The notes: generated from the sequence alone by a model not told the origin. A stretch of 64,000 nt of DNA from an uncultured Actinomycetes bacterium (GCA_963708365.1 CAVPSM010000011.1:67606-131605), one strand, 5' to 3'; positions 1 to 64,000 are shown, counted from the stretch's first letter. Program-made: numbers and translations.

Positions 1-138
1 GTAGTCGTGCCCGGGATCCGACTCCGCGCGGCGCGGCCGGGTGGACTCGTCCCAGGCGGCGTCCGCGCTCAGCCGGGTTCCGTCGTCCGGCGTCGGCGTC
101 ACCCCGAGCCGTTCGTACTCCGAAGAGCGGTCCTGCAC
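1..138 (-). CDS. hypothetical protein, N-terminal fragment (gene continues beyond left edge)
   Basis: Reverse frame VQDRSSEYERLGVTPTPDDGTRLSADAAWDESTRPRRAESDPGHDY stays open to base 1. It has strong G/C third-position bias and a possible GTG start at 138. No recognisable family. Confidence 0.25.
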   Translation of the reverse strand, partial: MQDRSSEYERLGVTPTPDDGTRLSADAAWDESTRPRRAESDPGHDY

Positions 139-257
139 GTCTAGCGCACGCCCACCGGCTGCTCGACCGCGTGAGGGCGAGACTCCATGTGCTCGTGAGT
201 CTACGACCACGCCGGTCGCCCGCTTGAGGACGCCGAGTCGTGGGCATGGGGTGACCC

Positions 258-650
258 GTGGAGATCCACTCCCTGAACGTCGGGGCCGTCATCCCGGTTT
301 CGGACATGAACGCGTCGCGGGCGTTCTACGAGGGCACGCTCGGACTCGACGGCGAGCCCGCTCCCGGCGGCTACGTGCTGCGGGCCGGCGGCACCACACG
401 GCTGTTCCTCCTCGATGTCGCCGCATATGCCGGGCAGGCTGACTGGCCGCTGGCGTCGTTCCAGACGCAGAACATCGCCGCGACCGTCACCGACCTCGCC
501 GGGCGAGGCGTCCACCTCGAGATCATGGGCAAAGGCGACCCCTACCAGACCGACCAGCGCGGGATCGCCCACCTCGGCGACATGCTGATCGCGTGGTTCC
601 GCGACCCGGACGGGCAGGTCATCTCGGTGTTTCAGCTCGCGTCCGGCTGA
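258..650 (+). CDS. VOC / glyoxalase-bleomycin resistance family protein
   Basis: 130 aa ORF. N-terminal VIPVSDMNASRAFYEGTLGL and C-terminal AWFRDPDGQVISVFQ are typical beta-alpha-beta-beta-beta VOC modules. GTG start. Confidence 0.8.
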   Translation: MEIHSLNVGAVIPVSDMNASRAFYEGTLGLDGEPAPGGYVLRAGGTTRLFLLDVAAYAGQADWPLASFQTQNIAATVTDLAGRGVHLEIMGKGDPYQTDQRGIAHLGDMLIAWFRDPDGQVISVFQLASG

Positions 651-658
651 CGTCGGCG

Positions 659-1461
659 CTACCGGGTCAGCGCGACCGCCGCCTCGGGCGTGGCGACGTG
701 GAAGCTGAAGCTCTCCTCGAGGTACAGCCGCACGACGCTCGGCGTCGTGCGAGTCGTAGCCGATCGACAGGTCCTGGCCGGACTCGAAGATGAAGTCGCC
801 GCCGCGCAGGCTGAGGACGACCGCGCCGTTCACGCCCGGCGCCCAGACGATCGGGCCGTCGAGGATCTTGCGCAGGTGCTCGAGCAGCGGGTAGCCGCCG
901 TGCTCGGCCGTCTCGATCACCCGCCGGTACTGCTCGCGCCCGAGCGCCAGCCCGTAGGGGCCGGCGATCCCGCTCGCGAGCAGCCGCTCGACCGCGCGCC
1001 GCGACGCGCGCGCGGGTACTTGTCCGGGCCTCGCCGAGCGCGGCTGCTCGTGCGGCGAGGCCTCGGCGATGCCGGTGATCGCGCCGCCCCAGCCGTGGAA
1101 CACGGCGACGTTCTCGGCCACGGCGATCTGGTGCGCGGCGCGGTCGAGCGGCCCGAGATCGGCATCGTCGGCGCCGCGGTCGGCGTCGCGCAGCTCGGCG
1201 CGGGAGAGCTCGAAGTCGGCGCGGACCTCGACCAGCGGCAGCACGCGGCGCTGGAGGCCCGACGACGCCCGTCGCCCGGGGCCGCCGCGCAGCGCGCGTC
1301 GTGCGGCCGAGGTTGGTCGCCGAGTGCTCCCAGCCGTGCGGGCCGGAGAAGTCGACCAGCTTGCGGGCCGCGAGCGCCGGCGCGAGGCGCTCCCGCGCCT
1401 CGTCGTCGAGCAGCTCCAGCCCGCGTCGCTGATCGGCGCGCGCGCGAAGCAGGTGGTTCAT
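659..1461 (-). CDS. family 1 encapsulin shell protein (Linocin M18 / Cfp29-like), interrupted by at least 2 frameshifts in this sequence
   Basis: Three pieces in three frames are collinear with family 1 encapsulins. N-terminus MNHLLRARADQRRGLELLDDEARERLAPALAARKLVDFSGPHGWEHSATNLGR is in the frame of ORF 667..2112. Core IAGPYGLALGREQYRRVIETAEHGGYPLLEHLRKILDGPIVWAPGVNGAVVLSLRGGDFIFESGQDLSIGYDSHDAE is in ORF 201..1244. Tail VVRLYLEESFSFHVATPEAAVALTR ends at TAG 659-661 in the third frame. The ATG overlaps the dyp stop (ATGA). Confidence 0.85.
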
Positions 1462-2516
1462 CGCGAGGCTCCTTTCAGGCTGCCGATTCCGAGCGACCCG
1501 TCCGCCTCGGCGTCGCCGTCCGGCGTCGGTCGCCGCCGTGGCGCCGACGCGCGTCGCGCGGGCGGCGGGTCGTCGAGGAAGTCGGCGGTGGGCACGAAGA
1601 ACAGGTTGCCGGTGACCGCGGTCGAGAAGTCGAGGATCCGGTCGTAGTTGCCGGGCGGGTTGCCGATGAACATGTTCGTCAGCATCTGCTCGATCACGTC
1701 CGGGCTGCGCGGCGTAGCCGATGAAGTAGGTGCCGAACTCGCCCGCGCCGACCCGGCCGAACGGCATGTTGAAGCGCATGATCTGGCGCTCCTCGCCGTC
1801 GTCGTCGACGATCGTGTTCAGCGCGACGTGCGAGTTGGCGGGCTTGACGTCGTCGGCCAACTCGATGTCGCTCGAGCTTCGTGCGGCCGATCGCCAGCTC
1901 CTGCTCCTCGACCGGCAGCGCGTCCCAGGCGTCGAGGTCGTGGAGGTACTTCTGCACGATCGACATAGCTGCCGCCGGCGAACGTCGGGATCCTCGTCGC
2001 CGATCGTGACCGCCGCCGCGGCCGCGTCGCCCTCGGGGTTCTCGGTCCCGTCGACGAACCCGAGCAGGTCGCGCTCGTCGAAGGACCGGAACCCGTGCAC
2101 CTCGTCGACCACCTGCGCGGACCCGGCGAGCCGGCTCGCACAGGCGCTGCGCCAGCTCGAAGCAGAGGTCGAGGCGGTGGGCGCGGATGTGGAACAGCAG
2201 GTCGCCCGGCGTGGTCGCGGGCGCGGTGTGCCGCGCGCCGGCGAAGCCCGGCGAACGGGTGCAGCCCGGCCGGGCGGCGGCGCGCCGAACAGCCGATCCC
2301 AGAGCGCCGAGCCCGATGCCGACGACGCAGCGTCAGCTCGCCCTCGGGGATGCGGAAGCCGACCGAGCGCTTGAGGCCGCTGACGTCGGCGAGCAGCTCG
2401 CGGACGCCGTCCTCGCCGCCCGCGTCGACGGTCAGCACGAGGAAGATCGCCGCCTCGGTCAGCTGGCTGAGCATCGGTTGCGGTTCTGGAGCCATCCCCC
2501 CAAGCCTACGCATCAC
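1458..2516 (-). CDS. DyP-type peroxidase with C-terminal encapsulin cargo-loading peptide, interrupted by several frameshifts
   Basis: Pieces in different frames reconstruct a DyP peroxidase: MAPEPQPMLSQLTEAAIFLVLTVDAGGEDGVRELLADVSGLKRSVGFRIPEGELT; VDEVHGFRSFDERDLLGFVDGTENPEGDAAAAAVTIGDEDP; SIVQKYLHDLDAWDALPVEEQELAIGRTKL; SSDIELADDVKPANSHVALNTIVDDDGEERQIMRFNMPFGRVGAGEFGTYFIGYA; MIEQMLTNMFIGNPPGNYDRILDFSTAVTGNLFFVPTADFL. It lies directly upstream of the encapsulin, as in mycobacterial DyP-Cfp29 operons. Confidence 0.85.
1461..1502 (-). other. encapsulin cargo-loading (targeting) peptide at DyP C-terminus
   Basis: The last 14 codons read DGSLGIGSLKGASR. The SLGIGSLK core matches the conserved family 1 cargo-loading peptide consensus. 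It is preceded by a Pro/Ala/Arg-rich linker. Confidence 0.8.
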
Positions 2517-2733
2517 CGGCCCGGCGCGTGCGAGTGGGCGTCGCCCGAGATGGGCTCGTCTTCCGGTGGGCGGAGCAGTCCGGGTTCATCACCCCGATCC
2601 CGCTGAGCTTGAATTGGGCGACCAAGCCCCGTGTGGGTTTCGTCGGCGAGCTGAGCACCACTCGGCTTAGGGTCGCCGCTCGTGAGCCGGGTAGCGGGCG
2701 ATGATTCTGCAATGCACGCTCCTCATACGCCCA

Positions 2734-3078
2734 TTAAGCACGGGGCTGTAGTTGAAGATCCGGGCCGCTAAGCTCGCCCCTCGGGCGTCCAGTGCACCGG
2801 AGGCTCGCCGTTGCTGCAGTCAGGGCCGCCGCTGCAATCACCGGTGGGGGTGCCGCAAGCCGGGCCGCCGTGCAGGCGACCACGGCCAGGAGGACGACTG
2901 ACAGCCGACTGGCGACAGCTTGTCGGATGGGTGCGATTCGGCGCGGCTTCGTGCTACTAGACACTTTCCAGACTCCGACGACGCCGGCATTGAGAAAGGT
3001 CTCAGCCCGAACGCCCTCGGCAAGACAACTCGGTGGATCTCTATGCGCGCCCACGAGCATCGTGGCAGCGAGGCTCAT
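2734..3078 (-). CDS. hypothetical small membrane-anchored protein, translationally coupled to arsC
   Basis: The ATG (3076-3078) overlaps the arsC stop TGA (3075-3077) as ATGA. 114 aa with one hydrophobic stretch, LSVVLLAVVACTAARLAAPPPVIAAAALTAA. Codon bias is weaker than in neighbours and local GC is lower. Confidence 0.3.
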   Translation of the reverse strand: MSLAATMLVGAHRDPPSCLAEGVRAETFLNAGVVGVWKVSSSTKPRRIAPIRQAVASRLSVVLLAVVACTAARLAAPPPVIAAAALTAATASLRCTGRPRGELSGPDLQLQPRA

Positions 3079-3515
3079 GCATTCCAGGTCGAGCTTCTCG
3101 GGTCGCTGCCGGGATATGTCGATGCTGACCCGAGCTGGGCGGCGAGGGCGTCGACCCGCTCGCCGATCTGGTCGCGGATGCGGCGCACGTCGGCGAGCGG
3201 CCGGCCGGCGGGGTCGTCGAGCTCCCAGTCGATGTAGTGCTTGGCGGGGACGTACGGGCACTCATCGCCACAGCCCATGGTGATGACGATGTCCGCCCAC
3301 CCCATGTCGTCGGCGTCGAGCTTGTGCGGGCGCTTCCCAGCCAGGTCGACGCCGAGCTCGCCCATCACCTCGACGACCTCGGGGTGGACGTGCTCGGCGG
3401 GGCGGCTCCCCGCCGAACGAGCTTCATTGCCGCCCGTGGCGGCGCGGTCGAACAGGGCCTGGGCGATCTGAGAGCGACCGGCGTTCTGGATGCAGACAAA
3501 CAGGACGTGGCTCAT
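3075..3515 (-). CDS. arsC: arsenate reductase, LMW-PTPase (thioredoxin-coupled) type
   Basis: [22 protein letters not shown] carries the CX5R(S) P-loop. [11 protein letters not shown] carries the downstream Cys pair typical of ArsC of the low-molecular-weight phosphatase family. Confidence 0.85.
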
Positions 3516-3769
3516 GCCGCCTCCCGCGCCGGTTCAACATCGGGCAGCTCCGCGGACACGTCAGCCACTTCGCCGCGGAGGAACTGGTAGGTGAGCGCCC
3601 CGACGGCGGCTCCGACGAGTGGCGCGGCCAGGTACACCCAGATTGCGGTGTAGGTGCTGGATGCGATCGCGGGGCCGAGGCTGCGGGCCGGGTTCATGCT
3701 GGCGCCGGTGATCGGCCCGCCGAACATCGCGTCCAGGCCGACGGTGGCGCCGATCACAGCCGCCCCCAA
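3512..3769 (-). pseudogene. MIP/aquaporin family channel, C-terminal third only (truncated remnant)
   Basis: The 85 aa ORF contains the second NPA box ([14 protein letters not shown]) and the last two helices. The roughly 150 N-terminal residues of a normal aquaglyceroporin are absent. Only about 220 bp remain before the next gene. The stop overlaps the arsC ATG (ATGA). Confidence 0.6.
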
Positions 3770-3891
3770 CGCAACGCCTTGTCGCGCGCATCGGCCAGCA
3801 CCGCCTCACGGCGACACACAGCGTCGCACACACTCCCACAGCCATCGCAGAAGTCGACCACCGACTCCCTATCCCTTCGCAACCTCAACAC
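3754..3891 (-). CDS. possible 45-aa Cys-rich mini-protein ([45 protein letters not shown])
   Basis: Below the ORF-track size cut-off. The GTG start is preceded by a strong TAGGAGG Shine-Dalgarno 6 nt upstream. It has four Cys as CxxCxxxCxxxC and overlaps the start of the MIP fragment by 16 nt. It could equally be a relic. Confidence 0.2.
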
Positions 3892-3993
3892 AATCTCGCC
3901 TCCTACGTCATATCGACTCCCGTCAATGTATCGAAGGAAGTCGATTCATGCAACCAGAGCGGGAGCCATGGGCGGATCCCAGGCGGTTGGATA

Positions 3994-5223
3994 GTGTCCA
4001 AGGCTTCAGCCGCCTTTCAGGGTGGCCGCGGGCGGGAAGGCGGCGTGATGCAGGCGTTCGGGATCGTGGTTGCGATCGTGGGAGGCGGCGTGCTCTGCGC
4101 GCTGGCGTTTCGGCGCGCAGCGGATCGCGTTCGCGTGCCGTCGCCGGTCGTATTCCTGGTCGTTGCGGCGGTGGCGTCGGATCTCATCGACCCGCTGCGC
4201 TCGGCGCTTTCGCCGCATGAAGTTGGGTGGATCGGCTCGGCGGCGCTGCTCGTGATCCTCTTCGACGGCGGCGTGTCGCTGGGCTGGCATCGTGTCCGCC
4301 CGGTTGTGGGGGTGGTGGCGGCGTTGGGAGTGCTCGCGACCGGCGTGGCGGCGGGGGTGATGGCACTTGCGGCGCACTGGATCGTCGGCCTGAGCTGGAC
4401 GGCGTCGGCGGTGTTGGGGGTGGCGCTGGCCCCGACCGACCCCGCGGTGGTGTTCTCGGTCGTGGGGGAGGGAGCCGTGGCCGAGCGGCCGAAGACGATC
4501 CTGGAGGCCGAGTCGGGCGCGAACGATCCGATCGCGATCGCGCTGATGGTCGGGGTGATCGCCGTCGGCACGGGCAGCGGTGCCTGGCTGCCGACGGTGA
4601 GTGAGACGCTCCTTCGCCAGCTCGCGATCGGCCTGGTCGTCGGCGTCGTCGGAGCGTGGCTCACCCGCTCGCCGCTGCGGCATCTGACGGAGCCACGCGA
4701 GACGCTCCAGCCGATCGTCGCACTCGCTGCCGCCGGCCTGATCTTCGGCGTGGCCGCGGCCGCACACGGATCCGGGTTCCTGGCTGTCTTCGTCGCCGGG
4801 CTGCTCTTGGGCGACGCGGATGCGCCGATCGGCGAGGATGTCCGCGCCTTCCACTCGGAGCTGGCGGGGCTCGCGGAGGTGGTCGTGTTCGTCGCCCTTG
4901 GGCTCACCGTGCACCTGTCTGCGCTGGGCGTCCGCGCCGTTGTCGACGGGCTGGCGCTGACGCTCGTCCTGCTCACCGTCGCTCGCCTGCCCGCGGTTGT
5001 CGCGCTCTTGGCGACGTTTCGGCTTCCTGCTCGCGAGCGCGTTTTCGTCGCCTGGGCAGGAATGCGTGGCGCTGTTCCGATCCTGCTCGCCTCGTTGGCG
5101 CTCACCGCCGGGATCGCCGACGCACGTCGCGTCTACGGGCTCGTCTTCATCGTCGTTGCCGTCTCCGTCCTCATCCAGGGGGGCTCGCTCACCTGGGCCG
5201 CCGCGCGATTGCGCGTTCGGTAG
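3994..5223 (+). CDS. cation:proton antiporter, CPA1 / NhaP-type Na+/H+ exchanger
   Basis: 409 aa polytopic protein with LAPTDPAVVFSV and ESGANDPIAIALM motifs characteristic of NhaP/CPA1. The true start may be the internal M at about 4048. Confidence 0.8.
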   Translation: MSKASAAFQGGRGREGGVMQAFGIVVAIVGGGVLCALAFRRAADRVRVPSPVVFLVVAAVASDLIDPLRSALSPHEVGWIGSAALLVILFDGGVSLGWHRVRPVVGVVAALGVLATGVAAGVMALAAHWIVGLSWTASAVLGVALAPTDPAVVFSVVGEGAVAERPKTILEAESGANDPIAIALMVGVIAVGTGSGAWLPTVSETLLRQLAIGLVVGVVGAWLTRSPLRHLTEPRETLQPIVALAAAGLIFGVAAAAHGSGFLAVFVAGLLLGDADAPIGEDVRAFHSELAGLAEVVVFVALGLTVHLSALGVRAVVDGLALTLVLLTVARLPAVVALLATFRLPARERVFVAWAGMRGAVPILLASLALTAGIADARRVYGLVFIVVAVSVLIQGGSLTWAAARLRVR

Positions 5224-6052
5224 GGCGGCGGTCTCCGAGGGCTCCGCCCGCAGCTGCGGCCGACGCCGAGCGCGGGTGGGTGCGGACGTGGGTGCGGCGC
5301 TGAAAGACGACGAGCGCGATGGCGAGAAACGCCGCTGCCCAGATCAGGCCGAGCGCGAGTTCGGCCCATTGGGTGCCGCCGCCGAAGGCGACGCCGGACG
5401 AGAACTGCGTCGGGCCGAAGGAAGGGAAGTATTCGAGCACCGGCCGGTTCGCGACCGGGTTGCCGACGGGATTCTGAAGGAACGTGTCGATCAGGCCGCC
5501 CATGACGATCAGGAAGAACCCCTCCAGATCGCCCTTGACGAGCACTCCGAGCAGCATGCCGAGCGCGCCGTACTCGGCGGCCATCACCGCGAAGCTCACC
5601 AGCACGGCGATCCAGCCCGCGGGCGTCGGGCGCCAGAAGGCCAAGAGCACAATCGCCGCGTAGAGCGCAACGCCGGCGGCGACCATAGCCATCCCGCCGG
5701 CTTTCGCGGCGACGAGGATCGTCTGCCGGTAGCCGGCGAAGACGAGTCGGCGGTCGAGCGGTAGCGCGCGGCGCACCGCGACGAAGACGGCGAAACCGAC
5801 GATCAGCGTCAGCGAGTTCATCCCCGCCGTGATCAGGGAGAGCTCGCGACCGTCGGCGCGCAGGACGGTGCTACTTGAGAAGAGTTTGAGGTGCAACGGT
5901 TTGTGGCTGACGAGCAGCGCCATGAACAGGTACCAGGCCGGGATAAACAGCCCAAGCAGCATCCACGCCAGGCGATTTCGGGCCTGGTTCCGCAGCTCGA
6001 ACGTAAGCGCGGTCGGGAACTGACGCGCGACCGGCTCAGGTCGAGCGGTCAT
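5189..6052 (-). CDS. ABC-2 type exporter permease
   Basis: 287 aa with about 6 predicted TM helices. It lies directly downstream of an ABC ATPase with a 4-nt overlap (6049-6052). Confidence 0.7.
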   Translation of the reverse strand: MTARPEPVARQFPTALTFELRNQARNRLAWMLLGLFIPAWYLFMALLVSHKPLHLKLFSSSTVLRADGRELSLITAGMNSLTLIVGFAVFVAVRRALPLDRRLVFAGYRQTILVAAKAGGMAMVAAGVALYAAIVLLAFWRPTPAGWIAVLVSFAVMAAEYGALGMLLGVLVKGDLEGFFLIVMGGLIDTFLQNPVGNPVANRPVLEYFPSFGPTQFSSGVAFGGGTQWAELALGLIWAAAFLAIALVVFQRRTHVRTHPRSASAAAAGGALGDRRPTERAIARRPR

Positions 6053-6786
6053 CGTCGCCCAGCCTCCGCGGAGTTGAGGCCCACCCGCGGGCGCGATTGG
6101 CCGCCTTTGAGCTCGACCAGCTGGTCGAAACGCTCCTCCTCGAAGACGAGATGGGTGATCACCACGACCGCCCTTCCCGTGTGCCGCAGATCGTCGACGA
6201 GCTCCCAGAAGCGCTGGTAGGTCTCCCAGTCGAAGCCCTGGTAGGGCTCATCCAGGAGCAGCACGTCGGGATCGTGCATCAACGCCAGTGTCAGGTTCAG
6301 CTTCTGCCGCGTCCCGCCCGAGAGCTCGTCGACCACCGAATCCCGATAGGCTGGAAAACCGAGCGTCTGGAGCAGCTCGTCGGCTCTGCGGAAGCTCGTC
6401 AAGGCGTGCGCGGCGGCGAAGTACCGCAGGTGCTGGGCGACCGTCAGGGCGCCGTTCAGAACCGGCTGCTGAGGGCAGTATCCGATCGTGCCTCGCAGCG
6501 AGACCGTGCCGGTGTCGGGGGCGAGAGTTCCCGCCAGGATCTGGAGGAGGGTCGACTTGCCGGCCCCGTTCTCGCCGACGACGGCGACGAGCGACCCGGC
6601 CTCGACGGTCAGGTCGACACCACGCAGGACGACGTGTTTGCCGTATGCCTTATGCACGCCATGCGCGGTCAGCACCGCGTTCGCACCGGGGCATTCGTCG
6701 TCGTGATCCACCGGGACGGACCGACGCGGGTGTTTCAAGGAAAGTCGCATCCGGTCGCGCGCCTCCTCGCTGTCTGACCCTAGCAT
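6049..6786 (-). CDS. ABC transporter ATP-binding protein (ABC-2 exporter subfamily)
   Basis: Walker A GENGAGKSTLLQILAG, signature LSGGTRQKLNL, Walker B LLLDEP, H-loop VVITHL. The true start may be an internal Met. Confidence 0.85.
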   Translation of the reverse strand: MLGSDSEEARDRMRLSLKHPRRSVPVDHDDECPGANAVLTAHGVHKAYGKHVVLRGVDLTVEAGSLVAVVGENGAGKSTLLQILAGTLAPDTGTVSLRGTIGYCPQQPVLNGALTVAQHLRYFAAAHALTSFRRADELLQTLGFPAYRDSVVDELSGGTRQKLNLTLALMHDPDVLLLDEPYQGFDWETYQRFWELVDDLRHTGRAVVVITHLVFEEERFDQLVELKGGQSRPRVGLNSAEAGRR

Positions 6787-6800
6787 ACCGACCAGTCGGT
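6787..6800. promoter_or_regulatory. palindromic operator candidate ACCGACCAGTCGGT (nested in CTAGCAT...ATGCTAG) upstream of the ABC-2 exporter operon
   Basis: Perfect inverted repeat ACCGAC-CA-GTCGGT abutting the first ATG of the ATPase gene. The same half-sites recur at 8046-8060 in front of the TetR gene. Confidence 0.5.
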
Positions 6801-6874
6801 TTTGATGCTAGCATTCATCGACGCGAGCACGCAACCACTACGAGATTCAGCAGCACGAGCGGGCTCAGCACACC

Positions 6875-7192
6875 ATGACGAGGCATGCGAAGAAGTCACA
6901 ACGGCGATGGGCAGTCGAGTTCGACCACGACAGCGACCTTGACTGGCTGTCTCGCTACGCAGTGATCCAGTCCCATCGAGGCCGCTCGCTGCACGAGATC
7001 CTCACCGACCCGGCCGTGGTCGAACGCTGTACGGCGAGCACGCGCCGCCGCCTGCTCGATCAACCCGAGGTCATTCAAGCCATCTCAAGCGACACGCTGG
7101 CACGGCTGCACCGGATCGTCGACCAGTCCCCGCGCGAGCGATCCCACGAGCCGATCGCCATGATCCACGTGCGACGCCCGGCCGGCCGCTAG
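6875..7192 (+). CDS. hypothetical protein
   Basis: 105 aa ORF with moderate codon bias. Its stop directly abuts the ATG of the CtaG-like gene. Local GC is lower at its 5' end. No recognisable motif. Confidence 0.4.
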   Translation: MTRHAKKSQRRWAVEFDHDSDLDWLSRYAVIQSHRGRSLHEILTDPAVVERCTASTRRRLLDQPEVIQAISSDTLARLHRIVDQSPRERSHEPIAMIHVRRPAGR

Positions 7193-8065
7193 ATGCACGA
7201 GCACTCCGTCGCCCTTTCCTCGTTCGCGTCGCAATGGTCGGCCGACCCCGGCCCGCTGATCGCCGCTGCGATCGCGGTCGCGCTGTTCACCCAAGGCTTC
7301 ATCCGCCTGCGCCGGCGCGGCCGGCGCGACCACGCCTCGTGGGATCGACCTCTCCTGTTCGGGCTCGGCGTGGCCGTCTCCGTGGTTCCGCTCGTGTCCC
7401 CGATCGATCCGCTCAGCGACGACTACCTGCTCTCTGTGCATATGCTGGAGCATGTGCTGCTGGGCGACGCCGGGCCGGCACTCATGGTCTGCGCCGTCCG
7501 CGGCCCGTTGCTCGTGTTCCTGCTGCCAGGCTTCCTGCTTCGCCCGCTCGCCCACTCAGCGAGTGTCCGAGACGTCCTTGGCTTCCTCGTGCGTCCGCGC
7601 GTCAGCCTGATGGCATGGGTGCTGGTGATGGCGAGCTGGCACGTACCGGCCGTCTACGACTATGCGGCATCGCATCAGCTCGTCCACGACCTGGAGCACC
7701 TGTCCTTCGCCGTCGTCGGCGTGCTGGTGTGGACGCAGCTGATCGACCCTGCCCGCCACGGCCGTCTGAGGGTTCCGCAGCGGCTCCTCTACGCGCTCGC
7801 CCTGTTCGTCTTCGGACAGGTGCTCGCCGATGTCCTGATCCTGACGTTCACGCCGCTTTACGCGCACTACGCCGACCAGTCCGCCCGCGTCGGCGGCATC
7901 TCACCGCTCACCGACCAGCGCCTGGCCGGCTTCGTGATGATGACCGAACAGGCGATCACGCTGGGCGCGTTCGCGTTCCTGATCTACAACCGAGGTCGTA
8001 CTTCGGCTGGTCTTCCTCAGGGACGCAGCGAAACTCTCAGTGAAAACCGACCGGTCGGGTTATAA
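7193..8065 (+). CDS. cytochrome c oxidase assembly factor CtaG-like membrane protein (COG3336 type)
   Basis: 290 aa polytopic protein. PLVSPIDPLSDDYLLSVHMLEHVLLGDAGPALMV and WHVPAVYDYA resemble the conserved caa3-type CtaG segments. Confidence 0.65.
   Translation: MHEHSVALSSFASQWSADPGPLIAAAIAVALFTQGFIRLRRRGRRDHASWDRPLLFGLGVAVSVVPLVSPIDPLSDDYLLSVHMLEHVLLGDAGPALMVCAVRGPLLVFLLPGFLLRPLAHSASVRDVLGFLVRPRVSLMAWVLVMASWHVPAVYDYAASHQLVHDLEHLSFAVVGVLVWTQLIDPARHGRLRVPQRLLYALALFVFGQVLADVLILTFTPLYAHYADQSARVGGISPLTDQRLAGFVMMTEQAITLGAFAFLIYNRGRTSAGLPQGRSETLSENRPVGL
8046..8060. promoter_or_regulatory. palindromic operator candidate ACCGACCGGTCGGGT immediately upstream of the TetR -10 box
   Basis: Core CCGACCGGTCGG (8047-8058) is a perfect palindrome. 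It shares ACCGAC/GTCGG half-sites with 6787-6800. Confidence 0.5.
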
Positions 8066-8066
8066 T
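8061..8066 (+). promoter_or_regulatory. -10 box TATAAT for a probably leaderless tetR transcript
   Basis: Consensus TATAAT lies 6 nt before the ATG at 8073, with no room for a Shine-Dalgarno. Leaderless mRNAs are common in Actinobacteria. Confidence 0.45.
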
Positions 8067-8072
8067 GGGAAG

Positions 8073-8684
8073 ATGCCACGGATCAGCGAACAAGACCGCG
8101 CCGTTCGCCGCCAGCGGATCGTCGATGCCGCGTGGAGACGACTCGCGACGAACGGCTACCACGATACGACCGTCGACAACGTGTGCGAAGAGGCGGGTGT
8201 CAGCAAGGGCGCCTTCTACGGCTATTTCGACACCAAGCAGGATCTCTTCCTTGCCCTGCTCGATGAGGAGACCGAGGCGCTCAACGGTGTCGCCGGCGAG
8301 CTGGCCGAACAGGAGCTCTCCGGGGCGGAGCGCGTGCGCCGGTTCGTCCAGGCGATGCTGGAGGTCGGAGACGATCCCGGCCGCGTGCAGCTGCGTGCCG
8401 ACCTGTGGTCGGAGCTGGCCGCCGACCCGATCGTCCGCACCCGCTTCGCCGAGACGGTCGAACGGAGGCGGGAGGTCTTGCGGGAATGGATCATCCGCAG
8501 CATCGACGCCGGTGATCTCGGCATCGAGCAGCGCCGCGCGAACGCGCTCGCGTCGATCCTGATCGCGATGGCAGACGGGCTGATGCTCCACCGCGCCCTT
8601 GACCCACGCGGCTTTCGCTGGTCGAACATCCGAGCCGTGCTCGACGCACTGATCGCCGGGATCGACCGCTCACCCTCGGCATGA
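8073..8684 (+). CDS. TetR/AcrR family transcriptional regulator
   Basis: The N-terminal HTH RIVDAAWRRLATNGYHDTTVDNVCEEAGVSKGAFYGYFDTKQDLF is a canonical TetR_N domain. The stop overlaps the ClC ATG (ATGA at 8681-8684). Confidence 0.85.
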   Translation: MPRISEQDRAVRRQRIVDAAWRRLATNGYHDTTVDNVCEEAGVSKGAFYGYFDTKQDLFLALLDEETEALNGVAGELAEQELSGAERVRRFVQAMLEVGDDPGRVQLRADLWSELAADPIVRTRFAETVERRREVLREWIIRSIDAGDLGIEQRRANALASILIAMADGLMLHRALDPRGFRWSNIRAVLDALIAGIDRSPSA

Positions 8685-10536
8685 CGCCCCAGCCCCGCGT
8701 ACGCGGCTCCCGCCGGCTTCCGACCGTGCGGGGCGTCCGGCGCCGAGCATGGCTGTGGCTGCACGGATCGTCGCCGGGCCTGATGACCCTCGGCGTGGCG
8801 GTAGGCGTCGGCGCAGGCGTCGGCGCCGTCGCCTTCCGCGAACTGATCAACGCCGCGACGCGGCTCTTCACCGGCTACACCGACTACAGCGCCGTCGGAC
8901 ACGCGCCGAATCCGAATCTCCCATCGCTTGGGATCTGGTTCGTGGCGGCCGCGCCCGTGATCGGCGGCCTCATCTACGGGCCGCTGATCGCCCGCTTCGC
9001 CGGCGAGGCGCGAGGCCACGGCGTGCCCGAGGTGATGCTCGCAGTCTCCGAGCAGGGCGGCCGCATCCGCCCACGCGTCGCCGCGGTGAAGTCGCTCGCC
9101 TCGGCGGTCTGTATCGGCTCGGGCGGATCAGTCGGCCGGGAAGGGCCGATCGTGCAGATCGGATCGGCGCTCGGGTCGAGCCTCGGACAGGTGCTGCGGA
9201 TCCCCGAGTCCCGCCTCCGGCTGCTCGTCGCCTGCGGCGCCGCCGGCGGCATCTCGGCCACGTTCAACGCCCCTATCGCCGGCGTCTTCTTCGCCCTCGA
9301 GCTGATCCTGCGCGACTTCGAATCGGAGTCCTTCGGCGTCGTCGTGCTCGCGTCCGTGATCGCCGACGTGATCGGCCGGGCCGCCTTCGGCTCGCAACCG
9401 TTCCTCACCCTCCCGGCCTTCCACCATCAATCGCTCTGGGAGTACGGCCTGTATGCCGGCCTCGGACTCATGGCGGCGGTCGTCGGCATCGTCTTCATCC
9501 GGGTCCTCTACGGGATGGAGGACGTCGCCGATCGGATCTGGCGCGGCCCGGCGTGGCTGCGTCCAGCTGCCGGCGGCGTCCTGCTCGGGCGCGCTGCTGC
9601 TCGCGTTGCCCGCAGCTCTACGGCGTCGGCTACCCGGTCCTCGACCACGCCATCGGCGGCGGACTACACCACCCGGTTCCTGCTCCTGCTGCTCGTCGGG
9701 AAGCTCATCGCCACGAGCCTGACGATCGCCATCGGCGGATCCGGCGGCGTGTTCGCACCATCACTGTTCATGGGCGCGATGCTCGGGCGCCGCCTATGGC
9801 AACGTGCGCCGGGCACGCTCGGTCCCCGGCTCGTCGGCGCCGCCGGGCGCATACGGCCTGGTCGGCGATGGGGGCGGTCTTCGCGGGCGCCGGCCGAGCG
9901 CCGATCACGGCGGTGACTGATCATCTTCGAGCTGACCGGCGACTACCGCATCATCCTGCCCCTGATGGTCGCCGTCGTCATCTCAACTGGCGTCGCCTCC
10001 CTCTCGGCCACGACTCCATCTACACCCTCAAACTCCGCCGCCGCGGCATCCAGCTGCGCCGAAGCCCGACACCCCTGATGCAGCGCCTCACAGTCGCCGA
10101 CGCGATGCGCCGCACCCCAGAGCCCATACCCGCGCAGGCCCGCCTCGCGGCGCTCGTCGACCGGTTCGCGAGCGGACGCGACCAGGCTCTACCCGTAATG
10201 TCAGGCGACGGCACCTACGCCGGGGTGATCACGCTCCACACCCTTGACGACGCCGCCGCTGACCGACCAGACGCCACCGCGGGCGAGCTGGCCGTGCACG
10301 GGAGCACCCTCGATCCCCAGCAACGTCTCGACACCGCACTCGACCTGTTGCTCCGCTCAGACGCCGACGGCCTGCCGGTACTCTCAGCCGACGGCGATAT
10401 CACGGGATGGGTCTCAGACCGCGATGTCCTCGCCGCCTACCAGCGGCTACTCAACCGTGAGCACACCGCAGGCCGTCCCGACGGTGCTCTGAGACGAGCG
10501 TCATCACCGACTGCGGTCGCGACGCCCTCGACCTGA
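8681..10536 (+). CDS. ClC-type voltage-gated chloride channel with C-terminal CBS pair, interrupted by about 5 frameshifts
   Basis: ClC selectivity motifs are present: GSGGSVGREGPIVQIGSALG, GVFFALE, GGSGGVFAPSLFMGAMLG. A third frame reads AVFAGAGRAPITAV then LIIFELTGDYRIILPLMVAVVISTGVASL. The CBS-like tail RLTVADAMRRTPEPIPAQARLAALVDRF...LPVMSGDGTYAGVITLHTL is in ORF 8749..10536. Confidence 0.8.
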
Positions 10537-10977
10537 ACGCCGAAGCAGCACCCGCCCCAATGGCCGCGCACATGCTGCTCTGGTTTCGCATCTGCCTGCG
10601 CCACGCTGGCTCGGAAACCACAAGAAGATCAACCGCGACCCGATCGCGTACCGCTTCGGCCGCGAGCGCTACCTCGAGTGCCTCCCCAAGCGAAGGAAGT
10701 TCGGCCTCGACCTCTCTACGGCGAGGCCGCGCGAGCACTCGGCCTCGCACCGCTTACGCCGGCTACCCGAGCCACGGCCGCCGCAGCATAAACGACGACG
10801 ACAACGCCGCCACCGCCGTGGGCGGCGCCTGCCTCCGTTCTTCGGCCGCGAGCTACGAAAGACTCCGAGCGGCCGACGCCCCTCTCATCTCTGCCCTCCC
10901 GCAGCCCGATGGCCTGTGGAGCCCCTACTTCCGTATCACGGGCCGAGTTATGAGAGCAGAAATGAGAGGAGCGGAGA

Positions 10978-11050
10978 TGGAGCTAGTCGGGCTCGAACCG
11001 ACGACCTCCACGCTGCCAGCGTGGCGCTCTCCCAGCTGAGCTATAGCCCC
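10978..11050 (-). tRNA. tRNA-Ala (anticodon GGC)
   Basis: Reverse complement GGGGCTATAGCTCAGCTGGGAGAGCGCCACGCTGGCAGCGTGGAGGTCGTCGGTTCGAGCCCGACTAGCTCCA folds as a 73-nt cloverleaf. It has the G3:U70 Ala identity pair and anticodon loop CTGGCAG. Confidence 0.9.
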
Positions 11051-11623
11051 AGATCGGGGCGCAGTATAGCCCCGCTCACCGCCGGCACCAGCGGCCCGGC
11101 CGGGTGCACGGCCATCCCGCGCGGCTCGGCGAGCCGCTCCAGGACGAGCGCGGTGTCGGCGATCGGCACGCCGGAGAGGTGCTGGTCGCGCGCCTCGAAG
11201 TCGGCCACGATCTCGGCCAGCGCAGCCGCGTAGGCCGGCCGGTCGCCGGCGCCGAGCGCCGCCAGGGCACGGCCGGCGCGCGCGAACGAGTCGCCGGCGG
11301 CGAGCATCGCATCGACATCCGGCGTCTGACCGAGCGTCACCTGTGCCAGAGCCCGCACGTAGGCCGACGCCGGCAGACTCCGCATCGCGGGTCTCGGCGA
11401 GCGACTGGTGGGCGATCGCCTCCGCCTCATCGCCCGCCAGAATCGCCATCTTGAGCGCGCCCAGCAGCCGGCCCCAGCTGCGCGGCCCGGTCTCGGCGTG
11501 CGACGCCAGGTAGGCGTCGCGGGCGCGCACGAGCGCCGGCCCGGCATCCCCGCCGGCGAGCAGGCCGCGGTAGGCGTCGGCCTCGGCGGCGAGCGCCGCG
11601 TTCAGGAGCTGCCCGGCGCTCAC
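11041..11623 (-). CDS. hypothetical Ala-rich protein, one frameshift
   Basis: The GTG start overlaps the upstream stop (GTGA at 11620-11623). N-part VSAGQLLNAALAAEADAYRGLLAGGDAGPALVRARDAYLASHAETGPRSWGRLLGALKMAILAGDEAEAIAHQSLAE is in ORF 10925..11701. It continues as LPASAYVRALAQVTLGQTPDVDAMLAAGDSFARAG...ADFEARDQHLSGVPIADTALVLERL in ORF 11041..11547. Confidence 0.45.
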
Positions 11624-12027
11624 CCGAGCGGCTTCCGGCCGGCGAACCCCTCGTCGGGCGAGTGCCAGAACGCGATCCGCTCCTCGCCGACGTGCCAGCA
11701 CAGCAGCGCGTCCTGGCCGTCGACCTCTGCCGGAAAGTCGATCAGGCCGCGGTCCATGTCCTTCACCTGCACGCCCTCGGCGGTGAACCTCCCGACGATC
11801 TCCTGCAGCTCGGCGTGCGATGCCTCCACGGCGGCGCGCAGGTCGCGTACCTCTGGCCGCTCCATGTTGCCGCCGTTCGAGCCGATCGCGATCACGAGCT
11901 TGCGCCAGCGGGCCTCGAGATCACGGCTCTTCGCGCGCTCCTCGACCATCCGCTCCGCCAGCGCGCGGAGCTCCGCGTCGAGGAGCTGTTGCGCCTCGAG
12001 AAGTGTGAACCGCCGCTCCTGCTCCAC
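11620..12027 (-). CDS. DUF2203 family protein
   Basis: 135 aa from a GTG start: ERRFTLLEAQQLLDAEL ... GVQVKDMDRGLIDFPAEVDGQDALLCWHVGEERIAFWHSPDEGFAGRKPLG. This matches the conserved DUF2203 C-terminal signature (LCW..GE..I.yWH....GfaGRkP). Confidence 0.6.
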   Translation of the reverse strand: MEQERRFTLLEAQQLLDAELRALAERMVEERAKSRDLEARWRKLVIAIGSNGGNMERPEVRDLRAAVEASHAELQEIVGRFTAEGVQVKDMDRGLIDFPAEVDGQDALLCWHVGEERIAFWHSPDEGFAGRKPLG

Positions 12028-12032
12028 CGGGG

Positions 12033-12407
12033 CTACCCGGCCGCGTACGTCTCGCTGGGCACCTGGCCCCACAGCGCCTCGAGCCGGTAGAACGACCGCG
12101 CCTCGGGCGTGAAGACGTGCACGACCACGTCCAGGTAGTCGAGCAGGATCCAGTCGCCCTGGCGGTGCCCCTCCACCCGCCGGGGCATCAGCCGGTCGCG
12201 CTTCAGGCGTCTCCGCGATCTGGTCGGCGATCGCCTGCGTCTGCCGGGGGTTTCGCCCGGAGCAGATCACGAAATGGTCCGTGTAGCTGACGACGTCGCG
12301 CATGTCCAGGATCACGATGTCGATGGCGAGCTTCTCCGCCGCCAGGGACGCGATGCGATGCGCGAGCTGGGTGGTGTCTGTCAGGCGCTGATCCCCATCG
12401 AACGCGA

Positions 12408-12411
<4 letters not shown>
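12033..12411 (-). CDS. rsfS: ribosomal silencing factor RsfS (iojap-like), one frameshift; start uncertain
   Basis: [45 protein letters not shown] continues, after one extra C near 12205-12212, as [48 protein letters not shown]. No canonical start codon is visible at the expected N-terminus. Confidence 0.75.
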
Positions 12412-14534
<2,123 letters not shown>

Positions 14535-14544
<10 letters not shown>

Positions 14545-15036
14545 CGCCCGCGTCCTCCTTCTTCGCCCTCGGGCGCCGCGGCTTCGGCGCGGGCTTCTCG
14601 GCGGCCTCGGCCTTCGGCTTCGCCGCCGCCCGCGGCTTGGCGGCCGCCTTGGGCTTGGGCTTCGGCTTCTCCGCGGCCGGCTTGGCCTCGGCCTTCTCGG
14701 GCTCCGCCTTGCGGGCCGGGCCGCTTCTTGGCCGGCCGCCGATCGACTCGACCGAGATGCGGGACAGCTCCGAGCGATGGCCGCGCGTCTTGCTGGTAGC
14801 CGCGCTTCGGCTTGAACTTGAACACCTTGATCTTCTCGCCGCGCAGGTGCTCGACGACCTGCACCGAGACGGCGCCCTCGAGCTTCGAACGGTCGGTGAC
14901 GACCTCGTCGCCGCCGGTCATCAGGACCTCAGGCGAGAACGCGCTCGCCCGGCGTCCACGGCTGCCGGTCGACCAGGAGCTTCTGGCCCTGCTCGACCCG
15001 GTACTGCTTGCCGCCGATCTTGATCACCGCATACAT
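14535..15036 (-). CDS. rplU: 50S ribosomal protein L21 with Lys/Ala/Pro-rich C-terminal extension, 2 frameshifts
   Basis: Three pieces: [24 protein letters not shown]; [48 protein letters not shown]; [85 protein letters not shown]. The stop overlaps the rpmA start. Confidence 0.85.
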
Positions 15037-17562
15037 GAGCGCGCGGAACGGTTCCAGAGCGCCGCGCGCGCTCGCGGGCGCCAGGATGCTTCCCCAGCAG
15101 GCCGCGCTTGCGCTCGCCCGCCGCACCGCCGTCGCCGTCCGCAGCGGCTCGCTGCCGGCGGCCGGCTCGGGCGTCGGCGCCGAGGCCGGCGCCGGGCGTC
15201 GGCTGCGCGGCGCGGCGGCCCGCGTCGGAAGCAGCCGCGGCCTCGGCGGTCTTCTTGGCCGGTGCGCGCGCGGCGTGTCCGCGGCTTCGGCGCGCCGGCG
15301 GCGTCGTCCGCCGGCGGCATCCGCCGCGGCCGGGCGCGTGCGGCTCGTCCGCAGCCGCGGCGGACGGCGCCACTCCCCGGTCGGCCGGCGCCACTCCCCG
15401 TCGGCGGGCGCCGCGCCGTCGCGCTGCAGCGGCGGCCGACTTCGACCGTCCGCGCCCACCGCGCTTACCGCGTCGGCGCTGCTTCGTCGGCCGTCTCCTC
15501 GCCGCCTCGACCGCGGTCGCATCGACCACGTCGGCATCGGCGGCCGGCCCTGCCTCGACCGCCGCCTCGTCCGCTTCTCGTCGGCTGCCTTGGCCTCGGC
15601 TGCCTCGGCCGTCGCCGACTTCGCGCGCGACCGCCGCCGCGGCTTCGGCCTCTCGGGCGCGGCCTCGTCGGTCGGCCTCGGCGTCCGCCGCCTCGTCGCT
15701 GGCGGTCGACGCCGCCGCTGCGGCTCGTCTTCGCCGGCGTCTTGCGGCGCGCGCGCGGCCGCGGCCGCGCTGCTCCAGCTCCAGCCGCTCGCCGACCTCG
15801 CGGTCGAACTCGGGGAGCTCGAAGTCGCCGGGCTCCGGCGGCAGGTCGATCGCCGTCGGCTTGGCGTCGAGCAGCGACGCATAGGCCGTCGTGCGCGTGG
15901 CCCGGTCGATGCGCACCTTGTGCTGCTGGCCGACGTAGCCGATCGCGCCCCCGACGACGACCGGGTATCCGCCGTCGAGGCGGGCAACGCCGTCGGTGAG
16001 GTTGTACATGTGCGGCTCGGAGATCTGCACCGACTTCTCGTCGCCGTCCTTGACCGCCAGGCCGTCGCCGTCGACCTCGGCGCGCGTGCCCTCGCGGATC
16101 AGCTCGACCTCCTCGAGCGGCATGCCGCTCGACCGGCTCGAGCGTGAACAGCTTGCCGGTCTCGCGCTCGAGCTCGAGCAGCTTCATCTCCGCCCGGCGC
16201 CGACGAGGCCGGACGCGACCTTCGCGTTCATCTTGACGAGGAACGCCTCGGAGCCGGACGAGCGGGCGAGCCGGCGCAGCCGGCGCTCCGCCTCGACCGC
16301 CATCGTCTGCTCGGAGAGCACGAGGCCCTCGCCGCCGCAGGTCGGGCAGGTGCGGGTGAGGATCTCGCGCACGCCCGTCGGTCACGTTCTGGCGCGTCAT
16401 CTCGACGAGGCCGAGCGGCGAGATCTCGACCAGGTAGGTCTTCGTGCGGTCGTGCTCGAGCTCGGACTGCAGCACCTTCAGCACCTCGGCGCGGTTCTTC
16501 GCCGACGCCATGTCGATGAAGTCGATGACGATGATCCCGCCGATGTCGCGCAGCCGCAGCTGGCGCATGACCTCGCGCGCGGCCTCGATGTTGTTGCGCG
16601 TGATCGTGTCCTCGAGCCGGCCCGACTAGCCGACGAACCGGCCGGTGTTGACGTCGATGACGGTGAACGCCTCGGCGTAGTCGAAGATCAGGTAGCCGCC
16701 GGAGGGCAGGTCGACCCGCCGGTTCAGCGTCGAGAGGATCGCCTGGTCGACGCCGTGGCGCTCGAACAGCGGGACGCTGTCGGTGTGGAGCTTGATCCGG
16801 TCGGCGAACTCCGGCTGCGTCGTGCGCACCCAGCCCAGGATGCGGCGGTACTGGCGCTCGGAGTCGACGATCACCTCGTCGACGTTGCGTGCCAGCAGGT
16901 CGCGGATCACCTGAGCGAGAGGTCGGCCTCGCGTAGACGAGGCTCGGCAGCTTGGCCGGCTTGGCCCGCGCCTCGACCTGCGCCCACATCTTGTGCAGGA
17001 AGCGCAGGTCGCGCTCGAGGTCCTCGGCGGTGGCGCCGGCTGCGGCGGTGCGAACGATGATGCCGCCGTCGTCCTGCTCGAGCGCCTTCGCCAGCTTGCG
17101 CAGCCGCTCGCGCTCGCCGTCGGGCAGGCGCCGGGACACGCCGGAGCCCTCGCCGTGCGGCGAGAGCACGAGGAACCGGCCTGCGATGGAGAGCTCCATC
17201 GTGACGCGCGGCCCCTTCGTGCCCATCGAGTCCTTGACGACCTGGACGAGCACCTCCTGGCCGGGCTTCAGCAGCTCGTCGATCTTGCGCCGACGGCGCG
17301 ACTTGGGGTCCTGGCCGGGCACGACGACGTCGTCGACGTACAGGAAGCCGTTGCTGGGCAGCCCGAGGTCGACGAACGCCGCCTCCATGCCGCGCAGGAC
17401 GTTGTCGATCTTGCCCTTGTAGATGTTGCCGGCCAGAGAGCCCTCGCCGCGGCGCTCGATCAGCGCCTCGACGGTGCGGCCCTCCTCGATCACGGCCACC
17501 CGCAGCTCGGACAGGTCGACCGAGATCAGGATTGTCTTGGAAACGTTGGATGTGAGTGTCAA
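15024..17562 (-). CDS. rne: ribonuclease E/G family endoribonuclease with TRAM-like domain and Arg/Ala-rich tail, at least 5 frameshifts; 3' end uncertain
   Basis: S1 domain GNIYKGKIDNVLRGMEAAFVDLG. Catalytic core pieces GYLIFDYAEAFTVIDVNTGRFVG and LRDIGGIIVIDFIDMASAKNRAEVLKVLQSELEHDRTKTYLVEISPLGLVEMTRQ. Zn-link TCPTCGGEGLV. Then GVARLDGGYPVVVGGAIGYVGQQHKVRIDRATRTTAYASLL, followed by a low-complexity R/A/E tail. TTG start at 17560-17562. Confidence 0.85.
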
Positions 17563-18206
17563 GTGCGTGCTCCTACCGGCTGGGGACGCAGATCGATCCG
17601 CGTCCGCACCAGCCGCTTGATGGTCGCGGTGCGACCGGCGAAGCCGGCGACCGCCTGTGTGATCTCGTCCGGGCGGGCGGTGCCGGCGTCGGTCATCCGA
17701 AGCAGCATCCGCAGCAGGCCCGGCTCGTGCTCGATGCTCGAGCAGTAACGGGTGACGTCCACCGTGCGGTCGGGCTTGCCGGGGGCGGTTCGCACCACCT
17801 CGCAGCTCTCCGCGGCCGCAAACGCGCGCAGCGCACGCTCCCAGTCGACGTCCTCTTCAACTTCCACCTCGTACTCGGCCGCATCGACGCGCGCGGCCGC
17901 CTTCGGGCCCTCTGCGGGCTCGACGGCGACGACGGCGATGCCGTGCGGCAGCTGGGCGTCCAGTCGCTCGGCCACCTCGGCCGGGTCGTGGTCGCCGTGC
18001 AGGGCGACGTCGGCCAGGTCGGCCTGCGCCTGCACACCCACGGCCCGCGGCAACGCCAGCGAGATCACGGGGCGGGGCTTCATGCCCTTTGACAGGGCGA
18101 TGTCGTACCCGGCGCGCCGCAGCGCGCCGAGCATGGTGTCAACGGTCTCGAGGTGCGACAGGAAGCGCGCGCGCCCGGAGACCGCAAAGGTAATTCGATA
18201 TGTCAA
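17559..18206 (-). CDS. DUF2344 / TIGR03936-type radical-SAM-linked protein
   Basis: 215 aa. MTYRITFAVSGRARFLSHLETVDTMLGALRRAGYDIALSKGMKPRPVISLALPRAVGV matches the conserved DUF2344 N-terminus. The stop TGA overlaps the rne TTG start. Confidence 0.8.
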   Translation of the reverse strand: MTYRITFAVSGRARFLSHLETVDTMLGALRRAGYDIALSKGMKPRPVISLALPRAVGVQAQADLADVALHGDHDPAEVAERLDAQLPHGIAVVAVEPAEGPKAAARVDAAEYEVEVEEDVDWERALRAFAAAESCEVVRTAPGKPDRTVDVTRYCSSIEHEPGLLRMLLRMTDAGTARPDEITQAVAGFAGRTATIKRLVRTRIDLRPQPVGART

Positions 18207-18258
18207 ATCTTCTGCTCAGCTTTCACCCGCCGGCCGTTCGGGGTCAGACCCCGGCCGG

Positions 18259-20025
18259 TCAGTTCACCAATCTATTGCGGACGGGACCAAAACACGCACC
18301 ACAGTCGGTGCATCCGTCCCAGCGGCAGTCGCCCGTCGCCACCTCGGCGCGGCTCTGCCCCCACTCGTCCAGCAGGAACTCCTTGGAGATGCCCGAGCGC
18401 ACGTGATCCCACGGCAGCTCGTCCCACTCTCCGAACGCCCGGGTGGCCTGCTCGTCGATGCTCGTCCCGGCGGCCGCAAACGCCGCCTCCCAGGCATCCT
18501 CCCGGTACATCTCGCTCCAGGCGTCGAAACGGGCTCCGCCGCGCCACGCCGCCTCGATCACGTCTGCAATCTCCTCGCCGCCGCGCGCGAGCGCCCCCTC
18601 GAGCATCGAGGTGCGCAGGTCGTGCAGCGACAGCCGTATCTGCCGGGTCGGCATCGCCCGGCGCATGTACGCCTGCTTGGCCGCCAGCTGCATCCGGCTC
18701 GACATGCCCTCCCACTGGAAGGGCGTGTGCGGCTTCGGCACGAAGTTCGAGGCGCTCACGTGCACCGAGAAGCGTCCGCCGCCCGGCCGCACCCGGCGCC
18801 CGATCTCACGCGCCCTGATCCCGAGGTCGACGATGCCCTGCACCTCGTCGTGCGTCTCGTGAGGCAGGCCGATCATGAAGTACATCTTCAGGCTCGTGTA
18901 CCCAGCCTTGAAGGCCGCCTCGATCGCCTGCTCGATCATCTCGTCGGTGATCGTCTTGCAGATGATGTCGCGCATCCGCTGCGTCGCCGCCTCCGGCGCC
19001 AGCGTGATCGAGCTCTGGCGCGCGTTGGCAGCCGCCGTGAGGGCGACCGGGCCGGTGTCGACGCGGTTCGACGGCAGCGACAGATGGAGCGTCGGCAGGC
19101 GCGTCTTGATCTTCTCGATCGCGGGGACGATCCCGGTGTAGTCGCTGCTCGCGAGCGACGTCAGCGACAGCTCGTCGTAGCCGGTGCAGGAGAGCTGCGC
19201 GAGCCCGGCCTCGACGACCTCGTCGGGCGGGCGCTCGCGCACCGGCCGGTACCAGGTGCCTGCGTGGCAGAAGCGGCAGCCGCGTGTGCAGCCGCGCATG
19301 ACCTCGACGGAGGCACGCGCGAAGATGGCCGACGAATATGGCACGACGACCCGGATCGGGTGCGTGTCGATGCCAAATTCGGCGTACACCGCCCGCTCGA
19401 CCGGGTGGCGGCCGCGGGACGGCACGTACAGGTAGGGGTTCTCGGCCAGCCGCGCCAGCCGTTCGGCCCGGCCGGGCACGGCGGCGATCACGTCGAGCAC
19501 GGCGTCGAACGCCCGCTCGGACTCGCCCATGAAGACGGCGTCGAAGAACGGCGCCAGCGGCGCGGGGTTGGACGCGCTCGGGCCGCCGGCGACGACGATC
19601 GGGTCGCCCTCGCCGCGTTCGGCCGCCCGCAGCGGGATCCCGGCCAGGTCGAGCACTTCGAGGACGTTCGAGTAGGTCAGCTCGGCCTGGAGCGTGATGC
19701 CGAGCAGGTCGGCCTCGCGCACCGGCCGCCACGACTCGAGCGTGAACAGCGGCAGGCCCTGGCGGCGCATCGCGTCGGCCATGTCGGGCCACGGGCAGTA
19801 GACGCGCTCGGCCGCCATCCCGTCGCGCCCGTTCACCTGCTGGTAGAGGATCTGGAGCGCCTGGTTGGAGATCCCGATCTCGTACGCGTCGGGGTAGCAG
19901 AGGGCGACGAGCGAGGTCGCCTGCGGCTTGCGAACCTGATTCGCCTCGCCGCCGATATACCGGGACGGCTTCTGCACCGTCTCCAGCACGGCCTCGATTC
20001 TGTCCTCGAGCAGCGCGTTGCCCAT
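18259..20025 (-). CDS. radical SAM protein, TIGR03960-like (B12-binding-like N-domain plus radical SAM core)
   Basis: 588 aa with a CxxxCxxC cluster motif in MRGCTRGCRFCHAGTWYRP. It is paired with DUF2344 downstream. Confidence 0.85.
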   Translation of the reverse strand: MGNALLEDRIEAVLETVQKPSRYIGGEANQVRKPQATSLVALCYPDAYEIGISNQALQILYQQVNGRDGMAAERVYCPWPDMADAMRRQGLPLFTLESWRPVREADLLGITLQAELTYSNVLEVLDLAGIPLRAAERGEGDPIVVAGGPSASNPAPLAPFFDAVFMGESERAFDAVLDVIAAVPGRAERLARLAENPYLYVPSRGRHPVERAVYAEFGIDTHPIRVVVPYSSAIFARASVEVMRGCTRGCRFCHAGTWYRPVRERPPDEVVEAGLAQLSCTGYDELSLTSLASSDYTGIVPAIEKIKTRLPTLHLSLPSNRVDTGPVALTAAANARQSSITLAPEAATQRMRDIICKTITDEMIEQAIEAAFKAGYTSLKMYFMIGLPHETHDEVQGIVDLGIRAREIGRRVRPGGGRFSVHVSASNFVPKPHTPFQWEGMSSRMQLAAKQAYMRRAMPTRQIRLSLHDLRTSMLEGALARGGEEIADVIEAAWRGGARFDAWSEMYREDAWEAAFAAAGTSIDEQATRAFGEWDELPWDHVRSGISKEFLLDEWGQSRAEVATGDCRWDGCTDCGACFGPVRNRLVN

Positions 20026-20074
20026 CGTCTCGGATGGTAGTCGACAGCGTTAGGGACAGTCCCCTAGCAATTTG

Positions 20075-20986
20075 TCAGCCGCGGAGCTCTTCAGCCTTCT
20101 CGCGCAGGTGGGCGACGCTCGCGGGGGCGCCGCGCTCGAAGTATTCGACGGCGGCGCGGCCCAGACCCAGCGTGCCGGAATAGGCGACACCGCCCTTCAC
20201 CACCCAGCCGGCGATCGGCACCATGTCGAGCAGCTCACGCGCCGCGGCGCGCAGCCCGAAGCCGGCGCCGAGCAGCGTCAGGAGCTCGACGGCGCGGTCG
20301 GGGCCGATCTCGACGCCGTAGCAGACCCCGATCTGGAGCACCATCCGCATCTCGACGGCGGTCAGCAGCGGCAGGTCGGCCCCGGGGATCCAGATGGCGG
20401 CGGCGATCAGCGCGTTGCGGCGCGACGACGTCTCGATGATCGACTCGACGACCGCCTTGCGCAGCGCCGGCAGCCGGGTGGCGAGCGCCGGGCCGGAATG
20501 CCCCGCCTTCTTCGCGATCTCGTGCAGCACGCGCTTCTCGGGGAAGTGGCCGCGCTTCACCGCCAGGACGTTCTCGGGCTCGACGCCGCGCACGCGGGCG
20601 GCCTCGACCGAGGCGTCCATCGGCAGCTCGACGCCCTCGAGCACGACGAGCAGCGGCCGTCCCAGCCGGCCGACCACCTCGAGGTCGGCGCGGGTCTCGT
20701 CGTCGAGGCGGTGGGTCGCCTCGCCCCCGTAGACGACCACGGACGCGCGCCGCAGCTGGTCGCGGTCTTCGGGCCGCAACCGCCGGATCGCGTACGCCTC
20801 GACGGCCGAGCTGTTGCTGAGCTTCGCCTCGAGCAGCGCCGCCCGCACCTGCTCGACCGGGTTCGACCGACCGCACAGGATGATCGGGCCGACCCCGGCC
20901 GACGCCTCGCCCACGTCGTGCAGCACCTTCTGCGCCATCGTCACCGAGCCCACCGCCCCGAACTTCTGGTCGTTCTTCTTGCTCAC
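20075..20986 (-). CDS. hypothetical protein: degenerate GTPase-like N-domain plus DUF697-like C-terminal membrane-associated domain
   Basis: 303 aa. The C-terminal ALIAAAIWIPGADLPLLTAVEMRMVLQIGVCYG resembles the DUF697 core. The N-terminal GPIILCGRSNP sits where a P-loop would be but lacks GKS/T. Confidence 0.5.
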   Translation of the reverse strand: MSKKNDQKFGAVGSVTMAQKVLHDVGEASAGVGPIILCGRSNPVEQVRAALLEAKLSNSSAVEAYAIRRLRPEDRDQLRRASVVVYGGEATHRLDDETRADLEVVGRLGRPLLVVLEGVELPMDASVEAARVRGVEPENVLAVKRGHFPEKRVLHEIAKKAGHSGPALATRLPALRKAVVESIIETSSRRNALIAAAIWIPGADLPLLTAVEMRMVLQIGVCYGVEIGPDRAVELLTLLGAGFGLRAAARELLDMVPIAGWVVKGGVAYSGTLGLGRAAVEYFERGAPASVAHLREKAEELRG

Positions 20987-22134
20987 AACGCGTACACCGG
21001 CTCATCGGCCGCCTGGGCGTGGACGTGGATCGCCTGCAGCACCCCGATCGCGAGCAGGTTCGTGATCGTGTGCGAGCCGCCGAAGCTCATGAAGGGCAGC
21101 GGGATACCGGTCACCGGCGCGAGGCCGATCGTCATGCCGATGTTGATGAAGATCTGGAAGAGCAGCATCGAGACCACGCCGGCGGCGACCAGACTGCCGA
21201 ACGTCGAGCGCGACTTGGTGATCACCTTGAGGCCACGCCAGATGAGGAGGGCATACAGGCAGATCAGCCAAGCCGCCCCGACGAATCCGCGCTCCTCCCC
21301 GACCACCGCGAAGACGAAGTCGGTCGGCGCCTCGGGCAGGAAGCCCAGCGAGGTCTGGGTGGCGCCGAGCTGCTGGCCGGGCACGGACGCGTCGTTGTTG
21401 GTGCCGCCGAGGCCGCCGTGCGACACAGCGATCACCGACTGGCGCAGCTGGAACCCGCCCGACTGCACATCGTTCGGGTTGGGGTGCAGGAACGACGTCA
21501 GGCGCGAGATCTGGTACTCCTGGACGACCTGGACGCCCATGCCGGGCAGGATCGAGAAGATGAGCGCGCCGATCACGCACACGGCCAGGATCATCCAGAC
21601 GAAGTGCTGCCACGGGATGCCGTAGACGAACAGCATCCCGAGCATGATCGCGAGGAACACGAGCATCGTCCCGAAGTCGGGCTCCTTGAACACGAGCAGC
21701 GCCGGCAGCCCGACGTAGCCGATCGCGAGCAGCGTCAGGCGGGCGGGGCCGGTGACGCCGCGGCGGGCGGCCAGCACCGCCGCAAGGCCGACGATCAGCA
21801 GCAGCTTCGCGAACTCGGAGGGCTGGAACTGGAACGCGCCCAGGTTGATCCAGCGGCGGCCGCCTCCGACCGACGTCCCGGCGACGAGCACGGCGGCCGT
21901 GCTGAGCAGCACGAACGCGTACAGCGGCCAGCGCACCCGGCGCATCAGCGCGGGCGGGACAGCGGCGATCGCCAGCATGCCGACGGTGCCGGCGGCGACG
22001 TAGAGCAGCTGGTGGCCGTACAGGTTGCCGGCGTAGTTCTTGGTCGCCGACTGCATGATCCACAGGCCGAACGCGGAGATCGACAGCGCCGTCGCGAGCA
22101 TCAGGTAGTCGAGGTGGCGCACGTAGTGGGTCAT
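20983..22134 (-). CDS. rodA: SEDS peptidoglycan glycosyltransferase RodA
   Basis: A polytopic FtsW/RodA family sequence starts at MTHYVRHLDYLMLATALSISAFGLW. Motifs EFAKLLLIVGLA and TGIPLPFMSFGGSH are present. The ATG overlaps the mrdA stop (ATGA at 22131-22134). Confidence 0.85.
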   Translation of the reverse strand: MTHYVRHLDYLMLATALSISAFGLWIMQSATKNYAGNLYGHQLLYVAAGTVGMLAIAAVPPALMRRVRWPLYAFVLLSTAAVLVAGTSVGGGRRWINLGAFQFQPSEFAKLLLIVGLAAVLAARRGVTGPARLTLLAIGYVGLPALLVFKEPDFGTMLVFLAIMLGMLFVYGIPWQHFVWMILAVCVIGALIFSILPGMGVQVVQEYQISRLTSFLHPNPNDVQSGGFQLRQSVIAVSHGGLGGTNNDASVPGQQLGATQTSLGFLPEAPTDFVFAVVGEERGFVGAAWLICLYALLIWRGLKVITKSRSTFGSLVAAGVVSMLLFQIFINIGMTIGLAPVTGIPLPFMSFGGSHTITNLLAIGVLQAIHVHAQAADEPVYAL

Positions 22135-24146
22135 CGCGACTTGTCCGACCCGGCGGTGAACGTGAACTGCTGGTGCGGAGCGAAGAACGCATGGAACATG
22201 CTCGCGGCGACCGGGGCCGCCGAGACGCCGCCGTGGCCGCCGTTGTGGATGAACGCCACGACGACGAGCGACTTGCCGCCCTGCGACGCCCAGCCGGCCC
22301 ACCAGGCATCGGCGCAGTTCGGGCAGGTGGTGGTCGGCACCTCGGCGGTGCCCGTCTTGCCGTAGACGGCGGGCTGGAAGCTCCCGAAGGTGGCAGTCGA
22401 GGTGCCGTCACCGGAGTGGGTCGCGCCGTAGAGGCCCTGCTTGATCTCGGTCACAAGCTCGGTGGGCAGATGCAGGTTGCGCACCGGCTTGGGCGCGATG
22501 CGGCCGCCCGGGACGGTCTGGGTCGTCGAGCCGGGGGCGAGAAGCGCCTCACCGACGTGCGGCGTCACCACCTTGCCGCCGTTCTCGATCGCGCTGTAGG
22601 CGACCGCCTGCTGCAGCGGCGAGACGAGCAGGTTGCCCTGGCCGATCGACATGTTGATGTCGTCACCGGGGAGCCATGTCCGCTCGATCGCCTGCTGGCC
22701 GGGCGTGCCCGGCCAGGTCTGCGTCGCCTTCCACGTCGGATCGGGGACCACGCCGGCCTGCGCGCCACCGGCGTCGAGCGGCGGCGAAGCACCGTAGCCG
22801 AGCTTGCGGATCCAGCCCTGGAACTCATTGCCGGACGTGCCGTAGAAGCGGTCGCCGAGCTGGTAGAAGAACGTGTCGCAGGAGACGGTGAGCGCCTGGG
22901 GCAGGCCCATCGGCCCCATCGACAGTGGCGTCCAGTCGTGGAAGATCGTCTTCTGCTTCGCGATGTCGTGCGTGGAGGTGTACTGCCCGGGGCAGTCGAG
23001 GATCTCGCCCGGCTTCAGAATGCCGGACTCGTAGGCAGCGGTGGCCGTGATCGGCTTGAACGTCGAGCCGGCCGGATAGGTGCCCTGGAACGCCTTGTCG
23101 TAGGCCGGGGTCAGCTTGCTCTTGAACACGGCCCTGGAGCCCTTGTACGGCGGCACGTGCACCATCGGGCTGTAGGTCGGGTCGGAGGCCATCGCGTAGA
23201 TGGCGCCGTTGTCGGGGTTCATCGCGACGACGGCGCCGAAGTCGGCAGGCTCGCCGTTCGCGTTCGCGATCGCGATGCCCTGGCCGACGGCGCTCTGAGC
23301 CTCCTTCTGCAGGTGGGCGTCGATGGTCAGCCGCAGGTTGTCGCCGGCCACGGGCGCCTGGGTCAGGAACGCCTGCCCCACGGGCGCGCCGGCGGGGTCG
23401 ACCGTCTCCTGGATCTGGCCGTCCTGGCCGCGCAGATAGCGGTCGTACGTCTTTTCGATGCCCGCCTGGCCGGCCGTACCGAGCATCGGCAGCTTCTCGT
23501 GGTAGGTGTGGTCCTTGAGGTTCTCGGCCGTGATCTGGCCGACGAACCCGAGCAGGTTGGGATTGGTTGAGCCGAACTCCCGCAGCGACGGGTAGGTGCG
23601 CTGGTACACGTGCTCGAACTGGACTCCACGGAAGAGCCAGCGCCGCTCGAGCACGTAGGCGGTCTGGCGGCGGTCGACGTGGAACACCAGCGTCACCGGG
23701 TAGCCCGGGTTGGCCTTCGCGAGGCGCGAGAACTGGTGCCACATGCGCGAGTAGGGCACGCCGAGCACCCAGGCCAGCCGCTTCAGCACCCCGCAGCCCG
23801 CCTGGTTTCCGATCTTGTGGGTTGCGATCGTCGGGCCGCAGTTCGTGCCGCCCGGAAGCCGGGCGGCGTCGACCTGGACTGCGATGCTGGCCGCGTTCGC
23901 GACCAGCACGTTGCCGTTGCGGTCGAGGATCTCGCCCCGCGGCGCCGGCATCTGGAACGTGCGGATGCTGTTCTGGGCCGCCGCCGCCACGTACTGATCG
24001 GAGTGCAGCACCTGAAGCGCCCACAGCCGGAAGAGCAGGATGCCGAGCAACGCCGCGGCGATGACGCCGAGCGTCGCCGCCCTGATCGCGAGGGGCACCG
24101 GGTCGGGTGCCCGCTCGGGCCTAGACGGCGGCCGCTGCAGATACAT
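22131..24146 (-). CDS. mrdA: penicillin-binding protein 2 (elongasome transpeptidase)
   Basis: 671 aa, intact. N-terminal TM anchor, PBP dimer domain, transpeptidase motifs STFKP, SxN-like region and KTGTAE. Lies between mreD and rodA. Confidence 0.9.
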   Translation of the reverse strand: MYLQRPPSRPERAPDPVPLAIRAATLGVIAAALLGILLFRLWALQVLHSDQYVAAAAQNSIRTFQMPAPRGEILDRNGNVLVANAASIAVQVDAARLPGGTNCGPTIATHKIGNQAGCGVLKRLAWVLGVPYSRMWHQFSRLAKANPGYPVTLVFHVDRRQTAYVLERRWLFRGVQFEHVYQRTYPSLREFGSTNPNLLGFVGQITAENLKDHTYHEKLPMLGTAGQAGIEKTYDRYLRGQDGQIQETVDPAGAPVGQAFLTQAPVAGDNLRLTIDAHLQKEAQSAVGQGIAIANANGEPADFGAVVAMNPDNGAIYAMASDPTYSPMVHVPPYKGSRAVFKSKLTPAYDKAFQGTYPAGSTFKPITATAAYESGILKPGEILDCPGQYTSTHDIAKQKTIFHDWTPLSMGPMGLPQALTVSCDTFFYQLGDRFYGTSGNEFQGWIRKLGYGASPPLDAGGAQAGVVPDPTWKATQTWPGTPGQQAIERTWLPGDDINMSIGQGNLLVSPLQQAVAYSAIENGGKVVTPHVGEALLAPGSTTQTVPGGRIAPKPVRNLHLPTELVTEIKQGLYGATHSGDGTSTATFGSFQPAVYGKTGTAEVPTTTCPNCADAWWAGWASQGGKSLVVVAFIHNGGHGGVSAAPVAASMFHAFFAPHQQFTFTAGSDKSR

Positions 24147-24657
24147 CCGGTCGCATCCGGCTCGGTCGGAAGAGCCGCCGCAGGAGCGGCAGCAGGATCA
24201 GGGCGAGCAGGGTCGTCTGCAGCAGCGACGGCACGATCTGGTGCCAGACGAGGTAGCCCAGGTCGTAGCTGGCCCCGAGCAGCACCTGCACGGCGACGAG
24301 GCAGGCCTGCACGAGCAGCGCGCCGGCGATCACCCACGGCAGTGGCCGCGGCGGCGCCGGCTCGAGCATCCCGGCGCCCGCCTCACCGCGGCCGGAGAAC
24401 GTCGCCACCATCCAGGCGCACGCGAGATAGGCCAGCGAGGTCATGCCCAGATGCCGGTAGAGAACCGCGTCGAGCAGGAGCCCGCCGGCGAACCCGGCCA
24501 CCGCTGCCACCTCGAGCCCGCGCCACAGGGCGAGCGCCACCACGAGGATCGCGATCAGGTCAGGCCCGCCGCCGAAGGGATAGAGCTGCGGCGTCACGGA
24601 CACCTGCAGCACCATCAGGAAAAACACGCAGACGAGCGCCTTCGGGTAGTCGAGCAC
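24121..24657 (-). CDS. mreD: rod shape-determining protein MreD
   Basis: 178 aa, 5 TM, directly after mreC (1-nt gap), typical size and position. Confidence 0.75.
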   Translation of the reverse strand: MLDYPKALVCVFFLMVLQVSVTPQLYPFGGGPDLIAILVVALALWRGLEVAAVAGFAGGLLLDAVLYRHLGMTSLAYLACAWMVATFSGRGEAGAGMLEPAPPRPLPWVIAGALLVQACLVAVQVLLGASYDLGYLVWHQIVPSLLQTTLLALILLPLLRRLFRPSRMRPDVSAAAAV

Positions 24658-24658
24658 C

Positions 24659-25522
24659 CTACTGATGCTCCAGCACGACGACCCCGGAGAGGTTGTCGAA
24701 GTTCACGAACGGCGTCACCTGGATCTGCTTGCTCTGCTGGCCGAGATCGTCGTTCTGGACGTATGTCACAAGCCCGATCGGGATGCCGTCCGGGTAGAGC
24801 GACTTCAGCCGCCCGGTGTAGCCCGTCGTGACGACCGTGTCGCCGTTCTTCACCAGCGCCGACTGCGGCACCTCTGCCATCGTCAGCTCGCCCGGAGTCC
24901 CCGTGCTGGGAACGATGGTGCCGTTCGCCCCGTGCCGGCCCTGCACCGCGGCGGTCACGCCGATGGCCGGGTCGAGCAGCACCTGGACGGTCGCTGTATT
25001 TCCGGTGACATCGGCCACCCGGCCGACCAGCGCGCCGCCGCTCGAGACCGGCGCGATGACCGGGTCGTTCACCTGGACGCCGCTGCTGCTGCCGATCCCC
25101 AGCGTGACGGATGACGTGTCGGAGTCCGGCGATTGCCAGATCACCGACCCCGAGACGGTCTTGAAGTGCGGGTTCTGCTGCACCCAGTGGGCCAGCCCCC
25201 TGTACGTGGCGTTGTCGGACTGCAGCTGCCTGATCATCGAGGCGTCCCGCCCCACCTGAGCCTCGAGCAGCTTGAGCTTCGCCGTCTGGTCGCGGGCGTG
25301 GATCAGGCTGGTCGTCCAGTGCCAGGCGTCCACGAACGGGCTCGTCACCCGGTGGGCGATGCTGGCGAACGGCGCCGTCACCTCGACAGCCCCGTTCTGC
25401 ACGGAGCCAACGACGCCGGTCGACCCCTCCCGGTAGGACATCGTCAGGAGCATGAGCGAAGCGGCGACCAGCAGGCCGACGACGGCCCGCCTGCGTATGA
25501 CACGGTTCTTGCTGAGCAGCAT
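24659..25522 (-). CDS. mreC: rod shape-determining protein MreC
   Basis: 287 aa. N-terminal anchor, coiled-coil region (LKLLEAQVGRDASMIRQLQSDN) and beta-barrel C-domain with GIPIGLVTYV. Confidence 0.85.
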   Translation of the reverse strand: MLLSKNRVIRRRAVVGLLVAASLMLLTMSYREGSTGVVGSVQNGAVEVTAPFASIAHRVTSPFVDAWHWTTSLIHARDQTAKLKLLEAQVGRDASMIRQLQSDNATYRGLAHWVQQNPHFKTVSGSVIWQSPDSDTSSVTLGIGSSSGVQVNDPVIAPVSSGGALVGRVADVTGNTATVQVLLDPAIGVTAAVQGRHGANGTIVPSTGTPGELTMAEVPQSALVKNGDTVVTTGYTGRLKSLYPDGIPIGLVTYVQNDDLGQQSKQIQVTPFVNFDNLSGVVVLEHQ

Positions 25523-25592
25523 CCTTCAGGGCGGGTCGGTCGGGCGATTCTACCTGACGGGTTCGGAACGGCCCGCATACGCCCACAATGAA

Positions 25593-25630
25593 CCGGTGCC
25601 TGGCACGGTACGGCCCCTGCCAGGCACCGG
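25593..25630. repeat. palindromic element CCGGTGCCTGGCA-N12-TGCCAGGCACCGG (copy 1)
   Basis: Perfect 13-bp inverted repeat in the divergent intergenic region between mreC and the 81-aa ORF. It shares the GGTGCCTGGCAC / GCCAGGCACCGGTC arms with 34802-34832. Confidence 0.7.
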
Positions 25631-25684
25631 TCTTCGCCACCGACGTCCCAACGTGGGACCAATCTCGGATCGGATACTCGGGCC

Positions 25685-25930
25685 ATGAACCGCCAACGCG
25701 CACTCGTCATCCTCGGCGTCGTCGCCGGGATCGCCTTCATCGCGATCGCCATCATGTACTGGACCGTCCCGCCCAAGTCGCTGCCGCTGCCGAACTTCCT
25801 CGGGCACGAGAGCGGCGTCTCGGCCGTGCACGTGAAGCACGGCGTCGCTGCGTTCCTGGTCGGGCTCGCCTGCTTCGCCTTCGCCTGGTTCCAGAGCGGC
25901 CCAAGGCACAAGACCGCCAGCACCAGCTGA
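25685..25930 (+). CDS. small two-TM membrane protein, unknown function
   Basis: 81 aa with very strong G/C third-position bias and two hydrophobic helices (ALVILGVVAGIAFIAIAIMYW; AAFLVGLACFAFAWF). Confidence 0.6.
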   Translation: MNRQRALVILGVVAGIAFIAIAIMYWTVPPKSLPLPNFLGHESGVSAVHVKHGVAAFLVGLACFAFAWFQSGPRHKTASTS

Positions 25931-26815
25931 TCAGCTGACGGCGAACCAGATCGAGAGGACGATCCCCTCCACGAAGCAGAAGACGGCGAACGGCGTCAGC
26001 CGGTTCGTCTCGAAGTAGCGCATCAGGAAGCGGATCGAGACGTAGGCCGTCGCGGCCGAGCACAGCGACGCCACGACCGCCGGCCCGCGCACGCCGTTGC
26101 CGTCCGAGCCGAGCAGCACCGGGATCTTCAGGATTGCGGCCGCGCCGATGATCGGCGTCGCCAGCAGGAAGGCGAAGCGAGCCGCGTCCTCGTTCGAGAA
26201 GCCGACCAGGAGCCCGCCGCCCATCGACGCGCCCGAGCGCGAGAAGCCCGGGATGAGCGCGATCGCCTGCGACGCACCGACGCCGACCGCGTGCCGCCAG
26301 CCGGCCCGGTGGGCGATGCGGTGGTCACCGTCGTCCTCGCCCTCCGGCACACCAGGCGCCCGCCGCCGCAGCGCCTCGGCGCCGAACAGCATGAGCCCGT
26401 TCAGGATCAGGAAGAACGCCGCGGAGCGGGCCGACGCGAACACGGACTGGAGCTTGTCCTGCAGCAGCAGGCCGAGGATGCCCGCCGGGATCGTGCCGAC
26501 CACGATCAGCCAGCCGAGCTTGCCGTCGGGGTTGGCGGTTGAGATCTCCCGCTCCTGCAGCGAGCGCCACATCCCGGTGAGGATGCGCGTCCAGTCCTTC
26601 CAGAAGAACCCGAGCAGGACGATCGCCGTCGCCAGGTGGGTCGCCACCAGGAACGCGATGAAGTAGTTGTCGTTCTGGTGGATGTCCCAGCCGAACACGC
26701 GCGGCGCGACGACGCTCTGGCCGAGGCTCGAGATCGGGAACAGCTCGGCGACGCCCTGGAGCAGGCCGAGAATGATCGCCTGCCCATAGGTGATCGGCGC
26801 GGTGAGGATCACCAC
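25931..26815 (-). CDS. uppP: undecaprenyl-diphosphate phosphatase
   Basis: 294 aa BacA/UppP family. LLQGVAELFPISSLGQS (E..PISS motif) and LIPGFSRSGASMGGGLL (PG.SRSG motif). Confidence 0.9.
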   Translation of the reverse strand: MVILTAPITYGQAIILGLLQGVAELFPISSLGQSVVAPRVFGWDIHQNDNYFIAFLVATHLATAIVLLGFFWKDWTRILTGMWRSLQEREISTANPDGKLGWLIVVGTIPAGILGLLLQDKLQSVFASARSAAFFLILNGLMLFGAEALRRRAPGVPEGEDDGDHRIAHRAGWRHAVGVGASQAIALIPGFSRSGASMGGGLLVGFSNEDAARFAFLLATPIIGAAAILKIPVLLGSDGNGVRGPAVVASLCSAATAYVSIRFLMRYFETNRLTPFAVFCFVEGIVLSIWFAVS

Positions 26816-27015
26816 GGCGACGCAGCCCTGCCCTGCGACAAAGAATTCAAGCTAGTGGGCCGCCAGGCAACGTTTGGAGGGTCCCGGGGGCTGCAACCCG
26901 TCGCATCGCGGTGTCCTCGGTCGCGGCGATACGACAAGGTATCGCCCCTCCCTGCGTCCTTGCGCTGCTCGGGTTTCGCTCGCCGTCGACAGCACCAACG
27001 TCACCTGGCGGTCCA

Positions 27016-28041
<1,026 letters not shown>

Positions 28042-28135
28042 GTCGCGGCCGCCGAGGCCTGTGAGAGAGTTGAGGAAGCTGATGGTGTCGGCGCGGGGAT
28101 TGGCTGCAATTCGCCCGAAAAACGGCTAAACGAGT

Positions 28136-28711
28136 TTAGCGTATCCCCACCGCGTGCATCGCATCGATCAGCGCCGGGACGGGCAGGCCGACCACGTTCT
28201 GGTAGTCGCCGTCGATCGAGCGCACCAGCGCGGCGCCCAGACCCTGCACCGCATAGCCGCCGGCTCGCTCGCGCCACTCGCCGGATGCCAGGTACCAGTC
28301 GACGTCCGCGTCGTCGAGCGGTGCGAAGGTCACCTCGGTGACCGCGTGGCGGACGTGCTCCGTGCCGCCGGCGCGCAGACACAGGCCAGAGTGGACGGCA
28401 TGGGTGCGCCCGGCGAGCAGGCGGAGGTACTCGCGCGCCTCGCGCTCACCGGGCGGCTTGCCGAGGACACGGCCGTCGATGACGACGATCGTGTCGACCC
28501 CCAGCACCCGGTCGCCCTCGACCGACGCGGCCTTCCCCCGGGCGTGGGTCACGGCGATCTCGTCGGGTGTGCCGGGGAGCTCGGGCTCGTCGTATCCCGG
28601 CGTGACGACGTCGAACTCGATGCCGAGCATCTGCAGGATCGCGCGCCGCTGGGGCGAGCGCGACGCCAGCCGCAGCGGCTGGAAGCGCGCTAGGTGGCTG
28701 ATCTCACCCAC
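28136..28711 (-). CDS. maf: Maf-like nucleoside triphosphate pyrophosphatase (septum formation protein)
   Basis: LASRSPQRRAILQMLGIEFDVV, GVDTIVVIDGRVLGKP and AGGYAVQGLGAALVRSIDGDYQNVVGLP are Maf signatures. GTG start chosen at 28711. Confidence 0.8.
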   Translation of the reverse strand: MGEISHLARFQPLRLASRSPQRRAILQMLGIEFDVVTPGYDEPELPGTPDEIAVTHARGKAASVEGDRVLGVDTIVVIDGRVLGKPPGEREAREYLRLLAGRTHAVHSGLCLRAGGTEHVRHAVTEVTFAPLDDADVDWYLASGEWRERAGGYAVQGLGAALVRSIDGDYQNVVGLPVPALIDAMHAVGIR

Positions 28712-28718
28712 TGTGGCG

Positions 28719-29144
28719 TCATCCGACGAGCTCGGCGTCCGCGAAGAAGATCGCGAGCTCGCGTGCCGCGGAGCCCGGCGCGTCGGAGCCGTGGACGACG
28801 TTGCGGCCGAGGTCGAGCGCGAAGTCGCCCCGGATCGTGCCCGGCGCCGAGTCGAGCGGGTTGGTTGCACCCATCATCGAACGCACGGTCGCCACCGCTC
28901 CGAGCCCCTCGATCGCCATCGCGACGACCGGGCCGGAGGTGATGAACTCGACCAGCTCGGCGTAGAACGGCTTGCCGACGTGCTCGACGTAGTGCTCGGC
29001 GGCCTGGTGCTCGGTGACGCGCACGAGCTTCATCCCGCAGATGCGGAACCCGCGCTGCTCGAAGCGGGCGATGATCTGGCCGACCAGCCCCCGCTCGACG
29101 GCATCCGGCTTGATCAGGAACAGGGTGCGCTCGACGTCTGCCAC
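28719..29144 (-). CDS. ndk: nucleoside-diphosphate kinase
   Basis: [31 protein letters not shown] ... [20 protein letters not shown] (active-site His in NVVHGSD). GTG start at 29144. Confidence 0.9.
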
Positions 29145-29166
29145 GGTGTGCTCCCGGGGAGTGGGG

Positions 29167-29718
29167 TCAGGCCTCGGTGGTGGTCCGCTGGCTCGTCCCG
29201 CGCCGCGGCGGCCGCTCGGGCTGCGGCAGCGTCGTCGCCACTGTCTCGCAGTACGGGCAGAGGCGCCATGTCGGGTCGAGAGGGGCCTTGCAGCGGCGGC
29301 AGGCCTGCTTAAGCTTCGTGCCGCAGTGCGGGCACGACAGGAAGCTGGACTCGGCCGGGTTACGGCAGTACGGGCAGGCGGAGTCGGCGCCGAGGCGGCG
29401 CTCCATCGCCCTGATCTCCAGCTCGCGCTCGTGCACATCCGCCAGGTACTCCGGCGGTCGCAGGATCAGGTAGATCAGCACGCCGACGAACGGGAAGCAG
29501 ACGGCGGTCGCGACGCAGACGCCGACGATCACCGGGTCGTCGATCCGCCGCCGCGCGTCCTTCCACGTCCAGAACACGAGCGCCGCGTACAGGGCGACCG
29601 CGAACAGGATCATCAGCTTCTCGAACGCCGAGAAGTAGCTCGAGTCGAAGAAGTTGGTGACACCCGAGAACGCGCCCGAGCTGTCGGTGGTGGAGGGGGA
29701 TGTGACGGCGAAAAGCAC
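29167..29718 (-). CDS. membrane protein with PLD-N-like TM domain and double zinc-ribbon
   Basis: 183 aa. TM pair with WTWKDARRR, then [22 protein letters not shown] and [19 protein letters not shown] (two CxxC...CxxC ribbons). Confidence 0.6.
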
Positions 29719-29729
29719 GGAAAGGTGGC

Positions 29730-30872
29730 TCAGTGTACGGTCGCCGCGGGACTCGCAACGCCGGAAAGCCGTGTCGTCAGGTCATGTAGAAGATACAGGG
29801 AACCGCAAATGACGACCGCTCCCGACCGCCCGGCGAGGGCGATGGCGCGCTCTCGGGCCGCGACCGGATCAGGCTCGGCGGGGCCACCTGTGAGGGATCC
29901 CAGTGTATCCGCTGCAAGAGCGCGTGAATTGGTCGATTGTGTAGCGACGATCGTGGGGCACACCTGGCGCAGCAGGTCGACCATCGACCCGACGTCCTTC
30001 TCCCCCAGGGTCGAGAACACCGCGACGCAGGGGCGGTCGCCGACGAGGCCGGGGAGTTCGGTCACGAGCCTGCGCATCCCCGCCGGGTTGTGGGCGCCGT
30101 CCCAGATCTCCAGGGGATCGTGGCCGCGCACCTCCATCCGCCCGGGCACGCGCACCGCCCGCATCGGCACCGGGTCGACGTCGCGCCGAAGCGCGAGCTC
30201 AACCGCGGCGTGCGCCACCGCCCGGTTCTGATCCTGGTATGTGCCGGCGACCGTCACCTCCCTGACAGTACGCGCCTGGGGCACGAACCCCTCCCAACCG
30301 GGTTCCCCGATGACAACGTCGCCGCCGGCGGGAACGACCGCGGTCTTCTCCACCGCGATCGCCTCGCGGGTGTCGCCGAGCAGCTCCGTGTGCTCGAGCG
30401 AGACGTTCGTCAGCACCTGCACGCGCGAGCGCGCGAGCACGTTCGTGGCGTCCAGACGGCCGCCCAGGCCGGCCTCGACGACGGCCCACTCCACCCCGGC
30501 CGCGGCGAAGGCGGCAAAGGCGGCAGCGGTGAGCGCCTCGAACTGGGTCACGACGGTCCCGACCGCCTCGCGCACGCGCAGCACCGCCGTCTCGTAGGCG
30601 GCGGCGTCGATCTCGCGCCCGCCGATCCGGATGCGCTCCTTGAACGAGGTCAGGTGCGGTGAGAGATACGCCCCGGTGCGCACGCCCTCGGCGAGCAGGA
30701 GCGCCTCGGCGAAGAGCGTCGTCGAGCCCTTGCCGTTCGTGCCGACGACGTGGATCGCGTCGAACTCCCGCTCCGGATGGCCGAGCCGTTCGAGCAGGTC
30801 GTGCATCCGCTCGAGCCCGAACTGCATGCCGAACAGCTGCAGCGAGTCGATGTAGGCATCGGCCGGCGTCAA
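29730..30872 (-). CDS. folC: bifunctional folylpolyglutamate synthase / dihydrofolate synthase
   Basis: Mur ligase family motifs HVVGTNGKGST and AVVEAGLGGRLDATN. The TTG start overlaps the valS stop (TTGA at 30869-30872). The longer 554-aa ORF upstream is out-of-frame read-through over valS. Confidence 0.85.
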   Translation of the reverse strand: MTPADAYIDSLQLFGMQFGLERMHDLLERLGHPEREFDAIHVVGTNGKGSTTLFAEALLLAEGVRTGAYLSPHLTSFKERIRIGGREIDAAAYETAVLRVREAVGTVVTQFEALTAAAFAAFAAAGVEWAVVEAGLGGRLDATNVLARSRVQVLTNVSLEHTELLGDTREAIAVEKTAVVPAGGDVVIGEPGWEGFVPQARTVREVTVAGTYQDQNRAVAHAAVELALRRDVDPVPMRAVRVPGRMEVRGHDPLEIWDGAHNPAGMRRLVTELPGLVGDRPCVAVFSTLGEKDVGSMVDLLRQVCPTIVATQSTNSRALAADTLGSLTGGPAEPDPVAARERAIALAGRSGAVVICGSLYLLHDLTTRLSGVASPAATVH

Positions 30873-33382
30873 ACCGATTCCCGCAGCCTCGCCTCCAGCT
30901 CCTCGAGCTCGGCCGCGTAGCGGGCCTCCTTGGCGCGCTCCTCCTCGACCTTCTGAGGCGGGGCCTTGGATGTGAAACGCTCGTTCGCGAGCATCGCGCG
31001 GGAGCGGTCGAGCTCGGCGCGGACGCGGGCGATGTCCTGCTCCAGGCGCGCGCGCACGACCGCCGGATCCTCTGCCTTCGCCTCGACGACGACCGAGGTC
31101 ACCGAGTCCTCCACCACGTCGGTCGCCCGCGGCGCCAGCGCCCGCACGAGCGCGGCGGCGGCGAAGCCTCTCGGCAGGACCAGGCGCACGTCCGGCGCCG
31201 AGCGGGCCTGCGACACCGCCTCGATCGCCGCCTGGACGTCGGCCTCGGCGCGCGGGTCGCGGTGCTCGGCGACCGGCGCCGGGTACGGCTGCAGCATCAG
31301 CAGGCCGCGCTCGCCGGGCAGGTGCGACCAGACCGCCTCGGTCACGAACGGGCAGATCGGGTGGGTCAGGGCCAGGATCCGCTCGAGCATCCACAGAAGG
31401 TTTGCCGACACGGCCTGGCGAGCCGCCGCATCCTCGCCCGCAAGGCGCGGCTTGGCGGCCTCGATGTACCAGTCGCAGAAGTCGAACACGAACGCGTAGA
31501 GCGTCTTCACCGCGGCCGAGAACTCGTAGTCCTCGAGCAGCCGCAGCACGTCCTCGTTGGCGCGGGCCAGGCGCGAGCGCACCCAGCGGTCGGCCGGCTC
31601 GTCACCCGCCGGCGCCGGCGGGGCGCCGAGGTCGGCCTGGGTGATCACGAACCGGGCCGCGTTCCAGAGCTTGTTCGCGAACTTCGCCCCTTCGGCGATC
31701 GCCCCGCGCGAGAAGCGCACGTCCTGGGTCGAGCTCATCTTCATGAGCCCGTAGCGGGTCGCGTCGGCGCCGTAGGTGTCAACCAGCTCGAGCGGGTCGA
31801 CGCCGGTGCCGAGCGACTTCGACATGCGCCGCCCGTCCGGCGCCTGGATGGTCGAGTTGATGACGACGTCCGAGAACGGGATGTCGCCCATGAACTCGAG
31901 CCCCATCATCAGCATCCGCGCCACCCACAGGTTGATGATGTCGCGGGCGGTCGTGAGCACGTGGCCGGGGTAGTAGCGGCCCAGCCGCGGGTCGTCCCCG
32001 GGCCAGCCGATGGTCGCGAACGGCCACAGCGCCGACGAGAACCAGGTGTCGAGGATGTCCGGATCGCGGCCGAGCTCCGCCGAGCCGCACGTCGCACACG
32101 CCGCCGGCTCTTCCACGGCGGCCGTGTGGTGGCCGTCCGGGCAGTACCAGACCGGGATCTGGTGGCCCCACCAGAGCTGGCGCGAGATGCACCACGGGCG
32201 GATGTTGTCCATCCAGTTGAAGTAGGTGTTCTCCTGCGTCTTCGGGTGGAAGCGCACGTTCCCCGAACGCACCCGCGCGTTCGCGGCGGCGGCCAGCTCG
32301 TCCATCCGCATGAACCACTGCAGCGAGATCAGCGGCTCGATGCGGTCGCCGGTGCGGTCGCAGTGGCCGACCTCGTGCTCGTACGGCTCCTCACGGCGGA
32401 GCAGGCCCTGGGCGAAGAGGGCGTCGCGCACACGGCCGCGGGCCTCGCCGACGGGCAGGCCGGCGAACTCGCCGGCGAGCTCGGTCATGCGGCCGTCGTA
32501 GCCGATCGCCGAGAGCTCCGGGAGGCCGTGGCGACGGCCGATCTCGAAGTCGTTCGGGTCGTGCCCGGGGGTGACCTTGAGCGCGCCGGTGCCGAAGTCC
32601 ATCTTCACGTACTCGTCGGCGATGATCGGCACCTCGCGGTCGACGAGCGGCACGATCGCGGTCTTCCCCACCAGGTGCGTGTAGCGCTCATCGGCCGGAT
32701 GCACGGCCACGGCCGTGTCGGCCAGGATCGTTTCCGGCCGCACTGTCGCCACGGTCAGGAAGTCGTCGGTGTCTTTGATCCGGTAGCGCACGTCGAAGAG
32801 CGTGTCGACCGCGTGCTCGTAGCGCACCTCGAGGTCGGAGATGGTCGAGGCGCACGTCGGGCACCAGTTGATCAGCCGGTTGTCGCGGTAGATCCAGCCC
32901 TTGGCGTGCAGCCGCACGAACATCTCCAGCACCGCGCGCACGTAACCCTCGTCCATCGTAAAGCGCTCGTGGCCGTAGTCGAGCGTGCAGCCGAGCCGGC
33001 GGAACTGCTGGATGATGGTTGCACCGGTCGTCTCGCGCCACTGCCATACCCGCTCGAGGAACGCCTCGCGGCCGAGGTCGAACCGGGTCGTGCCCTCGGC
33101 TCGCAGCTGCTTCTCGATCACCGCGTGGACGGCGATCGACGCATGGTCGGTGCCGCAGATCCAGAGGGCGTCGCGGCCCTGCATGCGGCGCAGCCGGATG
33201 AGCGCGTCCTGGAACGAGCCGTTCAGGGCGTGGCCCATGTGCAGCTCGCCGGTCACGTTCGGCGGCGGGAGCGCGATCGCATAGGGCTCGCCGCCCGCCG
33301 GCCCTCCGGCGAACACGCCGGTCGCCTCCCAGAGGGCGAAGATCGGCCCCTCTGCGGCGGCGGGGTCATAGCGGGCGTCCAT
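30869..33382 (-). CDS. valS: valine--tRNA ligase
   Basis: 837 aa, intact. HIGH-type motif PPPNVTGELHMGHA, KMSKS motif as RMSKSLG, C-terminal coiled coil. Confidence 0.95.
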   Translation of the reverse strand: MDARYDPAAAEGPIFALWEATGVFAGGPAGGEPYAIALPPPNVTGELHMGHALNGSFQDALIRLRRMQGRDALWICGTDHASIAVHAVIEKQLRAEGTTRFDLGREAFLERVWQWRETTGATIIQQFRRLGCTLDYGHERFTMDEGYVRAVLEMFVRLHAKGWIYRDNRLINWCPTCASTISDLEVRYEHAVDTLFDVRYRIKDTDDFLTVATVRPETILADTAVAVHPADERYTHLVGKTAIVPLVDREVPIIADEYVKMDFGTGALKVTPGHDPNDFEIGRRHGLPELSAIGYDGRMTELAGEFAGLPVGEARGRVRDALFAQGLLRREEPYEHEVGHCDRTGDRIEPLISLQWFMRMDELAAAANARVRSGNVRFHPKTQENTYFNWMDNIRPWCISRQLWWGHQIPVWYCPDGHHTAAVEEPAACATCGSAELGRDPDILDTWFSSALWPFATIGWPGDDPRLGRYYPGHVLTTARDIINLWVARMLMMGLEFMGDIPFSDVVINSTIQAPDGRRMSKSLGTGVDPLELVDTYGADATRYGLMKMSSTQDVRFSRGAIAEGAKFANKLWNAARFVITQADLGAPPAPAGDEPADRWVRSRLARANEDVLRLLEDYEFSAAVKTLYAFVFDFCDWYIEAAKPRLAGEDAAARQAVSANLLWMLERILALTHPICPFVTEAVWSHLPGERGLLMLQPYPAPVAEHRDPRAEADVQAAIEAVSQARSAPDVRLVLPRGFAAAALVRALAPRATDVVEDSVTSVVVEAKAEDPAVVRARLEQDIARVRAELDRSRAMLANERFTSKAPPQKVEEERAKEARYAAELEELEARLRESV

Positions 33383-33437
33383 GCGGCCAATCGTAGTAGG
33401 CCGTCAAGTTCGCGCCCAGCCGGTCGATAGTCCCCGC

Positions 33438-33650
33438 ATGACCCGCGAGACCGCCTTCTGGCACGAGTACGTGCTCCAGCACCCGGGCCACGCGGTGTTC
33501 ACGGTCGACCCGAGCCACGCGTTCGGGGCGGCGGTGTGCCTGTTCCTGCTCGCCTGCTGGACGGCCATGCAGGTGCAGTCGCGCTGCGGCGAGTGCGCGG
33601 CGATGCCGGTGCGCTGCCGCTGCGCACGAGAGCGCATGCGCCGGGGCTGA
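33438..33650 (+). CDS. hypothetical 70-aa protein with one hydrophobic segment and Cys-rich tail
   Basis: The ATG at 33438 opens a frame with almost exclusively G/C third positions: MTRETAFWHEYVLQHPGHAVFTVDPSHAFGAAVCLFLLACWTAMQVQSRCGECAAMPVRCRCARERMRRG. Confidence 0.45.
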   Translation: MTRETAFWHEYVLQHPGHAVFTVDPSHAFGAAVCLFLLACWTAMQVQSRCGECAAMPVRCRCARERMRRG

Positions 33651-33674
33651 CCGGCCTCTCGTAGTCTGCGGTCC

Positions 33675-34157
33675 GTGGACGGGCCGATCGTCGAGGTGCG
33701 CGACCATCGTGTCGAGACGCGGCTCTGGCTGCCGCACGGCCGTGCCGAGCTGTTCCCGTTCTTCGCCGACGCGCACAACCTCGAGGCGATCACGCCTCCG
33801 TGGCTGCGATTCGCGGTGCTGACGCCGGCGCCGATCGAGATGCGGGCCGGCGCGCTGATCGACTATCGGCTGCGCCTGCACGGCGTGCCGCTGCGCTGGC
33901 GCACGGAGATCGCCGTCTGGGAGCCGCCGACTCGCTTCGTCGACCGCCAGGTCGCCGGGCCGTACGAGACCTGGGAGCACGAGCACCGGTTCCGCGACGT
34001 GGCCGGCGGCGTCGTCATGTCCGACCACGTCTGCTACCGCATCCGCGGCGGCCGACTGGCCGACCTGGTCGGCGATCGGGCCGTCGCCCGCCGCGACTTG
34101 CGCCGGATCTTCGAGCACCGCCGCAACGCGCTGGAGGCCCGCTTCGGCGTCGGGTAA
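33675..34157 (+). CDS. SRPBCC (START/Bet v1-like) ligand-binding family protein
   Basis: 160 aa. FPFFADAHNLEAITPPWLRFAVLT ... FVDRQVAGPYETWEHEHRF matches the COG4276-type SRPBCC signature (G.F..W.H.H.F). Confidence 0.65.
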   Translation: MDGPIVEVRDHRVETRLWLPHGRAELFPFFADAHNLEAITPPWLRFAVLTPAPIEMRAGALIDYRLRLHGVPLRWRTEIAVWEPPTRFVDRQVAGPYETWEHEHRFRDVAGGVVMSDHVCYRIRGGRLADLVGDRAVARRDLRRIFEHRRNALEARFGVG

Positions 34158-34166
34158 CGTGGCGGC

Positions 34167-34787
34167 GTGCACGCCGTCCTCGTGGGATTCGGGCTGGGCT
34201 TCTTCGTGGCGCTCCAGCTCGGGCCGATGTCGCTCTTCCTGATCCGCTCGACCCTGCGCCGCGGGTGGGCGGTCGGGCTCGCGATCGGCGCCGGCGTGGC
34301 AGTGATCGACGCCGCCTACGCCACCCTGGGCGCCGCCGGCGCCGTGCCGCTGCTCACGATCGGCCCGCTGCGCGTCGTGCTCGGCGTGGCCGGCGGCGCC
34401 GTGCTCGTCGCGCTCGGAGCGCGCACCCTGTGGAGCGCATTCCGCGTCCGTACCGGCGGCGAGCTCGACTACGAGGTGTCAGGCCCGCGCCGGGCGTTCG
34501 TGACGTCGCTCGTCGGGACGGCGTCGAACCCGCTCACGATCGCGTCCTGGGCCGCTATCTTCGCCGCCGCCAGCGCGCGCACCGGGACGTCGGCGAGCTC
34601 CGCAGCGATGCTCGTGGTCGGCGTCGCGCTCGGGAGCGCCGCCTGGATGACGGCCCTGGCGAGCGGGATCGCCGTCGTCCGCCGTGCGGCCGGCCCGCGC
34701 GCGATCCGCATCGCCGATGCGATCGCCGGCCTCGGCCTGCTCGGCTTCGGCGGCGCGCTCATGTACAGCGCCGTCCACGACAGGTAG
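34167..34787 (+). CDS. LysE/RhtB family amino-acid exporter
   Basis: 206 aa, 6 TM. N-terminal GFGLGFFVALQLGPMSLFLIRSTL and mid ASNPLTIASWAAIF are typical LysE family segments. Confidence 0.8.
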   Translation: MHAVLVGFGLGFFVALQLGPMSLFLIRSTLRRGWAVGLAIGAGVAVIDAAYATLGAAGAVPLLTIGPLRVVLGVAGGAVLVALGARTLWSAFRVRTGGELDYEVSGPRRAFVTSLVGTASNPLTIASWAAIFAAASARTGTSASSAAMLVVGVALGSAAWMTALASGIAVVRRAAGPRAIRIADAIAGLGLLGFGGALMYSAVHDR

Positions 34788-34801
34788 CGGCCGGGCGTTC
34801 A

Positions 34802-34832
34802 GGTGCCTGGCACCGTGCCGGTGCCAGGCACC
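34802..34832. repeat. palindromic element GGTGCCTGGCACCG-TGC-CGGTGCCAGGCACC (copy 2); likely bidirectional terminator hairpin
   Basis: Perfect 14-bp stem with a 3-nt loop between the convergent lysE and clpX stops. Its arms are shared with 25593-25630. Confidence 0.7.
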
Positions 34833-34848
34833 GGTCCGGGCAGGTGAT

Positions 34849-36129
<1,281 letters not shown>

Positions 36130-36714
36130 CTAGTGCTTGGCGATCACGCGGTCGATGATCCCGTACTCCTGTGCCTCGTCGGCGCTCATGAAGAAGTCGC
36201 GCTCGGTGTCTCGGGCGACCTTCTCGATCGGCTGTCCCGACTTGTCCGCGATGATCTGATCGAGCCGCTTGCGCAGGTCGATGATCTCGCGGGCATGTAT
36301 CTCAATATCGGTCGCCTGGCCCTGAAATCCAGAGCTGACCTGATGAATCAGGATCTTGGCGTTCGGCAGGGCCATCCGCTTGCCCTTGGTGCCGCCAGCG
36401 AGCAGCAGCGCACCCATGCTCATCGCGATGCCGACGCAGATCGTCTGCACGTCCGGCTTCACGAAGTTCATGGTGTCGTAGATGGCGAGACCGGCGTAGA
36501 CGCTGCCGCCCGGAGAGTTGACGTAGAGCGAGATGTCCTTGTCCGGGTCCTCGCTCTCGAGGTGCAGCAGCTGGGCCACGATCAGGTTGGCGATCTGGTC
36601 GTCGACGGGCGTCCCCAGGAAGATGATGCGCTCGTTCAGCAGCCGCGAGTAGATATCGAAGGACCGCTCGCCCCGCGACGTCTGCTCGATCACCATCGGA
36701 ATCAGTGGACTCAC
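36130..36714 (-). CDS. clpP: ATP-dependent Clp protease proteolytic subunit
   Basis: 194 aa. [19 protein letters not shown]. Catalytic Ser in [11 protein letters not shown] and His in ILIHQ. Confidence 0.95.
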
Positions 36715-36738
36715 GTGTGTGCTCCTCGGGTAGGCCGG

Positions 36739-38133
36739 CTAGCTCGCGCCGGGGGTCCAGATCGCAGGAGACTTAGCGCTCTCCTGCGCACTTTCCTTCT
36801 CGGGCGTCCACAACTTCTCTTTCGCGTCCGCCTGCTCGGCCGTGATCTCTTTGGCGTTCTCGGTCACGATGTCCAGCGCTTTCTGCGCTGCCAGATCGAG
36901 CCGCAGCGCTGTCAGCGCGGCCGGGTCGCCGGTCAGCCGCTCGACCGCCCCGTCGGCGTCCTCGTCGGCTTCGGCGGCCTGCTCGCGCACCCACTCCTCG
37001 ACCATCTCGTCGGTGACCTCGATGTTCTCCGCGGCGACGACCGCCTCGAGCGCGAGATCCTTGCGGACGAGGTCGAGCGCCTGCGCGCGCATGTCCTCGA
37101 CGAGCTGCTCGGGCGTCATGCCGGTGACGCGCAGGTAGTCCTCGAGGGCGACGCCGCGGGCCTGGAGCGTCTGGCTGAACGAACGGGTCAGGCTCGCGAG
37201 CCGGCTCTGGACGAGCGCGTCGGGGACGGGCGTCTTGAGCTCCTGCCCGAGCGCGTCCAGCACGGACGAGCGAAAGCGCCGCTCCGACTCGGCCTCGATC
37301 ACCTCGCGCACGCGCTCGTGGATGTCGGCGCGCAGCTCGTCCAGGGTGTCGAACTCGCTGACGGCCATCGCGAACTCGTCGTCGAGCTCGGGCAGCACCC
37401 GCTCCTTCACGTCGCTCATCTTGACGTGGAAGCTGACCTCTTTGCCGGCCAGGTGCTCGGCGGCGTAGTCCTCCGGCATCGTCAGCGGGATGTCGCGCTC
37501 CTCCCCCGCCTTCATGCCGACCAGACCCCGCTCGAGCTCCGCGACCAGCCGGCCCGTGCCGAGCTCGACCGCGTACTGCGAGCCGGCGCCGCCCTCGAAC
37601 GGCGCGCCGTCCATGGTGCCCTCGAAGTCGATCACGAGGAAGTCGCCGTCCTGGGCACCGCGCTCGACCGCGGTCAGCTCGGCGACCGTGGTGCGCAGGC
37701 GGTCGATCTCGCCGTCAACTGCCTCCTGCGGCACCTCGACGGGGACGCGCACGCCTTCGAGGCCCTTGTAGGACTTCACCTCCGGCGGGGGCTTCACCTC
37801 GACCTCGGCGGTGAACGCAAACGGCGCGCCCTCGAGCGGCTCGTCCGACCAGTCGATCGTGGGCCGGTCGATCGGGTCGATCCCGGCGACGGCCACCGCC
37901 CGCGAGTACCACCCGCTGAGGTGGTCGCGCAGCGCCTCCTCGACGACGGTGTCGCGGCCGACCTGGCGCATGACGAGCGGCATGGGCGCCTTGCCCTTGC
38001 GGAAGCCGGGCACCCGGACCGAGCGCGAAAGGTCTGACAGCGCGTGCTCGAACGCGTGGTCGACATCGCCCGCCGGCACCTCGATATCGAGACGGACGCG
38101 GTTGTCGGCGAGTTCGGAGACCTGGGTCTTCAT
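36739..38133 (-). CDS. tig: trigger factor
   Basis: 464 aa. N-terminal ribosome-binding VPGFRKGKAP motif, central FKBP-type PPIase region and C-terminal arm. tig-clpP-clpX order. Confidence 0.95.
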   Translation of the reverse strand: MKTQVSELADNRVRLDIEVPAGDVDHAFEHALSDLSRSVRVPGFRKGKAPMPLVMRQVGRDTVVEEALRDHLSGWYSRAVAVAGIDPIDRPTIDWSDEPLEGAPFAFTAEVEVKPPPEVKSYKGLEGVRVPVEVPQEAVDGEIDRLRTTVAELTAVERGAQDGDFLVIDFEGTMDGAPFEGGAGSQYAVELGTGRLVAELERGLVGMKAGEERDIPLTMPEDYAAEHLAGKEVSFHVKMSDVKERVLPELDDEFAMAVSEFDTLDELRADIHERVREVIEAESERRFRSSVLDALGQELKTPVPDALVQSRLASLTRSFSQTLQARGVALEDYLRVTGMTPEQLVEDMRAQALDLVRKDLALEAVVAAENIEVTDEMVEEWVREQAAEADEDADGAVERLTGDPAALTALRLDLAAQKALDIVTENAKEITAEQADAKEKLWTPEKESAQESAKSPAIWTPGAS

Positions 38134-38185
38134 ACGGGGGGTGACGCCAAGGGTGAGGCCCCCGGAGCCGTTCTCTAACCTTAGT

Positions 38186-38214
38186 CGCGCCGGGACGGGT
38201 GTGCCACCGGCGCG
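38186..38214 (-). terminator. GC-rich hairpin CGCGCCGG-N13-CCGGCGCG downstream of the CPA2 gene
   Basis: 8-bp perfect stem about 20 nt after the stop at 38235. There is no U-tract, so it is only a candidate terminator. Confidence 0.3.
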
Positions 38215-38234
38215 ACCAAGGGGTCAGACGGCGG

Positions 38235-39647
38235 CTAGACCAGGGCTGCGACCTGCTCGGCGGCCGCGTCCGTCGGCGCGTCGCCCGGGCGTACGAGCAG
38301 CTCCTCGCGGGGCACGCGGTCGAGCCAGGCGCCGGCGGCGAGCGACGTCACGATCGCCAGCAGGACGAGCACCGCGTAGAACGGCTGGCTGATGATCCCG
38401 GCGGCGAACGCCGTCGACGCGACCACGATCCCGGGGCCGCCGCGCGCGTTCATGGCGACCGCCAGGTTGAGCGACGAGCGGCCCGTCTCTCCGGCCACGC
38501 GGGCGCCCGCGAAGACGCTCGCGGCCTTGATCGCACATGCGGCGACCAGGAAGCCGGCGAAGAAGACGATGCTGAAGCCGTGCACCAGGTCGAGCCCGAG
38601 CCCGATCATCGCGAAGTAGATCGGGATGAAGAACGCCAGGGCGAAGCTCGTAACCGCCATGGTGGCCTCGGACGGCTCGGACTCGGTCGAGCCGACGACG
38701 ATGCCGGCGACGAGCGCCCCGAAGAAGGCCTCGATGCCCAGGCCCAGCGCAGCGATGGTCAGGAGCAGCATGAACGTGAACTGGTGGCCGATCGGGCTCG
38801 CGCGCTGGATCAGGTTGACCTTGAGGCCGCCGATCCAGCGGTAGAGCCGCGGGCCGGCGACGAGCGAGACCGTCAGGAATGCGACCGTGGCAAGCACGTG
38901 GTAGGCCATGTCGGCGTTGGAGCCGCCCGCGATGTCGAGCGCGGCGGGGAGGCCGAACAGCGAGCCGGCCTGGGCGCCGGCGTAGCCGATCGCGATCGCG
39001 AGCACGATGTAGAGGACGAGGTCCTCGAGCACGGCCACGCCGAGGACGACGCGGGCGAAGGTCGTGTCGAGGATGCCGAGGTCGTGCATGATCCGCGAGA
39101 TCACCGGGATGCTCGTGACCGCCATCGAGATGGCGAAGATGAGCAGGAAGGACTTGCTGTTGCCGTTCGGGCCCCACATCTGGTGCAGGCTCGTGAACTG
39201 AAGGATGGCGATGCCCGCCAGGAACGGGATCAGCATCCCGGCCACGAAGACGGCGCCGACGGTGCGGCGCTCGTCGCGGTGGAAGACCCGCCGGATCTCG
39301 ACGCCGGTGATGAAGAGCAGCAGCAGCAGGCCGAGCTGGTTGACCGCGGCCAGCACCGTGGGCGTGGCGCCGGTGGTCGGGAAGAGCCAGGCCTGGGCGT
39401 GCGGCGCGAAATTGCCGAACAGTGTGGCGCCCAGCAGGAGGCCGCCGACCACCTCGCCGATGGCGCGCGGCTGGCGGAAGCGGACGAACAGCGAGCCCAT
39501 CCCGTGCGCAACCAGCAGGAGCGCCGCGAGCGCCATGAGGATATGGGCGACATCGGCCGTCTGAAGGGACACCTGCGCTCCTTTGCACCAGGCGGGGCCC
39601 ACACCCCGCGTCTCCACGAGCGTACGAGGTGGTGAAGAACCGGACAA
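38235..39647 (-). CDS. cation:proton antiporter, CPA2 (Kef/NapA-like) family
   Basis: 470 aa, about 12 TM. FRQPRAIGEVVGGLLLGATLFGN is the typical CPA2 N-terminal motif. The true start is probably internal (around VSLQTADVAHILM). Confidence 0.8.
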   Translation of the reverse strand: MSGSSPPRTLVETRGVGPAWCKGAQVSLQTADVAHILMALAALLLVAHGMGSLFVRFRQPRAIGEVVGGLLLGATLFGNFAPHAQAWLFPTTGATPTVLAAVNQLGLLLLLFITGVEIRRVFHRDERRTVGAVFVAGMLIPFLAGIAILQFTSLHQMWGPNGNSKSFLLIFAISMAVTSIPVISRIMHDLGILDTTFARVVLGVAVLEDLVLYIVLAIAIGYAGAQAGSLFGLPAALDIAGGSNADMAYHVLATVAFLTVSLVAGPRLYRWIGGLKVNLIQRASPIGHQFTFMLLLTIAALGLGIEAFFGALVAGIVVGSTESEPSEATMAVTSFALAFFIPIYFAMIGLGLDLVHGFSIVFFAGFLVAACAIKAASVFAGARVAGETGRSSLNLAVAMNARGGPGIVVASTAFAAGIISQPFYAVLVLLAIVTSLAAGAWLDRVPREELLVRPGDAPTDAAAEQVAALV

Positions 39648-39677
39648 CCCCCCGAACGGGGGCCATGTCCCGCCGGG

Positions 39678-40536
39678 TCAGGCGGGGCGGCGGTCGGCCA
39701 GGCGCTCGCCGAGCAGGGTGAACGCGCAGACCGTGATCACGATCAGCGCGCCCGCGTAGAGTGACTGCTCCGGGTGCCCGGCCAGGATGTTCTGCTCGCC
39801 GGATGCCACCATCACGCCCCAGTCCGCCGTCGGCGGCTGCACGCCGAGGCCGAGGAACGACAGCCCGGCCAGGTCGATCATCACGTAGCCGAACGAGACG
39901 GTCGCCTGGGCGACGATCAGCGGCACCAGGTTCGGCGCGATGTGGCGGCCGCAGATGCGGATCGCCGAGAAGCCCTGCACCTCGAGCGCCTGCACGTAGG
40001 CCAGCCGCCGCTCGCGGATCGCCGCGCCGCGCGTGACCCGGGCCAGGTAGGGCATGTGCGCGATCGCGAGCGCGATCACCGCCGAGCTGCAGACCCGCCC
40101 CGAAGAACGCGATCACGAGGATCGCGAGCAGGATCCCGGGGAAGGCGAAGATCACGTCGAGGACGCGCGAGACGGATGCCGTCGACGAACCCGCCCCGCC
40201 ACGCCGCCAGGAGCGCGAGCGGCACCCCCAGCGCGACCTCGAGGATGACGACGATCAGCGGGCCGACCAGGCTCGTCCGCGAGCCCGCGATCAAGCGCGA
40301 GAGCAGGTCGCGGCCGGTGTCGTCGGTGCCCAGCAGGTGCTCGGCCGACGGGGCGCGCGAACGGGTGCAGCAGGTCGATCGCGTTCGGGTCGTGCGGCGC
40401 CAGCCAGCGGCGCGAAGATGGCGACGAGCGCGAGCAGGGCAATGACGATCGCGCTCACGACGCCCACCACGCCGATCCGCGGCAGCCAGGCGAACACGAG
40501 CCGCCGGCCCGCGGGCGCGATCGACAGGCCGGTCAC
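39678..40536 (-). CDS. peptide/nickel ABC transporter permease (DppC/OppC-like), at least 3 frameshifts
   Basis: Pieces in different frames: MTGLSIAPAGRRLVFAWLPRIGVVGVVSAIVIALLALVAIFAPL; LAPHDPNAIDLLHPFARP; LIAGSRTSLVGPLIVVILEVALGVPLALLAAWRGGFVDG; intact C-half MIALAIAHMPYLARVTRGAAIRERRLAYVQALEVQGFSAIRICGRHIAPN. Confidence 0.75.
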
Positions 40537-41486
40537 GGGCCGCTCCCGCCGACCTCGATGCGCGGGTCGATCACCGCGTAGAGGAGGTCGACGATCGTGT
40601 TCACGATGATGAACGCCGCCACCAGGATGAGGCAGATCGCCTGGACGACCGGGATGTCCTTCTGGCCGACGGCCTCGACCAGGTACGAGCCGAGCCCGTT
40701 CAGCGCGAACGCATTCTCGACGACGACCGTGCCGGCGATCAGGCTCGCGATCGTCAGTCCAGCGACCGTCGTGATCGGGATCAGGGCGTTGCGCAGCACG
40801 TGGCGGCGGATGACGAGCCGCTCGGGGATGCCGCGGCCGCGGGCCGTGTCGACGTGCTCACGGCGCAGCTCGTCGTTCGCCGCAGCGCGGGTGAGCCGGG
40901 CCACGTAGGCGACGCCCGAGAGCGCGAGCGCGACCGCCGGCATCGTCATGTGTTTCAGCTCGTCGCCGAACCCCGACCCCGTCCCGAGCGCGGGCAGCCA
41001 GCCCAGCTGGAGCGTGAAGATCGAGATCAGGACGATCGCCGCGACGAACGACGGCGTCGACGTGCCGACGGCGGTCGCGCCCAGGATCACCGTGTCGGTG
41101 TGGCCCTTGCGCAGCGCCGAGACCACGCCGAGGGCGACCCCCACCAGCAGGATGAGCACGGCCGAGTAGACGACCAGGAAGACCGTTGTCCCGATCCGGG
41201 GCTCGATCAGGGCCGACACCTGCTGGCGGAACACGATCGAGCGGCCGAAGTCGCCGTGCAGGATCCCGGTCAGCCAGTCCCAGTAGCGGACGAGGAACGG
41301 CTTGTCGAACCCGTACTCGTGGCTGATCGCCCGCAGGGTGGCGGGTGGCAGCGGCCGGCCGCCCGTGACGGCGTCGAGCGGGCTCCCCGGAGCGAGGTAG
41401 ACGGCGCCGTAGACGATGAAGCTGGTTGCGAACAGCGTCGCCACGAGCGCGGCGAGCCTGCGGGCGATGAAGGCTCCCAGGCCCAC
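40533..41486 (-). CDS. peptide/nickel ABC transporter permease (DppB/OppB-like)
   Basis: 317 aa. FIARRLAALVATLFATSFIVYGAVYLAPGSP and EAA-loop-like TARGRGIPERLVIRRHVLRNALIP. Confidence 0.85.
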   Translation of the reverse strand: MGLGAFIARRLAALVATLFATSFIVYGAVYLAPGSPLDAVTGGRPLPPATLRAISHEYGFDKPFLVRYWDWLTGILHGDFGRSIVFRQQVSALIEPRIGTTVFLVVYSAVLILLVGVALGVVSALRKGHTDTVILGATAVGTSTPSFVAAIVLISIFTLQLGWLPALGTGSGFGDELKHMTMPAVALALSGVAYVARLTRAAANDELRREHVDTARGRGIPERLVIRRHVLRNALIPITTVAGLTIASLIAGTVVVENAFALNGLGSYLVEAVGQKDIPVVQAICLILVAAFIIVNTIVDLLYAVIDPRIEVGGSGP

Positions 41487-41489
41487 CGG

Positions 41490-43205
41490 TCAGGCGGCCC
41501 CGATATCCCGCGCCCAGGGGTAGTAGAGGTAGCAGAACGACGCCGGCGCGCCGGTGACGCGCGAGCTCATGAAGAGCGGCACCGCCGGGGAGACGAGCGG
41601 CAGGTTGGCCGGCTGCTCGGCGAGCACGCTCTGCGCCTTGATGACGAGCGCCGCCCGCTTGTTGTCGTCCGACTGCCCGATGGCCGCGTTCAGGGCCGAC
41701 GTGACCGTCGGGTTGTTGTAGTCGTTGTAGTTGTACGAGACGGCCGCGCCGGCCGGCTGGGGCGTCACCGTGTCGTAGAGGGTCTCCAGCGGCTCGGGGA
41801 TGTCGGCGTAGTTCTCGGACACGAACAGATCGATGCCCTTGCGCGCGTCCGACGAGAAGAACAGGTCGCCGTAGTCGTTCGGGTTGATCGCCTTGATCTG
41901 GATGTCGAGCCCGATCTTCTTGCCCGCGTCCTGGATGATCGACGCGATGTTGATGTAACGCTGGAACGACGCGCGGGTGCCGATCACGACCGTCCCGCTG
42001 GTGTCGCCCTTGGCGGCGAGCTTCTTCGCGGCGGCGACGTCAACCTTCGGCTGCGGGAGCCTGGCGTAGGCGGCCGCGGCCTGGGCGCGGGCGTACCCCC
42101 ACTGGGCCAGCGGCAGCTGCGTGTTCGGAAGCGGCGTCGCGGCGCCGTTGTAGACCGTCTGCGCGAGCGCCTTGCGGTCGACCGCCATGAGCAGCGCGCG
42201 GCGGATGTTGATGTCCGCCATCGGCCCCGTCGTGGTCGAGATGTAGATGACGGTGAAGAGCATGCTCTTGCCCAGGTAGAGCTTCCCGGCCGACGACGAC
42301 TTGAGCTGGTTCAGACCGCTGTAGGGCGTGTGGTAGGCGCCGTCGATCTCGCCGCTCAGAAGCCCGGTCGTCATCGTGGACTCCTCCGGGATGAAGCTGA
42401 ACTGGATCGCCTTCGTCATGGGCGCGTGCGCCGAGTCCCAGTAGGCGTCGTTGCGGGCCAGGGCGATGTTCGCGCCCTGGTTCCAGCCGGTGAACTTGAA
42501 CGGCCCTGTGCCGACCGGGCCGGCGGCGGGCGTGCCGTAGTTCTTGCCCTTCGCCTTCACGTAGGCCTCCGGGCCGACTCCGCCGGCGGGCGTCGACATG
42601 AGCCCCGGGAACGTGACGTCAGCGCGCTTCATCCGCACCGTCACCTCCCACGGACCGGTCTGGTCGACGCTCTTCACGTTGCTGAAGGCGAAGAACCAGT
42701 AGGAGTTCGGGTTCTGATTCCGCTTCAGGCTGTAGATGACATCAGCGGTCGTCATCGGGGTGCCGTCGTGGAACTTCACACCCTGGCGGATCGTGTAGAC
42801 GTGGGTGAGGTCGTCGGCGAGCTTGTACGACTCGGCCAGCGACGGGATGATGTCGAACTGCGGCGTGAGCCGCATCAGGCACTCGGTCACGTTGGTGACG
42901 ACCGTGTTCTCCTCGTAGTTGTACGAGTAGATCCAGTCGAGCGAGGACGGCTCGTAGAAGAGCCCCCACTTCAGCTGGGCGAGCTCGCCGGTCGGGGCCG
43001 GCGTGGTGACCGCCGTGCCGATCTGGGTGACCCCCGCACCACCGCCCGAGACCGACACGCTCTTCGACGTGTTGCCGCAGGCGGCCGCGATCGCGGCGAT
43101 CGTCGGCACGGTCAGTCCGAGGGCGGCCCCCCGCCGGAACAGGTCGGATCGGGACAGCCCGTCCCGGGTCAACTCCTCGTACAGGTCGAAGCGATCCTCA
43201 GTCAT
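41490..43205 (-). CDS. ABC transporter substrate-binding protein, family 5 (peptide/nickel), Tat/lipoprotein signal
   Basis: Start chosen at MTEDRF. Twin-arginine-like SRSDLFRRGAALGLTVPTIAAIAAACG lipobox. SBP_bac_5-type body, e.g. YTIRQGVKFHDGTPMTTADVIYS. Confidence 0.85.
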   Translation of the reverse strand: MTEDRFDLYEELTRDGLSRSDLFRRGAALGLTVPTIAAIAAACGNTSKSVSVSGGGAGVTQIGTAVTTPAPTGELAQLKWGLFYEPSSLDWIYSYNYEENTVVTNVTECLMRLTPQFDIIPSLAESYKLADDLTHVYTIRQGVKFHDGTPMTTADVIYSLKRNQNPNSYWFFAFSNVKSVDQTGPWEVTVRMKRADVTFPGLMSTPAGGVGPEAYVKAKGKNYGTPAAGPVGTGPFKFTGWNQGANIALARNDAYWDSAHAPMTKAIQFSFIPEESTMTTGLLSGEIDGAYHTPYSGLNQLKSSSAGKLYLGKSMLFTVIYISTTTGPMADINIRRALLMAVDRKALAQTVYNGAATPLPNTQLPLAQWGYARAQAAAAYARLPQPKVDVAAAKKLAAKGDTSGTVVIGTRASFQRYINIASIIQDAGKKIGLDIQIKAINPNDYGDLFFSSDARKGIDLFVSENYADIPEPLETLYDTVTPQPAGAAVSYNYNDYNNPTVTSALNAAIGQSDDNKRAALVIKAQSVLAEQPANLPLVSPAVPLFMSSRVTGAPASFCYLYYPWARDIGAA

Positions 43206-43968
43206 CGTCCTCCCCCGTCCTCTCGACTCGTGACTGGCCGGCGTCGTCGGCGCCCATGACCAGGCTCGCGACACCGCGGATGTGATCGGTCATCGCCCGT
43301 TCCGCCCTCTCGGCGTCGCCCGCATCGATCGCGGCCAGGATGGCGCGATGGGCGTCGCGTGAGAGCCGCCGCCGCTCGGGCGTCTGCAGGTTGCGGCGGC
43401 GGGTCTGGTTCAGCACTTCCATCGACGTCTCCACGAGCTTCACGAGCACGTGGTTGCGGGTTGCCAATGCGATCGCGTGGTGGAACTGGGCGTCGAGGTC
43501 GGCCGCCCGCTCGGGATCCGCCTCCGACTCGAGCGCGACCGAGATCCGCTGCAGCCGCTGCACGTCGACGGCCGTCGCCCGCTCGGCGGCGCGGGCGGCG
43601 ATCGGCGGCTCGAGCGCCTCGCGGAAGTCAAGCAGCTCGGCCACCTCCCGGACGTTCTGGTTCAGGTAGCCGATGATCGCGCCGGTGAACTCCGACCGGT
43701 AGGGCCCCCGCACCTCGGTGCCGCGGCCCTGGCGGCGGGACACGAGACCCTTGAGCGCGAGCTCGTGGATCGCCTCGCGCACGAGGCCGCGCGACACGCC
43801 CAGGAGCTGGGCCAGCTCGCGCTCGGGCGGCAGCTTTCGCCCCGGCGCCAGCTCGCCCGAGACGATCATCGCCTCGAGGCGCGCGGCGACCGACTCCGAG
43901 AGGCGCACGGCCCGCGGGCTGAGCGCCCCCCAGTCGACTGCTGGAGCCGGATTCTCGGCCCCGCTCAC
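43198..43968 (-). CDS. GntR family transcriptional regulator, FadR/FCD subfamily; start uncertain (43968 or 43908)
   Basis: Winged HTH LPPERELAQLLGVSRGLVREAIHELALKGLVSRRQGRGTEV followed by an all-helical FCD-like domain. The ORF-track start at 44028 would bury the operator palindrome. Confidence 0.8.
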   Translation of the reverse strand: MSGAENPAPAVDWGALSPRAVRLSESVAARLEAMIVSGELAPGRKLPPERELAQLLGVSRGLVREAIHELALKGLVSRRQGRGTEVRGPYRSEFTGAIIGYLNQNVREVAELLDFREALEPPIAARAAERATAVDVQRLQRISVALESEADPERAADLDAQFHHAIALATRNHVLVKLVETSMEVLNQTRRRNLQTPERRRLSRDAHRAILAAIDAGDAERAERAMTDHIRGVASLVMGADDAGQSRVERTGEDDD

Positions 43969-43997
43969 CGTCAGGCGGTGTGGTAGGGTTGCCGCAT

Positions 43998-44008
43998 TGG
44001 TCGGACCA
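43998..44008. promoter_or_regulatory. FadR-type operator candidate TGGTCGGACCA in the gntR / acyl-CoA synthetase divergent region
   Basis: Perfect palindrome TGGTC-G-GACCA. FadR-subfamily GntR regulators typically bind TGGT-N(x)-ACCA type sites. Confidence 0.5.
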
Positions 44009-44064
44009 TCCGACCGCGAACGTATCACCCACGTCCGCTCGCGTCAACCGTCATCATCACGTCC

Positions 44065-45565
44065 GTGACGAAGCACCCCGAACCGCTCCTCGAGCTGATC
44101 CACCCGGACGGGGCGCGGCCGGCGCTCGTGTGTCCCGACGACGGCGAGCGTGTCACGCATGCCGAGCTGCGGGAGCGGGCGACGGCGATCGCGGCCCGGC
44201 TGCGGGCGGCCGGGGTCGACCGCGGCGGGCGGGTGGCGATCGTGCTTCCCAACGGCCCGGAGATCGTCGAGGTGCTGCTCGGGGTGGCCGCTGCCGGCGC
44301 GGCGGCGGCACCGCTCAACCCGGCCTACACGGAGCCGGAGTACCGCTTCTACCTCGACGACCTCGCCCCGCAGCTGCTCGTGGTCGGTGCGGGCGCAGCC
44401 CCGGCCGCGCGGGCCGCCGCCGACGGGATCCCGGTCGTCGAGGTCACGCCGCGCGAGGGCGCCGAGCCGCTGCTCACCCGCGACGGCGCCGAGCTCCCGG
44501 CGCACGGCGACGGCGCGAACGGCGGCGGCCGAGGACGTCGCGCTCCTGCTGCACACGAGCGGGACGACCTCGCGGCCGAAGCAGGTGCCGCTGCTCCAGC
44601 GCAACCTGACCTCGCAGGCGCGCTCGATCGCCGCTCACTACGGGCTCTCCGGAGACGACGTGTCGTACTGCGCGATGCCGCTGTTCCACGTCCACGGGTT
44701 GGTCGCCTCGACGCTGGCCCAGCTCGCGGCCGGCGGCACGGTGGTGGTGCCCCGGCGGTTCAGCCCGCGCCGGTTCTGGGCTCAGGCGGAGGCGCACGGC
44801 ATCACGTGGGTCTCAGCCGGGCCGACGCTCCACCAGATGATCCTCGACCAGCCCGGCACGACGCCGGCGACGCTGCGGTTCACCCGCTCGTGCAGCTCGG
44901 CGCTCTCGCCGCGGCTGATGCACGAGGCCGAAGGCCGCTACGGCGTCCCCATGATCGAGGCGTACGGGATGACGGAGGCGGGCCACCAGATGACCTCGAA
45001 TCCGCTCCCGCCCGCCGCCCGGCGCGAGGGCTCCGTCGGCATCTCGGCCGGCGCGGAGATCCGGGTCGTCGACCCGCAGGGCCACGACGTCGCCCCGGGC
45101 GCGTCTGGCGAGGTGGCCATCCGCGGCCCCGGCGTCACGCCCGGCTACCTGAACAACGAGCGCGCCAACGCCGAGGCGTTCTTCGACGGGTGGTTCCGCA
45201 CCGGCGACGAAGGGACCCTCGAGGACGGCTACCTCCGGCTGCGCGGGCGCCTCAAGGAGATGATCATCCGCGGCGGCGAGAACATCTCGCCCCACGAGAT
45301 CGAGGCGGTGCTGCTCTCCCACCCCGACGTCGGCGAGGCGGTCGTGTTCGGCGTCGACGACGACAAGTACGGCCAGACGGTGGCCGCGGCGGTCGTCCTC
45401 ATCGGGTCGACGAACGCGGACGAGTTGCGCGCGCACGCGCGCAAGTCGCTGGCAGCGTTCAAGGTGCCGGACACGATCCACGTCCTGGCCGAGATCCCCA
45501 AGACGCCGACCGGGAAGGTGCAGCGCTCGCGGATGCCGGCGCACCTGGCGGGCGGCGGCTCGTGA
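44065..45565 (+). CDS. AMP-dependent synthetase/ligase (acyl-CoA synthetase family), one frameshift near 44520
   Basis: The N-part is in ORF 44065 (THAELRERATAIAARLRAAGVDRGGRVAIVLPNGPE). The remainder is in ORF 44150 with AMP-binding motif LLHTSGTTSRPKQV, YGMTEAG, TGDEG and the final PKTPTGKVQR. Confidence 0.8.
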
Positions 45566-46533
45566 GGTTCGCCGTCCTCGGCGCGGGGGCGATCGGCGCC
45601 TACGTGGGGGCGGCGCTCGACCGCGGCGGCGCGGACGTCGTGCTGATCGCCCGCGGCCCGCACCTGCGGGCCATGGCCGAGCACGGCGTGAGGGTCCAGA
45701 GCCCCCGTGGTGACTTCGAGGCGCATCCGGAGGCCACCGACGACATCGCGGCGATCGCAGCGGCCGACGTCGTCGTCCTCGGGCTCAAGTCGTACGGGCT
45801 GCCGGAGATGGCGCCGCGGATCGGCGAGCTGCTGCGGCCCGGCGCCGTGGTGGTGTTCGCCCAGAACGGCGTCCCCTGGTGGTACTTCCAGGACGTCGCC
45901 GGCGACCTCGCCGGTCGCACGCTCGAGAGCGTCGACCCCGGGGCGATCGTGACCCGGTCGATCGCCTCCGAGCACGTCGTCGGCTGCGTCGTCTACTGCG
46001 CGACCGAGATCGTGGCACCCGGCGTCATCCGCCACATCGAGGGGACGCGGTTCACGATCGGGACGCCCGGCGGGGAGCGCACCGACGCGTGCCGCGCAAT
46101 CGCCCAGGCGTTCGTCGCCGGCGGCCTCAAGTGCCCGATCGAGGACGACCTGCGCCCGCAGATCTGGCTGAAGCTGGTCGGAAACGCCGCGTTCAACCCT
46201 CTCACCACCGTCACCCGGGCGACGCTCGGCGGCCTCGGCACGTCGCCGTCGGCCACCGCCTTCGCCCGCACCGTGATGGAGGAGTGCGCCGCGGTGGCCG
46301 GCGCGCTGGGGATCGAGCTGCCGGTGTCGCTCGACCGCCGGCTCGAGGCCGGTCTCGCCGTCGGCGACCATCGCACGTCCATGCTGCAGGACTGGGAGGC
46401 CGGGAAGCCGCTCGAGACCGGCTGCATGACGGGCGCCGTCGTCGAGATCGCCGACATGGTCGGCGTCCCCATCCCCAACACCCGAGCGCTGCACGAGCTC
46501 ACAAACGCCGTCGAGGAGCTGCGAGATGCCTGA
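45562..46533 (+). CDS. 2-dehydropantoate 2-reductase family (PanE/ApbA-like) oxidoreductase
   Basis: The GTG start overlaps the upstream stop (GTGA). Rossmann motif RFAVLGAGAIGAYVGAAL, and KLVGNAAFNPLTTV and SMLQDWEAGKPLE motifs of ketopantoate reductase family. Confidence 0.8.
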   Translation: MRFAVLGAGAIGAYVGAALDRGGADVVLIARGPHLRAMAEHGVRVQSPRGDFEAHPEATDDIAAIAAADVVVLGLKSYGLPEMAPRIGELLRPGAVVVFAQNGVPWWYFQDVAGDLAGRTLESVDPGAIVTRSIASEHVVGCVVYCATEIVAPGVIRHIEGTRFTIGTPGGERTDACRAIAQAFVAGGLKCPIEDDLRPQIWLKLVGNAAFNPLTTVTRATLGGLGTSPSATAFARTVMEECAAVAGALGIELPVSLDRRLEAGLAVGDHRTSMLQDWEAGKPLETGCMTGAVVEIADMVGVPIPNTRALHELTNAVEELRDA

Positions 46534-48121
46534 GCCCGCCCACGGCGGCGGCTATGCCGTCGCCTCCCCCCACGCCGACGCGACCGAGGCCGGAAGGGCC
46601 GCCTTCGCCGCCGGCGGAAACGCCGTCGACGCCGCCCTGGCCGCGGCCTGCGCCCTGACCGTCGTCTACCCGCACATGTGCGCGGTGGGCGGCGACATCA
46701 TGGCCCTCGTCCACGACGGCGAGGCCCACACGATCAACGCCAGCGGCCGCGCCCCGGCCTCGGCGCCGGCCGGTGCCGAGGTGCCCGAGCGGGGCGTCGG
46801 CACAATCACGGTGCCCGGCGCCGTCTCGGCCTGGCACGCGATGGCCGAGCGCTGGGGGTCGCGGCCGGCGTCGGCGGCGATCGAGGTGGCGGCCCAGCTG
46901 GCCGAGACCGGCGTGCCCGTGGCCCGGTCGCTGGCCGGGGCGCTGGTCGAGGAAGCCGACCTGGTGGCCGCGGATCCCGGCATGCGCGAGGTCTTCTCGT
47001 CCGAGGGCCGTGTGCTGCGGATGGGCGACACCCTCGTCCAGCCGGCGCTCGCCGCGACCCTGCGGCGGCTGGCGGCGAACGGCGCCGACGAGCTCTACCG
47101 CGGCGAGACCGGCGCGCGCCTGGTCGCGGGCCTGGCCGCCCTGGGCTGCCGGCTGACGACGGAGGACCTCGCCGCCCACCGGGCCGACATCGAGCGTGCG
47201 CTCCGGCTGACGATCGGCGATCTCGAGCTCAACACGATGGGCGCGAACTCACAGGGGTTCTGTCTGCTGCAGATCATGGCGACCGTCGCGCACCTCGGCC
47301 TCGACGATCCGCTCGGCGGCAGGGGCGCCGATGCTCGCGAGCCGTCTTCCGCGAGTCGGCCCGCGACCGCGACACCTACCTCGCCGACCCGGCCGCGATG
47401 ACGCGCCCGGTCGAGTCGCTGCTGACGCCGGAGCACATCGCAGGCCTGGCCCAGCAGGCGGCCTCCTCGGTCGCCCGGCCCGAGGTGACGACGCCGGCTC
47501 ACGGCGACACGATCGCGGTCGTCGCCGCCGATGCGACCGGCCTCTCGGTCTCGCTGATCCAGAGCATCTTCGCCGGGTTCGGGTCCGGCGTTCTCGAGCC
47601 GGAGACCGGCATCCTGCTGCACAACCGCGGAGCCTGCTTCTCGTCCGACCCGACCAGCCCGAACGCGATCGGCCCGGGCAAGCGGCCCCTGCACACGCTG
47701 ATGCCGCTCATCGGGACGACGGACGGCCGCCCGACCTGGGTGGCGGGGACGATGGGCGGCCGCGCGCAGGCCCAGATCCACGCCCAGCTGCTGCTGCGGC
47801 GGCGGGCGGGCGGCGACGTGGTGACAGCCGTCTCGGCGCCGCGCATGATCGTCGGCGACCTCGAGATCGGCGGCCGCGAAGTCGCCGTCGAGGAGGACTT
47901 CGCGACCGCGCGCGACGCCTTCGCGCGGGCCGGGTGTCGAGCCGGCCGTGATGCCGCGGCTGAGCGAGGACGCCGGGCACGCCCACGCCATCGTCCCCGT
48001 CGGCGACGGAACGTTCGAGGCCGCGTCCGACCCCCGCAGCGATGGGGCGGCGGTCTGCTCGTCGAGCGCCGCGCGGCCGACCCGCTGCTCGACGTCGCCG
48101 GCCTGCACGTCGAGCTCGTGA
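46526..48121 (+). CDS. ggt: gamma-glutamyltransferase family protein, at least 2 frameshifts; 3' end uncertain
   Basis: ASPHADATEAGRAAFAAGGNAVDAALAAACALTVVYPHMCAVGGD. Autoprocessing/nucleophile region HGDTIAVVAADATGLSVSLIQSIFAGFGSGV. PGKRPLHTLMP; MGGRAQAQ. The C-terminal AASDPRSDGAAV is in a third frame. Confidence 0.8.
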
Positions 48122-49083
48122 TCGGAGGGCAGCTGCGCCCCGTGATCCACGAGGTGTCGCTGCAGATCCGCGCGGGCGAGGCGGTCGGGCTCGTAGGCGA
48201 GTCCGGCTCGGGCAAGTCGATGACCGCGCGTGCGATCGCGCGGCTGCTGCCGGCGGGGGCGAGCGTCTCGGGCGACATCACCTTCGGCGGCCGCCGGGTG
48301 CTCGACATGGGTGCGCGCGAGCTGCGCGCGTACCGAACGGACGGGATCGCGATGATCTTCCAGGACCCACGGGCGCACACGAACCCGGTTCGCCGCATCG
48401 GCGACTTCCTCACCGAAGCGCTGCGGACGTCGAAGGGCGTCCGCGAGGACGAGGCCAAGCGGCGAGCCGTGGCGACGCTGGCCGAGGTCGGCATCGACGA
48501 CGGCGCCCGCCGCCTGCGCCAGTTCCCGCACGAGCTCTCCGGCGGGATGCTGCAGCGGGTGATGATCGCGGCCGCGCTGCTGTCGGAGCCGCAGCTGCTG
48601 CTTGCGGACGAGCCGACCACCGCCCTCGACGTCACCACCCAATCCGAGGTGATGGCGATCCTCGACGACCTGCGCCGCGACCGCGGCCTGGCGATGCTCT
48701 TCATCACCCACGACCTCGAGCTGGCCGGCGCGGTATGCGACCGCACCTGCGTGATGTATGCCGGGTCGATCGTCGAGCAGCAGTCGAGCGCCGGCCTGAA
48801 CTCCGACCCCCTCCACCCCTACACGGCCGCCCTGCTCGCCGCCCGGCCACGGCTGGACGCCGCGTCGGGCCGCCTGGCCGCCATCGCGGGGCGGCCCCGA
48901 TCGGCGTTCGAGGCGCCGGAGGGGTGCGCGTTTGCCGACCGCTGCCCCTACCGCGAGCCACGGTGCACTGCCGAGCAGCAGCAGCTGCGGCCGCTTGGCG
49001 CCGGCCTGGTGCGCTGCCGCCGGGCCGAAGAGGTGCACGCGGGCCTGCGCGCCCTCCACGACGAGGCGGGTGCCCGTGGCTAG
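48055..49083 (+). CDS. peptide ABC transporter ATP-binding protein (DppD/OppD-like); start codon unclear
   Basis: Walker A GESGSGKSMTARAI, LSGGMLQRVMIAAAL, LLLADEPTTALD, C-terminal oligopeptide-type extension PLHPYTAALLAA...CAFADRCPY. Confidence 0.85.
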   Translation: MLVERRAADPLLDVAGLHVELVIGGQLRPVIHEVSLQIRAGEAVGLVGESGSGKSMTARAIARLLPAGASVSGDITFGGRRVLDMGARELRAYRTDGIAMIFQDPRAHTNPVRRIGDFLTEALRTSKGVREDEAKRRAVATLAEVGIDDGARRLRQFPHELSGGMLQRVMIAAALLSEPQLLLADEPTTALDVTTQSEVMAILDDLRRDRGLAMLFITHDLELAGAVCDRTCVMYAGSIVEQQSSAGLNSDPLHPYTAALLAARPRLDAASGRLAAIAGRPRSAFEAPEGCAFADRCPYREPRCTAEQQQLRPLGAGLVRCRRAEEVHAGLRALHDEAGARG

Positions 49084-49908
49084 CCCTGTTCTCGAGGTGG
49101 AGCGGCTGCGCAAGGTGTTCCGCGTGCGCGGCGCGGCCCGCGGCGAGGAGATCGTCGCCGTCGACGACGTCAGCTTCACCGTCGGGGAGGGCGAGTCGCT
49201 GGCCGTCGTCGGCGAGTCCGGGCTCGGGCAAGACGACGCTCGCCAGGATGCTGGTCGGCCTGGAGACGCCGACGTCAGGCCGCATCGCCGTGGCCGGCGC
49301 CGACCGCAGCACGCCCGCCCGGCGCACATCCGAGCGGCGCCGGCGCGGCCGCGAGACCCAGATCGTGTTCCAGGATCCCTACAGCTCCCTCGACCCCCGC
49401 CAGACGCCGGCGTCATGCATCGACGAGGTGCTGCGGCTGCACTTCGACCGGAAGGCGGACGAGCGCGCGCGCCCGGGTGGCGGAGCTGGCCGACCAGGTC
49501 GGCCTGGACGACCGCCAGCTGCACGCGCTCCCCGGCGCGCTCTCGGGCGGCCAGCGCCAGCGGGTCGCGATCGCCCGCGCCCTCGCGGCAGAGCCCCGCG
49601 TGCTGCTGCTCGACGAGGCCGTCGCCTCCCTGGACGTGTCGATCCAGGCCCAGATCCTGAACCTGCTCGCCGACATCCGCGCGGCGACCGGGATCAGCTA
49701 CGTCCTGATCAGCCACGACCTGGCCGTCGTCCGCCAGATCACGGACGCGACGATCGTCATGCAGCGCGGTGTCGCCGTCGAACAAGGTACGACTACCGAC
49801 ATCCTCGACGCGCCAAAGCATCCGTACACCCGACTTCTGCGCGGCAGCGTGCCCGGCCCCGGGTGGAAGCCCGTGCGCCGCAGCCGCAATGGCGGCGCCG
49901 AGAGCTGA
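49076..49908 (+). CDS. peptide ABC transporter ATP-binding protein (DppF/OppF-like), at least 2 frameshifts (one inside the Walker A)
   Basis: VLEVERLRKVFRV...VSFTVGEGESLAVVGESG runs in one frame, then SGKTTLARMLVGLETPTSGRI in another. The intact C-half has LSGGQRQRVAIARAL, LLLDEAVASLD and HPYTRLL. Confidence 0.8.
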
Positions 49909-49909
49909 G

Positions 49910-51316
49910 ATGAGCGCGGCGGGAACGGCGGAACTGGAGGCGCGCTACCGCGCGCGCAGCCTATGGCTCGACGGGATCGAGTCGTCCCTGGCGCCACGGC
50001 CGCCGCTGCCCGGCGACGTCGACTGCGATGTCGCGATCGTCGGCGCCGGCTTCACCGGCCTGTGGGCGGCGTACCACCTGGCCCGGGCGCAGCCGGACAT
50101 GCGCATCGTCGTCTGCGAGCGCGAGATCGCCGGGTTCGGGCCGTCGGGCCGCAACGGCGGCTGGGTGTCGGGCGGGCTGATCGGGAGCGCGGACACCTAC
50201 GCGCGCGAAGCCGGCCAGGATGCCGTCCTGCGGGCCTACCGCGAGACGTACGCCGCGGTCGACCACGTCGGCGAGGCCGTCGAGCGCGAGGGCATCGACT
50301 GCGGCTTCCGCAAGGGCGGGTCGCTGTTCGTCGCGACGACGCAGCCCCAGCTGGCCCGGCTGCGGGCGCGGCAGCACGAGCTCGACGTGGCCGGGCTGGG
50401 CGAGGAGGACTCGCGGTTGCTCGGGGCTGCGGAATCGAATGCCGTCGTCGGGGTCGAGGGTTGCCTCGAGGCGTCGTATTCGCCCCATTGCGCGCGCGTC
50501 GACCCGGCCCGGCTCGTCCGCGGCCTGGCCGAGGCCTGCGAGCGGCTCGGCGTCGCGATCTACGAGCGCACGCCCGTCACCGAGGTCGAGCCGCGCCGGC
50601 TGGGGACGGAGCACGGCAGCGTCTGCGCCGATGCCGTCCTCCAGGCGACGGAGTCCTACTCGGTGCAGCTGCCCGGCCAGCACCTGCGCTACCTGCCGCT
50701 CTACTCGCTGATGATCGCCACCGAGCCGCTGCCCCAGCACGTCTGGGACGAGATCGGCTGGACGGACGGCGTCCTCGTCAGCGACATGCGCCACCTCTTC
50801 TTCTACGCGCAGCGCACCCGCGACGGCCGGATCGCGATCGGCGGCCGCGGCGCGCCGTACCGGCTGAGCCGTCCGATCGCCGACGAGAACGAGCGCAACG
50901 CCGAGGTGCGGGCGCGGCTCGAGCGGGTGATCCGGCGCCACTTCCCCGCTGCAGCGTCGGCCAGGATCACGCACCACTGGGGCGGGCCGCTCGGCGTCCC
51001 CCGCGACTGGTCGATGGCCGTGCACTTCGACCGCGAGACCGGGTTCGGCTGGGCGGGCGGCTATGCCGGCCACGGCGTCGTCGCCGCGAACATCGCCGGA
51101 CGCACCCTCGCCGATCTGGTGCTGGGCCGCGACACCGCCCTCGTGCATCTGCCCTGGGTGGGGCATCGCAGCCGCCGGTGGGAGCCGGAGCCGCTGCGCT
51201 TCGTCGCCTCCCGCGCGATCGTGCGCATCCTCGGCAGCGCCGACCGCAGCGAGGACGCGACCGGCAAACCGGCGCGGCGCACCCGCCTCCTCGCGCCCGT
51301 CCTGCCGCCGCACTGA
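49910..51316 (+). CDS. FAD-dependent oxidoreductase, DAO family (gamma-glutamylputrescine-oxidase/PuuB-like architecture)
   Basis: Dinucleotide fold CDVAIVGAGFTGLWAAYHL, about 470 aa, GYAGHGV near the C-terminus. The ATG is 1 nt after the dppF-like stop. Confidence 0.8.
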   Translation: MSAAGTAELEARYRARSLWLDGIESSLAPRPPLPGDVDCDVAIVGAGFTGLWAAYHLARAQPDMRIVVCEREIAGFGPSGRNGGWVSGGLIGSADTYAREAGQDAVLRAYRETYAAVDHVGEAVEREGIDCGFRKGGSLFVATTQPQLARLRARQHELDVAGLGEEDSRLLGAAESNAVVGVEGCLEASYSPHCARVDPARLVRGLAEACERLGVAIYERTPVTEVEPRRLGTEHGSVCADAVLQATESYSVQLPGQHLRYLPLYSLMIATEPLPQHVWDEIGWTDGVLVSDMRHLFFYAQRTRDGRIAIGGRGAPYRLSRPIADENERNAEVRARLERVIRRHFPAAASARITHHWGGPLGVPRDWSMAVHFDRETGFGWAGGYAGHGVVAANIAGRTLADLVLGRDTALVHLPWVGHRSRRWEPEPLRFVASRAIVRILGSADRSEDATGKPARRTRLLAPVLPPH

Positions 51317-51331
51317 GGCCGGCATGACCAG

Positions 51332-51413
51332 TGCGGGCGAGAGGACTCGAACCTCCACGGCCAGGGCCACCGGCTCCTAAGGCCGGCGCGTCTACCAGTT
51401 CCGCCACGCCCGC
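51332..51413 (-). tRNA. tRNA-Leu (anticodon TAG)
   Basis: Reverse complement GCGGGCGTGGCGGAACTGGTAGACGCGCCGGCCTTAGGAGCCGGTGGCCCTGGCCGTGGAGGTTCGAGTCCTCTCGCCCGCA. Class II tRNA with a long variable arm and anticodon loop CTTAGGA. Confidence 0.9.
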
Positions 51414-51442
51414 GCGTGGGCAAGTATCCTACGGCCCAACGC

Positions 51443-51517
51443 GGTGGCCGTAGCTCAGCTGGTGGTAGCCCCTGGTTGTGGTCCAGGAGGACGTGGGTTC
51501 GAGTCCCACCGGTCACC
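51443..51517 (+). tRNA. tRNA-His (anticodon GTG) with encoded G-1
   Basis: GGTGGCCGTAGCTCAGCTGGTGGTAGCCCCTGGTTGTGGTCCAGGAGGACGTGGGTTCGAGTCCCACCGGTCACC. Anticodon stem CCTGG/CCAGG, loop TTGTGGT, extra 5' G opposite discriminator C. Confidence 0.85.
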
Positions 51518-51563
51518 CCTCGCACGAACCGCTCGAACCACTGGGTCTCCAGACGGGGGAGTG

Positions 51564-51845
51564 ATGGGGCAGGCCGGGCCAGACCGGCAGCGCGGCCGCC
51601 GGCGGCGCTCGCCGGTGTACTACGTCCAGGTGCGGACCGATTCCGATCCGGTCAGCGGCTGGGTCGCGGTCGACGTCGCCGAGGACAAGCGCGAGGCGGC
51701 CCGGATGGCGGCGTCCGCGGTCGGCGGGGCGGGGCCGGTGCGGGTCATCGGCTCGGCCGAGCTCCTGCGTGAGGGCGGCCAGGACGCGATCAACCGGGCC
51801 GCGGTCGATCTGTGGACGGCGGGCAGCAGGCCGGACGAGCGCTAG
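51564..51845 (+). CDS. hypothetical 93-aa protein between tRNA-His and tRNA-Arg
   Basis: Strong G/C third-position bias. MGQAGPDRQRGRRRRSPVYYVQVRTDSDPVSGWVAVDVAEDKREAARMAASAVGGAGPVRVIGSAELLREGGQDAINRAAVDLW. No known motif. Alternative GTG start at 51561. Confidence 0.45.
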   Translation: MGQAGPDRQRGRRRRSPVYYVQVRTDSDPVSGWVAVDVAEDKREAARMAASAVGGAGPVRVIGSAELLREGGQDAINRAAVDLWTAGSRPDER

Positions 51846-51867
51846 CGGCCGTTAGGATGAGCGGCCG

Positions 51868-51940
51868 GCGCCCGTAGCTCAGGGGATAGAGCAGCAGACT
51901 TCGAATCTGCCGGTCGTCCGTTCGAATCGGACCGGGCGCG
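51868..51940 (+). tRNA. tRNA-Arg (anticodon TCG)
   Basis: GCGCCCGTAGCTCAGGGGATAGAGCAGCAGACTTCGAATCTGCCGGTCGTCCGTTCGAATCGGACCGGGCGCG. Perfect 7-bp acceptor stem, anticodon loop CTTCGAA. Confidence 0.9.
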
Positions 51941-52173
51941 TCGCCCTCGTAGAGCCAAATCACACCCTTCGCCTCACCGAGCCGCGGGCAACGAATGGGG
52001 GCAAGCCGCCGTCAGGCGAACAGCTCCAGCCCTTTCCGGCTTCCCAGCCGCCGACAGGGCCGTCACCGTGTGGTGCGCACCGCGACTGCTCGCCGTCGCG
52101 ATCGGCACGCGAACGCCGCAACTCCACCCATAACCCGCGTGCCTCTACAAGAGCCGAACGCGAGCCCTGGGGG

Positions 52174-52308
52174 CTAGCGTCGCAGCCTCTGCACGAGGCT
52201 CGCGAGGCCGATGACGGCGACCAGGATCCCGGCGAGCGTCGATCCCGTGAGCACGTAGACGAGTGCCCCTACGGCGACCATCGCAGCAGCGGTGACAACG
52301 ACTCTCAT
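52174..52308 (-). CDS. possible 44-aa two-TM peptide
   Basis: MRVVVTAAAMVAVGALVYVLTGSTLAGILVAVIGLASLVQRLRR. Hydrophobic mini-ORF inside ORF 52174..52362. Weak support. Confidence 0.3.
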   Translation of the reverse strand: MRVVVTAAAMVAVGALVYVLTGSTLAGILVAVIGLASLVQRLRR

Positions 52309-52526
52309 CCACAGCCCGTCCACGCACCCACCGTATGCGAGTTCACGGCATCGTGCCGTCACAGCGTCGCGCCGTCCAGTCGTCGGCAGAGGGGTGAGCG
52401 CGATTTGGCCGCGTCGCGAACCGCGCGCGGAACTGCAACGCTCAGCGTTCGGGGTCTGACCCCGGTTTGTGCCACACAGTCCGCGCCCGGCGGACGATCA
52501 GCCGGCCGAGCGACGCGAGGGGCGGG

Positions 52527-52745
52527 TCAGCTCGCTTCGGCGACGCCGCGGTTTGCCTCCCGGGCGGCGACGTAGAGCGCGAGCAGCCAGGCGACGAACG
52601 TCCACCCCAGCAGCAGGTTCAGCAGGAAGATGCCGAACGAGCTGCGCCCGCGGGCCGCCGCGACGATCGACGGCGTGAAGTAGCCGCTGACGAGGAAGAC
52701 GAGGATCACCAGGCCGAACGGGCCGCTTGCGTGGATGTTCAGCAT
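52527..52745 (-). CDS. superinfection immunity (Imm_superinfect) family small membrane protein
   Basis: 72 aa. YFTPSIVAAARGRSSFGIFLLNLLLGWTFVAWLLALYVA matches the family signature (YF.P.I.A..RG......I...NLLLGWT..GW..AL.WA). Confidence 0.65.
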   Translation of the reverse strand: MLNIHASGPFGLVILVFLVSGYFTPSIVAAARGRSSFGIFLLNLLLGWTFVAWLLALYVAAREANRGVAEAS

Positions 52746-52935
52746 GGCTCGACCGTACAGCCACGGCCGCCGGCCGACAAGGCCGACCCCGCGGGCGCCG
52801 CCCGCTTCGACGCCAGGAGGAGCACGAGCGCCGCCGCCAAGGCGCTGGAGCCTCCGGGTGACGCGGGACGTGGCGGCAGGGCGTTAACCAGGCACGGATG
52901 CAGACTACACCCCGTCTCGTCCCGGCAGCAGGCGG

Positions 52936-54232
52936 CTAGGCCGGAGGCTCGACAGGCGGAAACCGCACCGCGGCGAGCGTCCCGCCAACCGTGCCCGGCT
53001 CGAGCGTGAGCACCGCCCGATGGCGCTCACAGATCGCTCGCGCGATGGCGAGGCCGAGGCCGCTTCCGGAGACCCCGCCCGACGCCGAGCCGCGGTAGAA
53101 CCGGTCGAAAGCGCGCTCGCGGTCCTGCGAAGTGAGGCCGCGGCCGCGGTCGGCCACCGTCAGCGTCGGCCCGGCGAGGTCGCTCACGGAGACCGTCACC
53201 GGCGAGCCGACCGGGCTGTACTTGAGCGCGTTGTCGACGAGCACCCGCACGAGCTCGCCCAGGCGGCGCTCGTCACCGGACACGGTGACCGGCGCGAGCG
53301 ACGACTCGAGCGGCCGCTCCGGATCGAGGGCGCGCATCTCGTCGCAGGCCTCGGCGGCGACGACGTCGAGCCGCACCGGCACCGCCCGCATCGCCGGGCT
53401 GCCGGCCTCGGCCAGCGAGAGCAGCTCGGCGACCGTCGCCGAGACGCGCCGGGTCTCGCGGCCGATCACCGCGGCCGACTCCTGGACGAGCGTCCCACTC
53501 CTCGCGCTCGACCGACCGGGCCAGGATGCGCGCGTGGCCCTGGAGGGCGGTTAGCGGCGTCTTCAGCTCGTGCGAGGCGTCGGCGACGAACCGCTGCTGC
53601 TGGTCGGCGGCGAGCTCGGCCCGCTCGAGCAGCCGGTTGAACGCACGCGCGAGCCGGCCGAGCTCGTCGGGACGCCCCTCGGTGATACGGCGGTCGAGCG
53701 CGGCGCCGGGGATGTCGTCCACCTGCTGGCGCATGCGGTCGACGGGCCGCAGCGCCCGCCGGGCGAGGACCGCCCCCATCAGCCCGGCCGCGACGAGGAT
53801 GCCGATGCCGACCGCGACCAGCGTGCGCAGCAGGGTGTCGAGGGTCGAGGCGACGCTGCGGTTCGCGAGCAGCACGATCGCCTGGCCGCCGTCGCTGCGG
53901 GTGACCCGTGCGCTCGTCGAACCCGCGGGCGCACGCGTCGATCGCCCGGCCCACTCCGGCCAGCGTGTGGCCGGGCGCGCCGGTGGTCGAGTTGACGACG
54001 ACGCGGTCGGCGCCGGTGATCCAGATGCGGTCGCCGGGCGCGGCGATGCCGTCGAGCCGCAGCTCGTTCGGGCTCACCCCTCGCGGCGGCCCGGGCAAGA
54101 CGCTTCGCCGACGCGGTGGGCCTCGCCGCGCAGGTCGGAGCGGACGATGGCGTAGGTGATCGCCGAGGTCGCCACCACCAGCACCGCCATCACGAGCACG
54201 AACCAGGCCGCCAGGCGGAGGCGGACGCTCAC
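52936..54232 (-). CDS. sensor histidine kinase (HAMP-HisKA-HATPase_c), at least 3 frameshifts
   Basis: The GTG start overlaps the regulator stop (GTGA). TM1 LRLAAWFVLVMAVLVVATSAITYAI. HAMP/H-box ARRALRPVDRMRQQV...FVADASHELKTPLTALQGH (ORF 53273..53875). ATPase N, G1 and G2 boxes LVDNALKYSP, DRGRGL, GSGLGLAI (ORF 52936..53469). Confidence 0.8.
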
Positions 54233-54910
54233 CGGCGAATCGTGTACCCGACGCCGCGCACCGTGCGGATGATCGACCCGTCGGCAGAGGTGTCGAGCTT
54301 GCGCCGCAGCGCCGAGACGAAGAAGTCGATCACCTTGCTCTCGCCCAGGTAGCTGAAGCCCCACACGCCCTCGTAGATCTGCTCGCGCGTGAAGACGCGG
54401 CCCGGGCGCGTGCATGAGGAACGCCAGCAGGTCGAACTCGCGGGCCGTGAGCTCGACCGGGGCGCCGTCGACACTCACCTCGCGCGACTCCAGGTCGAGC
54501 CGCACCGGGCCCGCCTCGAGCGTCGTCTGGTCGCTGCCGGCGCGGCGGGTGAGCGCGCGCAGACGGGCCAGCAGCTCCTCGATCGCAAAGGGCTTGGCGA
54601 GGTAGTCGTCGGCGCCCGCGTCGAGCCCCACCACTCGGTCGCCCACGCGGTCGAGCGCGGTCAGCATCAGGATCGGCATGTCGTGGCCGGAGCGGCGTGC
54701 CCGCCGGCACACGCTGAGCCCGTCCATGTCCGGCAGGCGCACATCGAGCACGACCAGGTCGGGGCGGTCGCGCTCCATCGCCGCGAGGCCGTCCGAGCCG
54801 GCCGGCGCAACCTCGACGCGGTAGCCCGCCTCCCCCAGCTCCAGCTCGAGCACGCGGGCGATTCCGGGATCGTCCTCGACGACGAGCACGCGCTGCGCGG
54901 AGGCGTTCAC
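54229..54910 (-). CDS. OmpR/PhoB-type response regulator, one frameshift near 54410
   Basis: Receiver VLVVEDDPGIARVLELELGEAGYRV...DLVVLDVRLPDMDG...DDYLAKPF. The winged helix LTAREFDLLAFLM is followed, in ORF 54229..54474, by GRVFTREQIYEGVWGFSYLGESKVIDFFVSALRRKLD...IRTVRGVGYTIR. Confidence 0.85.
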
Positions 54911-55037
54911 GCGCCCACGATAGCGGTGCCCCGCGGCCCCTCTCCGAATCCTTACCGAACGGCCCGGCGAACGCTTACCCGCGCCATGCCGGCGCCGTAC
55001 GTTCGCGGTCTACGGTGACGCTGCCGTGAAGACGAAG

Positions 55038-55313
55038 TCAGCCGGCGGCGGGAACCTTGCCCCAGGCGGATGTGACCGCGATGTCGGCCATCCCCTGCGA
55101 GCGCTCACCGACGTTCTTCGGCGCGTGCACCCGCACCCGATACGGCGTGTCGCCCATCGGCGAGACGACGGCGCCGTAGAGGCCGGCCGACGCCGAGCGC
55201 ACGACCTCCTCGGAGCTGCCCGCAGCGACCGTCACCCAGCGATCCGGACGGAACACGTTGAAGCGCACCTGTGCGAACACGACGTCGTCGTGAGCATCCA
55301 CTTCGCGTCCCAC
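55038..55313 (-). CDS. hypothetical 91-aa protein upstream of the two-component operon
   Basis: Good G/C third-position bias. MGREVDAHDDVVFAQVRFNVFRPDRWVTVAAGSSEEVVRSASAGLYGAVVSPMGDTPYRVRVHAPKNVGERSQGMADIAVTSAWGKVPAAG. No recognised family. Confidence 0.4.
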   Translation of the reverse strand: MGREVDAHDDVVFAQVRFNVFRPDRWVTVAAGSSEEVVRSASAGLYGAVVSPMGDTPYRVRVHAPKNVGERSQGMADIAVTSAWGKVPAAG

Positions 55314-55447
55314 GCTAGTTGGCGCAGGCGCGGCGAGTCGATCCCCTTTACAAAGGTTCTCAACAAAATTCGCAAGTCGTCACAAAGCGGTCGGGCAGAT
55401 CGCAACTCGCATATTCCACTACAAGCAGGCGCACGTACACTGGAGTG

Positions 55448-56479
55448 ATGTGGAGATGGGTACTCCCGGTCGCGGTCGTTGTCGCGGTCCTCTTCGGGTT
55501 CATGGCGAGCCGCAACGGACCGACGCAGCACACGAAGGCGCACGCGCCTCCGGTGATCACGACGCCACCGACCACCGCCACTCAGACGGCGGCGCCGACG
55601 TGCGGGACGAAGCGCGGCCAGCAGGCGAAGGTGCGCCACGTCGTCTGGATCTGGATGGGCACCCAGGGCTACTCGCACGTGATCGGGAAGCTGCAGGTCG
55701 CGCCGTACACGAACCAGCTCGCCCAGGCGTGCGGGCTCGGGACCCGGTACACGACGATCACGCACCCGGCGATCGCAAACAACGTGGCCGCGCTCACCGG
55801 CGACACCCACGGGCTTGTCCACAACTCGTGTGGGACGGCGTGCACGACGACGGCACCGAGCCTCCTCTCGCAGGTACCGTCGTGGCGGGCGTTCATCGGC
55901 GGCATGCCCGGGGCGTGCCGCAAGCTGGCAGCGGCGAACTACTCCCGCCTGTCGAACCCGCCCACCTACGTGACCCCACCCGGCTGCACGAAGTACGACC
56001 TGCCGCTGGGGACGACGAAGCAAGGCCCACTGCAGCGGACGATCGCGCAGAACGCGCTGCCGGCGTTCACGCTGATCGTGCCCGACGGCTGCCACGACAG
56101 CGGCTTCGACAAGCACTGCGGCGGCAAGCTGAAGCGGTCCGCGTTCCTGGCCCGGGCGGACCTGTGGCTGAACGGCTGGATCCACACCATCACGAGCTCG
56201 CCCGCCTACACGTCTGGCTCGACCGTCATCTTCGTCACCTGGAACCAGGGCGCGCCGGCGAAGCCGTTGCGGATCGACTGCACGTCCCGCCCGGCCGGCG
56301 GCGCGTGCCAGGTACCCCTGATCGTCGTCTCGCCGTACGTCAAGCCCGGCCTGGCAGCCCCGGTCCGGCTGACTCATTACAGCCTGCTGGGAGCGACGGA
56401 GCGGCTGCTTGGCGTGCCGCCCCTGGCGCACGCGGCCGGCCCCTCCGGCCTTGCGCTCCTGCGGGCGTTCGGCCTGTGA
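55448..56479 (+). CDS. secreted phosphoesterase family protein (phospholipase C / acid phosphatase-like, PF04185 type)
   Basis: Signal anchor MWRWVLPVAVVVAVLFGF, Thr/Pro linker, then VVWIWMGTQGYSHVIG...APYTNQLAQACGL...ITHPAIANNVAALTGDTHG...TLIVPDGCHDSGFD...VIFVTWNQG, typical of this family. Confidence 0.7.
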   Translation: MWRWVLPVAVVVAVLFGFMASRNGPTQHTKAHAPPVITTPPTTATQTAAPTCGTKRGQQAKVRHVVWIWMGTQGYSHVIGKLQVAPYTNQLAQACGLGTRYTTITHPAIANNVAALTGDTHGLVHNSCGTACTTTAPSLLSQVPSWRAFIGGMPGACRKLAAANYSRLSNPPTYVTPPGCTKYDLPLGTTKQGPLQRTIAQNALPAFTLIVPDGCHDSGFDKHCGGKLKRSAFLARADLWLNGWIHTITSSPAYTSGSTVIFVTWNQGAPAKPLRIDCTSRPAGGACQVPLIVVSPYVKPGLAAPVRLTHYSLLGATERLLGVPPLAHAAGPSGLALLRAFGL

Positions 56480-57748
56480 GGCTCCTCGCTCTCGCGGCGC
56501 TCGGCTGCACCCTGGTCCTCGCGGCCGGGTGTGGCGGTAGCGGCGACTCGTCGGGCAACGGCGGGGTCGGATCCGGTCCGCTGCCGCCGCCCGCGCCGCC
56601 GGTGAGCACGGGCAAGGCGGCCCACATCGTGAAGCCGTGGGTGACGACGTCCGGCGGCAAGTTCGTCGACCAGAACGGCCAGCAGGTGATCCTGCACGGG
56701 TTCGACATGTCGGTCGGGATGTCGCACCTGGCCCCGGTGGCGCAGCAGCTGGGCGCGAACATGGCCCGCGTCTACGTCGGGTGGGACGCGATCCAGCCGC
56801 AGGCGACCCGAGAATGGGCACTACCGCTGGGACGCGAAGACGCTCGGGAAGCTCGACAAGATCGTCGCGGCCTTGGCGGCCGTGCACATCAACGTGCTGA
56901 TCGACTTCCACCAGTTCCACTGGTCGCCGTACTTCGCCCAGGCGACGTGCAAGGCGGGCAAGGCCGTCTGCCGGGCCAGCGGCGTGCCCGCGTGGTACTA
57001 CGCCGGCGGCCGCTTCCCGGCGACGCGGAGCGGCGAGTCACACGCCGAGGCGGCGTTCTGGACGACCGAGGCGTCGCGCTCGCAGGCCTACTACTCAGCC
57101 TTCGCCAGCATGATCGCCGCGCGCTACGCGCACGATCCCAACGTCGTCGGCTACGAGATCATTAACGAGCCGCACCCCGGCAAGCTGGGCGACACGACGG
57201 ATGCGACGAACACGATGCTGCGCTGGGAGGCCGGGATCCGCCGTGCCATCCAGAAGGTCGACCCCACCCGCACCGTGTTCATCATGTGCCGCGGCGGCGG
57301 CGAGGGCGTGGGTACCGCGAGCCTCAAGCCGTTCGGGTCGCTCGACCATATGGCGCTCGACTGGCACGACTACTTCAACGGGCTGTCCGGCGGCCTCGAC
57401 TCGGCCGGCGACAACTGGGTGCCGTCATGGGCGGACACCCACAACCAGGAAACGTCCGCCTACACGGGCACCGCCGCGGCCCAGGCACGGGTGCTCCGGG
57501 TGCCGCTCGACCGCGCCAAGGCGTGGGGCATCCCGCTCCTCGTCGGCGAGTGGGGCTTCCACACGGGCGCGCCGGGGAGCGACACGTACCAGTCGCAGAT
57601 GCTCCAGCTCTTCCAGAAGAACGACGTGAGCTGGACACGCTGGGTGCTCGCGACCGGTGGCGGGTTCGCCCTCCTGAACGCCGACGACACGCCGACGCCC
57701 GAGGCCACGCAGCTCGGCGCGGCGATGCACGCGACCACCACGCCGTAG
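56476..57748 (+). CDS. glycoside hydrolase family 5 lipoprotein, one frameshift near 56810
   Basis: The GTG overlaps the upstream stop (GTGA). Lipobox LALAALGCTLVLAAGCGG. GH5 acid/base motif GYEIINEPH and nucleophile motif LLVGEWG. The N-part is in ORF 55450..57165 and the body in ORF 56873..57748. Confidence 0.75.
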
Positions 57749-57757
57749 CCACTGGCG

Positions 57758-59344
57758 CTAGGCCGTTGCCATGCGCTCGGCGCGGCGGCGCCGGCGGGAG
57801 CGCAGCGTGCCACCGAGCAGCACGAGCTCGACCGGGTCGCGGAACTTCCAGAGCAGCGCGGCGTAGCCCGCCGTCCCGACGACGGCGCAGATGACGAGCG
57901 CGGGGATCGTTGCGCCCATCGTCAGGCGCAGGGCCATCCCGAGCACGCCGAAGCAGAGCAGCGAGCTCCCGGCGGCGACGGGGAACCCGCGCCCGAACGG
58001 GTGCACCTTCAGGAACGCGCGCACCTCGGCGAGCGGGGCCACGTTGTTCACGAGGAGGCTGCCGGCCCAGGCGATGGCCGCGCCTGAGATTCCGATCTGC
58101 GGGATGAGGAGGAAGCTGAGCGCGATGTTCACCGTCAGGGCGACGATGACGTTGAAGAGGTTCCAGAAGCTGCGGCCGCCCATGAGGAGCACCATGTCGA
58201 CGGGCCCGATGCCGGTGGCGACGAGCATCGTCACGGCCAGGATCTCGAGGGACGACGTCCCGGCCACGTACTGGGGCTTGAACACCTTCAAGAGCAGCGG
58301 CGCGAACACCGCCAGGCCGATGTACATCGGCCACGCCATGGTTATGAGCCACGCGGTCGCGACCTGGTAGACGTCCTTGGCCCGCTCGCGCGCCCCCGCC
58401 GTCAGCAGCTCGGAGAGCTTGGGCCCGATCGCCTGGATGACCGCCATGTTGACGACGCTGCCCGCTACCAGATACCGGGTGGACGCCGTGTAGATCGAGG
58501 CGCTCGCGGTGTCCATCAGCGAGCCGACCAGCAGCGTGCCGATCCACAGCGTCGTCACCTGGAAGACGCCGGTGAGCCCGCGCGGCGCCGTGAAGACCCA
58601 GAATTCGCGGTAGAGCCGCCGCATATCGGTCGGCGGCTTCGTCGGGCGCTCGCGCCGCTCCACCCTCTGGACGAGCCGCCCCAGCCAGACGAGCGTGATG
58701 GCGAACGCGATCCCGATCGGCAGGCTCCACGCGACCGCGACCGCGAAGCTGCCGCCGCCCGCGAGCACGGCCACGGCGACGGCGACCGTCTGTGCCCCCG
58801 ACTTGCCGATCCGGTCGAGGAGCGCGTTGGGCACCATCGTCCCGAAGCCGCGCGTCGCGGCAATGGCCACCGTGTACGCGCTCGAGAGCGGCAGGAACAC
58901 CGCCAGGACGCGGATGTAGGTCGCGACCGCGTCGGCATCCTGGGGGCGGTGGTTGGTGAAGATGGCCGCGAGCGGCGCGGCCAGCGCGAACGAGATCGCC
59001 GCGAGCAGCACGCCGGCGGCGAACGAAGGGATGAGGCCCACGCGGAGGCTGCGGCGCACGTCCCCGATCCGGCCGCTCACGCGGTAGCTCGGGATCATGC
59101 GCGTGAGGCCGGTGTCGGCGCCAAGCTCGGCGGTGTTGGAGAGGATCAGAAAGAGCGCGATCGCCTCGAAGAAGGCGCCGGACTCGTTGCGCGTGAGCGC
59201 CCGCGTGACCACGACGACGAGCGCGAACTGGAAGATCCCGTTCGCGACCGCCCCGATGAAGTTCAGCGACCCGCCCCGAGCGACCATCTTGAGGTCGTCG
59301 GTGCGCTCCCGCAGCGCTGCTGCGGGCTCGTCGACGGCGGTCAT
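57758..59344 (-). CDS. polysaccharide flippase, MOP/Wzx family
   Basis: Start chosen at MTAVDEP (the ATG overlaps the upstream stop as ATGA at 59341-59344). About 14 TM helices. The N-terminal ARGGSLNFIGAVANGIFQFALVVVVTRAL is typical of Polysacc_synt flippases. Confidence 0.8.
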   Translation of the reverse strand: MTAVDEPAAALRERTDDLKMVARGGSLNFIGAVANGIFQFALVVVVTRALTRNESGAFFEAIALFLILSNTAELGADTGLTRMIPSYRVSGRIGDVRRSLRVGLIPSFAAGVLLAAISFALAAPLAAIFTNHRPQDADAVATYIRVLAVFLPLSSAYTVAIAATRGFGTMVPNALLDRIGKSGAQTVAVAVAVLAGGGSFAVAVAWSLPIGIAFAITLVWLGRLVQRVERRERPTKPPTDMRRLYREFWVFTAPRGLTGVFQVTTLWIGTLLVGSLMDTASASIYTASTRYLVAGSVVNMAVIQAIGPKLSELLTAGARERAKDVYQVATAWLITMAWPMYIGLAVFAPLLLKVFKPQYVAGTSSLEILAVTMLVATGIGPVDMVLLMGGRSFWNLFNVIVALTVNIALSFLLIPQIGISGAAIAWAGSLLVNNVAPLAEVRAFLKVHPFGRGFPVAAGSSLLCFGVLGMALRLTMGATIPALVICAVVGTAGYAALLWKFRDPVELVLLGGTLRSRRRRRAERMATA

Positions 59345-60264
59345 CGCTCCGCCCGGTCGCGCTCGCCCGCCGGCCATCCCATCCGCATGCCCAGGAACTC
59401 CTCCAGCCTCCGGTTCGGCTCGGCGTAGTGCGCCTCGAGCCGCTCGCGTGTCGCGGCCGCCATGCCCGCGGCCGGACGTGCATTGTAGGCCTTGAATCCG
59501 GGAGCGTTCGGCGGGTCGGGCAGCCCGAGGAAGCGGAGCACTCCGGCATACACCAACGCCGGGTCGGCGAAGAAGCGCTCGGCGCAGATCACGTGCATCT
59601 GGTCGGCCGGGAAATGCTCCCGCCACGCCGCCAGCTGGTCGGCGTACTCGCCCCGCGCCACGTAGGCGTGATGCTGCACCGCCGGGCTGGCGTAAGTCGG
59701 ATCCGCCAGCATGTGCTCGCGCTCGCCGGCGAGGCGCGACGGCTCGAGGTCGAGCGCCCGCTCGAACGTCTCCGCGTCCTCGAACCCGCGGGCGTACTCC
59801 TGGCGGTAGTGCGAGTAGGCGCGCTCCACCGGGTCTCGCAGCATCGCGATCACGCGGGCCTTCGGCACGGCCGCCGCCGCCCGGGCCGGTCCGTGTGGGT
59901 GGAACAGGTAGTAGGGGCTGCCCTCGCCGGTGACGATCGGGCCGCCGTGGCGGTGCTCGCGCGCACGCCGTGCCCGCTCGGTGGGGAAGTGCGCCCGGTA
60001 CCAGCGCAGGCTGCGATCCGGGTGCAGGTCGAAGTAGTGGACGCCCTTGCTCGGCGTCGCCGGCATCACCTGCGGATGTTCGAGCAGGTAGCGGTAGAGC
60101 GATGTCGTGCCGCTGCGCTGGGCGCCGATGATGAGGAAGTCCGGCAGCGGCCGCTGCGACGCCGTCAGCATGTTCCAGGCGGTGACGGCCTCGCGGCCCG
60201 CCGTGATCACGGGCGCCGGCAGGCGCGAGTAGTTGTCGTTCTTCGATCCGCGCTCGCGCGGCAT
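59341..60264 (-). CDS. sulfotransferase family protein (ST1)
   Basis: 307 aa from MPRERGS. 5'-PSB motif DFLIIGAQRSGTTSLYRYL, 3'-PB motif VIAMLRDPVERAYSHYRQ. The upstream stop and this ATG share one base (TGATG). Confidence 0.85.
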   Translation of the reverse strand: MPRERGSKNDNYSRLPAPVITAGREAVTAWNMLTASQRPLPDFLIIGAQRSGTTSLYRYLLEHPQVMPATPSKGVHYFDLHPDRSLRWYRAHFPTERARRAREHRHGGPIVTGEGSPYYLFHPHGPARAAAAVPKARVIAMLRDPVERAYSHYRQEYARGFEDAETFERALDLEPSRLAGEREHMLADPTYASPAVQHHAYVARGEYADQLAAWREHFPADQMHVICAERFFADPALVYAGVLRFLGLPDPPNAPGFKAYNARPAAGMAAATRERLEAHYAEPNRRLEEFLGMRMGWPAGERDRAER

Positions 60265-61070
60265 CAGCGAATCCCCTCGAGCGGCGTGAGCAGCTGGGGC
60301 TTGCGCAGGCTGTAGCCGAAGCGGCCGACCCGCTCCTCCAGCGTCTCCATGGCCTTCTCGATGTCCGCCCCGGTGCCCGGGTTGTGCCGCGCCAGCGACC
60401 AGCGCCGGAAGTAGGAGTCGTTGATGTCGGTGCGGACGTGCAGGCCGCTCGGGCGCGGCTCGATACCCGTGAAGCGGAACACCTCGGCCAGGCGCTCGTC
60501 CGGGTTCGAGACGAACTCCTCGTAGCGCATGATCAGCATGTGGTCGATCGCCGCCGCGTCTTCGAGCATCACCTCGTGGCAGTGCAGCCAGTGCTCGACC
60601 AGCGACGAGTAGGACATGCGCCGCCACATCCGCCGCGCCCGGCCGAACCGGCGCGTGGCGGCGGCCACGGCGATCGGGTGGCGCAGGATCATGACCATCC
60701 GCGACCCGGGGAAGAGCGCCTGGAGGAAGCGCGCCCGGATCAGGTTCGGCGGCGACTTCTCGACCAGCACGGGCCGGGACATGTCCCAGTACTTGCCCCA
60801 CTGCTCGAGCAGGCGCGTGCGGCTCGCGTCGGAGACGAGCGCCGATGTCTCTGTCAGGTGCGCCTCGGGGTCGAAGCCGAACCGGCCCGGCCCGCCGTAC
60901 GCGCGCCCCGGCTGGTACACCGTCTGCAGGTGCTGGCCCTCGTCCTCGCGCGCGCCGGTGCCGGAGAAGCCGCTCACCTCGGGGTGCTCGGCCATGCAGC
61001 GGGCGAGCAGCGTGGTGCCGCTGCGGTGCAGACCGCCGATGAACACGAAGGTGTGCTCCTGCCAGTCCAT
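60264..61070 (-). CDS. sulfotransferase family protein (ST2)
   Basis: 268 aa from MDWQEHTF. TFVFIGGLHRSGTTLLARCM P-loop-like PAPS motif. MVMILRHPIAVAAATRR in the 3'-PB position. Confidence 0.8.
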   Translation of the reverse strand: MDWQEHTFVFIGGLHRSGTTLLARCMAEHPEVSGFSGTGAREDEGQHLQTVYQPGRAYGGPGRFGFDPEAHLTETSALVSDASRTRLLEQWGKYWDMSRPVLVEKSPPNLIRARFLQALFPGSRMVMILRHPIAVAAATRRFGRARRMWRRMSYSSLVEHWLHCHEVMLEDAAAIDHMLIMRYEEFVSNPDERLAEVFRFTGIEPRPSGLHVRTDINDSYFRRWSLARHNPGTGADIEKAMETLEERVGRFGYSLRKPQLLTPLEGIR

Positions 61071-61072
61071 CG

Positions 61073-62413
61073 TCACGCCGGGACGAGCGCCCTCCGCAGC
61101 GCAGGATCGATCGGCCGGTTCGGGGCCGGTTGCGGCTCCGTGTCGGTCTCCGGGCCTCGCATCATCACACGGTAGGCGATTGCAGCCGCCACCAGCATGA
61201 TCGGAAGCCGTTCGGTGATCTCGTAGTAGGGCACCTGGATCAGCGCTATCAGCAGCGTCACGTGCGCCCAGAACGCCCATGGCGAGCGCCAGCGAGCCGA
61301 CCGGAAAAGGGTGTAGAAGAACCACAGCATCCACAGGCCGAGGCCGGGGATACCGTGCGAGAAGACGAGCAGGAAGATCTCGCTCTCCGTGCCGACCGAG
61401 CTCTGCGTCGGGTCGGAGGACGGCAGCGGCGCCCCGAACCCGAGCAGCGGCGAGTCGAAGAGCCGCTGCTGGGCCTCCTGGTCGCGCTGGATCCGACCGG
61501 TGTCGCCGGTCTTGTGCTGGAACCGGCCCTGGGCGAGGTCGCCCAGCGGGCTGAACGCCACGACGGCGGCGAGGAGCGCGAGCACCGCCAGCACGCGGCG
61601 GACCTGGCGGAAGTCCCCGCGCATCGCGAAGCGGATCGTCGCGTAGATGATGCCGATGCCGAGGCTGAGCCAGAGGCCGCGGTTGAGCGAGAACACCACC
61701 GGAACAAGCGAGAGGGCCATCGCGATCTGCAGCGTCCGTCTCCATGAACGCGACCTGGCCTGGGTCATCGCGCAGATCGCGAACGGCGTGAGCATCGCAA
61801 AGCTCGAGCCCCAGGCGTTCGTGTACGGGAAGAAGGTCTCGGGCCGCCCGACGGGGAAGCCGAGGAAATGCTGCACCTCTGCGAACTGCAGGTGGACGTG
61901 CTCGAACACGTACTGGTTGTGCAGGAGCCCGTGGGGGAGCACGTACTGCATCGGGCTGGCGAAGCTGACGTTCGGGAAGAGCACTCCCAGCCACCCGCCG
62001 AACACGATCAGGATCCAGTAGAACGCGAGCGAGTTCACGATCGTGCGAATGGAGAGCTTCCAGTCGGGCACGTTCACGATGTAGAGGAAGATCACGGTGC
62101 CGGCGCCGTAGAACGACGCCCGCCAGGCCCAGGCGATCATCCGCCCCGTGTTGGTGAGCTCGATGCCGGAGGCGCAGATCCACAGCACCAGGAGCAGCCA
62201 GATCCCGAACCGGCGCGGCGCCTGCATGTCACCTCGGCGAAGCGCAAGCGAGCCCGCCAGCGGGAGCGCGATCAGGACCCAGACGACCGCCGAGAGGCCG
62301 ATGAGCCAGAACAGCGGCAGCAGCCCGAACATCGCGTAGGCCTGCCAGCCCTGTGGCAGCACCCATCCCGGGGGCAGGTTGAGATTGGCCGGTGCAGCCT
62401 TGATCCGTCGCAT
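61073..62413 (-). CDS. O-antigen ligase / polymerase-like (Wzy_C family) polytopic membrane protein
   Basis: 446 aa, more than 10 TM helices, with a large loop before the last helices (FQHKTGDTGRIQRDQEAQQRLFDSPLLGFG), as in Wzy/WaaL-type proteins. Confidence 0.75.
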   Translation of the reverse strand: MRRIKAAPANLNLPPGWVLPQGWQAYAMFGLLPLFWLIGLSAVVWVLIALPLAGSLALRRGDMQAPRRFGIWLLLVLWICASGIELTNTGRMIAWAWRASFYGAGTVIFLYIVNVPDWKLSIRTIVNSLAFYWILIVFGGWLGVLFPNVSFASPMQYVLPHGLLHNQYVFEHVHLQFAEVQHFLGFPVGRPETFFPYTNAWGSSFAMLTPFAICAMTQARSRSWRRTLQIAMALSLVPVVFSLNRGLWLSLGIGIIYATIRFAMRGDFRQVRRVLAVLALLAAVVAFSPLGDLAQGRFQHKTGDTGRIQRDQEAQQRLFDSPLLGFGAPLPSSDPTQSSVGTESEIFLLVFSHGIPGLGLWMLWFFYTLFRSARWRSPWAFWAHVTLLIALIQVPYYEITERLPIMLVAAAIAYRVMMRGPETDTEPQPAPNRPIDPALRRALVPA

Positions 62414-62419
62414 GATGTC

Positions 62420-63361
62420 CTAGACGTGCTGGCGCAGGTAGCCGTAGCGGAGCAGGAGCGGCCACGTCACGAGCACGACGATCGATCGCGTCTTCGTGGC
62501 CATGCCGGTGCGCCAGGCCTCGTCGGTGCGCACCTTCTGGCGGCCATGGGCGAACCGCATCGGGTTGCCTCGCACGCTGTGCTGCCCGGAGACCTCGACC
62601 GAGTCGCCGACCGCGGAGAGGTCGTGCTCGCCGGCCTCGCCCATCTCGGCGAACATCCGCTCGAGCTCGCCGCGGGGATCGGCCGCGAGCGACTCGTACC
62701 GCATCCCGACGGTCGGGACGCGCAGCCGCCGCAGCACCTCGAAGGCGAGGTTGCACTCCATCCAGCGGACACCCGCCTTCAGAGGCGAGAACTCCTGGAA
62801 GAACGCGTCGCCGTTCGTGATCTCGGGCCGGGCCATCCGCTTCGCCCACGAGTGGGCGGCCCCGCGGCTGTCGCGAACGAGGTGCAGCACCCGCAGCCGC
62901 AGGCCCGACGCCTGCGCAGCGCGCAGGAAGTACGCGTAGGGCGGATTCTTGGTCGAGTCGACGACCACCTCGGCGCCGGACACCTTCTGGATCGCCCGGT
63001 AGACGCCCGCGGTCAGCTCGGCGTAGCGCTGCACCTTGCGGTGGTGCTCGGGGGCGAGCTTGCCCATCAGGAGCAGCGGGACGTTACGGTGGCGCAGGAC
63101 GGCGCTCTCGAGCTCGAGCACCTCGTTCACGTCGACGTTCTGCCAGCCGCCGAACGCCTCCTGCCCGACGGCCGTCCAGAACGGGCACTCGTCGAAGGAC
63201 AGGCCGCAGCCGCAGAGCTCGTTGCCCTCCGGCCCCGCCTGCCACACGTAGCGCAGCTCGCCGACCGAGACGAAGCCCGGCACCTCGGCGAGGACGTGGG
63301 CGAGCAGCGTCGAGCCGCTCCTCCCCCACCCGCCGATGTAGAGGACGGGGACGTCGCTCAC
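62420..63361 (-). CDS. sulfotransferase family protein (ST3)
   Basis: 313 aa. VLYIGGWGRSGSTLLAHVLA N-terminal PAPS motif and RVLHLVRDSRGAAHSW 3'-PB-like motif. Cys-rich insert ELCGCGLSFDECPFW. Confidence 0.8.
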   Translation of the reverse strand: MSDVPVLYIGGWGRSGSTLLAHVLAEVPGFVSVGELRYVWQAGPEGNELCGCGLSFDECPFWTAVGQEAFGGWQNVDVNEVLELESAVLRHRNVPLLLMGKLAPEHHRKVQRYAELTAGVYRAIQKVSGAEVVVDSTKNPPYAYFLRAAQASGLRLRVLHLVRDSRGAAHSWAKRMARPEITNGDAFFQEFSPLKAGVRWMECNLAFEVLRRLRVPTVGMRYESLAADPRGELERMFAEMGEAGEHDLSAVGDSVEVSGQHSVRGNPMRFAHGRQKVRTDEAWRTGMATKTRSIVVLVTWPLLLRYGYLRQHV

Positions 63362-63990
63362 GCCGGCCGCCGGGTCGCGGGATCCGAGCCCACGGCGCGG
63401 CGCCTGGCCGTGCGCGTCCGGTCGAGAAGCTCGTCGATCAGCTGCTCGAACGCCTCGACCGCCGGGCCGGGGCCAACGCCGGCGGGCGGCAGCTCGGCGG
63501 CGGAGCCAGCCAGGCCGAGGGCGCCGTCGAGGCAGGAGCGCACCTCCTCGTCGGACTGGGCCAGCAGGATGGCCCCGTCGCGGGCGATGCGCTGGGTGAA
63601 GGCGAGCTGGTGGTCATCGACGTGCTCGCCGAACTGCTTGCGGCGCGGGACGACGATGGGGCGCTTGCCGAGCGTCGAGGCGAGCATGATCGTTCCCGGC
63701 CCGCCGTGGCAGACGACGACCGCCGCCTCGCGCACCATCTCCTCCATCTCCTCGTGACCGAGGTACTGGCGATGCTCGGCCAGCTTCGGGACCGCCGAGG
63801 TGCCGGTCTGCACGAAGCAGCGGGCGACGTCGGAGCCGCCGGCTTCGAGCCAGCCGTCGATGAAGCGCGACATCCGGTCGAACGGGTGGTAGTCCGTGCC
63901 GACCGTGACGAAGACGAGTGGCAGCTGCGCGCTCAGAACAGGCCGCCGATCACGCGCGCGCCGGGGTAGAACTTGCGCTGCTCCTCCCAC
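63358..63990 (-). CDS. glycosyltransferase family 28 C-terminal domain protein (Alg13 / PssE / Cps14G-like); start uncertain
   Basis: LVFVTVGTDYHPFDRM ... VVCHGGPGTIMLASTLGKRPIVVPR ... GEHVDDHQLAFTQRIA is the Alg13-like half of a split UDP-sugar transferase. The only canonical in-frame start is GTG 63990, which overlaps the upstream gene by 57 nt. Confidence 0.7.
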   Translation of the reverse strand: MGGAAQVLPRRARDRRPVLSAQLPLVFVTVGTDYHPFDRMSRFIDGWLEAGGSDVARCFVQTGTSAVPKLAEHRQYLGHEEMEEMVREAAVVVCHGGPGTIMLASTLGKRPIVVPRRKQFGEHVDDHQLAFTQRIARDGAILLAQSDEEVRSCLDGALGLAGSAAELPPAGVGPGPAVEAFEQLIDELLDRTRTARRRAVGSDPATRRPA

Positions 63991-64000
63991 TGCACCACGA
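63933..64000 (-). CDS. Alg14 / PssD-like membrane-anchor subunit of split glycosyltransferase, C-terminal end only (gene enters from right edge)
   Basis: The reverse frame ends VVQWEEQRKFYPGARVIGGLF-stop (TGA 63933-63935). V.WE.....YP.A...G.LF is the typical Alg14-family C-terminus. It is adjacent to its Alg13-like partner. Confidence 0.5.
   Translation of the reverse strand, partial: VVQWEEQRKFYPGARVIGGLF

Follow-up and report, generated by a model that had tools for sequence, protein, structure and literature searches.

A 64-kb window (the whole 64,000-nt stretch of DNA analysed) ends in seven consecutive reverse-strand genes that combine a flippase, a polymerase-like protein, a split glycosyltransferase and three sulfotransferase-like proteins, ST1 to ST3, raising the question of what glycan, if any, these genes make together and whether such a pathway is new. 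The source is an uncultured soil actinobacterium, probably of the Gaiellales, the label carried by close homologues.

Operon structure and conservation

ORF calls and direct reading of the sequence agreed with the gene boundaries and junctions of a first-pass annotation, and with its proposal of one translationally coupled glycan operon. The PssE and ST3 genes overlap by 4 nt (GTGA), ST3 and Wzy are spaced as TAG, 6 nt and ATG, Wzy and ST2 as TGA, 2 nt and ATG, ST2 and ST1 have one base in common (TGATG), and the ST1 stop codon overlaps the Wzx start codon (ATGA). An alternative upstream GTG for ST2 would create a 4-nt overlap with Wzy; its orthologues start at the ATG (MDWQEH). The GTG at 63990 is the sole in-frame start codon of PssE, producing a 58-nt overlap with the end of pssD. 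GC content at the third position is 0.90-0.97 across the operon frames, and profile searches placed the operon genes above the Pfam gathering cut-offs, in line with the identities first given to them. Eleven related genomes of uncultured Actinomycetes preserve the order Wzz-PssD-PssE-ST3-Wzy-ST2-ST1-Wzx at 72-93% amino-acid identity, and dN/dS values of 0.11-0.42 indicate purifying selection on the operon genes, including all three sulfotransferases. The genes are thereby confirmed as a real, tightly packed, translationally coupled glycan operon.

A split glycosyltransferase linked to ST3

The first two genes encode the halves of a split GT-B enzyme. PssE (63358..63990, reverse strand, up to 210 aa), the PssE/Cps14G/Alg13-like catalytic half, scores 49.5 bits on Glyco_tran_28_C (Pfam cut-off 22). 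Among the NCBIfam models for the PssD/PssE, Cps14F/Cps14G and WelK group (NF041549, NF041548, NF046028), it reaches 74.7 bits on the PssE model, which is under the cut-off of 120, and 82 bits on WelK. PssD, the PssD/Cps14F/Alg14-like membrane-anchoring half, is cut by the window edge, leaving its C-terminal 21 codons (63933..64000, reverse strand). The 149-aa PssD of the related locus L002 ends in exactly the peptide that they encode, VVQWEEQRKFYPGARVIGGLF*; that protein passes the NCBIfam PssD equivalog model (112.2 bits, cut-off 110) and scores 48 bits on Pfam Alg14.

The pair thus resembles PssD/PssE of Rhizobium leguminosarum, Cps14F/Cps14G of Streptococcus pneumoniae and WelK, all Alg14/Alg13-type GT-B enzymes. 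Split or fused, these enzymes add the second sugar to a lipid-diphosphate-linked first sugar in Wzx/Wzy pathways, and together with MurG and Alg13/14 they are the basis for assigning second-sugar addition to a lipid-linked sugar. To our knowledge, the polymers of these three systems are unsulfated and their clusters carry no sulfotransferase. In contrast, the pair here and in thousands of relatives precedes ST3 or is fused to it.

ST3 (62420..63361, reverse strand, 313 aa) scores 34.8 bits on Sulfotransfer_3 (Pfam cut-off 27). A sequence search of the PDB with ST3 gave no match; structure prediction yielded a confident AlphaFold model (pLDDT 92, pTM 0.90), whose eight best Foldseek matches are all PAPS sulfotransferases, with the CurM domain at the top (E 3.6e-6). 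R14-S-G-S17, R163/D164 and C50/C52/C59 are invariant, and the PAPS-loop and 3'-phosphate motifs are unchanged across 42 homologues, as the corresponding motifs are in orthologues of ST1 and ST2. The family comprises about 2,300 clusters at E≤1e-30, and its members always follow PssD-PssE, with frequent fusions to PssE and/or GT2: 18 of the 150 best family representatives are ST3-PssE fusions, and in other relatives the fusion partner is GT2, or PssE and GT2 together. In the more distant loci L013 and L018, a Bac_transf priming transferase gene immediately precedes the PssD-PssE-ST3 module and GT2 genes follow it. The constant place of ST3 after PssD-PssE and its fusions suggest a link between sulfation and the building of the repeat unit in the cytoplasm.

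Three divergent PAPS-type sulfotransferases

ST1 (59341..60264, reverse strand, 307 aa) resembles heparan-sulfate 3-O/N-sulfotransferases. It scores 61.4 bits on Sulfotransfer_3 (Pfam cut-off 27) and 60.1 on Sulfotransfer_1 (cut-off 22), and PDB sequence matches include 3-OST-3 (E 1.4e-19) and NDST1 (E 6e-15). Alignment with the 3-OST-3 and NDST sulfotransferase domains (PDB 1t8u, 1nst) spans about 210 residues (E 1e-19 to 1e-14), and ST1 and the animal enzymes have in common the PAPS loop, an HxFD segment and the RDPxxRAxS 3'-phosphate motif. The loop GAQRSGTTS and the motif LRDPVERAYS are conserved in ST1 orthologues down to 50% identity. However, the ST1 loop has Arg where the animal enzymes have Lys, and Gly replaces both the catalytic Glu184, a position at which this Gly is invariant, and Lys215 of 3-OST-3. 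3-OST and NDST work in the Golgi on completed chains, whereas the bacterial ST1 is cytoplasmic and presumably acts on a lipid-linked unit.

ST2 (60264..61070, reverse strand, 268 aa) scores 93.2 bits on Sulfotransfer_3 (Pfam cut-off 27). Its best solved relatives are tyrosylprotein sulfotransferases (TPST2, E 4e-9) and the sulfotransferase domain of the polyketide protein CurM (E 1.6e-4), and the more distant PssD-PssE-ST3 clusters L012, L013, L018 and L019 lack it; ST2 might therefore act on a peptide or protein tyrosine or a small metabolite and be merely co-transcribed. That at least one of the three sulfotransferases, ST2 above all, does not act on a glycan nevertheless seems improbable, since the ST2 gene is translationally coupled between those for Wzy and ST1, and its position there, or directly after ST3, is kept in all Gaiellales-type clusters. 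Against it also stand a weak NCBIfam match of ST2 to NoeE, the Nod-factor fucose sulfotransferase, and an operon in which no candidate peptide gene was found.

All three proteins are of PAPS type, by profile and by similarity to solved structures (ST1, ST2) or predicted fold (ST3), and none has a predicted transmembrane segment or signal peptide. The six sulfotransferase motif strings quoted in the first-pass annotation are all present in the translations, and its view of ST1-3 as divergent rather than recently duplicated is correct, as they share only the PAPS-loop region: ST1/ST2 and ST2/ST3 align over 25-47 residues (E 1e-4 to 1e-5), and a comparison of ST1 with ST3 found no significant similarity. 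Loss of the catalytic Glu in ST1 and, in the TPST2 alignment, of the 3'-phosphate-binding Ser in ST2 could mean that the proteins keep the fold but are inactive or catalyse another reaction, leaving the glycan unsulfated. This is very improbable, given that each of the three families keeps its PAPS-binding loop unchanged (in ST2 orthologues GGLHRSGTT is invariant, as are EDEGQH and EKSPPN), that ST1, ST2 and ST3 are all under purifying selection, and that TPST-type enzymes normally carry Arg rather than Lys in the loop (GVPRSGTT in TPST2).

Flippase, putative polymerase and neighbouring genes

The last gene of the operon encodes a Wzx-type flippase (57758..59344, reverse strand, 528 aa) with about 12-13 hydrophobic segments, scoring 35.4 bits on Polysacc_synt (Pfam cut-off 28.2) with a weak additional MatE match; it is 82-91% identical across related loci and absent from the syntenic clusters L014 and L015. 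The Wzy_C-family membrane protein (61073..62413, reverse strand, 446 aa) has several transmembrane segments and is 72-91% identical across related loci. It is a putative repeat-unit polymerase, and a ligase role is also possible.

In relatives, the genes beyond the window edge encode a Wzz/tyrosine-autokinase-like protein, with 110.7 bits on the polysaccharide tyrosine autokinase model TIGR01007 (cut-off 108), and a divergent APH-fold kinase that is conserved as part of the same gene set. The chain-length regulator expected off the right edge is thus present in relatives, but the priming transferase and PAPS-synthesis genes expected with it are not: neither was found in the 64-kb window, and the relatives' clusters hold no priming transferase, further glycosyltransferase or PAPS gene within 10 kb on either side. 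Next to the operon lie a conserved, convergent GH5 glycoside hydrolase (56641..57748, forward strand) and a PF04185 phosphoesterase (55445..56479, forward strand). GH5 scores 68.5 bits on Pfam Cellulase in the window, where it is frameshifted (its tblastn match lies in two frames that meet at 56807-56814), and 108.7 bits in its L002 orthologue; it lies downstream of the cluster in L001, L002, L015, L016 and L017. The phosphoesterase (Pfam Phosphoesterase, 50.2 bits) has one N-terminal hydrophobic segment, a membrane anchor, and is always paired with GH5, adjoining it in all Gaiellales-type loci.

The product could instead be a short sulfated oligosaccharide, built on a lipid carrier, flipped, and transferred by the Wzy_C protein, as a ligase or O-oligosaccharyltransferase, onto protein, lipid or the cell wall. 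The Wzy_C family also includes WaaL ligases and PglL-type O-oligosaccharyltransferases, the match here is marginal (33.5 bits, Pfam cut-off 31.7), and a search of solved structures found no sequence relative that could discriminate between these roles. The single glycosyltransferase in the cluster, the absence of the Wzy gene from the otherwise syntenic L016 and L017, and the Thr that replaces the Walker-A Lys in the kinase-like domain of the Wzz-like protein in this lineage point the same way. We nonetheless regard this as unlikely, as a Wzz/PCP-type chain-length protein heads every version of the cluster, the conserved extracellular GH5 suggests a polymeric substrate, and related clusters show the classical polymer-locus layout of priming transferase, glycosyltransferases, Wzy and Wzx.

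Proposed pathway

Since a flippase, a polymerase-like protein, a split transferase and three sulfotransferases share one operon, its most likely product is a heavily sulfated surface polymer. In our judgement the cluster probably encodes a compact pathway of the Wzx/Wzy type, whose heavily sulfated glycan would be secreted or stay at the cell surface; the sulfation, the sugars and the polymer are themselves predictions. A priming transferase, absent from the cluster and presumably encoded elsewhere, would charge the polyprenyl-phosphate carrier with the first sugar phosphate, and PssD/PssE, judged by family functions, would add the second sugar to the lipid-diphosphate-linked first. ST3, followed by ST2 and ST1, all soluble, would then transfer sulfate from PAPS to the lipid-linked unit at the cytoplasmic face; of this step, we observe the fold and motifs of sulfotransferases and the fusion of ST3 genes to PssE and GT2, and we infer which substrates ST1-3 use, which positions they sulfate and in what order they act. 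Wzx would flip the sulfated unit, the Wzy_C protein would polymerise it, the upstream Wzz/tyrosine-autokinase-like protein would set chain length, and, outside the cell, the polymer may be trimmed or released by the convergent GH5 and the PF04185 phosphoesterase. One repeat unit may be sulfated at three positions. With one glycosyltransferase in the cluster, the simplest product would be a disaccharide repeat with up to three sulfates, but other glycosyltransferases could equally lie elsewhere, which makes the disaccharide a weak proposal.

Comparison with known and proposed sulfated polymers

The claim that a sulfated Wzx/Wzy polymer would be new was overstated: precedents of this type exist in cyanobacteria, and one has lately been put forward for another actinomycete. 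Synechan, the product of the xss cluster of Synechocystis sp. PCC 6803, is a Wzx/Wzy polymer experimentally shown to be sulfated, with two sulfotransferases (PMC8205485). Like xss, the cluster here combines Wzx/Wzy and a PCP chain-length protein with more than one sulfotransferase of different subfamilies, and adjoins a two-component regulator, with sulfation presumed to precede export. However, xss lies on a cyanobacterial megaplasmid and encodes eight glycosyltransferases and two sulfotransferases, whereas the present cluster is actinobacterial, lies in a core region of the chromosome and has one split transferase and three sulfotransferases; the synechan product was chemically shown to be sulfated, whereas sulfation of the product here is predicted.

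For the wps-1 cluster of Actinoplanes missouriensis (Wzx/Wzy/Wzz and two sulfotransferases), a sulfated polymer was put forward as the product in June 2026, and deletion of the cluster's heparan-sulfate-like sulfotransferase or kinase-like gene gave the cluster-null phenotype (PMC13390465). Both clusters contain Wzx, a Wzy_C protein, Wzz, a heparan-sulfate-like sulfotransferase, a kinase-like protein and a glycoside hydrolase, both are without a priming transferase, and in both sulfation is predicted. In L019 and L020, relatives of the present cluster, Wzx, heparan-sulfate-like sulfotransferase, kinase-like protein and Wzy adjoin one another as they do in wps-1. By description, the two are set apart by the GT2 and GT26 transferases, GH26, methyltransferase and Gal/GlcNAc-type second sulfotransferase of wps-1, against PssD/PssE, GH5, the PF04185 phosphoesterase and the Sulfotransfer_3-type ST2 and ST3 here. 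Gene clusters with Wzx/Wzy genes and sulfotransferases have also been described for the sulfated capsules of Vibrio sp. KMM 8419 and Cobetia marina KMM 1449, whose solved structures contain sulfate (PMC11641403, PMC11766843); these are likewise surface polysaccharides, but of Gram-negative marine bacteria with larger glycosyltransferase sets. What is new here is the membership of ST3 in a large, uncharacterised sulfotransferase family linked to PssD/PssE.

Operon organization and integrity

The reverse-strand region 57758-64000 comprises six complete ORFs and one ORF cut by the window edge, all with a third-position GC of 0.90-0.97, within a window whose GC content is approximately 70% throughout. 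The gene junctions claimed in the first-pass annotation were confirmed by reading the sequence, with GTGA joining the PssE-like gene (63358-63990) to the gene for the predicted sulfotransferase ST3 (62420-63361), TAG followed by six bases and ATG between the latter and the gene for the Wzy_C-family membrane protein (Wzy, 61073-62413), TGA followed by two bases and ATG between wzy and the ST2 gene (60264-61070), TGATG between the ST2 and ST1 genes (59341-60264), and ATGA between the ST1 gene and wzx (57758-59344). The final 68 bases of the window (63933-64000) translate into VVQWEEQRKFYPGARVIGGLF and a stop, identical to the C-terminus of a 149-aa PssD/Alg14-like protein encoded in a related locus. 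The sole in-frame start of pssE is a GTG so placed that pssE and the 3' end of pssD share 58 nt (63933-63990, reverse strand); in relatives, the two genes share 46-58 nt. PssE scored 49.5 bits against Glyco_tran_28_C (cut-off 22) and 74.7 bits against the NCBIfam model PssE/Cps14G (cut-off 120), and is also related to the beta-1,4-glucuronosyltransferase WelK (NCBIfam); in other bacteria, the PssD/PssE pair occurs as a single fused protein (WelK). PssD, of which only the last 21 residues lie in the window, was assessed through its ortholog, which scored 112.2 bits with NCBIfam (cut-off 110) and 48 bits with Pfam Alg14.

Pseudogenization of the operon was rejected, as no disruption was seen in any operon gene that could be assessed, despite frameshifts in other genes of the window. 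An origin as a horizontal transfer island was likewise rejected in view of the GC content (0.69-0.71 in the cluster versus 0.67-0.76 across the window), the core-gene neighbors (mreBCD, rodA, valS, clpXP, and tig), and the synteny across 11 genomes. Elsewhere in the window, genes broken over two or three frames or running into a neighbor are found at 15465-17562 (-), 12548-14266 (-), 46676-49083 (+), and 8681-10536 (+). The broken core genes include RNase E/G, the Obg/NadD region, gamma-glutamyltranspeptidase beside an ABC ATPase, and a chloride-channel-like gene, suggesting residual indel errors of a long-read assembly. Fragments of an encapsulin (Linocin_M18) and a DyP-type peroxidase, the usual shell-and-cargo pair, adjoin each other at 201-1697 on the reverse strand and appear frameshifted.

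Conservation of the cluster and its neighbors

Using the Wzy protein as the query, a scan of one genome per species retrieved 11 loci, every one from a metagenome-assembled genome. These are mostly labeled as uncultured Actinomycetes, with one Thermoleophilia, and close ST3 homologs are labeled Gaiellales. The order Wzz-like, PssD, PssE, ST3, Wzy, ST2, ST1, Wzx is retained in all 11 loci at 72-93% amino-acid identity, and dN/dS ranges from 0.11 to 0.42. Divergent from the Wzz-like gene lie genes for a 406-aa protein without a profile match, a GAF histidine kinase, and a LuxR-type response regulator. Two genes are convergent with wzx, one for a GH5 hydrolase and one for a PF04185 phosphoesterase with a membrane anchor; the window contains both as well, on the forward strand (56641-57748 and 55445-56479, respectively). 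In the window, the GH5 gene is split between two reading frames (junction at 56807-56814), and its orthologs in related loci are intact (368-418 aa); the split reflects either a genuine pseudogene or an indel introduced in assembly. PF04185 is a phospholipase C/acid phosphatase family, and its member here is always paired with GH5 beside the cluster; that it frees a polymer from the lipid-diphosphate carrier is pure speculation.

Three divergent predicted sulfotransferases

The initial assignment of ST1, ST2, and ST3 to the PAPS-dependent sulfotransferases stands, because none of the three ORFs fell outside the sulfotransferase fold in Pfam profile searches, in matches to solved structures (ST1 and ST2), or in a structure model searched with Foldseek (ST3). 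All exceeded the Pfam gathering cut-offs (27 bits for Sulfotransfer_3 and 22 bits for Sulfotransfer_1), with ST1 scoring 61.4 bits for Sulfotransfer_3 and 60.1 bits for Sulfotransfer_1, ST2 scoring 93.2 bits for Sulfotransfer_3, and ST3 giving the weakest profile match of the three (34.8 bits for Sulfotransfer_3). The six sulfotransferase motifs quoted previously were all found in the translations. Each protein harbors the 5'-phosphosulfate loop that follows the first strand in this superfamily (xK/RxGT/ST; GAQRSGTTS, GGLHRSGTT, and GGWGRSGST), which is invariant in 42 ST3 homologs and in the ST1 and ST2 orthologs and aligns with the loops of 3-OST-3 and TPST2. The 3'-phosphate motif consists of an Arg and, some eight residues on, a Ser. 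That of ST1 (RDPVERAYS) aligns to the 3-OST-3 motif, that of ST3 has an invariant R163 and a nearly invariant S171, and that of ST2 keeps the Arg but, when aligned with TPST2, shows Ala in place of the Ser and a Thr one residue later. All three proteins have zero transmembrane segments. Their only common similarity is in the PAPS-loop region, and a recent duplication was rejected on this basis.

Compared with solved structures, ST1 matched heparan-sulfate 3-O-sulfotransferase 3 (3-OST-3; E 1.4e-19), the NDST sulfotransferase domain, and the bacterial sulfotransferase 3rnl. At the catalytic Glu184 of 3-OST-3 (ExHFFD segment), ST1 reads K-G-V-H-Y-F-D, placing a Gly there that is invariant in orthologs down to 50% identity, with the His and Asp kept; Gly also occupies the position of Lys215 of 3-OST-3. 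Judged from these residues, ST1 is a relative, not a demonstrable member, of the heparan-sulfate 3-O/N-sulfotransferase family. ST2 matched tyrosylprotein sulfotransferases (E 4e-9) and the CurM sulfotransferase domain, and its alignment retains equivalents of Glu99 and Lys158 of TPST2.

For ST3, no solved relative was retrieved by PDB sequence search, and a structure model was built from 42 homologs (pLDDT 92, pTM 0.90). The top eight Foldseek matches of this model in the PDB are all PAPS-dependent sulfotransferases at moderate TM-scores (0.4-0.53), led by 4gbm (CurM, E 3.6e-6), 8w5z (tick TPST, E 7e-6), and 4gox (olefin-synthase domain, E 9e-5), followed by plant SOT18, 3-OSTs, and 3rnl. ST3 also has three cysteines (C50, C52, and C59, in ELCGCGxxFxxCPFW) that are invariant in the 42 homologs down to 47% identity and could bind a metal or make a disulfide; neither feature is known to have been described for sulfotransferases.

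The PssD-PssE-ST3 module

The ST3 family comprises 9,061 representatives (50% identity) at E≤1e-3 and 2,319 at E≤1e-30. Among the best 150 representatives, 35 are at least 450 aa long and 18 possess an N-terminal PssE domain, and further architectures include ST3::GT2, PssE::ST3::GT2, nucleotidyltransferase::ST3(::GT2), and tandem sulfotransferases. Similar associations are seen in the gene order of three distant loci. Locus L013 reads Wzz/kinase, GT14, Bac_transf priming transferase, Alg14, PssE::ST3, GT2; L018 reads tyrosine kinase, response regulator, Bac_transf, Alg14, PssE, ST3, GT2, GT2, Wzy, Wzx, GT4, methyltransferase; and L012 reads ST1-like, two Wzz/kinase genes, Alg14, PssE::ST3, GT2, GT2, Wzy, Wzx, GT4. 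Through the fusions and the gene order in distant loci, ST3 is thus placed, as a protein domain or as a gene, between transfer of the second sugar and transfer of the third, and this position is our strongest argument that the lipid-linked unit is sulfated at the cytoplasmic face while it is being assembled. A sulfatase gene (PF00884; L018:19233-20579, forward strand) lies a few kb from the PssD-PssE-ST3 cluster of that distant relative, an arrangement that would fit turnover of a sulfated product.

Wzx, Wzy, and a Wzz-like protein

Wzx matched Polysacc_synt at 35.4 bits (cut-off 28.2) and has approximately 12-13 hydrophobic segments, with approximately 12 transmembrane segments expected of the family. 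The match of Wzy to Wzy_C is marginal (33.5 bits, cut-off 31.7); a PDB sequence search found no solved relative, and an exact-sequence look-up of the window protein returned no record. Since the Wzy_C family also includes ligases, a non-polymeric sulfated glycoconjugate is a live alternative to a polymer as the product. Among otherwise syntenic loci, L016 (7264-14235) and L017 have no Wzy gene, with ST2 directly after ST3, and L014 and L015 (approximately 7000-14000) have no Wzx gene, with the convergent GH5 gene directly after ST1; in these loci, the Wzy and Wzx functions must be either supplied elsewhere or dispensable.

A chain-length regulator had been expected beyond the right edge of the window, and the related loci bear this out with a candidate. 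Directly upstream of pssD, they encode a Wzz-like protein of 551 aa (L002:6378-8033, forward strand; orthologs in L003, L004, L007, L011, and L016). It has two transmembrane segments, a weak Wzz match, and 110.7 bits against TIGR01007 (polysaccharide tyrosine autokinases; cut-off 108.05). Its Walker A motif is DEGTSTT, with Thr replacing Lys (GEGKSTT in the L018 counterpart), and its C-terminal Tyr cluster is reduced to two Tyr in a YGGY remnant. The Wzz-like protein of this lineage may be a pseudokinase.

A co-conserved APH-fold kinase

The 406-aa neighbor (L002:4922-6142, reverse strand; also L012:376-1485, L016:5869-7050, and L019:10001-11251) has no Pfam match, and a PDB sequence search gave nothing usable. 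It has few relatives (136 matches, a handful with PF01636), and a look-up of its Longispora albida homolog returned no record. Its structure model (pLDDT 90.5) matches mycobacterial maltokinase, fructosamine-3-kinases, aminoglycoside phosphotransferases, a corramycin phosphotransferase, and an actinobacterial glucosamine kinase, and the Lys, HGD...N loop, and DWE Asp of this fold are invariant. Its predicted fold is that of an APH/maltokinase-like kinase, and the catalytic residues are intact. This gene accompanies ST1-like genes in L012, L015, L016, L019, and L020, and in L019 and L020 it lies within the operon, in the order Wzy, kinase, ST1-like, Wzx.

Priming, PAPS supply, and a proposed pathway

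The first-pass annotation had expected the priming enzyme and PAPS supply just off the right edge, which was not borne out by the relatives. No priming transferase was found in the window or within 10 kb in L001-L011 and L014-L017, and neither a second glycosyltransferase nor a PAPS-synthesis gene was found in the window or within 10 kb on either side in the relatives. A motif scan of all six frames of the 64-kb window detected no signatures of APS kinase, CysN, or CysD, and Pfam scans of 20 further window genes revealed no PAPS or priming genes. The more distant versions L013 and L018 carry a Bac_transf gene just before pssD. Encoding the priming enzyme elsewhere is common, as in WecA-dependent O-antigen loci.

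The pathway that we propose is anchored in the observed operon structure, folds and motifs, conservation, and fusions. The priming enzyme would be encoded elsewhere, and PssD/PssE would add the second sugar to a lipid-diphosphate-linked first sugar, as their relatives do. ST3, ST2, and ST1 would sulfate the lipid-linked unit with PAPS in the cytoplasm, after which Wzx would flip it, the Wzy_C protein would polymerize it, and the Wzz-like protein would set the chain length; outside the cell, GH5 and the phosphoesterase would trim the polymer or set it free. A concrete model for sulfation during repeat-unit assembly on the lipid carrier is provided by the PssE-ST3 and ST3-GT2 fusions. Given the single glycosyltransferase, the model predicts at its simplest a repeat of two sugars bearing at most three sulfates; no other step of the model is as weak, because the missing functions are evidently encoded elsewhere.

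A bolder reading, which we consider improbable, is that abundant soil bacteria produce a heparin-like, densely sulfated disaccharide polymer and that the ST3 family marks widespread bacterial glycan sulfation. Under such a reading, a minimal cassette of approximately ten genes, encoding the split glycosyltransferase, three sulfotransferases, an APH-fold sugar kinase, Wzx, Wzy, Wzz, GH5, and the phosphoesterase, would make a glycosaminoglycan-like polymer in uncultured soil Actinomycetota (Gaiellales and relatives), with a charge density similar to that of heparin. The ST3 family would then point to a large and so far unrecognized pool of sulfated glycans across bacteria.

Comparison with known systems and implications

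Like the synechan cluster xss of Synechocystis sp. PCC 6803 and the wps-1 cluster of Actinoplanes missouriensis, the cluster has at least two sulfotransferase genes lying among those for Wzx, Wzy, and PCP proteins. For synechan, a Wzx/Wzy exopolysaccharide, sulfation has been proven, and its cluster encodes eight glycosyltransferases along with two sulfotransferases (PMC8205485); wps-1 was proposed in 2026, without chemistry, as the first actinomycete case (PMC13390465). In wps-1, WpsG (Wzx), WpsH (a heparan-sulfate-like sulfotransferase), WpsI (kinase-like), and WpsJ (Wzy) are neighbors, and deletion of wpsH or wpsI gives the phenotype of the whole-cluster deletion (PMC13390465). The same four neighbors, Wzx, sulfotransferase, kinase-like protein, and Wzy, occur in L019 and L020, a parallel by architecture in which WpsI travels with WpsH as the kinase-like protein does with the ST1-type sulfotransferase. 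Sulfated capsules with Wzx/Wzy loci have been solved in Vibrio sp. KMM 8419 and Cobetia marina (PMC11641403, PMC11766843), and sulfated glycosaminoglycan-like polymers are described in Pontiella strains and sludge granules (PMC7356697, PMC10483923).

In light of xss, wps-1, and the Vibrio and Cobetia precedents, the cluster is not a new kind of system. What the first-pass annotation had observed is confirmed, and its interpretation as a new, multiply sulfated Wzx/Wzy polymer is supported only in part. What is new is the minimal make-up, with three sulfotransferases per one glycosyltransferase, the lineage carrying the cluster, the PssD-PssE-ST3 module together with the fusions it forms and how large the ST3 family is, and the co-conserved APH-fold kinase. 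A literature search for Gaiellales and sulfotransferase found no paper linking the two.

Sulfated polysaccharides are usually regarded as particular to animals, algae, and cyanobacteria. Judging by this cluster and its numerous relatives, common soil bacteria seem to be producers as well. If so, such polymers might, speculatively, be one biological origin of the ester sulfate in soil organic sulfur, a form that accounts for 27 ± 13% of mineral-associated organic S (PMC13635771). The cluster would also supply a compact set of genes that could be transferred to microbes for making heparin-like or other sulfated polymers, and candidate genes for the 'sulfated glycosaminoglycan-like' material of sludge granules and biofilms (PMC10483923, PMC7356697).
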